Shown here: piece after piece, positions 1 through 64,000 of the stretch
How the letters are laid out: each line of letters opens with the position of its first letter
Position numbering within the stretch: the stretch's first letter is position 1
Origin: Camelus ferus
Taxonomy: Eukaryota
DNA: 64,000 nt
Direction of reading: 5' to 3'
Assembly: GCF_009834535.1 (NCBI RefSeq)
Contig: NC_045696.1
Location: 50,160,001 to 50,224,000 of the forward strand
The notes under the pieces: generated by a model
Seen by the model: the letters and a program-made list of their open reading frames with translations, nothing else
Told to the model about the DNA's origin: nothing
Database searches by the model: none
Translations under genes and position numbers: made by a program

Positions 1-840
1 AACCAAAGCAGGAAAATTCCCAATACCACCTTAGAAGGATATTTCAAGAGGAGACAATGAAAGACTTTCTATCATACCTCCAAAATTTATTTACCAAAAC
101 CATGGCCCTTAAATACCGTTTCAGAGTACATTTTTCTCCTCAACTCACGCTCAATTTATTAAGTACTCCGTGGTACAGAAAGAAAATTTTTCTTTGACAC
201 TTTCCCTGTTATGTTTGTTTTCATTACTTCATGAAAGGAAAATCCACACCCAGTTCAAAGACAATTTCTAAGTAATTCATTTGACTGTTGGAAAGCCAGC
301 AGGGATGATCTAGAGAAATATGACAGTTCCTGCTTGCCAGGATATCATAAGCCTTCATACTATAAAAGGCAGTTCCCGCATTTCTACAGTACAAGGAAAT
401 CTGTGATAAATGAGAGGCAAAGACCTCAAATGGCATAAAAATGAACAGAAAAGACAAACCACTTCCACTAGGGTAAACACAGAAGGCTTCACTGAGAACT
501 AGGAAATGAGCTGGGCTTGACAGGACAGGTAGTATTTTGATAGGTGGACACAGATAAATGGGTGCTAGAAGAACCATGGTGAAGACATGAAACGGCTAGT
601 TGGACGGTTAGGCTGGAATTGAGAGGTTCTATGTGGAATCCAGAAACAATTCAGAAAGGTAGATGTGGATGGACTGTGAAAAGCCTTGAATTCTGGTCAA
701 CAAATGTGAGCCCAATAGTGTAGGCACTGGGGATGCTCTGCAGAGGACTCAGTGAAAAAGCGGCATTATGGAAGAAGTTTATTAGGCAAATTAAGTATAC
801 TAGGAAGATTTTGGGCTGAAATGAACCAAAAGTGAGGAAA

Positions 841-2800
841 CATTAAGTCCTAGCCACAGTAATCAGACAAGAAAAATAAATAAAAGGGATCCAAATTGGA
901 AAGGAAGAAGTAAAGCTGTCACTATTTGCAAATAACATGACACTACTCATACAATATCATAAAGATGCCACAAAAAACTACTGAAGCTCATTAATGAATT
1001 CTGTAAAGTTGCAAGACAAAAACTTAGTATACTGAAATCTATTGTAGTTCTATACACTAACAACAAACTCAGAAAGAGAAATTAAGAAAATAATCCCATT
1101 TACAATGGTATTAAAGAGAATAAAATACCTAGGAATAAATCTACCTAAGGCAATAAAAGACCTGTGCTTAGAATTATAAAACACTGATGAAAGAAACTGA
1201 AGGTGACACTAGCAGATAGAAAGATACACTGTGTTCTTGAATTGGAGGAATTAATATTGTTAAAATGACCATTCTACCCAAGGCAATCTACAGATTCAAT
1301 ACATTCCTTATCAAAACACCAACGGCATTTTCCACAGAAATAGAACAAATAATTTAAAATTTTCTATGGAAACACAAAAGACCCTGAGTAACTGAAACAA
1401 TCTTGAGAAGGAAGAATGGAGCTGGAGGAAACACACTCTCTGACTTCAGACTATACCACGAAGCTAAAGTAAGCAAAACAGTATGGTACTGTCACAAAAA
1501 CAAACACATAGACCAATGGAACAGAATAAAGAGACAGAAATAAACTCACACACTTATGGTCAATTAATCTATGACAAAGGAGGCAAAACTATACAGCAGG
1601 GAAAAGATATTCTTTTCAATAGTGATGCTGGGAAAACTGGACAGCTACATGTGAAAGAATGAAATTAGAATATCCTCTAACACATATACAAAAATAAACT
1701 CAAAATGTATTAAAGACCTACATGTGAGACCAGAAACCATAAAACTCCTAGAATAAAACATTTGCAGAACACTGTTTGACATAAATTACAGCAATGTTTT
1801 TTGGACCTGTCTTCTAAGGCAAAGGAAACAAAAGCAAAAACAAACAAATAAGACCTAATAAAACTTAAAAACTTTTGCATAGCAAAGGAACCATTAACAA
1901 AACACAAAGACAACCTACTAAAAGGGAGAAAATATTTGCAAATGATATGACTGAAAAGGACTTAATATCCAAAATATGTAAACAGCTCATACAATTCAAC
2001 AACAACAAAAAACAAACAACCTAATTAAAAAATGAACAGAAGACCTGAATAGATATTTTTCCAAAGAAGACATACAGATAGCCAACAGGCATATGAAAAG
2101 ATGCTCATCATTGCTAATCATCAGGGAAATGCAAACCAAAACCACAGTGAATTATCACCCCACACCTGTCAGAATGGCTACAAATAAATGTTGAATTATC
2201 ACCCCACACCTGTCAGAGAGACTAAAAATAAATGTTGGCGAGGATATGGAGAAAAGAGAACCCCTCTACTCTGTTGGGGGAATGTAAATTTGTGCAGTCA
2301 TTATGGAAACCAGTATGAAAGTTCCTCAAAAAGTTAAAAACAGAACTACCATATGATCCAGAAATTCCAGCCCTAGGTATATATCCAAAGAAAATGAAAA
2401 CACTAATTTGGAAAGATAAATACATCTAAATGTTCATAGCAGCATTATTTATAATAGCCAAGATATGGATGCAACCTAAGTGTCCATCAACAGATGAATG
2501 CATAAAGAAGATGTAGTGTATATATAACAAAGCAGAAACAGACTCATGGATATTAGAGAACAAACTGGTGGTTACCAGTGGGAAGTGGGAAGGAGAAAGG
2601 GGCAAAATAGGGTAGAGGATTAAGAGGTACAAACTACTACATATAAAATAAATAAGCTGCAAGGGTATATTTTACAGCACAGAGAATATAGCCAATATTT
2701 TATCATAACTGTAAATGTTGTATATTATAATTTTGAATCACTCTGTTGTTCAACTGAGACAAATATAATATTGTAAATGAACTATGTCTCAATTTTTAAA
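841..2800 (+). mobile_element. LINE-1, 5'-truncated (decayed ORF2 3' part plus 3' UTR)
   Basis: Typical L1 ORF2 text (gtcctagccacagtaatcagacaagaaaaa...ccaaattggaaaggaagaagtaaa...; acctaagtgtccatcaacagatgaatg) followed by an L1 3' UTR; many stops and frameshifts. Confidence 0.9.
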
Positions 2801-4225
2801 AGTGCAACCATCACCACTATCTAGTTTTGAAATATTTTCATCACCTCAAAAGGAAACTCCATGCTCATTAATCTCCCCCCATTTTACCTTTCTCTCAGCC
2901 CCTGGCAACCATTAATCACTTTCTGTCTCTGTGGTGTTTCTCTTCTGGGTATTTCTGTATAAACAGAATCACACAATATGTGATCTTCTGTGTCCAGCTT
3001 CTTTTGCCTAGTATAGTGTTTTTGAAGTTCATCTATGTTGTATCCTGTACCAGTACTTCATTCTTTTTTATGGGTGAATAATATTGCACTGTATGGATGT
3101 ACCACATTTCCTTTATTTATCAGTTAATAGGCATTTGGGTTGTTTCCACTTTAAGGCTGTTGTGAACAGTGTTTCTGTAAACATTTGTGTACAGGTTTTT
3201 GTGTGGATATATATTTTCATTTCACTTGGGTATTTTCCTAGCAATGGAATTACTGGGGCCTGTGGCAGTAATTCCTTAACCTTTTGAAGACCTGCCAGAC
3301 TGTTTTCCAAAGCATCTGCATCATTTTGCATTCCCATCAGCAATATATAAGGATTTCAATTGTCCATATTCTTGCCAATACCTATCATCTTCCATTAAAA
3401 AGGAAATTCTAGTTTCCCTAGTGGGTGAAGTTGTACTTCATTGTAGCTTAATTTGCATTCCCTTAATAACTAATTATGTTTTTAACATTTTTTCCTGTGT
3501 TTATTAACCATTTATATACATATTTTTGAAGAAATGTCTATTTAACTCCTTTGCACATTTTTAATTGGGTTCTTGTCTGTTTTTGAGCTGCAAGAATTCT
3601 TCATATATTTTGGGTACTAGTCCCTTACCAGATAAATGATTTACAAATATTTTTCACATTCTGGGAGCTGTCTCTTCACTCTCTTGATAGTGTCCTTTAA
3701 AGCACAAACGTTCTTAATTTTCATGAAGTACAATTCACCTATTTATTCTTTTGTTGCTTGTGCTTTTGATATTGTACCAAAAAACTACTGACAAATCCAA
3801 GATCATGAAGATTTACTACTATGTTTTCTTCTAAGGAAACATACTATAATAGTTTAATATAAACATAGATGTTATTGTTTTAGTTTTTATATTTAGATAT
3901 CTGATCTTTTTAAAATTATTTTGTGTATCATGCATGAGGGAGAGTTCCAAATTTATCCTTTGCATGTGGATATCTAATTGTCCCAGCACAATTTACTGAA
4001 GAAAGTATACTTTTCCCTTTGAATGGTCTTGACACTCTTGTTAAAAATCAATTGACCAAAGATGTATGGATTTATTCTGGACTCTGTTTTTTTCCACTGA
4101 TGTATATAACTATTCTTACACCAGTACCACACTGTTTTAATAACTATAGTTTTGTAGTGAGCTTTGAAATAGAGAAACATGAGTCCTCCAACTCTGTTTC
4201 TTTTTCAAGACTTTTTTGTCTATTG
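2801..4225 (-). mobile_element. Older LINE-1 fragment (L1MB-like), antisense
   Basis: Minus-strand ORF fragments (YKTIVIKTVWYWCKN...INPYIFGQLIFNK; PVIPLLGKYP...LFTTALKWKQPKC) are L1 ORF2 C-terminal motifs. Confidence 0.85.
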
Positions 4226-4258
4226 TGGGTCTACTCTTTCCTGCCTCAGTCCAAAGTG

Positions 4259-4300
4259 CACACACACACACACACACACATATGTGTGCATACACACATA
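4259..4300. repeat. (CA)n microsatellite with degenerate CA/TG tail
   Basis: cacacacacacacacacacacatatgtgtgcatacacacata, about 150 nt into BTLA intron 2. Confidence 0.85.
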
Positions 4301-4448
4301 TGTGACCACAAATTACAATCTGTGAGTCATGGTAGCCTTCTGATGTTTTATGTGAGTTCAATGTCTAACATAATCACTTGATAATCTGAGCCCTTTTCTT
4401 GAAATATGATATGAAAAACATTAGGTAGTCTTGGTATCTAAAACTCAC

Positions 4449-4771
4449 TTGTCACATTAATGGTAACTGAGTGGCTTTCAATGAATCCAGACAAAGAGTT
4501 CACTGAACGGCGGTATGACCCATTTTCACTAGCAAGCACCTGATTAAAATGCAAAATAAAAATAGAAATATTCTTCCTTTCTTCTCAACCCATGTATCCC
4601 TGAAGTCTGTCCCCAAGATGTAAACAGCTGTTTCCTTCGAGCTTGCACCAGGCCCCAGCAAGTCTGTTAGCACAGTATTTCACAGGCATTCCAGTTCAAA
4701 TGGATCCCCTGCTGACACAGCACATACAGAATATCTCTTAATGTAAAGTCGTATGTCACATGACTCTTCCC
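4449..4771 (-). pseudogene. BTLA: BTLA exon 2 (Ig domain), disrupted by a frameshift, a nonsense codon and a lost Cys
   Basis: Acceptor ttttgtttttatctctcag|GG and donor ACA A|gtgagt are intact. Reads EESCDIRLYIKRYSVCAVSAGDPFELEC-[1 nt missing]-VKYCANRLAGAWCKLEGNSCLHLGDRLQGYMG*EERKNISIFILHFNQVLASENGSYRRSVNSLSGFIESHSVTINVT, recognisably the BTLA Ig domain. Length is 323 nt, not a multiple of 3 for a phase 1-1 exon. Confidence 0.9.
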
Positions 4772-5089
4772 CTGAGAGATAAAAACAAAATTAAAATCAA
4801 ATCTGTTCTGGAAGGACTAAATATTTGCCATTTCAACAGTTTCTGACAAAGATTTCTCAAGTATGATTCTATAATTTTCCCAATAACATTTTCCAGTATA
4901 TTAACCCTTATTAGCAGAGTGTCTGCTAGTGACACATAGTAGGCATATAACAAATATTTGTTGAAAAAAATCAAAATTTCCTCAATTTTCAAAATATTAC
5001 GATTTTCATTATTATAAAATTAGATTTTATTTTATTTTATTATCTTCTAGCTACTCCAATAATAGCAAATAATAACAATTTCTTGTCAA

Positions 5090-5310
5090 TTTCTTATTGT
5101 ATTGTAGGGGCTGTTCAAAACACATTAAATATTTCAAGTTATTTAATTTTCACAACAAAAATAATATATATTATTATGAACCTTGTTTTAGAGATAAGGG
5201 AACTGAGGTAGCAAGAATTTGTCTAAAATGTATATGCTAATAATTAGGAAAATCAAGATTCAAATTTGTATGAGTTCATTACTCTATAATTCATTAACCA
5301 TTACTCTGTT
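5090..5310 (-). mobile_element. MIR SINE remnant
   Basis: MIR-core-like ttatttaattttcacaac...ttttagagataaggggaactgagg. Confidence 0.55.
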
Positions 5311-7763
5311 GTTGTTTCTTGAGCAGTAATCACATTTTCTATTACTAGCTCTGGTATATTCCAATAAATGACATTAGGATCTTTTTTTACTTGTTTTTCA
5401 ATGACTTTTAAGATGCCTTGCAATTTTTTCCATGGCTTTTTCTATGTAGGAGACATGCAACTTAAGATAACTTTCTGAAGATAGGATGTTCTGAGATAAC
5501 CTGATTTTTTAATATTTTCCCAAGTGTGAGGGACAGCAGTTATCCACCTCTTTTGGAAGTTATGGCTTCTGGCCCAACATACAGGAAGCATGCTTTCCTT
5601 TGTTTTGGTGGGGAGAGCTTTTTCCTGGAAATGGATTTTTCTATTATCTCCTCTGAACCTTCTGTTAGTAATCATTATTTGTATATAAAATCTGCAGGAA
5701 AAAAAAAAAATCTGCAGCCAAGAAAAAATTTTAAATTATCTGTATTATTGAATAAATTTTGTTACTCTTAATTTATTATGAAATTTTGTACCTGGTAACC
5801 TCAGCACCTGAAGTATAACCTCAGCATCCAAGATACATGAAAAAGAAATTTTCTCTGAGCAAACAAAATAGCTATGGCAAGATCCAAAATGTATCTCATT
5901 TTTGTACACAATTCTTACAATTCCATTATCATTTCCTAATTACCCAGGGCATAAGTATGTTATGTAATAAAGACTAATAACTATGTTTATAATGATAAGA
6001 TTGAATCAACAATACAATTCTAAATGATGTTTAAATACCGTCTATTTTTAGATGTAAAGAAGTGTTCAATCTGTTTTACTAAGAATTTCATCATAAATGG
6101 TTACTCAAAAAATATGTAGCCTACAAAGGGGCACACTTCAATTATTTAGAATGTACATTTATATGGAAGTATTCACTCTGTGATAATTGCTGGACTCTAT
6201 TGTCTCTTTCGAGACTCATGCTATATAAGGAGCATGAGAAATGGCACCAATTCATAACCACTACTTAGTCTTTTTGCATCAGTTACATCACGAGTGTATA
6301 TAAATCATGATTATTCTACTATGGGACTGACTCCCTATGATGGTGAAACTAAAATAGGCCAACTAAAATTAGATCTAACTAAAATAGGCAATGATTCCTT
6401 TTAGTTAAGCACTGTGTAGTGATTTGTATCTTCTTATTTTTTCCAGCAGAATTAGCTTTAGCTAAACACATGGTCTACAGGATGTTTTCTCTCTGACCTT
6501 TTCCTACAACCTTACAGGTCTTTCTTGGCTCTGTCTCTGCCTGTTTTGAACACTCTCTCTGTGATATATCCAATCCGTCTAATTTCTTTCAATAATTGTA
6601 AATTATTAGATTTTTAATAGATTAATAGTATCATAGGTTATAATGACATAAGCATAACTGAGATTATAGCCAAAATTCTTTTTTAAAGACAAAGGGTTAA
6701 GGACTAGTCAGACGTGGAACTGGGGAACAACTTTTGGTCCTGCATTCCACATACTGCTTTACCAAGCATAATGTTCTACTTCATTTCTACACCTTGGCCA
6801 GCACAATAATTCTTTTTTAGCTATTTCCTAATATCAAATAAACCTCTTCCTATGATTTATGCTCATATCTCATCAATCGCTGCTCAGAATAATTGAAAAC
6901 TGACTCAGCTTTCAAGAATCAGATCGAGACAAGGAACCTGCAGAGAACTTGTAGAAACCTCTGAATATTTAGATACTTATAACTGCTCGAAGACCTCAAC
7001 AAGTTCACTTTAATATACCCTAATTCAGTTGTTTCCAAAAATTCAGCAAAAATCAAAGCAAACTCGAAGTCAAGTTATGAGGATGAGGTTTTTAAAAACT
7101 TGAAGTGAAAGGGTAAGATAATTTACTGAAAGGAAATCTCTAACAATGTAACATCTGGGTGTGTTTAGACTTACAACAAAAAAAAGCAAGGAGGCCAGAG
7201 GAGAAAGACCAAGTGAAACCCTTGTTTCCAGAAGTCTGTTCTTCTCCTTAAAGTTAATAAATACCTCAGCCTCCTAACTTCCCTATTCATTTTCTTGGAT
7301 AAAATCAATCATAACTTATGGAGCCTACAACTCTGTGCCAGCATTGTGACAAACTAGAGCGTTATAGGCAAAGAACTTTTTGATCTCAAGGAGCTTATCA
7401 TTTAATTGGTGAGACAAGATTAATGAACAAGGTCACTTTTCTGAAATAAACTTACTATCTACCACTCCTTTTTTTACCTTCAAGTATATATGAGCTGAAA
7501 AGGAAGGTTCAGAGGGACCTTGTATGCTGGATGTAAGGTGGTATAGGAATAGATAAGACAAGGTACCTTTCTTGAAAGGGCTTGCCTTCTAATGGAAATA
7601 GAGAGGCTTAACAAGTAGGAGAATGAAATAACACTAGAATAAGGGGCAGACTTTGCTTGGTGTGCAGAGGAATTGTAATAGTGAAGAACAAATGTGATTC
7701 CACATTAGCTCTGTTCCTTTAGCTCTAACCCTATTCCAGTACTTAGTCATGCTGGTTCTGCAT

Positions 7764-8188
7764 TTTTTGTAAAAGAATGTTGCATATAGCCTGAAATATA
7801 CAAGGTAGCCTATTTTCAAGGCTCTGACCTTTAAAGGTATAACACTTTCCCTTTCATATAAAGATTAAAAAAAAGTTGCAGAATATAAAATAACATTTGT
7901 CTTGTTGGAGGTTTACAGGAACATCATGACCTGACCTACGTGGACAGCTGCAAGAACAAAGGATCCTGACACTAAGAAGTTTGCAACACTAACCACACCC
8001 CCTCCCCCTTTTCAGTTTAAAAGGAGCCTAAATTCTGACTTGGGGAAATGGTTCTCCAGGGCATTAGTGTGCCATTTTCTCAGTCTGTCGGCTTTCTGAA
8101 TCAAATCGTTATTACTTGCCCCAACACCTCATCTCCCATTTTATTGGCCTGTAGTACAGCAAGCAAAATGAGTTTGGACTCGGTAACA
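7764..8188 (+). mobile_element. Solo LTR (ERV1-like), copy A
   Basis: Ends in ...ggactcggtaaca and is flanked by a 4-bp direct repeat GCAT (7760-7763, 8189-8192). Its 3' half is similar to the LTR at 8869-9386. Confidence 0.7.
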
Positions 8189-8868
8189 GCATAACTTCAA
8201 CTGGGACTATAGGGGCAAGGCTGAATGAAAAGGTCATATATGAGCTAAACCTTAGTGAATGAGAAGCTCTTTGATAACCAGAGCAGTGAATAGAACAGAG
8301 AAGGTATTCTAAGACTGGGGAAACAGAAGGGCAAAGGCAGACTGGCCAGGAATCTCCAGGAAGATTTAGGGAATTGATACACACTTGGATCATGGTTTTC
8401 TGAAAATAATGACACTAGTTGTTTCAGAATAAATGGAATAAGCATTGGGTAGAAGAAGTGTAAACTTTGTTATCCACCATGAGAAAATACAGAGTCTGAG
8501 TCTTTTGGTATATTTATAAAGGGTATGTAAATAACTGAAAATGAGAATCTGCATTTGAACATGGTTCTTCAAATGCTAAAAGACTGTGTGATGTTGAGAC
8601 AGCCACCCAGTCTCACTGGCCCTCAGTTTCTTTAAAATAAGATGCAAGGATTGACTACAAAAATAGGAAAAGTCTTAGCCACTATCCTCTCTTACATACA
8701 AACACATACGCAACTCCATCTCCCTCAGCGTATGTCTGACACTTCTAAGTCTCTCGTTCTATTACAGTATGTTACCTTTCTATTTAGCCATTGGGCTGTC
8801 ATCCAATGCTAGTAGCACTATTGAAGATCCCTTCTAGTTCCCTCATTCCATGACTATATGCTGGGGAG

Positions 8869-9386
8869 TGTAATAGGGAACAAATCTGACTCCATATTGG
8901 ATCTACTTCTTTTACTTTAACCTTTGTATCTATTGCTTCTGCTACAAGTTAACCATTAAAGTGATGTTGCTTATAGCTTAAGGTGTACATAATGGCCCAT
9001 CTCCTGGAACCCCTGCCTCCCATGCCTGAGTGTTAAGCTAAAATACCTTTGTTTAAACTCACAGGAAACATCTTGACCAGACCTACCCGTGAATGGCTGC
9101 AGGAAAGAAGACATTAATACATCCCTTTCAGAGTCTAGTCAGAGCCAGGAAATATTTTTAAAGACGTATTTCCTTTTTTGACTTTACCTCCTCACCTCCC
9201 CTTCATTGTTCTGAAAAAGAAACTAGCATCCAAACCCCAGGCAAAATGGTTCTCTGGAACACTAGTCCATCATCTTCTCCGTCTTCTGGCTTTCTGAATA
9301 AAGTTGCTATTCGTTGTCTCAACAATTCCTCTCTTGATTTATTGGCCTGTTGTGTGAAAAGAAGTATGAGCTTGGGCTCGGTAATA
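8869..9386 (+). mobile_element. Solo LTR (ERV1-like), copy B
   Basis: Starts tgtaatagggaacaaatctgactccat, has an internal AATAAA (about 9297), ends gggctcggtaata, and is flanked by a 4-bp TSD GGAG (8865-8868, 9387-9390). Confidence 0.8.
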
Positions 9387-11615
9387 GGAGTGCACAAAGT
9401 GGATCAGGAGTGGAGAAGAGCTAGCTGTTAGTCCTGACCCCGTCAATGACTTGCAGTAGGATAATGGAAACATCACTGCGGTTCTTGCATATTCTTATCA
9501 GCAGAATGAAGATCATTGGCAGTCACACTGACTGACCAGCATAGGATTTTTTCTTGAATGGAGGGAAGAACAGATGGAGGCTTGCCAACTGGCATTAAAT
9601 GTCATTGACAGTACTCATTCTTTGTACAAAGAAATAATTAATACTGCGTATCTCCCTGATACTGAAACTGATGTTTGTAGAGCAGGACTGATACACTAAG
9701 CTAAATGACATAATTCTAACTTTCCATTTGAGAAGCATGTTGACACTTTTTTGCTGCTTGTCCTGAAGTATGTAAAATCATCTGTGACACTCAGGATATC
9801 CAAAGCTGTCCCCAAGGGTTTGTCTCATAAAACAAACATTTTCTGAAGAGGAACGAAGATCTCAGCCGCTTTTGGCTGGGATTTATCAGTCAATGTTAAT
9901 TATTGTTATTACTGCTATTTTTCTCAAACATTCATATCTAATGGTAGGGAATTTTCAATGCTAAAAATAATTAAAATAAATGCATGCAGTGAATGATGCA
10001 CTCTCTACCATCCTCAGGCTCTCATATGAAGTATCCCTTTTTAAGTCACTGTAGGTTTTTAAAAATTCTTATGAACACCACTACTGAATTATGAGAGTAT
10101 GTACATTCCATGACTAGGGTGTACTTAGCATAGTTGATGCCCAGAGTGCATCATTTTTAACAATCCCTTTTTCTATATGGAAAAATATTCGGAAGTAATC
10201 ATTAAATGAAACAAATAATAAAATGGTCTAAAAAGAAACATAGACAGTGAATATTTTCTCTCATTAAACTTCAAGCATAAAATGATGCAAGTTAAAAAAA
10301 TATTTGAAAAATAATAATAGAATACAAAAAGGAAAAATGTGCAGATATTTAATAATTTTATATCCACCTAAATAGCATAAACTTCAATTCTTTAGTTATA
10401 GCCTAATACTTAAGTTTATATAATTTTCCAGTAATTAATAAGTGAATGTTACTAAAATGGAAATTCTCTAAAAGATACAATTTAGACAACTACCAAATTG
10501 TACCACTAAGGTAAAGTTTAATTTTCTTAATTCATTCTTTAAATTTAAAACATTGCTTTATAGAGAAAAATACATCTCAATTGTAAAGATATTAATAAAA
10601 CATTTCATATATAAATTTTAGTTCATGAATGAAAAAAAGTTGTGCCTCCCAGTTTGTACTTTGCTTTACTTTTTAAAATTTTAAACAAATAAATATTCAA
10701 AATGATTGCATAGAATGAAAGAAATGAAACCACTCATATTCTGTTTCTGTATCTCTATAATCACTGTGGTATTACTGTTCATTTAAAATCTACTGTGTAA
10801 ATGCAGCAATAAGTAGTACCACAGGGGTTGGAGACACAAACTACTTGAAGCAAGTTCAAATGATTCTGAACATTATGAATTTACTTTTGAAGTAAATACA
10901 TGTAGCTGAACTTGTATGTGTTCAGGGGCAGCTCTCTAACCGGGATGTTCTCTGAGATAACTTTTACGTAGATGTGATGTTTATGAAAGGGGAAGTACTG
11001 AAAATGTACTAATTTGAAACTTACACACATATTATTCAAACTCAGGAGTAACCAGAGTAATTATTTAGAACTTAGACCAAAAATTTTTTGGGGGGGAGGG
11101 GATATTTTATCACTGATATTGTTCAGAATTACTGGCATATTGTGGTCATTAAAAGTAGACCAAATTTTTTTGCTTTAAAACTCTATACAGAGAAGGCACC
11201 CACTTACTGCCCACACCCAGGGGTGTGGACATCCCACTGTTCATGACTATTTAGTAATAGGACAGTTTCTAGTGCAAAGGGGATGCAGAAAGAGCTCACT
11301 TGTCTCTTCAGCTTTCTCATCAGATTTTTTTTAAATATAATTATCTTGAACAAGATACAATCTCTTAGAGTTTTCAGATCTCTGAGAGAGAGAGAGAGCC
11401 CTTCTGGCTGGGTAATCAAGAAAGGCTTCAAGGAGGAGCTTGAATTTTCTTCTGTTTCAAATCCCACCCCAGCACTAATCGGGTCCTCCTCCCATTACCA
11501 CAGTATAATACTGTCATCTACCTAATCACGTGGGCCAGAACCTGGGTCCCATCTTGGTCTCACTCCATTTCATCAGTTACCAGGTTAAGTTAACTCAGCA
11601 TCCAAAATATCTTTC

Positions 11616-11891
11616 TTTTTGTTTGTTTGTTTGGTTTTTTTTGTTGTTGTTTGCTTTTGTTTATTTTTTTAACATTTTTTATTAAGTTATAGTCATTTTA
11701 CAATGTTGTGTCAAATTCCAATGTACAGCACACTTTTTCTGTTATACATGAACATACATATATTCATTGTCACATTTTTTTTTCACTGTGAGCTACCACA
11801 AGATCTTGCATATATTTCCCTGTGCTATACAGTATAATCTTGTTTATCTGTTCTGCATATGCCTGTCATTATCTACAAATTTTGAAATCTT
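11616..11891 (-). mobile_element. Short camelid-type L1 3' end with A-rich tail, inserted in an L2 remnant
   Basis: Reverse complement matches the 3' UTR of the young L1 at about 39980-40190. 10-bp TSD aatatctttc at 11606-11615 and 11892-11901. Confidence 0.85.
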
Positions 11892-13999
11892 AATATCTTT
11901 CAACTTTGTTTTTATGCCACTGTCGTAATTTGGGTCTCATTCTATTTCACGAAGGTTACTGTCACAGATGACCACCTAGATTTCTACATTCCAAACTTGG
12001 CCTTTTCCCCCTCCCCTACTCCAATTCATTCTCGACATCACTGTCGCAGTTTACATTTTTAAAATGAAAATCTAATTGCAAGATTTTCCCTAAAACCTTT
12101 CAAAGATTCTTCAATGCCTGCAAGATAATGTCCAGACTTCATCAAATGGCATTTAGCCCCTGCTTCTTTATGCAAACTAACCTGCCACACACATATTCCA
12201 GCAACCCAAGTCCACTTGATGTTACCCCCAGTAAATGTTCCACGCTGTTTTGTGTGACATGTACCATTCTATTATAGTTAAATACGTGTTTATGCATCTG
12301 TCTTCCGATCTGGTCTACGATCCCTTCTTGATGGGATGAGATGGCCTCAGAAAAGGTATGAAGAGGTATGATGTACACTGAGACTGAACAGAGAGAGCTT
12401 CATGAAGAGGAAAATCTGATATCACAGCTCTAATGCTCTCTGTACACTAAGGCCACTGAGCCCTTAGAGAGGTGGACTAAAGACATTGAGGTGAAGATTA
12501 TTTGCAACTCAACATACCCTTTGGTGATTAAAAAAAAAAACTAGACCATACCAGTATGCAGTGTAGAAAGGCCTGATTTATGTTCATTGAGAGGTGATAT
12601 TCAGTATATTTAAGAAGTGACACCCCATGGTCACCAGATACCTAGATCAGCCAATCAGAAAGGCACACCAGCCACAAAATACTCCCTGGTCCAGTACTTT
12701 CCGGCTGAGCAAGTATGGCTGCTGGTATAAATACCACAAGTGCTGAAAACACTAAGGAATTTGTGAAACTGATTAGCTACTAAAATAAAGATGCTCATGG
12801 TTATGAATGTTGCACGAAATACAATCGTTTCTTACTTTTAAAGACCATATGTCTTGATTATAACTATTACCATGAGGAAATCCCAGTTGACTTTGACTAT
12901 CTCCCCATTGAAACATTCTTTCAGATTTATGAAAAGATCAAAATAGTTACAATCACTGAAGGAAATGAATGCTGCCATAAATGTAGATTGCCTTAATTTG
13001 ACCGAAGACAGAGTTACAGTTGACCATAAATGTGTAAACAAATAATTCTTGAAAAACTAAAATAATTATGAAAGGTGTAAAACAGCAATAATTTTCTGTG
13101 ACATGAACCAGGATTTTAGCTTCTATCAGAAGATACTGTAATAGAGAAACAACAAACAAATTACAGATACATGATGGGGAGACCTCAGAAGGAGAGAAGA
13201 CTGTAGACTCAGGAGGAAACATGCTTTCAGGGGATGCTGACGGGATGGTCTGCCTTGCTGCAGAGTGCTGGAGGGGTAGAGGTCAGGGGAGAGATGATTA
13301 CTAGTAAGGTAAGGAAAACAGGATCCTCTTCCCTAGCAAACTGGTGTGGCTTAGGGGTCCTGTGAAAAGTCCACACACAGTGACAGCAGCCATGTAATCA
13401 CACATCAAAGATCCTGGAAGGACATCCACCGGGAAAGCCTCAGGGAATCTCATGCACAACAGCAGAAAGCCCACGGGGCATACTTCCCATCACAAGTCAG
13501 CTGGCACAGACTCCTCAAATCAGAAATGTGACAGGAGACGAGGGTGGGGGAATTCCATCGCATACAGAAACCACTAATTTAATGTTGTATTCTGTTGATT
13601 AAACTCATTAGTTTAACTCTGTGGTAAGCAAACCCGCTCCGTAAATCAGATATTCCCAGAAGTGGTAGGAATATCTGGGGAAATTTGAATAAGAATGACG
13701 CACACATCACATTGTTAAAAGCGGAGCTTCTATTTTAAAGGATGACCATTGTTAAAGAAAAACCCCGTGGCTTGATCCCTCAGGGACACAGTGAACACTG
13801 ACTGGGCCTCAGCTCCTACGGTGAGATGAAAGAGCCTCAGTCCTTACAGGGAGAGCCACCTGACAAACAGCACATAATGTAATAGCGCTCCCTGGCATAA
13901 AAGTGAAATAATAGTTTATCTTCTTCTCTCTGGATATTGTCTGACACTGATCTCCAGACAAGGATAGGCAACTCCTCCTTGCCTGAACACATATATACC

Positions 14000-14062
14000 A
14001 CACACTCACACATATCTCACACACACACGTATACACACACATGTACCCACGCACACACATAC
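14000..14062. repeat. Degenerate (CA)n repeat
   Basis: acacactcacacatatctcacacacacacgtatacacacacatgtacccacgcacacacatac. Confidence 0.7.
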
Positions 14063-16074
14063 AAAAGGAGAGAGACTTACATAATGTGAAGCCCCTTTAG
14101 CAAAAATGAAACTGAAAAGAACTAACTTCACACCAAGAATCTATATGGCATGAATCCATATTTATTCCCTTCATCTGAAAAACAAAGACCATGAATTGAG
14201 AAAATAGAATTTTTGCGCTCATCTTCTATTACTATTTCCTCTTTAAAATCTCCTTAAGATGGTATGTGAATGAGAACACCTTCGGAGGGTTGTTAGCTCT
14301 ATGCTTGGCTCATAATGCATAATAATAAATGCCAGGTGTTACTATTTTTTGGATAGGATGGATTTAGGGACGTGCCACAGCAGTTGACACATCCAAGGCC
14401 ACAGGCCTGCGGGTGGCAGAGACAAGGTGGAAACCCAGAAGGTCTGCCCCTGGTGCCTCTCTCTGAATAGTTATTTCCAGCTGCTTTCGGGGATCGGCAG
14501 TGATACATAATGACTGGTCTAGTCACCGGCCAAATATAACAGATAGAAAAGGCGGTACATCCTGTAGAAAACTGTCCTTTATGTGAGGCATAAAATTCTT
14601 CAGAATTTTACTAATCAGGAAGACCAGCCTTGGTTAAAACTAGGAAGTAAAAAAACCTTCATCTTTGGGTATTTTCTTAAGACGTCTCTCAGTACTTCTT
14701 CATTACATTTCTACCAAATGACAAATGTCCCCCTACGGTTTTACCCTATTGGTCACTGACTTTGTCTCCCCAGACCAGAGGACCCATTCCAGTCCTTCAG
14801 CATTCTGCCTGCCCTATATGACAGAGATAAGTATCTGGTGGAGAATTCGTTGGCCAGTATGTAATTAGGTCTCTGGAACAGCAAACATATTTAGCCAGTT
14901 CAATAGGCCTGAAAGTAAAATGATTCATGTTGACAATCTGGAGAATAGTTCTGGGCAAGGAAGCCTGTCTGGCACAGGTGGGCTCGTCCTTCGGAGATGG
15001 TAGGCCCTCCACCTTGGTCACAGTGACTTCAAGGCAGGAAAAGCAGGGCAGGAAACGCCTGGAACATACCTTAGAAGCTGTGGACAGTAGCATCCAAGAG
15101 AGCCATTGGCATTTTGTAAGAAACCAATGTATTTCTAAGTATTGCCTTCAGTGATAGAGGGGTTACATGTATTGTTCAGAGTAATCGTGGGTTATGTGTT
15201 GTTGGAAGGACACAGGGAAAGTCCATCTCTGCTTCTCTCCCAAATATTCCCTCACCTTCCTAATCCATTCTACCGCAGGGATCACACTGAGATTCACTGG
15301 CATTTCTCAAATTCTAGAAGATATTTAACATTATCTATGTGGGCAGAAGTGCCAGTTGTCCCCCAATATTAATTCTCTTCTCCTAATATCACAGGAGAAA
15401 AAGAAATGGAGCCATCACCACCCAGCTAGAACCGAAATGTTGCAGCCTTCCTTATGGCTACTTCTGGACAATGGGCTGTTTGTGAGATATGCAAGTTCCA
15501 GGTTATGTTCATAAGATAAATGTGGCTATCAGGAAGGAGAAAAGCTAAGAAAAGTTAAGGGTTCTACCAGCTAAACCTAACACTTCCCTGTGACCAGCCC
15601 AGATGGCCCCTCTAACATTCTCCCGGACTGTGTTCAAAGAGAACCTCAACTTGTACATGTTTAGATTCTGAGCATATGAACACAATACCTGCATGTGTAT
15701 CCACAGACACAGGCACACAGTACTTTCTTCCATAGAGATAAGCATGGAAATTAGAGTCTGTAACCATGAAAGGATGCCAGAAAGGTGGAAAATACTAAGT
15801 TTATTTTGATGTAAGGGAGTGAAGAAAATTAGAAAAGTGAAGCAAATTGCTTATGATACAATAATTCATCGACACGATGTAACTCAAGTCTCAGGACTCC
15901 CAAACTCTTTTCTCATTTCTTGGTGATTGGGGATGATAGCAGATAATGATGTCAAGAGTCTTTCATAGACTATTTTTGTCAATCCCAAATGAGAGACGAT
16001 CACCCAATGCTACTTTAAGGGAACTATCAAGCTAATTAAATTTTGGACTGAAACACAAACAAACAAAAAACTAA

Positions 16075-16315
16075 AACATTATTAGCCAAACTTACATAGC
16101 AGTTAAAATGCATCAGGCACTGTCCTAAGAGCCTTAGAGAATTAATTCACTTAATAATTACAGCAACCCTGTAAGGTCAATATCATTATTGTCCCCGTTG
16201 TTTAGATAAGGAAAGAGAACCAGAGAGGTTACAGTCATACAACCAGCAAATGGCAGCGATGGGAGGGTGATCTAATACTCCAGAGTCCCTGACCTTACCC
16301 GCTCCACCACTGCCT
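16075..16315 (-). mobile_element. MIR SINE remnant
   Basis: caggcactgtcctaagagc...cagcaaccctgtaaggt...attattgtccccgttgtttagataaggaaa...agagaggtta. Confidence 0.65.
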
Positions 16316-18024
16316 CTCTAAGGAACAATGCAAAAGGGGGATTTTGTGTTTGCACGTGATTACAAGTGTTTGTGAACATTCTTCTTTCAACAACTCTGAA
16401 ACTCACAAATAATGGAAATTAAGAAGGAAAGTCCCAGTGAAGCAAGATAAACTATCTGACTTCAATGTTATAATAAGAGGAAATTTTGATAGTGGGACAG
16501 AGGAAGCGGTAATTAATTAAAGAGCTCAGTGTTAGAAAAGTCTATTCAAGGCTGTGATCAACACAGGGGTTAGTCTTTTCATACCTTAATCCAGGAAACC
16601 CTGCAGCTGCAGGATGTATTCCTAGACATTTATGTAGGAGGTAGTCATATTTTATGGCAGGCATTTTTGTGATAACAATACATGGGCACTGGCAGAAGGC
16701 AGGGCTCTGTCTCTGGCAGACGATTTGCATTTTCCAGTAGGAACAAGTAGGTAGATTCAGAGAAATAAGCCTGATAAAGATGCTGTGTTACAAAATCAGA
16801 CTTGAAAGCAAGAGACAGATACTGAGCACCTTCTGCCCTGGTGTTTCTGCTTTGAACAAAGGATAACGTCTGTTCATGGTGGAGAAACACAATCTGGGAG
16901 GGATGTGAAGTATGGATCCATGGAACACACTGAATCAGCACAATAAAGGAGAAAGAGAACACAGGCAAGACCCAAACAGAGACTTGGCCTCAACCTCTCT
17001 GTTCTCAAAAGAGCCAAACTATATGTGTTCTCTGGTTCTAGTCCAGATTAGGATGATTTATTAGAATAAACAGTGATCAATCAGAGACTTCCTCCTGGCT
17101 TCATTCAGGATCATATACAGTGCCAAGCAGTAGCCAGACATAAACTGCTGCGCTCCTGGCTGCTTGAAGGTGGAATCCTCAATTGATGCTCAATTGAACA
17201 AGTGGTCTGGGGCCTCACAGCGGAAGCTGCTCATTGGGGATGAGCAGGTGACTGAAAGGGGCATCTCCACCTGCAGCCTAGTTCTCATCAGCATCACCTG
17301 CCATCTGTCCATGTGTATGTGCTGACACTTTTAATACTTTCATCTAGACAGAAATAATATGCTGGACACAAAGGAGCAGAGTTCCCCCTAATATTTTTTG
17401 AGAAACACAAAAGCAAGCGAGCATTATATTGTGTTATTTCATTATAAAGAAAGACCTTAGACAGGCTGTTTGTAGATAACATTACCTTTTCTATGACCTT
17501 ACTATTGATGTAGCCTCATTCTCGGGAAGAGGCACACAGACCTCAAATTGCTTTGAAGTGGAGGGAAAATTTTTTTTTTTATTATTTTTAAACACTTTGA
17601 AACTGTGCCAGTGTAAAGAATTCAGTAATTAAGTGAACTATAGGAAATCCCCAAGACATAAAGGTTAAAAATTAATGAGGTCTTAAGGAACAGACCCATT
17701 AGCTCTGTCCAGGAGAACAAAGCTCACCAAACATTCCTTATCTCAACCTGTATCCTTAATTTAATTCAAGTACCACTGCAATGCATCAACCGCTGTATAA
17801 GATACCTGGCCTGTACTTTGTCCAAGGCTTTCTGTTTCATTTTTCAGATAATTCGAAGTCACTATATTTTTGGCTAAATATATTGTACAATATATTTCAT
17901 GTATTCATTTTATTTTAGCTTCAAAAACTCAATTATTTTAAATGATGATGTTAAAACTTGTTTCTCATTTAACTGAATTTTGTGGGGGTGGCTTGATGTA
18001 AAGGATATTAGTAAAAATACCATT

Positions 18025-18215
18025 AATGTTTATCAGACTTTTCTTACGTGCACTTACTGTGCCAGGTCTTCACAGTGGGCCCATAATTGAGGTACAATTA
18101 TTATTATCTCTATTTTACAAATGAATAAGAGAGGATAAGAAACTTAACCAAGGTCACACAGTAAATGGCAGAGCCCGTAAATGAACCCAATTCTAACAGC
18201 CAAGTCCGTTTTAGT
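18025..18215 (-). mobile_element. MIR SINE remnant
   Basis: gaggtacaattattattatctctattttacaaatga...aacttaaccaaggtcacacagtaaatggcagagc. Confidence 0.65.
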
Positions 18216-18610
18216 AAGCACATCGAGAGGAGGAGCAGATATTGTACCATACTCCCAGCGTGATATATCACTGAACATTCATTTACTTCATTTCACAAAG
18301 AATAGTTTACATATTCTCCCAGCCAATATGATTTCTGTTTAATAATATTTGACTTCCGTTGTAGCTATGTGATTGTAGGCATCTGATAGAAAGTGAAAAA
18401 TCCAGCCAGCCATCTAAGCACTCCGTCAACATAATAGCACATACTTACAAACATGAAAATGCTTAGATGACTGAAGGGGACTTTCATTTTGCACTTGGTT
18501 GTGTGTCATCCCGGCATCACAAAGACAAATTCCAAACCTCACAGTTCCAGAACCGAAGATGACATCATGTAGGATTTCAGGGACTGTATTTTCTGATTTA
18601 AAACTGACAA

Positions 18611-18709
18611 GGAACAACAAGGATTTACTGTATAGCACAGGGAACTGTATTCAATATCTTGTAATAAACTATAATGGAAAAGAATCAAAGAAGAATATAG
18701 GTATACAGA

Positions 18710-18798
<89 letters not shown>

Positions 18799-18857
18799 CA
18801 AATCACTTTGCTATACAGCTGAAACCAACACAATAAAAAAAAATCAGAAAAAAAAAC
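18611..18857 (+). mobile_element. Short L1 3'-end fragment containing a (TAAA)n(TA)n compound microsatellite (about 18710-18794)
   Basis: aacaaggatttactgtatagcacagggaactgtattcaatatcttgtaataa...aatcactttgctatacagctgaaac followed by an A tail. Confidence 0.8.
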
Positions 18858-19649
18858 TGATAAAAGTATGTTTGCTTGTGGGGATAATAAGGCAGGATAT
18901 TTGAAACCAGGAAATCAGAAACTTCCACTAGCATTTTGTAGCCCTTCCCTCTTTGCAATATGCAGGCACCTGTGACAATGTGAAGGAGCAAGGGAAATCA
19001 CTTTTTTGCCTGCATAAAATCTTTGCAGAAGTGGCCAAACATCATCTATGAAGAATTCAAGCTGTTTCCTATGTCCAATTACGCCCAAAGGGGACCCGTT
19101 CTCTTTCAACGTAATAGAAGCAGAGATGAAATGCTTCCGTCCCATATTTCTCAGCACTGTCTCATTCAGGAGTCTCAAGGCACCTACCCCACCGAAGCAA
19201 GTAGCGACATTCTATTTAGTCACATCATTTAAGAGTAACCATGGCGTCAGGTATAACTTGAGTTATCCAACACCTATCCTACCCAGCTGAGCACCTCAAC
19301 ACTCCTCTAGCCTCAGTTTGGAAAGATCAAGCTATTTATTCACCATCAGTAGAGCATCTGGAGTATTTTTCTAGTAGTAGTGAAAAATTTCTACTAATCT
19401 ATTTATAGGGTCTGCTCAATTCTCTTTTCCTACCATTAGAACATGTTTTTAAGAAAACCAGCCAAGCTACGACTTAATAACTGTGTTTTCATTTGGTTTA
19501 TGTCCTATAATGTCTTTAAGTGAGCAAATCTAACTACTTGGTTTCATCTACCATTATCTACTTGACATAAACAACACATCTTACTAAGATCAGAAAAGGA
19601 AAACATTGCCTCCAAAACCCTCTGAGAAATATAAGAAAAAGTGCCTTAC

Positions 19650-19737
19650 CACTGATATTCCAAATGCCTAGATGTAGGATTAGAAAGAGGACCCAAGACA
19701 ACTTCCCAATACCAAGCATGGCAAGCGATGACTTCAT
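19650..19737 (-). CDS. BTLA: BTLA exon 1 (coding part): signal peptide, intact
   Basis: Reverse strand reads ATG AAG TCA TCG CTT GCC ATG CTT GGT ATT GGG AAG TTG TCT TGG GTC CTC TTT CTA ATC CTA CAT CTA GGC ATT TGG AAT ATC AGT G|gtaagg = MKSSLAMLGIGKLSWVLFLILHLGIWNIS(G). This is colinear with the human BTLA N-terminus as recalled (MKTLPAMLGTGKLFWVFFLIPYLDIWNIHG). 88 nt, phase-1 GTAAG donor, downstream of ATG3 on the same strand as in human. Confidence 0.93.
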
Positions 19738-19900
19738 TTCCTGTTTCTATCAGGGATACTCAAGTAGGTTTCCCTTCCTCCCCTAAATCCTTCAGGGTTG
19801 GATCAGGTTACCTACTTCAATGACATCTATAAAGTAAATAGGGAAGAGAGAGTAGGTGGGAGAGGACAGTAAGAAGAGCCTGAACAGTTTGCGAAACAAA
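19738..19900 (-). promoter_or_regulatory. BTLA: Putative BTLA 5' UTR / proximal promoter
   Basis: Non-repeat sequence directly upstream of the BTLA ATG, with purine-rich ETS-like motifs on the minus strand (GGAGGAAGGGAAA near 19770-19782; ACAGGAAAT overlapping the start). No CpG island. Position-based inference. Confidence 0.45.
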
Positions 19901-22346
19901 ATAAATAGAAAGACTACATGGAACTCTGTTCTGAGGCTTTTGCTTCTTGTCAAATTGGCTGTTCACTTTGAAATGCCCTGATCTGCAGAGCAGCTCAGTC
20001 TTTAACTTCTCTTTTTGCCCCATATTGGGGTTTTTCTCATTCAAAGTTCAGTGAAATGAACAAACTCTAAAGAAATCTTAATTGTTGCAATATTTAGGTA
20101 GAGATTTTAATCAAATTAAGGTCAGGAAATTCATGGTAAAAAGTACCTATGGTAAGTATACATTTTCCCCCTTTTCATAGCTTGTGATTATGAAACTTCT
20201 TTTATGTAAGAGATTTTAGATTTTTCTTCCCAAACATCAGGTCATAATAAGATGAGAATGCTTACTGTCATTAAGCCAGTGGAGATTTATCTGAGATTAT
20301 GGAGAACATGAGTGACAGGTCCCCTTCCTCAGCGGTTGAGGGAAGGGCAGCTATCTTTTAGTCTGTAGATAAATATCACTGGAACCAGATCAATGTTAGT
20401 ATTGGCTACACGTCCTCTCTAAATAATAAAGTTCCAAGCTGAATAACATCTTGAAAATCAGTGAAAGGAAACTTCCATTTTCAACATTTCTTCACGTGGT
20501 TATTGTCTGGATTAAACAGAATACAAACAATAAAAGAAGAAATGGAAAAGTTCAAGATCAATGTGGAGTTGTTTTCTCCAAGGCCACTTGTAATAATAAG
20601 TAGCTAACTTCTAACCAGAGAAGCTAATTAAAATCACCCATTTGAGATTCTAAATGAAAATGAAAACTCTAGACTTGTGACATAGGTGGTCATTGACAGA
20701 AGTTGACTTTAGAACTCTTTCTTTCAGAGGATGATGATTTTTTTTCCAAGGTTAAATATAAATGGTTTTAAGTATATAAGGTTAAAAATCAGTTATCATA
20801 CATTCGTTGATTCAGATACACACTGTGCAATGGTTGGAGGCACAAAGATGAAAAGTCACTGTCCTTGATTTTAAAGAGCTCAGTCAACCAGCTCTGCAGC
20901 TTCCTCCTATCAACCCTTGTGTTAGAATGTAAGTATTCATGCATTTCAACCATCATGGAGTAACACTGAGTAACTACTCATAGCTTCTTAGTACTTCTAT
21001 TACTGGCATTGACATTCTGGGAAATATTAGAGTCATAGGTACACAACTTTCCCACTCTCAAGGTGGAATGCAAATGTCCTGTGGCAGCTGAGACAAGGCT
21101 TATTGTCCCTTTAAAATTGTCTCAGAGGTCAAAAGTCATAAACCATAGGCCAAGGATCTCAGGATATTGTCCCAAACCAGAGAGAAGTCATATAAATTTT
21201 GTTTATCTCAGCACAGAATTTTATTCATGATTCACTATTTTAGAGATTTTTTTATGTGAAAAAACCCATGCTAATTAGACAAAATTTGGGGGGGAAACCT
21301 TATGTAACATCTAATGTATTTTTTAAATGATACGTATTTTGTGACTTTTATCAGCATGTCCCTCCATACCTGGAGTCCTTAGAGCCCCACTGTCGACAGA
21401 ACCCTCCATCAGAATCTGACTCATATCTTCATTCTCATAAAGAATTGAAAGAAGCCTGTCTCAGAAGTTTGCTAGCTCAGGAACAAGTCCATTTTGCTTT
21501 AAATTTATGCCTCATCTAGTAATTAAGCTTTTATCATGACCCTTGTCCCGTTATAATCATGTCCTGTTTGATCAGAAAATTATACCTTTTATTCAAATGT
21601 GCAAATTTGAAGAATTTACTACATTTAAAAAAGTAATTACATTGTATTTGAGAAACAATTTAAAAAACATGAACCTAGTTCCAATTTTATGGTGAAAGAC
21701 AAAAAGAAAAATAGAATTTGCAATCTTCAAATTTATTTTGAGACATCTTTGGAACTACTCAGAGGACAAATTCTTCAGTTCATTTATAGACATAGTTGCT
21801 TTTATGAACCATGAAGCAGCTGTACTTTCTCCAAACTTTTACTCCTGGGTGATCAGAGTAACAGCAATCACAAAACAAGATGCAGGTTCCTGACTTTAGT
21901 AAACATCAGCCTAGAGGGGTGACTCTTGATTCTGAAATGTTTTAATACTCCAAAACTCATTGCATAGCTTCTACCAGAAATGTAGTCCAGCACTTGAAAT
22001 CATTTCCATTCTTCTCCTTGGCATCTTCTCATCAATGATAGCAAAGGTTTTTATATATGACTGTACTTTAGAACCAGCATGGGGACTTTTTATAAACTGA
22101 GTGGAACTATTGGATCCCATTTACATCTATTGAATGAGAATCTCAAAGGATGGAGGCCAAATATTCATAATTTAAAGAAACTGATATTTTAAAGGTGATT
22201 CTGATATAGCTGGTTTGGATGAATATTTGGAAACCAATTATGAATTGGTGGGAGGCATGGACTTTTGAACCACAAAAGACTTGGTGTCAAATCTTTGTCA
22301 CTTGCTAGTGGTAGAATCTTTCATATACTTCCTAGATTCTTAGAGT

Positions 22347-22740
22347 CTGTGGTAGACACAGATGTACCACTCAGATTGCCCTTCCAGGACAGATTTGCTC
22401 TTAGCTGTGGGGAATGCACTCAGCAGACAGTATCCAGGTATCTACTTCAGGGTCTACTCAGCTGAAACTCACCTTGTTCAAGGTCATGCTTTCCCATGAC
22501 AGCCTAATCCAGTATGGAGCAAAGAAAGTGATTAAGGGTTGGCCATTTTGACTTCACATAGGATGCTGTGGGCAATACTTGACCCAGAGCTCCCAGCTGA
22601 GTCAGCCAAGGTTATGTCGGCTTATAGCACAGATTGACTTCTTTCTCTGCCCAATCTCCCTGCCAACCCCTCCCTTTTCACAGGTGTTGATCCCTAATTA
22701 ATTTCAGTGTCTGCTTCCAGAGAACCAAATCTGCTCAACA
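22347..22740. mobile_element. Old MaLR/ERVL-type LTR remnant
   Basis: Starts tgtggtagac; 3' region cccttttcacaggtgttgatccctaat...gtctgcttccagagaacc is typical of LTR16/MLT-like elements. Confidence 0.55.
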
Positions 22741-24079
22741 TCTCAATTTCCTCTTCTGTAGAACACAGACAGTAATAATATCTATTGCATTGGTTAACTG
22801 AGGTAATATATGCAAAGTGATCAATAAATTGCATCTATAATTGTTTCTGAACCAAAGATTGGGTTTCATTTGGACAAGATGGATACCAGGAAGCCCTATA
22901 TTAATAAGCCAAAAAATAATGATGGGAGAACAAGTTGAAAATGTTTATTTGCTAATGGCAGTCATTGTTGCACAGAGAGTGAGACTCTGAAGTGTCAAAA
23001 CAAAGCTTTGATTAGCAGAGAAATATAACAGATTAAAGAAGGTCTGAATTCCAAAAAATTCACAAGGATAGATCAGCTTCACAGAGAGACCAGAAAAGTA
23101 AAGAGCGGAAAGAATTAGAGGCCTGAGAACAGAAGGGCTAAGAAAGGGCCCCGTCATTAGGTCTGTCTCTCAGGGAAAGAGCTCTCACCCTCCAAAAGAT
23201 TGCAAGGGGTCAAAGTAATCACAGAGTCACAGCAAGACTAGAGAGCTGGAAAGGTAACAAGTGAGGGACCACTTACTGAAACTGGGATACAGTAAAGGGT
23301 AGCAGTCATTGGCACCACACCTGAGACGCGGGAGGATGCTGACTTAATGTTGAGCTCCTCCCCTTGGCTCTTTAAAGTGTTCCTTTGGTGAGAGGATCAG
23401 ACCCACACTGTCAGATGGGCAGGGCTGATCTAAAAAGAGGGTATAAAAACCCCCAGCTGCAAAAGTTAGAAGACTGAAGATGTCTTGGGAAAACTTCTTC
23501 TTGCAATAAAAAATGTATATACAAGCAATACCGAAGAACACCCTTGTCCCCTTACCTCCTTATTGGCGGATTTGAAATGTATTCTGGTTCTGTCCTTTAC
23601 TAGATGTGTGTCCTTAGACAGGCTACTTAATTTTGAATCTATTACCTCTTTGAATCACATAACTTCGTGTGTAAAGCAGGGAAAATCACACCTACCTGGA
23701 AGCTTGTTGTTAGTATTCAATAAGAGACATAAATAGTAATGTATATTTTAACTTAGGAACATGAAGCCACTTATGACACTGCCTGGCGCAAAATTAGGAT
23801 CCTGATAAATGTATTTTCCTTTCTTTCTTCTCATTCAGACAGAAAAGTATAGAGTGACTGTGTCTTGTTTATTTGTACATTTGAGGCATGGACAGGGAGA
23901 GGGTTGACTTCTCCTATACCCCATGCACCTGTGTGTACTATATTTGTATATGCTTATATTTTTATGCCATTGTGGATGTATGTTTATCCTATTGCTTTCC
24001 TCGTGAAGCCGATTTATGGAAGCATCATTGCTTTGCAAATTGTTTCATCTTTTACTTTTGTGGATGTGTACACATTCTG

Positions 24080-24495
24080 ACGTGCCTGCAGCTTCAGATC
24101 TCAGCAGAACGTTAGGGTCTGAAGCTGTGAACAGGTTCTGCACTCTGAAACTCATCCCCCGATTCGTGCCATGAGGCTGCGCTTCCCAGCCAGCAACTAA
24201 GCACAACATAAGCACCAAGGCAGGCCCTTTTCTGAGAGACCCAGGACCCCTCTAAGGACCTACTGTGACTTAAGAACTCCTGGAGAGCCCCGCCAAATTG
24301 TCTTCGCAGGACATAGCAGTCTAGGATGTTTCCACCCAAACTGCTTCCTGCTGTCACTCACAATCACACTTGCTCTGAGGTCAAACAGTTCTCTCTGGCA
24401 TTTTTTTTTTTTTCTCACAGGCATTTCCCCTAATCTAATCCCTGCATATTTCATCCTGTTTGGAGTGTGCTTTTTGGAGAACCCAGTCTAACACA
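24080..24495. mobile_element. Old MaLR (MLT1-like) LTR remnant
   Basis: tttctcacaggcatttcccctaat...ctgcatatttcatcctgtttggagtgtgctttttggagaacccagtctaaca. Confidence 0.5.
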
Positions 24496-26177
24496 TTAAT
24501 TTGACATAGTTATGACAGTGTTGAATATACAACTTTTTATTTTGCTTTCCTGTGCCCCTTGTTCAATGGGTAATATCCTTCATAGGGAGAATTCTGTAGA
24601 TGGTGGGAAGGCATGAAAGCTAGCTTAGTAGAAATCGCAGTATTAAATTAGTCAATTTGGGAGAAACTGTGATGATTAGCCAAGTCAACGGGGAAAATAG
24701 TGAAAAAAAACAGGCAAACAGGCAGAAACATGGAAAATTCACATTCTTTTAACTATAGAAGTGAAAGTGGCTAAGCGCACAGTGGGAATCGGACCCGTAA
24801 AATCAAAGGCTGTTTCAGAGCTGAACTGCACAGCTCCACCTACATCTGTCTTCCCAGTAGCATTCTCTCCTTATTTACATGACTTCACGAGAAGAAGATG
24901 TAAATGAGTAAATAGTAATTCAAAGCAAAACAAGCTTTATCTTGGAGTAAGGTCAAACAAAGAATTTGGGAGGAGTTTATCCCGAAATGAAATATGTATT
25001 TGCTTACCCATCCAGCAGCTTCCTGGAGGCCCATCAGTGCCAGTCATTTCAGTTGCTCAAAAATAAAGGGATCCCAGAATGAGAGGTCCCAAGGATGGTC
25101 CCAGGAGGCCAGGGAAGCAGGGACAATTCGAGGGCTCAGCACAGCAACTAGTCACCATTCACCAACCAGTTCAGACGTACAGCATTTCATATTTCAACAT
25201 CCAGTAGGGCCAGGCCAATGGTAACTAACTGAAGTTTGGTCGTTTTAATCCTTTTAATACTGATTGGAGTCAGTGTTAATAAATTCAAATAACTACATAT
25301 CTAAGTCTTCCCACATAATGGTTTGAAAAGAAACTCAGAAACACCAGATCTGTGGGAGGCATTTTCTTCTGACCTTTGAGCAAGGTTTTGGCTGCAGCTC
25401 AGCAGCCTTGTGGGATTGCTCTCTCTGCCCTCCCTTATCATCAGCACTTCTCCAAGTGATTTAGGAAAAACTACTCTCCAGTGGCATATATTTAAATAGC
25501 TGAATAATGTTCCATCTTATAGGACTATTTATTTAGCCCTTTCCCTACAATAGGGTATTTAGGTTTTTCCAACTTTTCACATAAAAATAAACATTTTTGC
25601 TCTGCTGCATTTTGGATGATCTCCCACAAGTGAAATTATTGGGATGAGTATGTGAACATTTTTAGCCTTCCTGATACTTAGGTCTACATAACTTCCAAGA
25701 ACCACCAACGTACATTTCTAGTGCCAAGTTATGAGAGCATCCAGATTTGGTTTAACTGCATCTTTACCATTAGTAATATCTTGTTATGATCATGAAAATT
25801 TTAAAAGTAAAACTTTCCACTTATTTTGGATTTTTATGTTTAATGAGGATGAACAAATTTGGGGGTGTTTTATAATTTGTGAATTGCTGTTCTTGAGTAA
25901 TTAACTGTTGATCAAGATATTGGAGTCAGTGGTTTTCTTAATATTTTAAAATTTTATCGTGCATATATTGAATATATTAAACTCTCGTCACCTTGCCTGT
26001 TATATTTTCAGCAAATAGTTTTTGCCTTTTAACATTTGAATAGTAGTTTTTGATTTATAGAAGTTGCTTTTTAAAAAGGCAACTGTATCTAACAGTAACC
26101 ATATCTAACCATTTATGTTGCTTTTAAATTAGAAAAAAGCTTTCCTGGGTGACCTCTAATCAAGATGTCTAGATGAG

Positions 26178-26653
26178 TGTGGTAGGCTGAATACCAGCTT
26201 CCCAAATGTGTCCATATCCCGAACCCAGGACCCCTGGAACCCCTGCTACCTTATGGCAAAAGCGAATTTGTAGATTTGATTAAATTAAGGGTCTTGGGAT
26301 AAAGAGATTATCCTGGCTTATCCAGGGTGAACCCAATGTAATTACAATGATGCTTATAAGAGGGACACAGAAGGTGTCAGCATTGAAGAAGGCAATGTGA
26401 CAACAGAAGCAGAGATTGAAGTGATGCAGCCACAAGCCAAGGAAATTCAGTGACCTCTAGAAGCTGGAATAGCCAAGGGATGGATTCTCCCCCTGGAGTC
26501 ACCAGAAGGAACCAGCTCTGCTGACATCTTGATTTCAGTTTTGTAAGACACTTTGGAGTTCTGATTCTTTAGAACTGTAACAGAATAGATTTATGCTGTT
26601 TTAAGCTACTGAGTTTGTGCTAATTTGTTATAAAGGCAATAGAAAAATAATGT
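26178..26653 (+). mobile_element. MaLR LTR (MLT1D-like)
   Basis: tgtggtaggctgaata...gagattatcctgg...gaagcagagattgaagtgatgcagccacaagccaagga...ctagaagctgga...tttgtgctaatttgtta. Confidence 0.85.
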
Positions 26654-28910
26654 TATTTTGCTTTCCATCCTGCAAATTCCCAGTAAATGCCAAAATGTTA
26701 ATGTCCAGGAAGTATTCTATATTAATACGAAAGGAAACTGCCTCTCTATAAAACTTCCGTGGAACTTCTTTTAGAAATCGAGAAGCTAGAAGTTCTCGAG
26801 CCTAATTCATCTCCTGTGAAGTTTAGTATACTCGACAACTATAGAGGCCGCCAGGCAGCACATTTCTAACCTTTCCTAGGAAGAGTGATGACAGGTCAAA
26901 GGGCTACTTTAGGGTTACATCACGAGTTTTATATCAGTTTAGACTGAGTTCTGCTGTATATAGTGGAAAAATCTGAAATAGTGATGGCTTTAATACAGCA
27001 GAACATTGTTTCTTTCACTTGCAAAAGAAGTTTAGAGGCAGGCAGGATGTGGCTCCTCATTAAACAGCAACTCTGTATTCTGTCTTTTTTGCTTCACTGT
27101 CTTAATTCTGACATCCATCCTCTGGGTCCATGATCCAAGAAGAATGGTCTCAGCTCCAGTTATCATGTCTTGAGTTATAAGCTCGAAGTGTGAGAGGCAG
27201 AAGGGTAAAGGGGGCATCCCTTGGGGATGACCAAGACCCTTGAAGGAGATTTTCTGGAAATCTAGTACCAAGCTTTCACTTATAACACATTGAACATGAC
27301 TTAATCATATGATCACAATTTCTTGCAAGGAAGACTTGAAAATAAAATCCTCTATCCAGACAGGAAAAATACACAACTAAATTTCTAGATTCCTTTACTA
27401 AGAAAGAAGGGCCAAAGCTGTCTCTACCACATCGACCACTCTGACCACTTAAATATCCAAGAAAAGCACACACCCTTCTCCAAAAGGGACAATACTAGTA
27501 TCTTACCTTACCAGCTCGTCCAAAGTCAAGATATTTGGAGGACAAATATTCCTCCCATCAGATTTCTATGTAGCTTCTCATGGTTCCATGAACTATGAAC
27601 TAAAAGGCAAGTTATAAGCTCCCAACATTTCCATGATAGTGTTTTTTAAAAATTTCATAAGCAATTTTTGATTGTTGAATAAACTTATTTGCAATAATAA
27701 AATGTAACATAAAGGAGTTCCACTTTTAGAACAATGGGTCTCCCTAAATGAAGAAAGAATATAGTTTCAATTATTATAATTTGTTATTATTATATAACAA
27801 TAATCAATTCTAATTGGATAATATTTGGTCCCTTTTGATAAAGAATAACATGTTTCTGCATATCTTTTCTAGACTGTGGTGCATCAATGCTCCAAATTAT
27901 ATAGAAGGCTACTTCAAGCCGAAGGCAAAAATGTTGATACAATTTCTTTGCAGCTTTTAGGGAAAAGATACACACACATTTCTATAAGGAAAAGGGTATA
28001 AAGGAAATATGAGTAGCTACTGTCAAGAGTGAGGATGTCCTGCTGCAACAGTGGTTCCTAAGTTTGTGCTTCCAGTTGCCCCAGGCTTTGCCCTCTGAAG
28101 CCCCTTCCTAGTGTTTGAAGATTAAGCTCCTCAGGAAGCAGACTCTGAGGCTGAGATGGCAATGCAGGAAATTTATTAGCACGCACTAGGGATCGCTGTG
28201 TGCAGGGGCAGAGAAGAGAGCAGGAGTAAGCTGAGGGAGACACCAGGCTGTGATAGTCTCAGCAAAGGCTTCAGTCAACCATGGGGAGATCGAAAACTGG
28301 ATTGGCCCCTTAGAGTGGTTTCAAGTTTGGCTAAGAAAGCTGGGACTTTACGCACCTGCACTGACAAGTCTTGCATGTAGGTTGTCTCCAGGAAAGGCAG
28401 TGTGTCCTTTGGTGAAGTACTTCTCTCCAGCAATTACCCAGACAAGACTGACAGCTGAGGAATCTCAGCTAAGAACGCTTCCAGCAGCTAAAGAATTAAG
28501 TCCTTTCATTCTAAAGGGGATCTGGATAGTGCATCATGGCTCCTACTACATTGGTCCTTTTTCCTTTATGACCACAGCTGAGGGGGGCATTGGAAAGGAT
28601 GACTTTGGGAAATGCACAGCTTCACCCTTCTGCTTCCTGTTTGTGCAAGTCAGAGTCCAGGTAGAGTGTTGGTGTTTAATAGTCACAAGCTAGTCTTGGG
28701 GTTCCCTCAAAAATCTAGTTGGATTTCTTTCTATTATTTTTCAATAAGTTTCATACACAAATAACCACAGTAAAGGAGCCTGTATAGTTGTGGATTTTTA
28801 AGCCAGAAGATTCACTTATTTACTGGCCACTTTGTCCATCCTCTAGCTCTCAGTCAATGAGAGCTATCCTGAGACTATTTGAAAGAGGATTATGCGGGAA
28901 GGTAATTCTT

Positions 28911-29058
28911 CTTTTCTTTTTTTATCTTTTTTTGTGTGGGGGGGTGTAATTAGGTTTATTGATTGATTGATTGATTTTTAACAGAGGTACTGGGGATGGA
29001 ACCCAGCATCTCCTACATGCTAGGCACATCCTCTACCACTGAGCTATACCCTCCCCCC
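28911..29058 (-). mobile_element. tRNA-derived SINE, camelid vic-1-like
   Basis: Minus strand ggggggagggtatagctcagtggtagaggatgtgcctagcatgtaggagatgctgggttccatccccagtacctct... (A/B box-like head) with an A-rich tail. TSD taattctt at 28903-28910 and 29059-29066. Confidence 0.85.
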
Positions 29059-29214
29059 TAATTCTTAATCTGATCTTTATCAGTGAGCTAGTTGCCATTA
29101 TCAGGCAAAGAACTCTTAAGAGACTTGCCTGAAAAAACTTGAGATCAGAAATTTATCTCCTTCTAAGGCTGCAGTTTTACCGTAGCCTTTACTACTGAGG
29201 TAAGAAAAGTTGAT

Positions 29215-29897
29215 TTTTTTAAAATAGACTTCATTCTTTAGAGCAGTTTTAGGGTTCACAGCAACACTGAGTGGAAAGTACAGAGTTCCCCTATACTTCC
29301 TTCCCCAACAAAAGCACAGCCTTTCCCACCATCAATATCCTGCACCAGAGTAGAACGTTTGTTACACTAGATGAACAAACATGGACAGATCATTATCACC
29401 CAAAGTCCATAGTTGATACTACAGTTCACTCCAGGTGTTGTACCTTCTATGGGTTTTGACAAAAGTATCCATTGACATTTATCCACCATTATAGTATCAT
29501 ACAGAGTAGCTTCACTGCCCTAAAAATCACTGCTCTGCCTATGCACCTCCCTCTTCCTCCCCTCTAACCCTGGTAAACACTGTGGCCATAGTTTTGCTTT
29601 TTCCAGAATGTCATATAGTTAGAATCATGCAGGATGCAGACTTTTCAGATTGACTTATTTCACTTAGTATAATATGTATTTAAGCTTCATCTATGTTTTT
29701 CCATAGCTTGATAGCTCATTTATTTTTAATGCTAAATAATATTCCATTGTCTGGATGTATCCCAGTTTATTCATTCAACTGAAGGTCATCTTGGCTACTT
29801 CCAAGTTTTGGCAATTACGAATAAGGCTGCTATGATCATCTGTGTGCAGGTTTTTGTATGGACCTAATTTTTCAATTCATTTGAGTAAACACCACAG
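29215..29897 (-). mobile_element. LINE-1 3' fragment (old L1M), antisense
   Basis: gagcagttttagggttcacagcaa...gcttttccagaatgtcatatagtt...aataatattccattgtctggatgta. Confidence 0.8.
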
Positions 29898-30734
29898 TTG
29901 AATTTTTTAACTCTGCAAGATTCCAAATTACTAAAGACGCAGTCTCCTTAGATTGCAGGCAACGGGTCCATGGCCTCTCCTAGCCAAGTGCTATTTCCTT
30001 CTACCTTTGGTTTGAGTTAATCTGTATCTTGCAGGACTTTGCTGAAAGCAGCAAGAATCAGCACACACACACTAACGTTTTGAATGTTTCCTATCTTTTT
30101 GGTTAATGTTACAAGCTTAGCCAGCATGGGTTCTGCCATCCAAGGATGATTTGACATCATATAACCAGGTTTACAAGTTTTCTAGTCTACAACATCTGAA
30201 TCCTTAGTATCTTTCTCTCCACTTCCTTCATGAAGCCAAAGCCACAGTTAAGGCTGTGAAGCTCCTTGTACACAGTCCCAGTAAGAATGACTGTGTTTCA
30301 AATAATAAAATCATCTATAGCTAGTTTAATCAGAAAAGGATTCATTTCAAATTTTTTGAAGTGCCAGGAAACCAACTTAGATGTTATATGAAGAGAAGAA
30401 ATACAGTAAAGAGAAATATCCAGTTATCCAGTAGGGCTGAAAAAAAAAACCCACACTTCTGCCACTGCACTCAATGCCTGTGAAGCCAGAGACTAGTCCA
30501 TCACTGCTACTGTTCTAGAAGCAGAACAAAACAAAGCCTCAATGACAGTGCTTGTCAGAAAAGTCACTTGGCTGCTGTCCCATGATGTTCACTGCCATGT
30601 TCCAAGTCTCACACACAGAATCCTGACTACAAGGGAGTCTGGGGAATGCGATCTTCATTTGCCTTCCTCCAGAGTACCGGAAGGCAGGAGAAAAAAAGAG
30701 TTGAGGTTACACAGAGGAATGGTTACTGCCGACG

Positions 30735-30919
30735 GGTGATTTTGTCCCTCCAGGACAATGCCTGGAGACATTTTGGGTTGTCACAACTGAGGTGGGGGTG
30801 AGAATAACATTTAGAGGACAGAGGCCAAGGATGTTGCTAAACATCCTACAAAGCACAGGACAGCCCTCAAAGGATTATCCAGCCCAAAATGTCAATGGTG
30901 CCAAAGTTATGAAACCCTA
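30735..30919. mobile_element. MER20-like hAT DNA transposon remnant
   Basis: tggagacatttttgggttgtcacaactg...gaggccaaggatgttgctaaacatcctaca...attatccagcccaaaatgtcaat. Confidence 0.8.
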
Positions 30920-31522
30920 ATGCAGAGTGAGCCAATCTACAGTATCTGCCTTAAACTTCCACCTCAGATTCACCGTCCCTAGTAGCCCTGGGAATCACTT
31001 CTGGAGACTCACAACACAGAGTCTTATCCTAAGTCCTAAAGAACCACACAAGGAACACATCCAAAGAAGGGGGAAAAACAAGGCAGAGACTATGTTTTGT
31101 CACCACCTGAGTTTCAGGCTTCTACCCACTTCCCAAGGCCCCTCATCACTGCACCTTGGAAACAGTAACAGTGTATGATAAATATCAAACTCTCTTCTTC
31201 AATCCAAACTTGAAGAATTTAAACAAGACCCTACATCAGTCTATCACCAAAGCCATCTCAAGTTCTGTTTCAGGTTGGGTTTTTCCAGAAGCAAATTTCA
31301 ATTCAAGGACTTGAGGGCAAGCTATTTATTTGGAGGTGTTTCCAACACAGTATGGGAGTGAAAAAGTTAGGCAGGAATGTGAAGGAAGCTAGTAAGTGGT
31401 TTTTTCTTTAGAGAGTTACCACCGGAGAGAAGGAACTTAGCCCCCAGTTCCAGGAACTCTGCGAGCCAGCATGAAGCATAGGCCTCAGAGCCCTCCCACT
31501 CAAGGACAGGGCAGCTGGTGCA

Positions 31523-32005
31523 TGTAACCATTTTACTCGTTTCCTATTGCTCCTGTAACCAACTGCCACAAACAGGGCAGCTTACAATAACACAATTTAC
31601 TCTCTTACAGTTCCAGAGGTCAAAATGTGTCACACTAGGCTAAAACCAAGGTGACGGCAGGGCTGCATCTGGAAGTTCTAGTCTCTGCATCTGGGAGAAT
31701 CTATTTCTTTGTCTTTTTAGCTTCCAGAGGCCACTTGCATTCCTTGGCTGTCCTCTTACCCATCTTCAGAGCCAACAGCACAGCATCTTCAAATTTCCCT
31801 GTGATTGTGACTTCCTTCTTCCATTTTTAAGGACTCTATGACAGGACTGGGCTCACCTAAATAATCCAAAATAAACTTCCATCTTAAGATAATTAATTTA
31901 GTTTCATCTGCAGAATAATTTTGGCATATAAGGTAACATATTCATAGGTTTAGGAGATTAGAATGTGGTCTCTGTGAGCGGGCCATTTTTTTTGGATGCC
32001 ATATA
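31523..32005 (-). mobile_element. MaLR LTR (MLT1-like)
   Basis: cacaatttactctcttacagttccagagg...gggagaatctatttctttgtc...aggtaacatattcataggttt. Confidence 0.75.
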
Positions 32006-32571
32006 CATCGATTCTCATCACTCATGACTTGAAGGCTGCTCTCAGGAGGGGCATTAGCACTTCCAGCCCACTGCTCAGGTAAACCAAGCAGCCTCTGGTG
32101 ACCAGGGAGAGCCCATAAGCAACGAAGTGCAGGTGCCAGCAATTGGAAGTTGGGCAGATGCACCAAAATGATGAAGATGAAAGAAAGATACAGGTGGGGC
32201 TCAGACACTGTCTGCTGCAGTTCCTCATGATTCTAAGTCAATAAATGGAAAGCACAGGCAGCCCTCTTATTAGATTTTGTTTTGATTTAAGAGATGAAGG
32301 AAGGGAGGGAGGGAGTGAGAGAGGATAAAAAGCATAGGATATCTATGCAAAAATATTATTTATATGTTAGAAAAGGTTCATATAAAGGTAGAGGAGGGAC
32401 ACAGAGCTCAAAAAGCAAGCCACCGTATTTTTCAACACTTAAAAAAAGAAAGACAATTCTGAAGAATCAAAGGGACTGCCTCCCTTTGAAAGAGATTTAT
32501 TAAGAGAAACAGAATAAATTTTAGAAAATTTAATGTTTTCAACATAATTCAAGAGTTCATTGTTCATTTTG

Positions 32572-33790
32572 GGAAGATGGGGGTGGCAGCAGCATAGGTT
32601 TTGAGTCTTTCCAAATCCCCACGCCAAAACAAACAGAGCAACTACACAGAAAACCAAAAACTCATAACTAACATTTACCAAAAAAACCCAACACCAACAA
32701 ACAAAAAAATCCCAGGTAACAAATTACCCCAGAGAACGCAGATGAGGACAAATTACCAACAGGCATGGTATCAGCTCTGTGCAGACAGAAGCAGAAAGAT
32801 GCAAAAGGGCATTTGACAGATCTGAGAGTAGCAGGACCCCAAAGTAGCCAAGGAACTCACTGGAGCATATGCGGGCCAAGTGGAAATAGCAACTGAACTG
32901 GGAGGGGTGTGCCCACTCCGTTAGCTGGTAATCATAGGAGCCCGCAGGAAGAGGGTGGCTGGAGAGGTCTAGTCTCTGTGAACTTTCAAAACTTGGCCAC
33001 CATGGCTCCCTCCCGGGATAGGGCCCACACTAAGCGGTAACTACTAGGAGTGGCATCAGAGGATATGACAGGGATGATAAAGATGAAGAGAAGAAAAGGG
33101 TCATAGGAAGGTGGGGGAGGAAAACAGAGTTCAGAAAGCAAGCCACAACATTTCTGAACTCTATAAAAGGAAAGAAAAAACAAAACCCAAGACCAGAAAA
33201 TAGAGCTCTCTGCAGTTAGCAAAGCTACCCTGAACCATTTCATTGCTCATTCTAAAAATCTGGAAGAGCTAATTAAGAAACAGGAACATATTAAGGGCAA
33301 ATCCCAGACCAAGTGATTATAAGAAATTAAAGAACAGAATAACTTCCCTGCAAACAATGAAAGCATGTCAGAAAGACACTCACAAAATAGATTTAAAGAG
33401 AGCTAAAAGAAATTTAACACAAGACATGAAAGAATAACATAATTTAGATCAGAAAAACTCAAAATAAGGCGAGACTTCAGAAAAGAATTAGAAATAAACA
33501 TTTCAGGAACAAACACTAAACAAGAAGGAACACAAGGGTGAATGAGCATGACAGATAACACCTTAGTAACACAGAAGGTAAAAATTAGACTGGTTTCTAA
33601 ATTCAAAAGAAATGAATAGGTAAAAAGGATTTGAGAGAAAGTAACAATATTGAATGCAGGCAAAAAAAAGATCTAATATACAGTTAACAGAAATCCCTGG
33701 TGAAGAAAATCAATGCAAGAGAAAAAATACTAAAAAATATATTAAAAAGTTTTCCTGAAATAAAAAACATTGTGATTCTAAGACTATTAA
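32572..33790 (+). mobile_element. Old LINE-1 5' region / ORF1 remnant
   Basis: Starts ggaagatggg, followed by a GC-richer 5'-UTR-like stretch and then A-rich decayed ORF1-like sequence (agatctaatatacagttaacagaaatccctgg...tttcctgaaataaa). Confidence 0.55.
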
Positions 33791-34719
33791 GTGTGTAATA
33801 TGAGATAAAGTGAATAGGTAAGTATAGGATCATCTAATTCTACCAATTCCTATGTCTCTGAGAACACAGGAGGAATACAGACATAATATAGAGGTCAAAG
33901 AAATGTTCCCAAATTTTAATTGGAGGCATATAGTATTTGATTCTAAAATATGTATATACATAAGCACAGAGCTAGGAGATAGATGGATAGAAGAAAGAAT
34001 GGAGGGAAGGATGGAGAAAGGGTTGAAAAAGGATGGAAGAGGGAAGAAAGAGAGAGGGAGGGAGGAAGATTTTTCCAGGCTCTACCCACTGAAGAGGCCT
34101 AGAGAGAGTGACTGATTCCATACCAATGAGAATCTCCATATCTGAACTGTGGTTTTGAAATAACATTTTCCACGTAGAAACAAAACAAAACCAGCAACCA
34201 AAAACCAGGGCCTCTTGGAGAAACAGTTGATTCAAGACCTAGGGCAGGAAATGTATAAAATAAACCTGGAACATCTTGTCCAAAAAAAGAGAAAGGAAGC
34301 TATGAAAAATTACTAGGGTTGTATCAAAAGGATTCAGAGTCAGTTTGAAGAGGCTCCTATTGGCCAAAGAGAGGACAAATAAGCCTATCAATGGATAACT
34401 GCACTTTATTAAAAATCGATCAAATGTGAGGGAAGAAGTGAGCAGTAAGAGAAGAGACCACAGGGTGCCCATCCTAACAAGGCTAAGAGAGAAAACTTGA
34501 TGTCAATTCTAGGGTTTTGTCTTCCATGTTAGATGAGCGTAGGAACTATTGAATTATGACTTTGTATGCAAACATGATTCTAGGACAATCTTTTACTCAA
34601 GAAAGATCAGAACAGCCATGGGCCTGCTGGAACCTTTACCAGGACTAAAGGAAGATGGCTGCTATTGAATAAAGTCTGAAGGACTGGTGAAAGATAAAAA
34701 TAAAGTTATGTTTTGATTT

Positions 34720-35720
34720 TAACCCATGTGTCATGTTTATTCAACAAACCAAGTTACATGCATAAATATGATAAACTCTGTCCTCATGAAGCAGATAATC
34801 TAGGAAAGATTTTGCATGCATACAAATAACAATAATACAAAATAGTATGAAATAAATGCTGCAATGGAGGCCCAATCAAAATTCTGTATTTCAGTAGGCA
34901 GAAATAACTAGAGAGAAGAGTAGGCTCTGAGCTGGTCTTTAACAGATGAGTGGCATCTAGTGGGTAGAGATGGGAGGGAGAATATGCCAGCCTGAAGAAA
35001 TGGCTTTAAGAGAAACACAACATAGAAAATGTAGGGGTGATCTGAAAATGCACTAGGAAATCCCACTTGTCTAGAAGCAGAACATTATGTGATGGAGGTG
35101 TGAGAGGCAAGGCTGGCAAGATGGATTGGGACCAGAAAATTGGGCAGGGCTTTTATCATTGAAGGTTTGGAATTTATCTTATAGATACTGAAGGTTTCTG
35201 AGTGGGAGAAAGTTTTACCAATTAAAATAGCATTTTAGGATGCAAGAAGGCTAGGCTGAAAGGAAGAGAACGTGGAAGCAGAGAGACCAATAGGGAGGCC
35301 ACGGTGATCATTAAAGAACTGAACTGCCGTGGTGCAGAGGAGGTGAAAAGGGAGAGGTGTCAGACAGATTTTGAAGGAAAAATCAAGATGGACTTTTGAT
35401 GAGTGATGATGATGAATGATTAGTGAGGGTGTTGAGAAGCTGGAAAGGGGGAAGGAAATCTGAGGGCCTGCGCCTGAGCAATTGGTAGAAGCTGTGACTG
35501 GGTTGGGGAGGAGATAATTCTGTGCTTTATAAACTTGAGGCAATGTTGACTCGGAGGAGCAGGACAACTGAAACGAGAGACTGGAATCAGAGAGTGGAGA
35601 TGAGGCAGGAAATAGAGTTTGTGGGACAGGTCTATAAATGAGAATTCAAGGGAGTGTAGAGGAAGAGAAGGGAATCAGTGATGGGCCCTTGGGAGAGGCT
35701 GACATCCGGTGTGGGAAGGA
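34720..35720 (-). mobile_element. L2 LINE remnant
   Basis: ttattcaacaaa... end followed by the G/A-rich L2 body (gtggaagcagagagaccaatagggaggc...agattttgaagg). Confidence 0.55.
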
Positions 35721-36920
35721 GGAATGGATGCAGAGCAGCCGGAGAGGAGGGCAGAGACCCAGCACTGTCTCCTGCATGTGCCGGAGTCTCCCAGGCTCAG
35801 GCTGCCCTGCAGACGTAGACTGAATCAACCTAACCACTCTGCCGGGTACTATTTGAGATGGTTCACTTCAGAGCAGTGCTTCACAACCTAACTGTGGTGA
35901 AACACCAGTTTTCTTTTTTTCTATTTGTTGTGATTGACACTTTTGTAAAATCAATAGATGTTAATCACCAGAAGAACGATCAAGTGCTTAGATGGTGTGG
36001 CAGTGTCAAATTGCTCTAAAACTTTCTGCATGTTTACTTTCAATTTCTGTATTTTCACTGTGGTCAATATAAAATTAACATCAACACGCTTGAGTCACAC
36101 TAAGAGGAACTGACACCGAGACAAGATACTATTCCTGGCTCTGTTATTAGCTCTCTGTGTAGGCAAGCCTTTTAATTTCACTGGGTTGCATTCCCTTGTT
36201 TGTAAAGTAAGGGAATTAAACTTGCCCTAAAGTCTAGATTGTATGATGCTGGAATATTAGTTGACACTGAAAAAGGCCTGACTAAATTATCATTCTACAA
36301 GCTCACTTCCTTGCCCAAATGAGAAGGGTCTGCTTCTCCTGGGAGCCTTTTCTTCTCCTTTCTAATATTTTGAGATGAACTACTGTGTGTTGAGGCTGGA
36401 AGACCAGTCACAGAAAAATGCCCCCCTGGGAGCCAGATTTTCTGCAAAACTATTCTGAGCTAATCTTTAATTATCTCTAATTATGGCATATAAAAAACAC
36501 AGGAAATCTAAAACAAAAACATGAACCCTGAACCACAGACCCCAGCTTAAAACACAATAGGATCCATGACTCACTAGCTCTGAAGTCCAGGCTGCCAGCA
36601 CCTTGCGTGGATCTAAGTGTGTGCATTTCCACATCCTCCAGCTGACGTGAGATGGTCAGTGCTGTTTATCTCATCCTGCTCATTTTATATGCTCCAAATG
36701 CCAAACACCATGCTAGGCCTACAGTAGATAGCCAATAACTCTCTCTCAAATAAATAAATGAATGAGAATGGCTCATTTCCTTCAAAAGCCTTCCATACCT
36801 CAGGCCAACACTACTAAGTTTCTCTTCATTCAGTGTCCCCCTAGCATTTATTCTGTGAAGAAATTACATGTTTCCTGTTATTTGCTATAGGAATTGTGAT
36901 TCACATCTCTAGAAAATGTC

Positions 36921-37311
36921 TGTTTGGACTGAACTGTGCCCCCACCCCCGCAACCCACCATCTTCCAAATACATATTACAGCCCTAACCCCCAGTGTGAC
37001 TACGTTTGGAGATAGGCCCTGTAGACAGGTAATAAAGACGAAGTGAAGTCATAAGGATGAGGCCTTAGTCTGAAAGGGCTGGTGTCCTTACAAGAAGAGA
37101 TTTCTCTCTCTCGCACTGTCTCTGCACACCACAGAGGGAAGGGCTTGTGAGGACACAGTGAGAAGGCAACCACCTGCTAGTCAAGAAGAGAGTCCTAACC
37201 AGAAACAAAATTTGCCAGCATCTTGATCATGGACTGTGAGAAACTATATTTCTGTTCTTTAAGCCACGAAGCTGTGATATTTTGTTATGGCAGCCCGAGC
37301 ACACTAATGTA
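36921..37311 (+). mobile_element. MaLR LTR (MLT1A-like)
   Basis: tgtttggactgaactgtg...ccctaacccccagtgtgact...gaggacacagtgagaaggc...tttgttatggcagcccgagc; 5-bp TSD atgtc/atgcc. Confidence 0.85.
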
Positions 37312-37589
37312 ATGCCCTTCCCTAATTTCACCCACACAAACATCAGAAAAACATGACTGATTCCCCCACACAGAAAGCCTCTAATTTCTCTTTACCACAA
37401 CCTGAGGGATCAGGGGATTATTCTTTGGGTCTTTATATTTCATATCCCACAATCATCAACACAGGCATAGCCCACTTCTTAGGGACAAAGCTCTTTTTAT
37501 ATACTGTAAGGCAACAACAATATACTAATTCAATGGCTTTTAACCATTTTGCAGTCATAGAGTCCTTTAAAAACTGACGGAAGTTCTAT

Positions 37590-37800
37590 AGCAGCACTGT
37601 CCACCTGAACTTTCTGAGATGATGAAAATGTCCCAGAGTCTGCATTGTCTAGTATGGCACCTACTTAGCCAGAAATGGACTATTAAGCTTTTGAAATGCA
37701 GCTAGTGCAACTAAGGAACTGAATTTCTAATCTGTTTGATTTTAATTCATTTAAACAGTCACATGTGGCTAGCAGCTACCATACTGTACACTTCAGCTCT
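37590..37800. mobile_element. MER3-like hAT DNA transposon remnant
   Basis: cagcactgtcc...aactttctgagatgatgaaaatgt...gctagtgcaactaaggaactgaattt...cacatgtggctagcagctacc. Confidence 0.7.
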
Positions 37801-38470
37801 TTAGTTTCTAGGTTTCTAAAGATGCACATATATACTTACACTCAAAGTTTTGCAAACCAGTATAGCAATTAACAGCAGTATCTACTCAGGTTAGGTGACC
37901 TGTATTAAAAACAAAGACCTATGCAAGAATGAGTTTTTTTTCAGTGTAGAGTTGATGTGTGGTTAGTGATTAGAAGTACAAAGAGCAGATAGAAAGCCCA
38001 ATCTGTATAGTCTCAAAAACAGGCATCTAATGCTCACTAGGATCTTAATATACATACCCAGCCCAACCACTCTGGCTAATGAAAGGATGCTCATGTATTC
38101 CTTCTAAAGCCACCCTCATTCATGGGCCTTTGGGGAAACAGAGGTAGTACAAAAACCATGGCTTTCAGAGTTTAATGGACCTAGGTTCAAATTCCAGTTT
38201 CCTCTATTTTAATCAGAATAGATTTAGGCTTTTATATAATAAACAATTTCCAAATCTCAGTGGTTTAAAAAAGTTTCTCACTTTTGAAGTGTCTGCTCAA
38301 AGTCCAGGCAACTATAGGGCAACAATCCCCAGGGGTAACTCAACAATGCAGGCTTTTTCTATTTATAGGTCTATCATCTGAGTATGAGGGGAAGAAAGAG
38401 ACTGAAGACTTGTGCAGGGACTTTGCATGGCTACATCTCATATCCCATTGATAAGAACTATTACTCAGCC

Positions 38471-40573
38471 TACTGTCGGAGAATAGGTTCTTGCCTCACA
38501 CAGAAAAGAATTCAAGAGCAAGACATAGTAAAGTGAAAGCAAGTTTATTTAGAAAGATACACACTCCATAGACAGAGTCCAGTCTGTCTCACTCAGAAGG
38601 GAAAACAGCCTAGGAGATGCACGTTGGATAGCAGAATGCAGGCCATCCCAGAAAGGTGAGAGGGAGACCGAGACGTGTCGGGTATTTAATTTAAAGTAAA
38701 GGCACTGCTACAAAAACAGACATATGGACCAATGGAACAGAATAGAGAGCCCAGAATTTAAATGAACCCACAAACTTTTGGTCAAATAATCTTCGACAAA
38801 GGAGGCAAGAATATACAATGGACTAAAGACAGTCTCTTCAGCAAATGGTGTTGGGAAAACTGGACAGCAGCATGTAAATCAATGAAGCTAGAACACTCCC
38901 TTATACCATATACAAAAATAAACTCAAAATTGATCAAAGACTTCAACATAAGGCAAGATACAATAAACCTCCTAGAAGAAAACATAGGCAAAACATTATC
39001 TAATATACATCTCAAAAATGTTCTCCTAGGGCAGTCTACTCAAGCAATAGAAATAAAAGCAAGAATAAACAAATGGGACCTACTTAAACTTACAAGCTTT
39101 TGCACAGCAAAGGAAACCATAAGCAAAACAAAACGACAACCTACAGAATGGGAGAAAATTTTTGTAAAAGATGAAACTGACAAATGCTCTCCAGAGTATA
39201 CAAGCAGCTCATACGACTTAATAAGAAAGAAACAAACCACTCAATCCAAAAATGGGCAGAAGACCTAAACAAGCAATTTTCCAAGGAAGAAATACAAATG
39301 ATCAATAGGCACATGAAAAAATGCTCAGTATCACTAATTATTAGAGAAATGCAAATCAAAACTACAATGAGGTATCACCTCACACCAGCCAGAATGGCCA
39401 TCATTCAAAAGTCCACAAATGACAAATGCTGGAGAGGCTGTGGAGAAAAGGGAACCCTCCAACACTGCTGGTGGGAATGCAGTTTGGTGCAGCCACTATG
39501 GAAAACAGTATGGAGAATCCTCAAAAGACTAGGAATAGACTTACCGTATGACCCAGGAATCCCGCTCCTGGGCATATATCCAGAAGGAGCCCTACTTCAA
39601 AAAGACAACCTGCACCCCAATGTTCATACCAGCACTATTTACAGTAGCCAAGACATGGAAACAACCTAAATGTCCATCAACAGATGACTAGATAAAGAAG
39701 ATGTGGTATATTTACACAATGGAATACTATTCAGCCATAAAAATGACAACATAATGCCATTTGCAGCAACATGGATGTCTCTGGAGAGTGTCATTCTAAG
39801 TGAAGTAAGCCAGAAAGAGAAAGAAAAATACCATATGAGATCACTCATATGTGAAATCTAAAAAAAAAAAAAAAAAAAAGAACATAAATATAAAACAGAA
39901 ACAGACTCATAGACATAGAATACAAACTTGTGGTTACCAGTAGGGAGGGGGGTAGGAAGGGAGGACAGACTGGGAATTCGAAATTTGTAGATACTGACAG
40001 GCATATGTAGAATAGATAAACTAAGATTATACTGTATAGCACAGGGAAATATATACAAGATCTTGTGGTAGCTCACAGTGAAAAATAATGTGACAATGAA
40101 TACATGTATGTTCATGTATAACTGAAAAATTGTGCTCTACACTGGAAATTGACACAACATTATTAACTGACTATAACTCAATAAAACAACAACAATAACA
40201 ACAAAAGTAAAGGTAGATACACCCTCCACAGACAAAGTGCAGTCCTTCTCAGAAGGCAAGAAAGCAAGACCATGAGGTGAGGAGTTAGTTTTTATGGGCT
40301 CAGTAATTTCATATGCTAATGAGTAGGAGGATTATTCCAACTACTTTGGGGAAGGGGCAGGGATTTCCAGGAATCAGCACACCCCTGACCACTTTTTGAC
40401 CTTTTATGGTCAGCCTAGGAACTGTCATGACACCTATGGGTGTGCCACAAGGCTCAAGGTCTACTGGAAGTCTGATCTTCCACCATCTTGGTTCTAACCA
40501 GTTTGTGTTGTATCCTCAATTGCTGTGTGATTCCTTCAAATGCTTATGCCCTGCCCCCTTTCCTCTTATCTCA
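38471..40573 (-). mobile_element. ERV LTR split in two (38471-38702 and 40204-40573) by an L1 insertion
   Basis: LTR-like text on both sides of the L1 (agaaaagaattcaagagcaagacatag...agcaagtttattt; ccactttttgaccttttatggtcagcct). Candidate 4-bp TSD AGCC at 38467-38470 and 40574-40577. Confidence 0.6.
38703..40203 (+). mobile_element. Young camelid-type LINE-1, 5'-truncated (ORF2 C-terminus, 3' UTR and tail)
   Basis: ORFs 38762-39268 and 39184-39669 are L1 ORF2p C-terminal sequence ([49 protein letters not shown]). 10-bp TSD aaagtaaagg at 38693-38702 and 40204-40213. Confidence 0.95.
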
Positions 40574-41199
40574 AGCCCACTTAATTGTAAGGGAGATGGG
40601 AAGCAGATTTTCATATCCAGGAAGGGAAAACATTAAAATAAATGTTGATGAACACAAAGCATGGTCTCTGCTACACTAACTTCATAAACCTGACAATTTA
40701 AGTAACCTTTCTTAGTTATCTCATTCAGAAAGGGGAGATAATTAAATCTACATAATAGGGTTTCTAAAAGAATAAAAATGAATGCACATGTGTAAAGTTC
40801 ACTGCACAATAATGGGGACTCAGTGATGCTGGATTCTTTTTCTTCACTAGAAAGGGGATTGTGCAGCAAACTTGCCGCAACACAACAGACTCATGGAACA
40901 GAAGGTTAAACCATGTCTCAGACTACCATAAATCTGATCTAATTCCCTGCTTTTAATTATTTTTCCTCCAACAACTCCTCACCTTTATGTAATTTTTAAG
41001 ATGGAGCTTTTGTTGTTTCTACTGGCAGACATGGGTAATTAGTCATAATTATCCCAACCATTACCTCTAATCATTAGTAACTATATAGAGAAAGCTTTAA
41101 TACAAAATTATAATAAAGTCAGAGTTCTAAAATATCGGTGTTTTTTTCCCTCTTTTCCAAACAACAAAATAGAAAAATGTCATTTGTAATTGTGTAAAA

Positions 41200-42365
41200 A
41201 CCAAATGTTGTAATAAATTTGAGCTGTTTGAAACATCTACACTAGATACTACAAAGTACTGCTGAGTTAAATAAAAGAAAACCTAAAAAAATGAAGAGCT
41301 ATACCATATTCATGGAGTAGAAGACTCAATATTGTTAAGATGTCAATTCCCTCCAAATTTATCTATAGATTCAACGCTCCCAATAAAAATTCCAACAGGA
41401 TTTTTATTGTAGAAACTGACAAGCTTATTTATAAATTCATATGAAAATTCAAAGGACCTAGAATAACCAAGTTATTGAGGAAAAAGAAGAAAAACATTGG
41501 AGGACATACACTACCTGATTTCAAGTCTTCTATATATCTGTATCAATCAAGACCAGGTGTATTGGCATAAAGATTGACAAGTAGATTAAAGAACAGAAGA
41601 GAAAATCCACAAACAGATTTATACTTTTAAGATAATCTGATATTCAACAAAGATGTCAAAGCAATCTAATGGAGAAAGTAAAGTCTTTTCAACAAATGGG
41701 GATGGAAGCTGAATATGGACCAGTTTCTCATTTACACAGACCAAAGTATAAATACAATAGCTAAAATCATACAGTCTTTAGAAGTAAAATAGAATATAGA
41801 TTCATGATTTAAAGGTAGAAAGGTTTTTTAAACAGGATACAGAAAGTAACAGAAAAGAAGAAACTGAAAAATTAGACCTCATCAAACCTAAAAAGCCTAT
41901 TCCTCAAAAGACAAAATTAAGAAAATAAATAGGCAAACCACTAGAAGCAAATATCTGCAAAACATATTCCAAAGGTCCAGTATGCAGAATATACAAAGAA
42001 CGGCAAACTAAAAAAAGGTTTAAAGACAAATAGCCCAATAAATATGGGCAAAATATCTAGACACTTCGTAAAAGAATACATATTAAATGGCCAGTAAGCA
42101 TGTAGAGAAAAAAAGTGTTCATCATTATTAGTCATCAACACTAAAGGCACTAGAATGGCTAAAATGAAAGATTGACAACATCAAATATTGGTGGGGTTTG
42201 GAGCAACTAGAACTCTCATGCATTCTTGGTGGAATGTAAAATAGTATATACTATGTTAGAAAAAGATCTGACGAGTTTTTGTTTGATTGTTTTTGAATAA
42301 AACTACACATAAACCTACCTTATGATCCAACAATTCTACCCCTATGAATTTACCCAAAAAATAAA
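41200..42365 (+). mobile_element. Old LINE-1 ORF2 3' fragment
   Basis: tagaagactcaatattgttaagatgtcaattc...ggaggacatacactacctgatttcaag...ttatgatccaacaattctac. Confidence 0.85.
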
Positions 42366-42369
42366 AACC

Positions 42370-45300
42370 GGTAATGTCAGTAAAATGGTAGACTAGGAGG
42401 ATCCAATGCTTGTCCCCCAAACAAAAAACAAAGAATAAACAACTACATACTGATGGAAACAGCTCTGGGAGAACTCCAGTGTACCCTAAAGTCACTGCAG
42501 AAATCCCGAGGAGTACAAAAACCAAAGGTGGTGCATAGAAAGGTATAGAAAGCATACATATGTCATCTCGTCCCCCAGTCTGGCACAGCTTATGGCCACG
42601 AGGGATAAATGTGATTGCCTCCTACGAGGAAAAAAGAGAACCAAAGGATCTCAGCAGCCTTCATCAGTGCTGAGGGCACCATGGCTTTTGCCACCAAGAA
42701 CCCCTACAGTCTACACTTATGCTGAAACCAGCCGACAGAATTGCCCGGAGTCACCACTGCTGTCTCCTACCCCCTGCTAGGCTCAGAGCAGCAGCTGCAT
42801 CCTCACACCAAGGGCCAGAGCTGCCTCTGTGCAATGCTGCTCCCTCTCCAGAGCAGAGCCACCTGTGTACACTGCTGGATCCCCAGCCCCCAGTTCCAGA
42901 GTTGACAGCCCTCTCCCACAACCACGTACACACCCTGGGCCCTGTCTCTGTAACTGCCCCACATGAGCCTGCGCCTTAGACTTCTGCTGCACCACTGCTG
43001 CAGCAAGTGCACATCCACTCTGGACCCACACCAAGAGGTAGCCTCTTAGCTGTGACTTGCTCAAATGAAATGAAAACATGGTAAACAGCAACATAAACAT
43101 TTATGTGAAAGCATAAGTATCACAGATAAAGACACATATACAGACACATGCAGATTAACACAGTAAAGGTGATGTGTAAGTTATTTTTAATCCTGATATA
43201 AAATTTAATAGATATAAATTTGTTCATGGCTACACAATATAAAAGAACATCAACTGTCTACAAGAACATGAAGTGTTGAGATGGGAACAATAAAAGGACA
43301 GTATTTTGTACAAAACTGAAATTGTGTTATCAATTTAAAATAGAAGGTTTTAATTACAAGATATTTTGTGCAAGCCTCAAGCTAACCAACAAAAAAACTT
43401 ATAACAGATACACAAAAGATGAAGTAGAAAAAAACAAACAAAATCACTATAAAAAATCATGAGATGAGAAAGGAAGAGAGCAAGAGAGGAAGGAAGGGAC
43501 AAAACAAGTGAAAAACAGAAAACATTTAGCAAAATGTCAATGTTAAGTCATCATTTATCAATAATTTAACTTAAAATATTTAAAGTCACCAATAAAAAGG
43601 CACAAAGTGGCCACATGTAAACCAAGATCCATCAACATACTGTCTACAAGAGACTTGCTTTTGAATTAAAGATAAACATAGACTGAAAGTGAAGCAAGAG
43701 AAAAAGATATTTCACACAAATCATAACTTAAAAGAGCACAGGGATAGCTATACTCATATCAGATAAAATATACTTTAAGTCTAAAACTGTCTCTAGAGAC
43801 ATTATATAATAATAAAAGGATAAATTCAACTGGAAGATATAACAATTATATACATAACACAACTCAACATCAGAGCATCTCAAGATATAAAGCAAATACT
43901 GACAGACCTGAAAGGCAGAAAGTGACAGCAGTAAAATAATAGTGGGGAACTTCAATACCCTGCTTACAATAATGGACAGAACATCCACCCAGAAAATCAA
44001 TCAAGAAACAATTGACTTGAACACTATAGATCAAATGAAAGTTCATTTACATAACTTTCCACATATCAGCAGAAGAATACACATCCTTCTCAAGTGCACA
44101 TGGAACACATTCCCCAGGAGAGGTCACGTTAGGTCACAAGACAAGTCAACAAATTTAAGAAGACTTCAACTACTCCAAGTATCTTTTATAACCACATGGA
44201 ATGAAACTAGATCAATAACAGCAAGAAAACTGGAAAATTCACAAATACATGGAAATTAAACAACACGCTCTACTGGGTCAAAGAGAAAATCAGAAGAAAA
44301 AATTTTAAATACCTCCAGACGATCAACATGCCCCAAACTATGGGATACAGGAAAAGCAGTAATAAGAAGGAATTTCATAGTGATAAATAGCTACAGTAAA
44401 AAGAAGAAAGAGCCCAAACAAAGAATCTAACTTTATATCTCAAGGAACTAGAAAAAAGAAGAACTAAGCCCAAATTTAGCAAAAGGAAGGAAATAACAAA
44501 GATGAGAACAGGAAAAAAAAAAACGATATAGAGACTATAAAGACAATAGCAAAGATCAAAGACACTTTAGCTAGACTAAGACTAAAAGAGAGAAAACATA
44601 AAATCAGAAATAAAAGAGACACTACAACTGATAATAAAGGAATGCTAAGGATCACAAGAAACTACTATGAATGATTATGTGCCAACAAATTAGACAAACT
44701 AGAAGAAATGAATGAATTACTAGAAATACACAACCTACCAAGATTGAACCAAAAAGAAACAGAAAATCTGAACAGATCAATAATGAAAAAAGAGACTAAA
44801 TCAATAGTCAAAATTTCCCAACAAAGAAAAATCCAGGACTGTCTGGCTTCACTAGTTAATTTCACCAGACATTTAAAGAATTAATATCAATCCTTCTCAA
44901 AGTCTTCCAAAAATTGAAGAGGAAGGAATGCTTCTCAACTCAACAATATCCTAGTATCAAAACTGATGAACACAGATGCAAAAATCCTCAACAAAGTATT
45001 AGCAAACCAGTTTCAACAATACATTAAAAGGATCATATACCATGATCAAGTGGGATTTATCTTTGGGATGCAAAGATGGTTCAACATACGCAAATCAATA
45101 AATATGTTAACAAAATGAAGGATAAAAAATCATGATCATCCTAATATATGCCTCATCCCAATATATTTCATCAAAGCATTTGGTGAAATTCAACATCCTT
45201 TCATGATAAAAACTCTCAACAAATTAGGTACAGATGGAACATAGTAAAGGCCATATATTATAAGCACACAGCTAAGATCATACTCAATGGCAAAAAGGCT

Positions 45301-46362
45301 GAAAGTTTTTCCTCTAAGATCAGGAAAAAGAAAGGATACTCATTCTCATCACTCAAACAATTCAACAGCAAACACCAAAACCAAAAACATAACCCAATTA
45401 AACAATAGGCAAAGACTCAAATGGACATTTTTCCAAAGACATCCAAATGGCTAACAGGTACATGAATAGATGGTCAACATTACTAATAATCAAGGAAATG
45501 CAAATCAGAGCCACAATGAGATATTACCTCACCTGCAGGATGGCTGTTATCAAAAAGACCAGAGATAGCAATTGATGGTGAGGATATGGAGAAAAGGAAA
45601 CCCTTGTACACTGTTAGGGTATGTAAACTGGTACAGCCACTACAGAAAATGGTATGGAGGTTCCTCAAGAAATTAAATAGAACTACCGTAAGATTCAAAA
45701 ATCCCATTTTTGGGTATGTATTCAAAGGAAATAAAATCATTCTCTCAAGGAGATATCTGTACTCCCATGTTTGCTGCAGCATTACTCACAATAGCCAAGA
45801 TTTTGAAACAACCTAAGTGTACTCTGCAGGATGAATGAGTAAAGGAAATGTGGTGTATATTATATAGTAGAATATTATTCAGCCTTTTTTAAAAAAAGAA
45901 ATGCTCTCATTTTTGACAACATGGATTAATCAGGAGGGCATTTCACCAAGCAAAATAAGCCAGATAGATAGAACAAATACCTCATTAGCATTTACATGTG
46001 GAATCTTAAAAAGAAGTCAAACTCATAGAAATAAAAAGTAGCATGGTGGTTGCCATGGGCTGGGAGAAAGGGGAGAGGCTGTTGAAAGGGCATATAAACT
46101 TTCAGTTATAAAATGAGTAGGGTATGAGGACCTAAGTATAGCATGGTGACTATAGTTGATCACAGTGTATTGTACATTTGAAATTTAGGTAAGAAAATAA
46201 ATCTTAAGCATTCTTATCAAAAAAAAATGTAAATATGTGATGTGATGAATGTTATTTCAATCGTGAGAATTCTTTACAAATTATTCATGTATCAAATAAT
46301 CACACTGTATACTTTAAATACATTATAATTTGATCAGTTATACCTCAATAAAACAAAAAATT
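42370..46362 (+). mobile_element. LINE-1 (L1MA-like) with 5' UTR-like GC-rich part, decayed ORF2 with internal deletions, and 3' UTR
   Basis: Endonuclease remnant (GNFNTLLTIMDRTSTQKINQET), RT-region text (catgatcaagtgggatttat...gatgcaaagatggttcaacatacgcaaatcaataaat), and a 3' end with tatacctcaataaaac. Confidence 0.85.
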
Positions 46363-47096
46363 AATCCAATCCCCTCATTTTAGAAAGGTAGATATGAAGG
46401 TCAGGTAAGATGTTAGGAGACTGAAACTGCCACTAACAGCAAGCAAACACTGGGTAAACTAGATGCCTCATTGTCCTTCAAGAAATGAAGAGGGTACAAT
46501 CTCAAAATTAAAGAACGTTCACCAATGTCACCACCTCCTTCCCCCATTAAAATAAAAAATATCAAGAGAAAGCAGAAGTAATTTTTGATAACTCGTCATC
46601 TCTAGAATGCTTAAATTCTTACTCTTGTGCTAGTCCACTGCCCTCTGCTGGCGTGATCACTATGAACTCAAAACTAGAAGTTCTAGAGTGGTAGCAATTG
46701 TAATCATATAATCATCAATCTCCTACATTAAAATTATGTGAGTTGCTAGTTTAATACACAGAATCCCAGGCACCAGGATGTGTCACGGAAGCAGAGATAA
46801 CAGGATGTGTTGCTGAGAGATGGGATATGTATCAGTGGGGCAGGTTTTGTCTCAGCAACTGGGTGGGTGGTAGTGACGCCAACTGAGATGAGTAGGACTG
46901 GAAGAAGTAAATGGGTTTTTATTCTAGGCAGTTCAGTTCTGATAGTTGCTGTTTGGCAGTGAATAAAAAAAAAAAAAAGAGTTTCGGTTTAGACATGTTA
47001 TATTTGAGATGTCAGGATAACATAATAAAAATGGAAAATGGAGGCACAAAGGAAATAACTGAGACTTTTAAAAAATGTTATCTAATCTATATAACT

Positions 47097-47310
47097 TTTT
47101 GCGCGCGCGGGGTAGGGGGTAATTAGTTTTATCTATTTAATGGCAGTACTGGAGACTAAACCCAGGACCTCGTGCTATACCCTGAGCTATGCCCTCCCCC
47201 ACCTTTTTACTTTTTTGTTTTGTTTTGTTTTGAATGGAGGTATGGGGGATTGAACCTGGGACCTCATGCATGTTAATAATGCACACTACCACTGAGCTAT
47301 TTCCCTCCCT
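47097..47310 (-). mobile_element. Two tandem vic-1-like tRNA-derived SINEs (about 47097-47200 and 47203-47310)
   Basis: Two successive ...ctgagctat(g/t)ccctccc heads, with gggattgaacctgggacctc B-box-like text and T-rich tails. Confidence 0.75.
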
Positions 47311-47517
47311 GGAAATAACTGAAATTTTAAAAATTTAGAACAATGTTTAAGATCTATCCATGTTGTCTTATGTGTATTTATTATGTATCGAATTGCCATA
47401 CAGTACCTGATATCCGGACCAATGATAAACACCCAGACCAACGATAAAACACCCAGACTGCTTCCAACTCCTGTCATCACAAACAAAACAGCAATGAGCA
47501 TCCTCCTATATATTCCC

Positions 47518-48036
47518 TGTAATAGAGTAATAAATATATATATTGGTCTCTGTCCTCGGTTCCTGACACAGGGCTCCTAAAACCCTTGTAAGTTCTTACG
47601 TGATAAGAGTACTAAGAACATCTTTTTCTCTGTCAAGGTGACTCTGGGTGGGCTCTTAGATCAGGGCTTTTAATGAGAAAGACCAAGCCATGATTAGAAG
47701 CTTAGAATTTTCAGCCCTACCTCCCCATTATCCAGATAGGGGACAGGCGCTAGAAACAATAATCAATCATGCCCAAGTGAGGAAGCCCCCACAAAATCCC
47801 AATAACATGATGTTTGCAGAGCTTTCAGGTTGGCAAACACATCACTCTGGGAAGCTGATGCACCTCAAATTCACAGCAAAAGTAGCTCCTGCACCCAGGA
47901 AACTTCCCCAGACCTCACCCTTCATCTAGCTGTTCATCTGTATTCTTCATCATTTCCTTTAATAAACTGGTAAATGTTAAGTGTTTCTCTGAGTTCTGTG
48001 AGCCACTCTAGCAAACTAATTGAATCTGAGGTGACA
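47518..48036. mobile_element. ERV LTR (MER21-like)
   Basis: tgtaata...ggttcctgacacagggctcctaaaacccttg...gaaagaccaagccatgattagaagcttagaa...gtgtttctctgagttctgtgagccactctagcaaa. Confidence 0.75.
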
Positions 48037-48319
48037 TACTTAATTTACCAGGTATCAACAGACTCCTCTCTAAAATGCTGTGCCAGTCTACATTCCACCA
48101 GCAGTGCATGATGGTTCCTCTACCTTCACCTTTTTGAATGCTTACCGTTATCTAACCACGTTTCCCAAATGAACAGGTATAAAGCAGCACCATTGTTTTA
48201 ATTAACACCTCTCTGGTAAGTTTGAGTTTCTTAACACACTTGTTAGCTTTTTACATTTCTTCTACAAATTGCCTGTTCATATTTCATCTTTTTTTTTTTT
48301 TAAATTGGGATTCCTGGCT

Positions 48320-48845
48320 ATGGTATTGAGCCTACAAGATAATCCATTAATGATCCTTCCTTCATTCACACCTTTTTGTGAATGTGTCCTTCCTACACTA
48401 TACAGGGCTCACCTGTGTAATTAGTAAGGATACTGAAAAATTACAGCACGTGAATTGAGACTAGGTCATAATAGGTACTGTGGCTTCTGCCTTATTCTCT
48501 TAGATGACTTATTCTAGGAGAGGCTGCCGTCACGTCCTGGGGAAACTCAAGAAGTTTTATGAAGAGATCCACAAGGGGAAAAAGAGCCACCAGCCGGCAC
48601 CAACTTGCCAGACATTCGGCAGGTGAATGAGACATCTTAAACTGGACCTTCCAGCTCCAGGTAAGCCTTCAGATACGCAGCTGTCGCCAACACGCTGACT
48701 GCAACATCATGAAACCCCTGACACAGAAATACATGGCTAAGCCACTCCCAAATTTCTGACCCATAGAGGCTGTGAGAGTTAAGTGCTTACTGTTTTAACC
48801 CACTACATTTGTGGGTAATTTGTTATATAAGCAATATACTAACAC
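48320..48845 (+). mobile_element. MaLR LTR (MLT1-like)
   Basis: ccagccggcaccaacttgccag...gctaagccactcccaaatttctgaccca...gggtaatttgttat. Confidence 0.7.
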
Positions 48846-50199
48846 CCTGGAGTTTTTTTGTTTTGATTTCTAGGACTTTCCTATATAGTCCAAAAAGATA
48901 AGAGTCCCCTGTCAGTTTTAGATTTTTATTAACATCCTCTCCCAAACTACTATTTTTCTATTAAATATGCCTATAGTTTTTTTCTGAAAATAAATTCATA
49001 ATTTTGGTATAATAAAATTCATCTTTTTTTTCCTGCCACATAGCCCATGTTGGGGGACTGCTATTTAAGAAGCCCTTCTGTATCACAAGATATTTTCCTA
49101 CATTTTCTTCTAGAAAGTTTTTAATTTTACCCTTCTCAAGTGTTTCTGGTTTACTTCTATACTCTAATTAGGGCAGATTTACCTCAATGCAGGCATATAT
49201 AATTTTTCACTCTTAAGATCTACCATATTCCTTTAAATTTTTGTTTGGAAGAAGGAAGAGTATAAATTATAAATACAAAGCATTCTGTAGCTTAATAAGT
49301 AACATTAAGCTTTATCCATTAATCGACTGACTAGAGTTCATGCACTTAAAACAGGAGTCCTTCTACAAGCCTACTATCCTTATTGACCTAATATTTTTAG
49401 AAGAATCTACACCTATCTTGCTTGGTTGTCTCTCCTTTTCCCCGAAACAGAAGTCCAAACCCTACACAATTAACTATACATTCTTCAAACAAGTGAGTTT
49501 TGCAGAGTGGTTTGGCAGCTCTCAGATTTACTTGAATTATTTTAAAAATACACTATTTTTTTCAGTTGTTAAGAGTGTAAACACCAACATTTTACAAGCG
49601 AATGCTTAGTACACTATCATCACAGTGTACTTCCAGGTTAAATCATTTATGTGAAGAGGTCAGAATAAGCATTCTTCCACCATTTGACTTAACTGAAGAA
49701 TATATCTTGAAACTGAATTGGTGTTTTCAAAAACAAACTTCTTCAGGATGTGGAGAGCTGGAAAAAGTGGTATTTTCACCCTTGCAACAAAAAAGAGCAA
49801 CACTAGCTTCAAATTTAAGACTTTATGTGAACTCATATGAGACCTAAGGTTGCAAGGGAAACAAATGGTCCAAAATTTTCTCCTTGGAAGAGGAGAGAAG
49901 ACACAAGCCCACCGCAGCTAGTGCAGCTGGAACAGCTGGCAAACAGGTGAAGACAGACTGCAGAATGGAAGAACAGTGTGAAATCGGTGGGGCTGAAGAC
50001 ACTGGCTGGCATCCTCTCACATGCTGCTGCCCCATGAACTCTACCTGGCACTCACAGAAAGAGCCCTAAGAAGTGACCGCTGTGGTGCAGACCTGGGGCG
50101 GGGGAACAGCAGCCAGACAGGAGGCAGGACGCCATCAGGATCTTTCCTCTCTATTTCTACTACAGGACAAAATTCCTTCAAAAATACACAAATTGTCCA

Positions 50200-52187
50200 A
50201 CCCTAGAAAAAACAGTCCTATATATAATACAGAAATTGAATCTATTTAAAACTTTCCCCAAAACCTCAAGGCCCAGATAGTGTCACTGGCAAATTCTAAT
50301 TCTACATAATATTGTCAAGAAAACATAAGAGAAGCAAACACATCCCAACTCATACTGAGGCTATCACTATTGTAAAATCAAAATCAGACAAAGACAACAG
50401 AAGAAAATCACTGCCAATATTCCTCATAGACACAGATATAAAACTCATCAATAAAATTTTAGCAAAGCGATTCTAGCAATACATGAAAATAATATGTGTC
50501 TCACCTGTGGAATGCAAGGCTGTCTCAATAACCAATGTAATTCATATTAACAGAATTTTTAAAAACCATGATTGTTTAAACAGATATAACAAATTTGACA
50601 AAATCCAACATTTATGATAGACTCTTAGCAAACTAGGAATATAACGGAGCTTTCTCGACCTGATAAAGAACATGTACAAAAAGCTACAGCTAACAGCCTA
50701 CTTAATGGTGAGAAACTGATCCAAAGATCAGGAACAGGCAAGGAGGTCCGCTCTCATCACTCCTACTCAACACTGTACTTGAAGTCCTATCCAGTTTAAT
50801 GATACAAGAAAACTGTAAGACACATAGATTGGAAAGAAAGAAAAATTGTCTATATTTGCAGATGATATGATTATCTATAGAGAAAATCTAAAAGGATCTA
50901 CAATAAACTACCAGATTAAAAATGAATTTAGCAACATTGTGGAATCATAAGATCAGTATATGAAGACCTAAATATAAGACCAGAAACCAGAAACCATAAC
51001 TCCTAGAAAAAAAAAAAAATAGGCAGAACACTCTTTGATATAAATTGTAGTAATATTTTTTGGATCTGTCTCCTCAAGTAAAGGAAACAAAAAGAAACAA
51101 ACGGAACCTAATTAAACTTGAAAGCTTTTGCACAGCAAAGGAAACTATCTACAAAGTGAAAAAAAAAAAAAAACTACTGAATAGGAGAAAATATTCACAA
51201 ATGATAAGACCAATAAGGGGTTAATATCCAAAATATATTAACAGCTCATATAACTCAATACCAAAAAACAGACCTGATTAAAAAATGGGCATAAGACCTG
51301 CATAGACACATTTACAGACATACAGATGGCCAACAGGCACATGAAAAGATGCTCAACATTGCTAGTCATCAGAGAAATGCAAATCAAATGCACAATGAAT
51401 ATCAACCCACACCTCTCCGAACGACCTTCATCAAAAAGAACACAAATAACAAATGTTAGCAAGGATGTGGAGAAAAGGGAACCCTTGTACACTGTTGGTG
51501 AGAATGTACATTGGTGCAGCCACTGTGGAAAACAGTATAGAGGTTCCTCAAAAAACATAAAAACAGAACTACCATATGATCAAGGAATTCCACTCCTGGG
51601 TATATATCTGAAGAAAATAAAAACACTAATTCAAAAAGACACACACACCTCAATGTTCACAGCAGCATTATTTACAATAGCCAAGATATGGAAGCAACCC
51701 AAGTGTCCATCAACAGATGAATGGATAAAGAAGATGTAGTATATGTGTACAATGGAATAATACTCAGCCATTAAAAAGAATGTAATTTTGCCATAGATGG
51801 ACCTGAAGGATATTATGCTTAGTGAAGTAAGTCAGATAGAGAAAGACAAATACTCTATGTTATCACTTACACATGGAATCTAAAAAATAAAACAATATAA
51901 CAAAATAGAAACAGATTCAGAGATACAGAAAATAATCTGTGGTTACCAGTGAGGTGAGAGAAGTGGGGAGGGACAAGACAGAGGTATAGGATTAAGAGGT
52001 ACAAACTACTATATGCAAAATAAATAAGCTACAAGGTATATTGTACAGCACAGAGAATATAGACTATATTTTAAATAACTATAAATGGAATATAATCTTT
52101 AGAAACTGTGATTCACTATGCTAAACACCTGAAACTAATACAATATCGTAAATCAACTATATTTCAATTTTTAAAAAAGAGGCAAGA
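50200..52187 (+). mobile_element. LINE-1 fragments: old ORF2 piece (to about 50960) followed by a younger ORF2 3' end and 3' UTR
   Basis: ORF 51326-51739 ([20 protein letters not shown]...[28 protein letters not shown]) is the L1 ORF2p C-terminus. The 3' UTR resembles that at 2530-2800. Confidence 0.88.
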
Positions 52188-52899
52188 TTGTGGAAAACAG
52201 TATGGAGATTCCTCAAAATACTAAAAACAGACTTACCGTATGACCCAGCAATCCCACTCCTGGGCATAATATCCAGAAGGATATATTGAAAAAACACCAG
52301 CACCCGAATGATCATAGCAGCACTATTTACAATAGCCAAGACATGGAAACAACCTAAATGTCCATCAACAGGTGACTGGATAAAGAAGTTGTAGTATATT
52401 AATACAATGGAATACTATTCAGCCACAAAAATAACAACATAATGCCATTTGCAGCAACATGGCTATCCCTGGAGAAAGTCATTCTAAGTGAAGTAAGCCT
52501 GAAAGAAAAGAAAAATACCATATAAGATCACTCATATGTGGAATCTCAAAAAATAAAAAAGACAAATGAACTTAAATATAAAACAGAAAAAGATTCATAG
52601 ACATAGAACACAAGCTTGTGGTTGCTGGGGGGTGGAGAGGGGTGGGAAGGGACAGACTGGGAGTTCGAGATTTGTAGTTACTGACAGGTATATATATAAT
52701 AGATAAACAAGATTATACTGTATAGCACAGGGAAATATATACAAGATCTTGTAGCTCATGGTGAAGAAGAGTATGAAAATGAATATATGTATATTCATGT
52801 ATGACTGAAAAATCATGCTATACACCAGAAATTGACACATTGTAAACTGACTATAACTCAATAAAGACAAATAAATAAAAAATAATAAAAATAAAAAAT
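52188..52899 (+). mobile_element. Young camelid-type L1 3' fragment inserted at the tail of the preceding L1
   Basis: Highly similar to 39500-40190. 12-bp TSD aaagaggcaaga at 52176-52187 and 52900-52911. Confidence 0.9.
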
Positions 52900-53238
52900 A
52901 AAGAGGCAAGAAAAAAATAAAATGCACAAACAGCAAAAAAAAAAAAAAAAACTATAGTTAATGGTATTTTATCAATGTTAATTGTTTCTTCGTTTTGATA
53001 AATGTATCATGTTTACATAGGATATTAACATTAGAGGAAGCCAAGTGAAAGATGTACAGTACTTAACAATTCTTCTGTATATCTAAAGTTATTTCAAAAT
53101 AAAAAGTTAGAAAAAAATGTATTATCACTTTCTACTACTTACGCAAATAAGACATTTAAAAATGCCATGAAATAAATATAAAAATAAACTGGATACAAGG
53201 CTTTTAAAATTGTCATCTATAATCTGAATTCCAATTCT

Positions 53239-53665
53239 TTCTTTTTTTAATTGAAATATAGTCAGTTTACAATGTTGTGTCAATTTTGGTGTACAGCATA
53301 ATGCTTTAGTTATACATGAGCATACATGTATTCATTTTCATATGCTTCTTCATTATAGTTTACAGCAAGGTATTGAATAGTTCCCAGTGCTACACAGTAG
53401 GAGCTTGTTGTTTACCTATTTTATATATAGTTAGTATCTGCAAATCTCAAACTCCCAATTTATCCTTTTCCACCCCCTTTCTTCCAGTAACGATAAGTTT
53501 ATTTTATATATCTGAGTTTATTTCCATTTTGTAAATAAGTTCACTTGTGTTTTTTTTTTCCTTAGATTCCATATATGAGTGATACCATATAGCATTTTTC
53601 TTTCTCTTTCTGGCTTACTTCACCTAGAATGACAATCTCCAGGTCCATCGACGTTGCTGCAAATG
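53239..53665 (-). mobile_element. Camelid-type L1 3' fragment, antisense
   Basis: T-rich tail followed by the reverse complement of an L1 3' UTR. 13-bp TSD gaattccaattct at 53226-53238 and 53666-53678. Confidence 0.88.
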
Positions 53666-54920
53666 GAATTCCAATTCTAAGCTCATCAAAACTTCACTGT
53701 TCACCAAACCAGTCCAATTTTCTCAGTGAGTGCTAGAAATGTAAACTCATAAAAACATATTTATACCATTAATATATCCACATTTGTTTTAGGTGTTGGT
53801 GATCCATATAAAATTTTCAATTGGAAAAGATCTGAGAATAAAAACGTTTGACCAACAAAATCATTTATGCCACCTAGTGGTGACTGAGATAAATATGACT
53901 GCTGATTTAAGAAGCTTAACTGGGAGGAAAATGTTGACGATGTGATAATATCTAGTATTAGTATCATTTAAACAAAATGTATTCAGAAGTAGGATATTTC
54001 AGTAAAATCAGTTTGGAAGATTAAATTTAGAAAGGAGAGTAGCTTCCTGGCTACAAGACAAGCAGGAAATCTGAAGTATATGAGAAGATGACACCCCTGT
54101 TTATAATTCCACATTATACCATATCAAACACCACACCACTGTACCAACCTGTTATTTTCATTACAGAGATTTTCTTAAAACACAAAAATTGGGCTACAAA
54201 TGGAAAGAGAGGAAATAAAGAGGCACTAGAAGTAAGGAGAATATTGAATGATGAAGAATAAACAAACAAAGGTTCCTCACAGGTAGGGTTAGCCACTCCC
54301 GTTATACGCAGAATGGAAAGAACAGGGACAAGGGCACTGTGGAGGCACAAAGAAAATGTAAAAGAAGTCATCAGAGGGCCTGAGCTCTACCCCTTCGCTC
54401 TCAGTGCATGTCCCTAAGAACACACACAACCGTTCTGAACTCCCAGACCCAGATCTGTAAAGTGATGTGACACAACAAAGGGACACCTTCAAATTCTAAT
54501 ATTCTACCAGGCAATCACCACAGGAGATATATTCCTGAATCCTTAATTAAAAATAACTTCGATGGTATCAACCTAACAAAACAATCCAGAAACAAAATAA
54601 GTAACAGCACTTTACAGATCTCCTGGCACACAGTAAGCACTTCATCAGTATTAATGATTAGCAGATAGGAGACTTAGAGAGACAGAGACGGGGAAAAAAA
54701 AGGAACAGAGAAAGAGAAAGACGGGAAGGTGAGTCTAGCATGCAGTATTCCTAGTCCCAGTTCTCACACTATCACACATTTAAATACCTAAAAGTGAACC
54801 AAAAATACTCTTATCATCATTCTGTATGAGATACTTCTGTACGTAAAGAATTATTATTTAAGGAAAATACTAACATCACCTTTTGATAAAAAGCAAAAAA
54901 ATGGTCTCTTTACACTCATT

Positions 54921-54989
54921 TTTATTAATCTAGTAAGGCTGGTAGTGGAACTTTTTTATTTAATGCATAAACATGTAAGTCCCTTTATT
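54921..54989 (-). terminator. ATG3: ATG3 polyadenylation signal cluster (short 3' UTR)
   Basis: Three AATAAA hexamers on the minus strand (tttatt at 54984-54989, 54955-54960 and 54921-54926), about 100-170 nt after the stop codon. Confidence 0.7.
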
Positions 54990-55090
54990 AGATAAATTGT
55001 ACATATTGGTGAATATGGTCAATGGTCACATCTATGGGTTAATTCTTTAAAAATAGGAACAGAATTAGGATAGATTCTATGCTCTCTTCG

Positions 55091-55172
55091 TTACATTGTG
55101 AAGTGTCTTGTGTAGTCATATTCTATTGTTGGAATGACAGCTTGTACAAATTTCAAGAAAATTAGAAGATAC
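55091..55172 (-). CDS. ATG3: ATG3 last coding exon with stop codon (approx. exon 12)
   Basis: atttag|G TAT CTT CTA...ACA ATG TAA; 82 nt; [26 protein letters not shown]. Confidence 0.97.
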
Positions 55173-56777
55173 CTAAATGTGTTTAGATAAGGAAAATAAA
55201 TTGGTAAATAGTTCTATGATTTAAGCTAACATTGTAATTATCCATTTTATCAAGCAATAACTTCTCAGGTAAAAATACAGAAGACAAAATCTTAAATCAA
55301 GTATATTAAAAAAAAATTCACTCATGCAAGTTTGTGTCTATTCAACACCAGGTTCTCCATATCTTTAAGAATGTCTAACCCATTCTATTTAATATTTGCA
55401 TGTGAAACTTCTTAGTGAGTATGAGCTCAAGTATTTTGATATAAAAATAAGGGGAAGGCTATATATATTTGAGTCGAAAATGTTCTTTTTACTGCCTTTA
55501 AGTTTGCTACAGCGTGTCAGATAATAAGACAAGGCAAAGAATATAAAAGCACTGAAGCAAAAGAGCAAAAACTAATTAAGTGAAACCACATAAGGACTGA
55601 GTCTAGGTTTGTATACGTACCTGCCATAGAATCTGCTACACTGCACTGTCTTTAATAAAATCCTGAATTTTTTTCTATGCTCCACTGCACTTGGAAACAC
55701 TAAGAGCTTATTTTTTATTGGAGGAATTGATGACTCAACTATGAATTACATAGTCTTCCAAGTTTCTATCTAGCATCCAACAGAGATGAATGTTCAAATT
55801 ATGCGTAACAGGATTTCAGGTTTGGACCAGAAGTTCTTGGTTTGTTTCAGTATCAAACCAGCCCAGTGCTTCTCTGAGGGACATGCTCTATTAGCAACAC
55901 TTAGGTTATCTGTAGTTCTGACACAGTGGTGACTCCTCGGTCTACAACTAACACCGAGTGGCAACTAACAACTAACAACTAACCACCAAGTCTAATAGCA
56001 ATCTAGCACCAAACTAATTCAAGCTTTTTGGAATTCAAATCATTGGCTTTGGCTGCTTTTGATGAATCCATGCTATGGGTACATGTATTTCAGGATCCAG
56101 TAGTTTACTTAATTCCTCTTGCAACCCCAGATAATTGAAGGGGTGCTTTTAGCTGGAGAAAAATGAAAACACTGTATTTTAAGACTACCTGAAATAGGCT
56201 TCATGTGCTTTACTTTTTAATTACCCTACTTGTTTAATCTGAATCCTCTGCTTCAGAGAGACCTCAGACTGACAGAACCCAACTTCACTTTTACATCATG
56301 GGAAAGTGCATTTCTGATAATATGGTAAATCAGAAATAAACTTAAGAAAAAGACGCTCATGTGTTAGCCTCTAAATTCATAGGTTACCCATCTTTCATCA
56401 ATAGATTAAGCCCATTGAGTTTCTTTTCCATCAAGCGTTAACAGTTTTGTAAAGACATACTCTTAGCCATTGCCTCTTCAACAAACAAAAGCATTTGGCA
56501 AGCTGCTACCTAGAAGCACATACTGCTCTGAGGCTCTGCAACAAGGCAGAGCTAATTGGTGCACACAGGGACATGTGCTAATTAACTAAACAAGGCCAGA
56601 ACTACCACAATGTAACATTTTCTAAATAAAAGCTTCCCACTAAGACTTCTAGTTCCTACCAGGGACTAAAACAAGTTATAGGTATTGTGCCATTAAGTTT
56701 ACACTAAATTTCCCAAAAAGGAAAGAAAAAATCTCAGAAGCCAAATTGCCACTAATCACATACACAGGTAAGGATAC
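55173..56777 (-). other. ATG3: U12-type (minor spliceosome) GT-AG terminal intron of ATG3
   Basis: The 5' splice site GTATCCTT matches the U12 consensus RTATCCTT. A branch-site-like TTTTCCTTATC lies at 55196-55186, with its A about 16 nt from the AG, and there is no long polypyrimidine tract after it. Confidence 0.88.
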
Positions 56778-56846
56778 ATATGAACACCAAGCTCTCCTCC
56801 TCCTTCTGCAACAGTCTCAATAATTTTCTTCATCACCTCAGCATGC
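56778..56846 (-). CDS. ATG3: ATG3 penultimate coding exon (approx. exon 11)
   Basis: ttttag|G CAT GCT...CAT AT|gtatcctt; 69 nt; [22 protein letters not shown](M). Confidence 0.96.
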
Positions 56847-58792
56847 CTAAAAGCAAAAGAACAAATCATCTTAGTATAGATCTATTAGATCAAAATAGGA
56901 AAAACAAGTTTTTTGTTTGTGAAGAAGTCTACTTTACTATTGTCAGTGAATTAATTTTAATACATAACAGCAATACTGTAAAATAGTCTCCTCCCTACTC
57001 CCCAAGAAGACAGACTGTTGAGTCATGTAGACAGCTTTACTAGGGTAGAGAATAATTTTAAAAAGCTACAGTAGTCACAAATGAACACAATGGGACTACT
57101 TAGCTTTCCTATAATGCAGACGGAAGAGGGGTGGGGAGGGCAGAAAATCAGAGAAAGGAAAATCATGCCAGAGCATAATTGCAGAGCAAGGGCTGTCTGC
57201 TCTGAGAAACAAAAAAAGAATCAGACCAAGCAAATTTAAATAAGCGACATGGTAACAGTCGGTTAAAAGAAAAACAGAGCTATTTCTAATGCTGTAATTT
57301 TGACTGTTCAAACATTTAGCTGAGAACAAGCCAAAAGTGAGTTAAAGAGAAGCTAATTGGTCAGAATCAAGCAGTTAATATTTTTTTTCCCTTGTTCTAA
57401 TGTGTATTGTAAAAATTATCTGATTCTATTCAAAAAATTTTTTGGCTTCATATAAAGAAAGATATTTATCTGAAGTTTTCCACAAGCTTTTTCGTGGCCA
57501 ACTGGTGTCTCTCCTGTGCCAGAGAAAAGTGATAGCAAAGTAACTGCTTGGGCACATAACGGCATCACAGAAAAGAAATGAACTTTTATACGTATCCTGG
57601 CTTAAATAAAGCCACTTTAATTTTTATGAATATAACCTTCACTGACAGAGGCAGTCACCTTAGAAGATGAGAGTAAATGTATTAGCCCTGAGAATATAAA
57701 GACATAATTTGAGGTAGTTGATGGAAAGGCCTAAAATGTCCTTGCAGTCTCATTTAACAAGCCCCCAGCTCTCTGTGTGTGTGCCACATTTACATTATAT
57801 TCCAGAACAGTTATTTATTAAAATATTTAACATTAACATTACCAGTTAAATTAGTTATCTCTTTTCCCCACTAAGTAAAGTTTATACCTCAGAAAAAGAG
57901 CTGGCTCAGTTTGATAAATGCCATTCTAAAATCTCAAACCATAGAGGGACCAACAAAATAATTCTCAATACGAAAACCTTTTAGGTTATTCTAAACTTAA
58001 ACAATTACTTGAATTACATTTGACATTTAGCAATATTAACAGCCTTGACATAAATTGGAAAAATGAACTAGGCTTTCTATGGGATAAAGTTTAGGAATAA
58101 AGGGGTTGTAAAAAGAAAAAATTTTTTTAGTGTCAAAGGATTTTTAAAAACTAGAATGTTGCATCTAATTAGTCAATGGAGTATCAGAGTTTTCATTTGA
58201 AAAATATTGCTCCCAGAATTTCTCAATGATTTGTAGAAGTTACCCACTAGAAATAACTAACTGAAAGAAATTTGCATGTTAACGTTGTATTTTGTTTCTT
58301 TTAAGGAAAATCCTAAACAAATCATGTATATAGACTCAGCTTCACTTATTTGGCCCTGTTAAAACATTGATTCAAAGAAATCCTAAATTATAAAACCAAT
58401 AAAAGGAGATAAATGGGTCACCTAGAAAAAGCACAGAGTTAACTTTATATTCCACATTCACAGAAAGAAGCATTATAATAGAGCAAACTATATCTAAATG
58501 ATTAGTATTTTTTAACCTAAAAAGGATCTTCCAAACTATTTTGGAGCTTATAACAACAGCAGTAAAATCACAAATATATATTATAACTAAACACACACAA
58601 AGAGCAAAAAAAAAAACATTCTTAATGAATCTAAACAAATTGTTAAGTTTTTTTTCTTATATATTTAAGCATAAAAACATTTCTAAAGAAGACAAAAGAG
58701 AATTTTGTTCATTAAGTAAATTTTTTGTTAGGGCACTATGCTTGCACACACTCCCAAGTAATAAATCCATGAAGAATAATACACACACATAC

Positions 58793-58920
58793 CTGCATGG
58801 GTGAACTGAACACATAGGAGGTGGTGGAAGATGAGGGTGATTTTCAATGGTCACTGTTTTCTTCACATGATCTTGACTGATGTCTTCATACATGTGCTCA
58901 ACCGTTAAAGGCTGTCGTTG
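58793..58920 (-). CDS. ATG3: ATG3 coding exon containing the catalytic Cys (HPC motif; approx. exon 10)
   Basis: ttcag|CAA...TGC AG|gtatgt; 128 nt; [42 protein letters not shown](R). Confidence 0.97.
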
Positions 58921-59693
58921 CTGAAACCATAAAAAAATGCTTTGAAATTACTGTTTTAGGCCTAAACTTCAGTGTTTGTATTTATCCAAACCTCCCATAT
59001 CACTTGCAATTTAGAATTCTAGACTACTCGGAATTACCAGATTATTGGGGGGAAATTATATACCCAGTAGGGAGGGAGGAGACAGTCTGTTCAGCAAGGC
59101 CATGTGACATCAGCCACCATCTAATGCAGTAAAGATCCCACAAAAAAGACAGGTTCATGGCTATCAAAACACTTTATAACTTTATAACATCTTTAAGGTT
59201 TATATCGTTTTATTTTCCTATTTCCCATTTATAGTCATTGTAATGCTGACAGGTTAAACAAGTTAGTTTTATTTTAGTTATCCTTTAATTCAATTATGTG
59301 AATGGGTAAAAAAAGGTTTCTGTATTAAGGGGAAAAAAAAATTACATGCAACATGATCATTCTGTAAATGCCTATATATATCCAAACATCCAATAGATAT
59401 AATCCCAAACACAATTTAATAAAACAAGCCAACTTCAGCTTCCCTCAAATTTTGAAGGTATAAGCTTAGTGACCAAGAAATAAACATGTAACAGATTGTT
59501 TAATTCTTGGTAGTGTTGTTGTCACACTGAATAATTGATAGTTTCTTCAAAATAAGAATCAAAGTCAACATTAATCATAAAATTACAAAACAAATGATTT
59601 CTAAAATTTAAATGGCCAAAATACATACTATGGACATAATGACAAAGGGATGAAACCTAATGATTTAAAACATTTACATGAAAATAAGTTTAC

Positions 59694-59849
59694 CTCATCA
59701 TAGCCGAACAACCATAGTCGTGGCGTCTGGTAATATTTATCGTAAGTGATGTAAAGGTCATAAGTTCTGGTTTGCAAAATAGCATCTTCACCTCCAGCAT
59801 CAGTTTTAGCTTTACAAGCTTCTACTATTTTCCTTGTATCCAGGGTAGC
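59694..59849 (-). CDS. ATG3: ATG3 coding exon (approx. exon 9)
   Basis: ccag|GCT...GAG|gtaaac; 156 nt; [52 protein letters not shown], hallmark ATG3 sequence. Confidence 0.97.
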
Positions 59850-60078
59850 CTGGCAATCGTGGTAAAAAATTTACAATCATTAAAATCACTATGAGTGTGA
59901 TATTTTAGAAAATCTGTTTTCCCACTCTATATATTTTTTTAAAAGCAGATATAACAAAACTCAAAGTTAAAATGTTATATGCTATAAATGATGTACATAT
60001 ATAAAGACTTGTTTGATATATTAAGAACACCAATCCTCAAGTTTATTCATTAAAAATTAAAGAAAGCAATTTACAGAC

Positions 60079-60113
60079 CTCATCTGTTTCCAACAATCCA
60101 CTCTCTTCATATT
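60079..60113 (-). CDS. ATG3: ATG3 coding exon (approx. exon 8)
   Basis: acag|AA TAT GAA GAG AGT GGA TTG TTG GAA ACA GAT GAG|gtctgt; 35 nt; (E)YEESGLLETDE; phase matches both neighbours. Confidence 0.95.
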
Positions 60114-60429
60114 CTGTTATAAAAAGCAACAAAAGATTAATCAAGTTCAAAATAATTTCCTAAACCAAATTACGTATTACTTCAGAGCCATCATTCAAAA
60201 ACTAGGTTTTTGCTTTGTTTCTGACTGAAGATACTGAATAAATGTGAGGGAGCTAATTTTATACTTCCAAAGCAGCAGACACTTTACCTGACAGAGTCAG
60301 AGAAAGTTAGCATGGTTAAGGCCTGGTCTGTGCTACAGACTATTAATAATACCAGCTGGCACAACAGTACTCTGGGGTGGTCAGTGACTCCATAGTATGC
60401 ACAAGGCTATTTATATAATTGCATAAAAC

Positions 60430-61845
60430 GTGCTTGTTAAAGTCATCAGTGATTTCCACTTTGCTGAATCCAGCGGTAAATTCCCAGTTTTCATCTTAAT
60501 TGACTGCACAGGAACATCTAGTATGATTTATTCCCTCCTTGGAAGGTTTTTCTTTTCTCAGCCTTTAAGATACTACATTTTCCTGGCCTTCCTTCCACCT
60601 CATTAGCTTCTCCTTCACTATCTCTTAGACTGGTTCCTCTTTATCATCTCACCATCTCGACCCTTTTTTACCCCTAAACTCTGCAGTAACCAAGAGCTCA
60701 GTTTTTGGACCTTGTCTCTTCTCTATCTACACATACTCCCTTGATGATTTCACCTAGTCCCAATGGCTTTAAATGCTGATGACTCTCAAATGTATTCCCT
60801 GACTACAAATCCTGGATACTTGATTGTTTGCTCCAATGAATGACTAAAGGGCAGCAGAAATATCACATTAAAAACTGAGTTGCTGGGGTTGGGGATGTAA
60901 CTCAGTGGTAAAGTGGGTGCCTGGCGTGCACGTGGTCATGGGTTCAATCCCCAGTGCCTCTGTTAAGGGTGGGGAAAAACAAAAAACCTGAGCTCCTGAC
61001 TCCCCCTCCAGAGCTGTTCAGTCTAGATTTTCCCATTCTCAATTAATGACACTTTTCCAAAAGAAACTCAGGTCAAAAATCTTGACCTCTTGGTTTCTCT
61101 CATATCACATTCAATCCAGCAGCAAATCCTTTTGGGCCCTAGCCTCAAAGTATGTCCAGAATTTTGTGGTTTCTAATCAATTCCAATGTTACTACTCAAG
61201 CCCAAGCCACAGTCATCTCTTGTCTATATTATCAAAATAACCGCCTAACTGTCCCTATCTCTTCCCCCAACACTGAAGTCATAGAGATTCTGTTAAGATG
61301 TTAAATTCCACTTTAGTTGTTCTTCTGTTTAGAAAAGCCCTCTAAAGGCTTCTCATCTCACTTTGACTTAAAGCCAGGGCCCTACACCATCTGGTTCTCA
61401 AGTTACCTCTCTGACCCCATGTCTTATTACCGTCTCCTCACTCTTGTGGAGCCTCCTTGCAGTATTTTATACAAACCACACATACTCCCCCTTCAGGGCC
61501 TTTGCATGCTTCCTCAGACCTCCAAATAGCTTGTTCACTCACTTCCTGCCGGGCTTCACTCAAAGGCATATTCTCGATGAGGTTTTTCTTCACTACCGAT
61601 TTAAAAATTACAACACTCATCCTACCACAGGACTCCCTACCCACTCTGTCCTTTATTTTTCTCCCTAACACTTACAGCCATCTAAGACAGTACTATGTTT
61701 TGCTTATCTACTGTTCTGTTTGTGCCCCCTAAATCAAATGTTAGCTCCATGAGATCATGTCTACTGCATTATCTCCAGCACCAAAGCAGTATCTGATACA
61801 TATACACTGCATTGCCCAACGTATACTTGTGGAATAACGAATGAA
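60430..61845 (+). mobile_element. L2 LINE remnant in an ATG3 intron (interrupted by a SINE)
   Basis: Pyrimidine-rich L2 body (ttctctatctacacatactcccttg...tgctgatgactctcaaat...cttcagggcctttgca) ending ttgtggaataacgaatgaa. Confidence 0.75.
60885..60983 (+). mobile_element. vic-1-like tRNA-derived SINE
   Basis: ggggatgtaactcagtggtaaagtgggtgcctggcgtgcacgtggtcatgggttcaatccccagtgcctct plus an A-rich tail; imperfect TSD aaaactgagttgct / aaacctgagctcct. Confidence 0.8.
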
Positions 61846-63686
61846 AATTGACTGTTACTGTTAGATACAATCGACACTGTTTTTTAAGCAAAATTCGACA
61901 TATAGCAACTCTTTAACTATCCATGGGAAATGTAACAAACATACTAAAAGACTAGTTTTGTCTTTTGTTTCTGCCTGAAGATATTGAATAAATGTGGGTG
62001 AGCTAACTCTATACTTCCAAATCAGTGCTTTATTCATACAATTCCCCACTCCAACTTGGACAACTGTGTGCCATTCAGAGACAGATGGAATCCAGAAAGA
62101 TTATTTGTACAAGAAGGTTGTTCTGACAATTATGAGACATCCAGGTGGAAATGAAACTAAACAAGTAGATCTGAAGTTCAGGAGATCTGGGTTGGGGGTT
62201 TAGACATGGAAGTCTTGAGCAAAGACAGGGTATATGAGGTTGCTGTGAGCAATTCTGGTTACAAGTAATTTACTTGGATTTCTTCAAAGAATGAGATTTT
62301 ACAATGGAAATAAGGACAAGGCTCTCGCTCGATTTCAGGAACAGATATACAGCTAGGTTTCATGGTAACTCAAAAATAAGTTAGGAAACAAACTGAAAGA
62401 TACTTTTAAGTCAAGGCTACTCTGGTGATTAGGCTAGGCTGTGCTGTCACCTCCTCATCGGCAAACACCACTTGCCATTATGGTGCTTCAACTCTACTGA
62501 CGCGACCTACTTCTGCGTGCAACAAAACGTGTCTATCTCACCATAAATTCTATGTGTTTGGGTGATTCAGCACTTCACAGCTTCCAAAATGCCTGCCACC
62601 GGTTTTTCATACTCTTCCTTTTTCCCAACTGCTAACTCTCTCTAAATGCATACATACATAGTCATATTTAAATCCTCATAGAGAATCTAATGTAATTTAG
62701 ATCATCATTTTTCCTGTTGTACATAATTCCATACTGGACCACAGTATGCAATTACAGAAACCGTAAAAGTAGACAAAAATCTACCTGGGAGTGTAAGGAG
62801 TGAGCAGAAAAAAAAAAAGTGAAACCTTATGAAACAGTAACATTTAGCAGCTGGGCAAAAGTAAAAGAACCCCAGAAGAAGATTTAGAAGAAACAGTCAA
62901 GGAAGGAGGAGGAAAACCCCATGTCATAAAAAACAAGGTAGGGAAAAAAAAGAGGAGGAAATGGTTAACAGAATCAAATAAATAATGCAGAGAAGATAAG
63001 TACAATAAAGACAGACTGCATTTAACAGAGAGGTTGCCCTGGTGACAGCAACTTCTTCAACTAATTTTAATCTAAGGTTTCACCTGCATAAAGACTATAA
63101 TGCTTATAAAATATGCACCTTTGAATAGCCATATACATTTAGACTTATATTACCCTGTTGTTAGTACAGTAAGTTTCAGTCTCTTGAAACAATGATTCGC
63201 TGAAAGAGTGATTCTCAGCCGGTATTCCTAGAAAAGCACTTCAGATTCTCACAGAGCAGTGAGGGGTTCTGTGTAGTTCAAAAGACCCCATTAAGAATCA
63301 TTATCATAAGGTTTTAGTAGTAAGATATTATCAAAAAGGAAAAAGAAAATACAAAATGCCAGAACAAATTTCATTCTGTTCTTAGTTTAAGAATTAGCTC
63401 AAGAATCTGTATCTTACAGTTGTACCCAGAATTAAAGATTTATGATTAACACTGATCTCAGCAGAAATAATGCTATCAAGGCTACGGTCTAGGTAAAGCA
63501 GAAGAGTTCTGCACTGTTTAAGATCAAGATAAGTTCTGTACTGATTAAATTTAAACCAAACAAGGCCTCTCTGTGCTGTTAAATGTTAAAATTTAGAACT
63601 CAGTGGAATAGAACTCTTAACTCGAATTACATATATTCCAAAATCAATATTCCACTGTGATTAAAGCAAATTTGGAACACAAATAC

Positions 63687-63771
63687 CTTCCATATCTGCA
63701 GCTTCTCCTTCATCTTCGTCTTCCTCCTCCTCCTCACATAGTACTGAGAAATCTTGGAGTTTTATACTGTC
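63687..63771 (-). CDS. ATG3: ATG3 internal coding exon (acidic flexible region; approx. exon 7)
   Basis: ttcaaag|GAC...GAA G|gtattt; 85 nt; [28 protein letters not shown](E). Upstream exons lie beyond the right edge of the window. Confidence 0.95.
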
Positions 63772-64000
63772 CTTTGAAATTAATTATATTTACAGTCACT
63801 TAAGTATGTTCATTAGTTCAAATACTGAGCATCCACATACGAGCACAGTGCTAACCACTATGAAAGTAAGAGCTATAAGACAGTTGTTATCCTCAGGAAA
63901 CTCCTACTTCAGATAACAAACCCATGAACCAATCATTAAAAGCGATGTCCTACGTGCTGTGATCGAAAAATACAAAAAGCACCAAGAGTTATCTAAGCAA

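Follow-up and report, generated by a model that had tools for sequence, protein, structure and literature searches.

Whether camels still possess the immune checkpoint receptor BTLA (CD272) is a question raised by a 64,000-nucleotide stretch of the Camelus ferus genome (contig NC_045696.1, positions 50,160,001 to 50,224,000, hereafter the window), in which the exon encoding the single Ig domain of this receptor appears disrupted. The BTLA-HVEM pair is a conserved lymphocyte brake and drug target, and BTLA knockout mice display heightened immune responses. The analysis presented here leads us to assign a probability of about 90% to the view that the single BTLA orthologue of Camelus (best match C. 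ferus) has decayed to a transcribed unitary pseudogene, and camels, like pigs, probably live without the BTLA checkpoint.

Identity and layout of the locus

Identification of the gene relies on both its sequence and its surroundings. All five PDB matches of the single-Ig sequence of exon 2 are solved Ig domains of BTLA (E 4.4e-22 to 1.1e-14), every named protein matching this exon is BTLA, and identity to hippo, sheep, and goat BTLA is 82% over 79 amino acids in the second part of the Ig exon. ATG3 and BTLA lie on the same (minus) strand, with BTLA exon 1 at 19737 and ATG3 exons at 55–60 kb. The sequence-only reading, which had placed BTLA at its syntenic site beside intact ATG3 exons, is upheld for BTLA by this Ig similarity and in part for ATG3 by three open frames that match a Pfam autophagy domain. 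The features are as follows, numbered within the window or, for exons to its left, along the contig itself (G000:C1).

55094..59870, minus strand: 3' exons of ATG3, the synteny marker; open frames 55094-55213, 58660-58947 and 59631-59870, matching Pfam PF03987 (Autophagy_act_C) at E 2.4e-4, 3.4e-13 and 3.3e-11
19650..19737, minus strand: BTLA exon 1, 88 nt, with ATG, signal peptide and donor GTAAGG; aligned to sheep BTLA residues 1-30 (18/30 identical)
4449..4771, minus strand: BTLA exon 2 (Ig domain), 323 nt, acceptor ...tctcag, donor gtgagt, with three lesions; from BTLA Ig similarity and the spliced model
G000:C1:50159174-50159206, minus strand: BTLA mini-exon, left of the window; from alignment and the spliced model
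G000:C1:50157811-50157950, minus strand: BTLA transmembrane (TM) exon, 140 nt, left of the window; from alignment and the spliced model
G000:C1:50156362-50156408, minus strand: BTLA exon 4, left of the window; from alignment and the spliced model
G000:C1 from 50153430 downwards, minus strand: BTLA last exon, left of the window; from alignment and the spliced model

The exons, bordered by GT-AG, are scattered across some 46 kb, and this retention of introns indicates that the locus is no processed copy. Functional mammalian BTLA (CD272; human PDB 2aw2 and 6nyp; hippo, sheep, goat) occupies the same place beside ATG3 and has the exon order found in camel, namely signal, Ig, artiodactyl mini-exon, TM, short exon, and tail. 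The camel gene departs from its functional counterparts, however, in three frameshifts and one nonsense codon, leaving no full-length protein possible, and in the loss of the cysteine of the SYRC motif, the ITIM, and the ITSM tyrosine.

Lesions in the Ig-domain exon

Conservation was assessed in 86 full-length mammalian BTLA sequences, 34 of 120 having been left out for a length outside 280–345 aa. Against this set, exon 2 exhibits three lesions.

4685..4686, minus strand: 1-bp deletion (CCC>CC) in the Pro codon after ELEC, shifting the frame, with TGA at once after it; Pro in 85/86 orthologues
4585..4587, minus strand: TGG>TGA nonsense change at a conserved Trp codon; Trp in 85/86 orthologues
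4507..4509, minus strand: CGT (Arg) at the Cys of the SYRC motif; Cys in 85/86 orthologues, gap in 1

The frameshift, the nonsense codon, and the Cys-to-Arg change had all been proposed from the letters of the window, and each is corroborated by comparison with orthologues. Following ELEC, the stretch gaatgcctgtg has to be read in the next frame to continue as PVKYCANR, as expected if a C is missing at 4685–4686. The SYRC-motif cysteine is presumably the Ig-fold disulphide partner of the ELEC cysteine, as in solved BTLA structures. Translation of exon 1 spliced to exon 2 meets its first stop at codon 60, yielding a 59-aa product that ends in ...GDPFELECL*, exactly the short product predicted earlier. 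Chance is of no concern here, since these are discrete disabling lesions within a sequence that matches BTLA Ig domains at E 4e-22.

Lesions in the transmembrane and tail exons

Additional lesions are found to the left of the window, all of them read from the assembly only. The TM exon has a 1-bp deletion (GG>G), past which the match to orthologues continues in a different frame; a change of this kind is an error type typical of long-read assemblies. In the last exon, a 23-nt deletion takes out the ITIM (IVYASL), so that hippo residues 270–279 (VYASLNHSII) face only 7 nt, the ITSM tyrosine is replaced by asparagine (TKNA where TEYA is expected), and a premature in-frame TAA occurs after ...KENKEDIG. 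Among the full-length mammalian sequences the ITIM tyrosine is present in 85/86 and the ITSM tyrosine in 86/86. Read as a whole, the spliced BTLA model passes through frames 0>2>1>2, with in-frame TGA and TAA, and contains no open Ig-TM-tail frame. Skipping of exon 2 would still lead the reading into the frameshifted tail, and on the spliced model no BTLA splice form is predicted to be able to give a ligand-binding or signalling receptor.

Independent data and transcription

If the gene were intact in the animal and its lesions had arisen in sequencing or assembly, changes of one base in short homopolymers might be expected, and two of the three frameshifts (CCC>CC, GG>G) are of this type; neither the 23-nt deletion nor the base substitutions resemble typical homopolymer errors. 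Further evidence came from Logan contigs, in which rare variants are dropped, compared with the reference over region 4200–5000. Runs X9 and X13 (other samples, other studies) and X15 (RNA-seq) each provided one contig over 4299–5000 with 0 differences, and together with run X16 these cover exon 2 without a differing letter or a gap, including at 4685–4686. Contigs of four other runs thus carry the deletion, the TGA, and the CGT within 4449–4771, and no open 324-nt exon was seen, in agreement with the sequence-only reading. An artefact is thereby refuted for exon 2, and for the gene as a whole we regard it as barely conceivable.

The same data bear on the extent to which the lesions are shared among camels. 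Every sampled word of 3800–5400 is present in 14/14 DNA-type runs, which come from 10 samples of 5 studies (runs labelled organism B, which are very small, contain almost none of these words); the reference, two other studies, and two RNA sets agree in every letter of exon 2; and one haplotype carries lesions in three exons. These observations argue against a polymorphic state in which intact, functional BTLA alleles still segregate in camels alongside a common null haplotype. Such a state, which we consider improbable, gains some room from the fact that the contigs compared at exon 2 (four runs) hide minority alleles, making an intact low-frequency allele possible. The lesions of the decayed gene may be fixed in the species.

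Evidence of transcription is provided by X16, in which a 355-nt contig of depth 34.9 spans exactly 4449–4773 with 0 differences, while the intron flanks have a depth of 5–8. This contig joins exon 2 to the mini-exon at one end and, at the other, to a cryptic exon (5550–5576), with GT-AG borders, and it is on these two splice joints that the RNA nature of X16 rests, its type label being a guess. The contig end beyond 4773 maps uniquely to 5550–5576, both in the window and in the whole genome, and defines a further feature.

5548..5576, minus strand: cryptic or alternative exon of intron 1 (3' end), joined to exon 2 by splicing in X16; donor GT after 5548; X16 joint ...ccaaaagag joined to gtggat

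The X15 contig was set aside as evidence of transcription, being unspliced and possibly DNA in the library. Since the lesions are also found in the spliced X16 contig, camel BTLA can be described as a transcribed unitary pseudogene.

That a transcript is made and spliced, as the X16 exon depth attests, and that the cryptic exon is absent from protein models of other species, could also be accommodated by a new role for the BTLA locus, either as a regulatory long non-coding RNA (including the cryptic exon) or as the source of a functional 59-aa secreted peptide. However, dead genes are often still transcribed from a surviving promoter, and the 59-aa product is without most of the Ig fold, and we find a new role highly improbable. 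The decayed BTLA gene keeps its promoter, splice sites, and exon order, its RNA is still made and spliced, and the canonical transcript gives rise only to a 59-residue peptide comprising the signal peptide and the first strands of the Ig domain. The camel would then be left without a BTLA able to bind HVEM or to recruit SHP-1/SHP-2.

Copy number and annotated proteins

Exon-2 DNA has one matching place in the whole 2.09-Gb assembly, and a search of the assembly with hippo BTLA, in which the best candidates were scored (assembly gaps being possible), found no second BTLA copy or duplicate exon 2. The next-best hippo BTLA match (C1:4.94 Mb, E 0.02) was considered as a second BTLA and rejected, as it is a DSCAM Ig domain. 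Both genome-wide searches reach one locus only, removing the other BTLA copy on whose absence the sequence-only reading had made its claim depend. That claim, of a lineage lacking a ligand-binding BTLA, is now favoured by the three Ig-exon lesions, the further lesions in the TM and last exons, and the single copy, from which BTLA protein function would be expected to be absent.

No camelid-named BTLA protein was found among the best 120 of 147 hippo BTLA matches, and searches with exon 2 or exon 5 found no camelid BTLA protein. Ten of these best 120 proteins are without an organism name (8 nameless, 2 with a status label only), and four of the ten group with equids, seals, or bats. As a control for the protein collection, 6/6 olfactory-receptor proteins of the camel genome are present, as exact matches, under Camelus ferus or C. 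bactrianus. Cytochrome b of this genome likewise agrees exactly with camel records, which bears out the camelid host suspected in the sequence-only reading and places it in Camelus.

Timing of the loss and comparison with pig

In a protein tree of 25 of the 120 BTLA-search proteins and the camel read-through, constructed with no pig sequence, camel BTLA is sister to that of other artiodactyls (hippo, whale, sheep, goat) with SH-aLRT 99. Measured from the same node, the camel end branch is 0.22, the hippo path 0.18, and the sheep path 0.21. Since the camel branch is not appreciably longer than these two paths, the amino-acid sequence gives no indication of prolonged neutral decay, and BTLA loss in camel may be fairly recent. 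This lack of excess branch length is also what a young loss with intact alleles still segregating would allow.

A precedent for BTLA loss in another artiodactyl already exists in the pig, whose BTLA and CD160 are, according to the relevant passage of PMC12831279 (citing Dawson and Lunney 2018, Res Vet Sci 118:199), pseudogenes annotated by NCBI as low-quality proteins. Pig BTLA, on that account an artiodactyl pseudogene like that of camel, is matched by no Sus protein among the best 120 of 147 hippo BTLA matches. In the standard artiodactyl phylogeny, ruminants and hippo are closer to pigs than camels are; as ruminants and hippo keep an intact BTLA, the camel and pig losses would have been independent. 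A more distant parallel may be drawn with human SHP-2L, described in the relevant part of PMC12151841 as an ancient immune signalling gene that is dead in some mammalian lineages only and whose transcripts persist, as in camel BTLA, but this is another gene in another pathway and the likeness is an analogy only. None of the titles, abstracts, and passages covered by our literature search describes a BTLA loss in camelids, although supplementary tables of gene-loss screens may list one.

The HVEM network and implications for camelid immunity

Searching the whole genome with Pfam TNFR_c6 yielded 12 matches, spread over 8 loci, which by eye we take to be NGFR, osteoprotegerin, TNFRSF1A, DR6, TROY, and similar genes. 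HVEM (TNFRSF14) was not recognised by eye among the 12 translated matches. One may go further and propose that the last common ancestor of the camelids had already lost BTLA, separately from pig, and that CD160, the second Ig-type receptor of HVEM, is gone too, as in pig; this we offer tentatively and consider rather doubtful. If true, the inhibitory side of the HVEM network would have been dismantled by convergence in two artiodactyl lineages, and camelids would be viable natural double knockouts for a checkpoint acting on T, B, and gamma-delta T cells to restrain them. A link of BTLA loss to the heavy-chain-only antibodies of camelids is speculation.

A large, long-lived mammal without BTLA would imply that this brake is dispensable or compensated, and would offer a natural model for how. 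In practical terms, anti-BTLA reagents and BTLA read-outs would be of no use in camels, and automated annotation should not rescue camel BTLA as a low-quality protein. Taken with the pig, the camel raises the question whether Ig-type partners of HVEM have been lost repeatedly among artiodactyls, and studies of camel immunity, from nanobody immunisation to MERS coronavirus tolerance, would need to allow for a missing checkpoint.

Identity of the host genome

The assembly searched (2.087 Gb, 2043 contigs), in which the window occupies C1:50160001-50224000, derives from a Bactrian-type camel, since the cytochrome b of its mitochondrial contig is identical to one recorded for Camelus ferus (a UniRef100 entry common to two Camelus taxa), and six of six olfactory receptors translated from nuclear sequence have exact counterparts in the protein collection, named Camelus ferus and/or C. 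bactrianus. The host is most probably the wild Bactrian camel, and the 'probably camelid' origin proposed by the sequence-only reading is thereby borne out. Nuclear cytochrome b copies of mitochondrial origin, with TGA codons read as stops, were also seen at C4:17507937-17508350, C32:6715804-6716313 and C18:35574923-35575438 (contig coordinates), among others.

Lesions in the first two BTLA exons

The 5' part of BTLA and two of its defects, the latter located by translation of exon 2, are as follows (window positions).

19737-19650, minus strand: BTLA exon 1, 88 nt, beginning with ATG, encoding MKSSLAMLGIGKLSWVLFLILHLGIWNIS and followed by a GTAAGG donor
4771-4449, minus strand: BTLA exon 2 (Ig-domain exon), 323 nt, with good acceptor and donor
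4587-4585, minus strand: nonsense codon, TGA instead of Trp
4509-4507, minus strand: CGT instead of a Cys codon

Joined, exons 1 and 2 run into a stop at codon 60, the short product that had been predicted. The reading EESCDIRLYIKRYSVCAVSAGDPFELEC is interrupted after ELEC and picks up in the following frame with PVKYCANR...GYMG*EERKNISIFILHFNQVLASENGSYRRSVNS...TINVT, from which it follows that one C of a Pro codon is absent at 4685-4686; all three lesions originally ascribed to this exon were thus recovered. Its second part matches solved BTLA Ig domains (E 4.4e-22) and is 82% identical to BTLA of hippo, sheep and goat.

Copy number and annotation

Genome searches with exon-2 DNA and with hippo BTLA each matched a single place, the latter the BTLA locus, in agreement with the claim of a single copy. 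The next hippo BTLA match (C1:4.94 Mb, E 0.02) is a DSCAM Ig domain and not a second BTLA. A genome search for HVEM (TNFRSF14) with Pfam TNFR_c6 returned, at C19:15097777-15097899, a TNFR cysteine-rich-domain match with an internal TAA and only a short open frame, which may represent either a damaged exon of a TNFR-family gene or a hit that spans an exon edge. Between BTLA and ATG3, open frames at 38762-39669, 43912-44259, 45520-45816 and 51278-51739 look by eye like LINE-1 ORF2 fragments, and the 4-kb bin at 32001-36000 is purine-rich on the plus strand (GC skew 0.216, AT skew 0.256).

Among proteins, 147 passed E 1e-10 with the hippo BTLA query, and the best 120 of these 147, from many mammalian orders, include no camelid or pig name; ten of the 120 lack an organism name, four grouping with equids, seals or bats and six remaining unplaced. 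Protein searches with exons 2 and 5 ('longer' lengths) likewise found no camelid, the top exon-5 match being 74% identical. Both C. ferus and C. bactrianus have their nuclear proteomes represented in the collection, so a BTLA protein is missing from the annotation of either. Pig BTLA and CD160 are named, in a passage of PMC12831279 citing Dawson and Lunney 2018, as examples of pseudogenes annotated by NCBI as low-quality proteins. The sole cetacean protein among the best 120 of 147 comes from the humpback, is labelled 'LOW QUALITY PROTEIN' and is unlike BTLA in its C-terminal part; BTLA may be decaying in cetaceans too.

Support from reads and RNA

Contigs (Logan) of four sequencing runs, X9, X13, X15 and X16, were compared with window 4200-5000, and showed 0 differences from the reference in exon 2, establishing its lesions as real. 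X9 and X13, whose samples and studies differ from those of possible source runs and whose kind of run is unrecorded, each gave one 4515-nt contig that agrees with the reference at every letter across 4299-5000 and has 0 gaps there. From RNA-seq run X15 came an unspliced contig, likewise identical to the reference, that may be DNA or pre-mRNA. In X16 a 355-nt contig of depth 34.9 spans exactly 4449-4773 with 0 differences, so that the lesions are carried by RNA; below 4449 this contig continues into the beginning of the mini-exon, and a second contig, of 57 nt, has a loose end above 4773 whose single match lies at 5550-5576, beside a GT donor following 5548. Contigs of the flanking intron have depths of 5-8. 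These splice joints and depths indicate that the pseudogene is transcribed and spliced, partly via a cryptic exon in intron 1. This cryptic or alternative exon (5548-5576, minus strand), joined to exon 2 in X16, is perhaps an exonised repeat. Just downstream of exon 2, an intronic RNA contig of X16 (4299-4405) runs on beyond 4405 for 39 nt that no longer follow the reference, which may mark a further splice joint or a sequence variant.

Downstream exons and reading frame

Alignment of the 20 kb left of the window with BTLA of hippo, sheep, goat and colugo located all remaining exons (assembly coordinates on C1, the contig carrying the window).

C1:50159174-50159206, minus strand: mini-exon, 33 nt
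C1:50157811-50157950, minus strand: transmembrane (TM) exon, 140 nt
C1:50156362-50156408, minus strand: exon 4, 47 nt
C1 from 50153430 downwards, minus strand: last exon

In these exons, read from the assembly sequence only, further damage is apparent. The TM exon reads ...FCCLR, with HRG then found only in the next frame, which would fit a second 1-bp deletion (AGAAGG>AGAAG). The last exon reads ...CLKENKEDIG and then TAA; only 7 nt are left of the ITIM (hippo residues 270-279, VYASLNHSII), a 23-nt deletion, the remainder, VKGMNPRQAGSLHETPTKNAAVCMRR, lies in another frame, and the ITSM has TKNA instead of TEYA. Across 86 aligned mammalian BTLA proteins (280-345 aa, 34/120 having been dropped for length), the affected Trp, Cys, Pro and ITIM Tyr are each kept in 85, and the ITSM Tyr in 86. 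The spliced model passes through frames 0>2>1>2, and since a form skipping exon 2 would still run into the frameshifted tail, no isoform yields a binding or signalling receptor.

Age and probable independence of the loss

Camelus BTLA is thus a real and well-supported transcribed unitary pseudogene; the suggested link of its loss to heavy-chain-only antibodies is unsupported. In a 26-row protein tree the camel read-through is sister to other artiodactyls (SH-aLRT 99), with an end branch of 0.22 vs paths of 0.18 to hippo and 0.21 to sheep, which shows no clear acceleration and so does not date the loss. With four disabling events within about 870 nt, inactivation would seem not to be very recent. 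In the titles, abstracts and passages that full-text literature searches covered, no camelid BTLA loss was reported, and supplements of mammalian gene-loss screens may list the gene. BTLA is kept in hippo and ruminants, which are nearer to pigs than camels are, so that the pig and camel losses would be independent.

What the first reader, a model, noticed from the sequence alone, without database searches (positions are those of the whole stretch)
4680..4688. BTLA lesion 1: 1-bp deletion at Cys58-Pro59 giving an immediate stop
The minus strand reads GAA TGC CTG TGA where the orthologous frame needs GAA TGC CCT GTG AAA TAC TGT (ECPVKYC). One C is missing from a CCC run, the exon is 323 rather than 324 nt, and TGA falls at 4682-4680. 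A stop this early with downstream introns would be expected to trigger nonsense-mediated decay.
Basis: seen in the sequence. Interest (0 to 1): 0.7.

Follow-up and report, generated by a model that had tools for sequence, protein, structure and literature searches.

The report
Broken BTLA immune-brake gene in camelid
The gene for BTLA, a receptor that dampens T- and B-cell activation, is really broken in this camelid genome, with three separate lesions in its ligand-binding exon, so these animals appear to be natural mutants for an immune checkpoint.

Summary
The 1-nt deletion is real. BTLA exon 2 (4771-4449, minus) is 323 nt and stops at TGA 4682-4680, after 59 codons. A spliced RNA contig from a run not flagged as the source crosses the site with no difference, and 14 of 24 listed runs hold all sampled words of the stretch, so assembly error is unlikely. 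Two more lesions lie in the ancestral frame: TGA at Trp92 (4587-4585) and Cys118>Arg (4509-4507), the buried disulfide partner of Cys58. The locus is the orthologue, downstream of ATG3, in a probable camelid. Best reading (0.8): a unitary pseudogene that is still transcribed. Rival (0.13): only the Ig exon died and an exon-skipped, ligand-blind receptor survives; exons 3-5 lie outside the window. No camelid or pig BTLA was named in three protein searches, the one whale record looks decayed, a paper implies pig BTLA is a pseudogene, and hippo and ruminants are intact. That suggests repeated loss in even-toed ungulates, not proven here. NMD is predicted, not shown. Ten paper searches listed no report for camelids, and this scan had not noted it on other DNA. 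Annotation databases may already flag it.

The parts
19650..19737 (-). BTLA exon 1 (signal peptide): 88 nt, ATG and GTAAG donor intact, phase 1
   Evidence: tblastn; sequence (no lesion; 3 departures at 14 columns conserved in at least 80% of homologues, a count that 14 of 67 homologues reach or exceed)
18449..18503 (-). 3' part of an extra (cryptic or alternative first) exon in intron 1, with a GTAAGT donor at 18448; spliced to exon 2 in an RNA contig; its 5' end was not seen
   Evidence: 55 loose letters beyond 4771 in run X20; the 30 shown match 18449-18478 with 1 mismatch, chance mean 0.00; donor. The 18503 end is inferred from the loose length.
4449..4771 (-). BTLA exon 2 (Ig domain): 323 nt, splice sites intact, coding frame destroyed
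   Evidence: acceptor used in RNA
4680..4688 (-). Lesion 1: 1-nt loss at Cys58-Pro59; the next codons are Leu59 and TGA (4682-4680)
   Evidence: carried by the RNA contig of X20
4585..4587 (-). Lesion 2: TGA in the ancestral frame at Trp92 (Trp in 97.8% of 92 homologues)
   Evidence: inside the X20 contig, 42 nt from its end
4507..4509 (-). Lesion 3: CGT (Arg) in place of Cys118 (human Cys115, partner of Cys58; Cys in 92 of 92 homologues)
   Evidence: not covered by the RNA contig
55100..59800 (-). Last exons of ATG3, the upstream neighbour (approximate span): synteny marker
   Evidence: motif scan; Pfam PF03987 E 2e-12 for 58792-58920
28982..29053 (-). tRNA-Ala-derived SINE, used as a lineage marker (second copy 60890-60963 +)
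   Evidence: the likeness to the camelid Vic-1 SINE is recalled, not tested

Best explanation
This is the orthologous BTLA gene of a camelid, now a unitary pseudogene that is still transcribed and spliced. SHOWN: exon 1 joined to exon 2 gives 59 residues (signal peptide plus a third of the Ig domain) and then stops. Two further lesions lie behind the frameshift, so no simple re-splicing or reversion rebuilds the Ig fold. The frameshift and the Trp92 stop are in RNA of a run not flagged as the source, which differs from the window at one base. INFERRED: selection on the gene was relaxed, and lesions and missense changes then accumulated. Exon1-exon2 mRNAs are NMD targets. No HVEM-binding BTLA reaches the cell surface, so the HVEM-to-BTLA-to-SHP-1/2 brake is absent and is presumably covered by PD-1 and CTLA-4. 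Total divergence is no greater than in intact relatives, so the loss is probably not as old as the camelid stem. Hippo and ruminants keep BTLA, so any loss in pigs and whales must be independent; I put three independent losses at about 0.55.
For: Three lesions in one 323-nt exon. The window departs at 6 of 25 columns conserved in at least 90% of 92 homologues; the largest count among the homologues is 5, and 79 of 92 have 0 or 1. Cys58-Cys115 is a buried disulfide (PMC5464627, passage). RNA contig X20 has 0 differences over 4543-4771. 14 of 24 listed runs hold all 85 sampled words; 5 of them (3 samples, 3 studies) are not flagged as the source. The chance that no sampled word spans the deletion is 0.048. 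ATG3 is adjacent. No stored homologue exceeds 82% identity to the window's Ig piece. No camelid is named among 7, 120 (of 147) and 74 listed hits, nor among the cluster members listed. The only RNA junction seen into exon 2 comes from a cryptic exon, and all 13 candidate acceptors for it still end in a stop.
Against: Exons 3-5 are outside the window and no genome is held, so the tail was not examined, and a second intact copy elsewhere cannot be excluded directly. Exon 1 looks unharmed. Three of four runs laid (X1, X14, X17) gave no contig over the exon; the tool drops human-like records, so direct alignment rests on one contig of depth 5.5. The window's branch (0.126) is not longer than the paths to hippo (0.100) or sheep (0.144). 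Database absence is weak: 27 hits were unlisted, several rows are unnamed, and corrected low-quality models may be missing. PMC12831279 is inconsistent on pig: the text implies a pseudogene, while supplement 1 lists BTLA among pig proteins. BTLA was not found in 3 supplements of the cetacean stem-loss screen PMC6760925.
Confidence: 0.8

Rival explanations
1. Only the Ig exon is dead. The gene survives as an exon-2-skipped receptor (signal peptide, stalk, transmembrane helix, ITIM/ITSM tail) that cannot bind HVEM and may signal without ligand, like ligand-independent CTLA-4.
For: Exon 1 keeps its ATG, donor and hydrophobic core. Exon 1 ends in phase 1 and the ancestral exon 2 is a multiple of 3, so skipping keeps the frame. 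An Ig-less BTLA isoform is reported (PMC8438243, passage) and appears among mouse, rat and rabbit records. All six listed models of three emballonurid bats are 139-198 aa; the four read lack the Ig exon. Ligand-independent CTLA-4 is a precedent (PMC3342378, passage).
Against: A search built for tail-containing proteins of 91-291 aa found the bat models but named no camelid among 74 hits. Exon 2 keeps both splice sites and is spliced in. An 88-nt exon often stays lesion-free by chance after a recent loss.
Confidence: 0.13
2. The null allele is polymorphic or confined to one species, or this is a dead duplicate while an intact BTLA exists elsewhere.
For: No whole genome was available. Four runs hold only 0.82-0.94 of the words, and the one of them laid gave no piece over the exon. 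Contigs drop rare alleles.
Against: Three lesions plus three further changes at conserved columns on one haplotype. Position next to ATG3. Only one copy of each exon in the window. No close intact protein in three searches.
Confidence: 0.05
3. Homopolymer consensus error in the assembly.
For: The site is an inferred short C run. DNA contigs could not be aligned directly.
Against: An Illumina RNA contig carries the same letters with 0 gaps, 142 and 86 nt on either side. 14 runs hold all sampled words. The two substitution lesions are not homopolymer errors.
Confidence: 0.02

Closest known systems
BTLA / CD272 of hippopotamus (XP_057553914.1), sheep, goat and cattle; human structures PDB 2AW2, 6NYP, 8F60
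   Same: Same exon 1 and exon 2 layout; 82% identity over the 78 residues after the frameshift; E 7e-21 to human BTLA; ATG3 upstream.
   Different: Frameshift at Pro59, stop at Trp92, Cys118Arg, Pro67Leu, Val69Gly, Asp112Glu; no complete Ig domain can be made.
Pig BTLA and CD160, described as pseudogenes mis-annotated as low-quality proteins (PMC12831279, citing Dawson and Lunney 2018)
   Same: Same gene apparently inactivated in another cetartiodactyl lineage.
   Different: Must be an independent event, since ruminants and hippo are intact. I read only the passage, its section and supplement rows; the supplement lists pig BTLA as a protein, and the 2018 paper is not held.
Humpback whale BTLA KAM9089915.1 (LOW QUALITY PROTEIN)
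   Same: Signs of decay: 2- and 1-residue gaps in the Ig domain and no ITIM/ITSM tail.
   Different: Cys58, Pro59, Trp92 and Cys118 are kept, so the lesions are not shared; status rests on one predicted protein.
Ig-less BTLA isoform of mouse and human; ligand-independent CTLA-4
   Same: What an exon-2-skipped transcript of this locus would encode.
   Different: There it is a minor isoform beside an intact gene; here no such transcript was observed.

Membership tests
BTLA orthologue | Best sequence match is BTLA | tested here: met
   All 5 PDB hits and all 7 database hits are BTLA or its cluster
BTLA orthologue | Lies downstream of ATG3 on the same strand (human order recalled) | tested here: met
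BTLA orthologue | CD200 on the far side (recalled) | not testable with these tools
   outside the window; no genome held
Functional BTLA receptor | Open frame through the Ig exon | tested here: not met
   stop after 59 codons
Functional BTLA receptor | Three disulfides 34-63, 58-115, 72-79 | tested here: not met
   Cys118 (human 115) is Arg even in the ancestral frame
Functional BTLA receptor | Transmembrane helix and ITIM/ITSM tail | not testable with these tools
   exons 3-5 lie outside the window
Unitary pseudogene | Several inactivating mutations at the ancestral locus, introns kept | tested here: met
Unitary pseudogene | Lesions confirmed in independent data | tested here: met
   lesions 1 and 2 in one RNA contig; word index; lesion 3 only through the index
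Unitary pseudogene | Relaxed selection | tested here: inconclusive
   excess of changes at conserved columns, but branch not long; no dN/dS without orthologous DNA
Unitary pseudogene | No functional copy or functional isoform elsewhere | tested here: inconclusive
   only database absence

The most novel reading that the evidence does not exclude
Camelids have turned BTLA into a ligand-blind receptor. The HVEM-binding exon is dead, but an exon1-exon3 transcript with an intact ITIM/ITSM tail is kept by selection as a constitutive brake. Emballonurid bats, whose models lack the Ig exon, did the same independently, while pigs and whales also dropped HVEM sensing by BTLA. That would be repeated uncoupling of a checkpoint from its ligand, possibly to escape herpesviral HVEM mimics of the UL144 type (speculation).
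Probability: 0.12. Interest if true: 0.8.

Novelty: new member of a known kind. Interest (0 to 1): 0.52.

Why it matters
BTLA is a clinical checkpoint target, and mice lacking it develop autoantibodies and a hepatitis-like disease with age (PMC3342378, passage). A mammal lineage that lives without it is a natural knockout. It shows the brake can be dispensed with and invites a search for compensation in HVEM, CD160, LIGHT and PD-1. If pigs and whales lost it separately while hippo and ruminants kept it, there are three replicate losses with close intact controls, which makes the cause testable. In practice, BTLA RNA counts in camelid immune transcriptomes would not mean receptor, and camelids should lack self-tolerance to the BTLA Ig domain, which may help nanobody discovery (inference).

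Tried and rejected
Whole-genome search: no genome held. Runs X1, X14 and X17 gave only 34-42-nt unrelated pieces at 4930-4971 and nothing over the exon; a hole proves nothing. Rescue by another acceptor inside exon 2: of 22 AGs tested, 4 stay open in frame; they keep only 18-135 nt of the exon's 3' end, the two longer ones have poor pyrimidine tracts (6 and 9 of 20), and none rebuilds an Ig fold. Rescue by the cryptic exon: 13 of 13 candidates end in a stop. Dating: protein branch lengths are too coarse, and the free tree has support of 47-54 inside Cetartiodactyla. Pfam does not recognise the exon pieces alone. Rfam found only the two tRNA-like SINEs. Unnamed Logan proteins P0140, P0142, P0146, P0147 and P0154 look like intron-plus-last-exon frames of other mammals; not assigned. 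Papers: 10 searches (listings only unless cited). Supplements with no BTLA: PMC6760925 (3 files) and PMC12127551 (6 files). PMC13754592 gave only a missense score, top decile, from a file cut when stored. Dawson and Lunney 2018 is not held. TOGA loss tables, NCBI gene pages and bioRxiv supplements could not be seen and may already record this loss.

Full report
Observation. On the minus strand, 4691-4680 reads GAA TGC CTG TGA. The frame before it translates as the start of an Ig domain ending ELECL-stop. A shifted frame continues with 78 codons that match only BTLA among solved structures (5 of 5 hits, best E 6.6e-21). tblastn with four cetartiodactyl BTLA proteins changes frame at 4686, between Cys58 and Pro59. 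The exon is 4771-4449, 323 nt, with a good acceptor and donor; the 324 nt of orthologues is inferred from the protein alignment. That the missing base is a C of a CCC run follows from the Cys-Pro codons and was not seen in orthologous DNA.

Is it real? The run index listed 24 runs. Fourteen hold all 85 sampled words of 4330-5200; 9 of these are flagged as possible sources and 5 (3 samples, 3 studies) are not. The chance that none of the sampled words spans the deletion is 0.048. All runs share the same words, so this is one test, not fourteen. I laid 4 of the 24 runs. X1, X14 and X17 returned nothing over the exon; the tool states that human-like records are dropped and that holes prove nothing. 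X20, an RNA library not flagged as a source, gave a 284-nt contig of depth 5.5 whose 229 nt match 4543-4771 with no other letter and no gap. It therefore carries the deletion and the second stop. It leaves the window exactly at the acceptor, and its next letters match 18449-18478 with one mismatch, where a GTAAGT donor follows.

More lesions. In the ancestral frame there is TGA at 4587-4585 in place of Trp92, and CGT at 4509-4507 in place of Cys118. Among 92 distinct homologous Ig domains (kept from 120 after removing duplicates and partial ones), Trp92 is 97.8% and Cys118 100% conserved. In human BTLA the equivalent Cys115 forms a buried disulfide with Cys58 (PMC5464627, passage). The window departs at 6 of 25 columns conserved in at least 90% of homologues (Pro59 and Trp92 by the lesions; Pro67Leu, Val69Gly, Asp112Glu, Cys118Arg). 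The homologues reach at most 5, and 79 of 92 have 0 or 1. At the 80% threshold the window (8 of 38) is exceeded by four bats, so the excess is clear only at the most conserved sites. On a fixed species tree the window's branch is 0.126, against 0.100 to hippo and 0.144 to sheep from the same node. The gene has not decayed for the whole camelid stem; a closer date cannot be given.

Locus and lineage. Exon 1 lies at 19737-19650 with ATG and donor intact. The last exons of ATG3 lie at about 55100-59800 on the same strand, the order I recall for human, so this is the orthologous locus. The sequence is about equally far from hippo, sheep and humpback (22, 21 and 23 differences). The window holds tRNA-Ala SINEs that resemble the camelid Vic-1 family as I recall it, and earlier unchecked notes on this genome call it camel or camelid. 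I take it as a camelid by inference.

Mechanism. Exon 1 plus exon 2 encodes 59 residues and stops 231 nt before the next junction, which predicts NMD by the usual rule (recalled). Any escaping peptide lacks most of the Ig fold and the membrane anchor. The cryptic exon does not help: 13 of 13 candidate acceptors end in a stop. Of 22 alternative AGs in or near exon 2, 4 stay open but keep at most 135 nt. That the only junction seen comes from intron 1 rather than exon 1 fits NMD or an alternative start, but it is one contig. BTLA normally binds HVEM and recruits SHP-1/2 through its ITIM motifs (PMC10466776, passages); that input is lost.

The serious rival is an Ig-less receptor. Skipping exon 2 keeps the frame, such an isoform is reported (PMC8438243, passage), and the models of three emballonurid bats are all short, the four I read lacking the Ig exon. 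Exon 1 shows no unusual decay. Against this, a search aimed at tail-containing proteins of 91-291 aa found those bat models but named no camelid among 74 hits, and exon 2 is still spliced in. Exons 3-5 could not be read.

Other lineages. Across three searches (120 listed of 147; 74 hits) and the cluster members listed (15 of 28 and 15 of 19 shown for the two large ruminant clusters), cetartiodactyl BTLA was named only for ruminants, hippo and one humpback whale record marked low quality. That record has two short gaps in the Ig domain and no signalling tail. No camelid, pig or other whale was named. [quoted passage not shown] BTLA was not found in the supplements of the cetacean stem-loss screen. 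Repeated independent loss is therefore likely but unproven.

Novelty. Ten full-text searches (listings seen) showed no paper on BTLA loss in camelids, and two relevant supplement sets had no BTLA. The scan's own notes hold nothing on this locus or its relatives. Automated annotation (NCBI, TOGA), which I could not see, may already flag it. Lineage-specific gene loss is a known kind of event. The interest lies in the gene, a checkpoint whose mouse knockout is prone to autoimmunity, and in the possible convergence. Verdict: observation confirmed; pseudogene 0.8; interest 0.52.

Noticed in passing
window 18449-18800: The cryptic exon spliced to exon 2 lies just downstream (minus strand) of an antisense L1 3'-end fragment (18619-18685) and an AT-rich tandem tract (18709-18796), which may supply its acceptor. 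An ATG near 18509 is in frame with exon 2. The RNA contig differs from the window at 18475.
   Followed up: partly
P0125, P0127, P0128, P0139, P0196, P0197: BTLA models of three emballonurid bats (Saccopteryx leptura, S. bilineata, Rhynchonycteris naso) are 139-198 aa; the four read join exon 1 straight to the stalk or tail. Possible clade-wide loss of the Ig exon with an intact tail.
   Followed up: partly
P0010: Humpback whale BTLA is marked low quality, has 2- and 1-residue gaps in the Ig domain and an unrelated C-terminus without ITIM/ITSM.
   Followed up: partly
P0039, P0044, P0075, P0116: Phyllostomid and mormoopid bat BTLA Ig domains depart at 4-5 of 25 highly conserved columns, the most among intact homologues.
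   Followed up: no
PMC12831279: Pig CD160, the other Ig-family HVEM ligand, is also named as a pseudogene, with 3 exons against 6 in human; camelid CD160 is worth checking.
   Followed up: no
P0086: A spotted hyena record named 'ATG3 enzyme, partial' is a BTLA sequence, probably misnamed after the neighbouring gene.
   Followed up: no
window 60197-60275 and 61947-62025: A 79-nt direct repeat, 85% identical, 1750 nt apart, inside ATG3 introns.
   Followed up: no
window 2148-2237: A 44-nt tandem duplication inside an L1 fragment in BTLA intron 2.
   Followed up: no

Follow-up and report, generated by a model that had tools for sequence, protein, structure and literature searches.

BTLA, a conserved receptor that inhibits T and B cells and serves as a drug target, is kept by nearly all other mammals. 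An earlier note on this DNA, made from the letters alone, had placed a nonsense codon in the ancestral reading frame of the camel exon encoding the Ig domain, behind a frameshift. The locus raises the question of whether camels still possess a working BTLA and, if they do not, how, when and in which lineages the gene was lost.

Results

The locus and its exons

The window, by which we mean the whole 64-kb stretch of DNA analyzed, contains one BTLA copy. ATG3 exons are located at about 59.8 and 55.1 kb, upstream of it and in the same orientation, and the CD200 side falls beyond the window (Table 1). Adjacency of Btla and Atg3 has been described in mouse, rat and human (bioRxiv 10.1101/2023.08.29.555319). 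The best protein matches of the Ig exon were all BTLA, and in a tree of exons 1 and 2 (25 rows) the window grouped with the seven other artiodactyl rows at 97% bootstrap and was sister to hippo, humpback whale and ruminants (97% and 85% bootstrap), which agrees with the species tree. Judged by sequence, tree and synteny, this locus is the camel orthologue of BTLA. It has the same exon layout, signal peptide and ATG3 adjacency as hippo (XP_057553914.1), ruminant and human BTLA. Unlike them, it has a frameshift, a nonsense codon and a lost core Cys, and its protein models are without ITIM or ITSM. Past the frameshift, the camel Ig exon shares 78–82% identity with hippo and ruminants, both of which have intact BTLA proteins, and it keeps five of the six Cys.

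Table 1. Coordinates of BTLA and ATG3 features in the window
Feature	Position	Strand	Evidence or remark
BTLA exon 2 (Ig domain), 323 nt, 1 nt short of the 324 implied by homologues	4449..4771	-	phase 1 to phase 1
CGT (Arg) at F-strand Cys site (human Cys115)	4507..4509	-	C in 121/122 rows, remaining row a gap
Glu where 119/122 rows have Asp	4525..4527	-	alignment
TGA replacing conserved Trp codon of BTLA IgV exon 2 (W92, hippo numbering)	4585..4587	-	alignment
Missense cluster at conserved sites 67, 69 and 70	4651..4662	-	P in 112, V in 107, T in 99 of 122 rows
First stop of spliced product, TGA, codon 60	4680..4682	-	59-aa peptide
1-bp loss in short C run just past Cys58 codon	4685..4686	-	homology shifts from frame -3 to frame -2
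BTLA exon 1 (signal peptide)	19650..19737	-	ATG, open frame and GT donor all intact
Upstream first exon (coding part) of Camelus RefSeq BTLA models	25008..25047	-	13/13 residues; GT donor at 25007
ATG3 last coding exon, syntenic neighbor	55091..55172	-	start approximate; located with short motifs
ATG3 internal coding exon	59694..59852	-	E 1.2e-17 to human ATG3

No intact camelid BTLA protein was found among nine hits, the best 120 of 147, and two further hits. Pfam scans of the long frames and of the ATG3 exons were without result, and a search of JGI metagenomes gave 169 pattern matches, none of them a relative. Two database entries, a BTLA protein labeled ATG3 (P0085, Crocuta) and a fused ATG3–BTLA model (P0142, Bos mutus), are annotation slips that follow from the two genes being neighbors.

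Elsewhere in the window, a short (CA)n microsatellite at 4259-4281, about 170 bp past the exon 2 donor, is usable as a linked marker. L1-like fragments with 65–88% mutual identity lie at about 840-2800, 3000-4200, 38700-40200, 45300-46000 and 50900-53700, the two nearest to exon 2 sitting just downstream of it in opposite orientations. The window has only two Rfam hits, both tRNA-like with A-rich tails (28982-29053(-) and 60891-60962(+)) and presumably resembling copies of the camelid tRNA-derived SINE.

Several lesions in the Ig exon

Exon 2 retains both splice sites (AG acceptor at 4773-4772, GT donor at 4448-4447), and the first stop of the spliced product, at 4682-4680(-), sits 231 nt ahead of that donor, a position predicted to trigger nonsense-mediated decay.

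The nonsense codon proposed in the earlier note is where it was said to be: plus-strand letters 4585-4587 are TCA, giving TGA on the minus strand (4587-4585(-)), and the ancestral frame reads as claimed. An 81-codon frame (4686-4444, with X at the stop) matched human BTLA (PDB 2AW2 and 6NYP) at E 2-4e-22. Its X fell on the Trp preceding KEEKNIS, the human residue that the note had named, and the same frame matched hippo, sheep and goat BTLA at 82%, again with Trp at the X position. Across homologues the column is W in 120 of 122 rows (isoforms counted). This TGA is the sole stop over 79 homologous codons and is one transition away from TGG, which bears out the further claim that the lesion is a substitution beyond the reach of homopolymer slippage.

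The same codon is nevertheless a passenger in the present reading frame rather than the operative stop, because the upstream 1-bp loss ends the spliced exon 1 and exon 2 product before the TGA is read. It would still block exon 2 were the 1-bp deletion a sequencing slip. Besides making the TGA, the G-to-A change gives rise to an AG at 4583-4585(-) that would splice in frame; its pyrimidine tract is poor (0.44), and its use would lose more than half of the Ig domain. We considered rescue of exon 2 by a cryptic acceptor and rejected it. Among 11 in-phase AG sites in 5000-4449, seven run into a stop and four stay open, giving at most 45 residues and all starting past the TGA, and none preserves the Ig domain.

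Human Cys58 and Cys115 form a buried disulfide (PMC5464627). In the alignment, the Arg at 4509-4507(-) occupies the position of human Cys115, so a Cys of the core disulfide is lost, a third lesion beyond the two of the note. A functional receptor would have an open frame through the Ig exon, three disulfides including Cys58–Cys115, and an in-frame cytoplasmic ITIM and ITSM, and would bind HVEM and recruit SHP-1/2. In the camel exon the frame is closed, and Arg stands at one of the Cys that these disulfides need. With a frameshift, a nonsense codon and a missing core Cys, no HVEM-binding domain would be possible. The note's further claim, that the TGA corroborates inactivation by the frameshift, also stands. 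The BTLA locus carries several lesions; the strongest corroboration appears to be a further frameshift beyond the window, read from the protein models described below.

The missense cluster in Table 1 may be one mutational event. At columns conserved in at least 95% of rows, the window has missense changes at 2 of 17, in addition to its two breaks, and one of 94 distinct homologue domains equals this on missense alone; with looser conservation cut-offs, 4 to 9 of the 94 depart as much as the window. The rows that stray most from the BTLA Ig consensus belong to four bats (P0115, P0074, P0045 and P0040; Pteronotus, Sturnira, Artibeus and Phyllostomus), with 8–9 changes at columns conserved in at least 85% of rows, a hint of fast BTLA evolution in that clade.

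Reads over the lesions

We consulted two Hi-C runs (X1 and X2) from one sample with the same species label, which may be the assembled animal; a difference is listed only if at least three reads show it away from read ends. Ten reads aligned, nine at 99% likeness or more and none below 95%, which is weak evidence against a second copy. X2 covered the stop (4578-4596) at depth 3 and X1 at depth 0; no alternative letter was listed there, and one of the three reads begins about 13 bases from the site. Over the deletion (4685-4686), depth was 1 and 2 reads. The reads thus agree with the assembly at the stop, are too thin for a genotype or for excluding heterozygosity, and carry no information on the deletion.

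What the Camelus BTLA models encode

The later BTLA exons fall beyond the window, and their state was read from protein models. A search of 50% representatives with hippo BTLA, which returned no intact Camelus protein either, recovered P0235, whose first 13 residues correspond exactly to 25047-25009(-), a match that upholds the assignment of this DNA to a camelid. The upstream first exon that they define (25008-25047(-)) lies 5.3 kb above the usual exon 1. The P0235 cluster has five members of 98–106 aa, all named BTLA, from two dromedary annotations (C. dromedarius) and the wild camel (C. ferus). A UniRef entry for Camelus lists additional accessions, and RefSeq keeps the locus as protein-coding. 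These models join the upstream exon straight to exon 3, omitting exons 1 and 2 and with them the signal peptide and the Ig domain. Several isoforms and the unusual exons suggest that the models rest on transcripts.

After the transmembrane segment, the models depart from BTLA sequence in a shifted tail found in both dromedary and wild camel. In all four homologues tested, residues 81-99 of the Camelus model can be matched to the cytoplasmic exon read in the +1 frame, each time at the same place, with 15/19 identities for rhino (0/200 shuffles as good) and 13/19 for hippo, sheep and cattle (0–1/200 shuffles as good). When the fit is extended over residues 81-106, the ruminant fits are weaker (13/200 shuffles), and a frame scan over stretches 65-73 and 69-80 gave no signal. 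The shift apparently begins three codons short of the transmembrane exon's end (0/3 in-frame identities, five homologues), and the T and E that follow it both fit the +1 frame in three of five homologues. We infer that the gene has a second frameshift where the transmembrane exon ends, one that would remove the ITIM/ITSM tail. In keeping with this, all five Camelus models lack a tail Tyr, an ITIM and an ITSM, and ITIM-like and ITSM-like motifs occur in 118 of 120 homologues. As read from the proteins, the in-frame cytoplasmic ITIM and ITSM of a functional receptor are missing.

Divergence and date

Overall divergence of the exon is not raised and gives no signal of long decay. At 0.15, the window's branch does not exceed those of its intact relatives (0.148–0.186), and its eight private residues equal the number in hippo. 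At the 35 slowest sites, the window differs from each of three outgroups at eight, compared with two to six for the seven other artiodactyl rows. Two rough clocks with assumed rates gave 16–26 million years, with 95% limits of 2–94, and P = 0.006–0.32 for a neutral period of 16.3 million years (the upper limit that PMC12127551 would set on a loss confined to Camelus), values that leave the order of the loss and the Old World/New World split undecided. Because the shifted tail is common to dromedary and wild camel, the loss of BTLA likely preceded the split between dromedary and two-humped camels.

Other lineages

Cetaceans are represented among the hits only by a humpback 'LOW QUALITY PROTEIN' (P0009, Megaptera novaeangliae; KAM9089915.1), which has gaps near codons 37-39 and 77-78 and no ITIM or ITSM, and which keeps the Trp. 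A whale-like ENA record (P0207) equals the humpback model over the in-frame stretch and changes frame at the same places. The residue that P0207 has at the Trp codon could not come from TGG, the one-step options being TAG or TCG. The two whale frame changes (P0207, P0009) may cancel in sum but scramble about 38 codons. Both whale and camel breaks disrupt the Ig exon. Because the former sit near codons 37-39 and 77-78 and the latter at codon 59, the whale breaks, as read from proteins, appear to be events separate from those of the camel.

For pig, the text of PMC12831279 (citing Dawson and Lunney 2018) names BTLA and CD160 among pseudogenes that NCBI annotates as low-quality proteins, and its supplement counts both as 1:1:1 proteins. 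We dropped the reading of pig BTLA as a pseudogene on the strength of that text, since the supplement lists a protein. There was no pig BTLA among the listed protein matches, and the pig cell is empty in the orthogroup row discussed below. In two afrotherian BTLA models (P0168, Elephantulus edwardii; P0170, Chrysochloris asiatica), the Ig domain is incomplete or absent, which may reflect further losses or gaps in old assemblies.

One orthogroup row in the supplement to a study of Old World camel gene losses we take to be BTLA, from mRNA-to-protein numbering offsets for cattle, dromedary and wild camel. As given there (PMC12127551), the row holds one model each for alpaca, Bactrian camel, dromedary, wild camel and cattle, and its human, mouse and pig cells are empty. 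No alpaca BTLA appeared among the listed protein matches, where an intact one should rank high. As none of the 320 collected database proteins contains X, the collection may omit corrected models, and the absence of an alpaca protein leans towards loss in alpaca without showing it. We consider it probable that BTLA is lost in New World camelids as well; that they carry the exact TGA is about an even bet. That BTLA is missing from the list of Old World camel inactivations might be taken to point to loss in alpaca; we rejected this argument, as the gene fails the entry rules of that screen. As described in PMC12127551, the screen demanded corrected models, an uncorrected alpaca model, and human and mouse orthologues, and it would skip BTLA because the human and mouse cells of its row are empty. 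The name BTLA is in none of the six supplementary files of PMC12127551.

Discussion

With at least two inactivating lesions at the ancestral locus, a frameshift and a nonsense codon both present in the DNA, BTLA is very likely a unitary pseudogene in Camelus. We propose that one lesion killed the gene and that the others, probably including the TGA at 4587-4585(-), would have piled up after selection was lifted. The BTLA locus would still be transcribed; transcripts bearing exon 2 would be cut short and degraded by nonsense-mediated decay, and those without it would yield a short membrane peptide with no signaling motif. Herpesviruses use the HVEM–BTLA axis, and one may guess at the cause of the loss in two ways: the plain guess is a relaxed need, with compensation by related receptors, and a bolder one, offered as conjecture, is escape from that viral use. 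BTLA signals inhibition through HVEM and SHP-1/2 (PMC3342378), and camels are accordingly predicted to do without HVEM–BTLA–SHP1/2 inhibition of T and B cells.

A gentler reading is that only exon 2 has decayed and that the gene survives as an Ig-less isoform, or as the 98–106-aa membrane remnant, in a ligand-independent or new role. Exon 2 is phase 1–1 and so can be skipped in frame, exon 1 is intact, and an Ig-less BTLA splice form is known in mouse and man, as described in PMC8438243, and is modeled at 195 aa in panda and sea lion (P0327, P0329). These forms omit exon 2 and join exon 3 in phase 1, as the camel models do. They keep the signal peptide and the signaling tail, however, whereas the camel models have neither. 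A working Ig-less isoform is thus unsupported, because all five Camelus members lose frame past the transmembrane segment and, with it, the Tyr-bearing ITIM/ITSM tail that such an isoform needs. The remnant frame is 97–100% alike over the Camelus models, which could be read as a sign of retained function, but near identity is expected when the Camelus species split only about 4–5 million years ago, and an ESM Atlas search with the remnant found no convincing family (best 0.80). We regard survival in this form as quite unlikely.

The locus could also be a dead duplicate, with an intact BTLA elsewhere in the camel genome. Its syntenic position beside ATG3, the single copy in the window, the mapping of the RefSeq gene named BTLA to this locus and the one model per camelid in the orthogroup row all argue otherwise, as does the lack of an intact Camelus protein among the matches listed and, weakly, the lack of reads below 95% likeness. 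There is very little to recommend a duplicate, and just as improbable is the idea that faulty assembly, or a rare broken haplotype of one animal, accounts for the lesions while camels at large are intact. The deletion does lie in a short homopolymer, the reads come from one sample at a depth of 3, and indel errors are described as common in some livestock assemblies (PMC12831279, about pig). Against this, the TGA and the Cys-to-Arg change are substitutions, no read difference is listed, and the models of the wild camel and of both dromedary annotations alike bypass exon 2 and have the shifted tail. Inactivation of the ancestral gene remains our preferred reading.

Loss of BTLA in camels is unreported in the literature that we searched, which included the supplements of PMC7498332, PMC5865188, PMC12127551, PMC6386725 and PMC6760925 and the main text of PMC12462620; TOGA tables, subscription papers, bioRxiv supplements, figure-only lists and file 13 of PMC12831279 may record it. 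Unitary gene loss itself is already known in Camelus. TAS2R16, CES3, CPA3, PLA2G2F, KRT24 and PGLYRP4, as given in PMC12127551, are Old World camel losses that are likewise unitary and combine nonsense and frameshift lesions in the same genus, and camel BTLA would add a new case. A lone stop codon is an ordinary pseudogene lesion. What is new here is the account of the Camelus models, with their upstream start, skipped exons 1 and 2, shifted tail and missing ITIM/ITSM. Annotation masks the loss, as remnants of 98–106 aa named 'BTLA' in RefSeq make the gene look present.

In mice, absence of BTLA leads to heightened T-cell proliferation, autoantibodies and a hepatitis-like disease (PMC3342378). 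Camelus, as a genus of healthy mammals without the receptor, would be a natural knockout, in which one could ask what compensates, such as CD160, PD-1 or changes in HVEM. The finding also bears on camel and alpaca immunology, including antibody production and marker panels. Its interest is moderate and would be greater if the loss were family-wide and convergent; there are signs of separate loss in whales and perhaps in pigs, and such convergence is easily testable. A broader scenario, which we hold to be possible but rather doubtful, has at least three independent BTLA losses within the even-toed ungulates, one each in camelids as a whole, in baleen whales or cetaceans generally, and in pigs, with hippos and ruminants keeping the gene and with independent hits to the same Trp codon in camels and one whale. 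If that were true, a checkpoint receptor would have proved repeatedly dispensable within one order, perhaps, as a conjecture, through herpesviruses using HVEM–BTLA, and camelids would be natural BTLA knockouts with an unusual B-cell biology.
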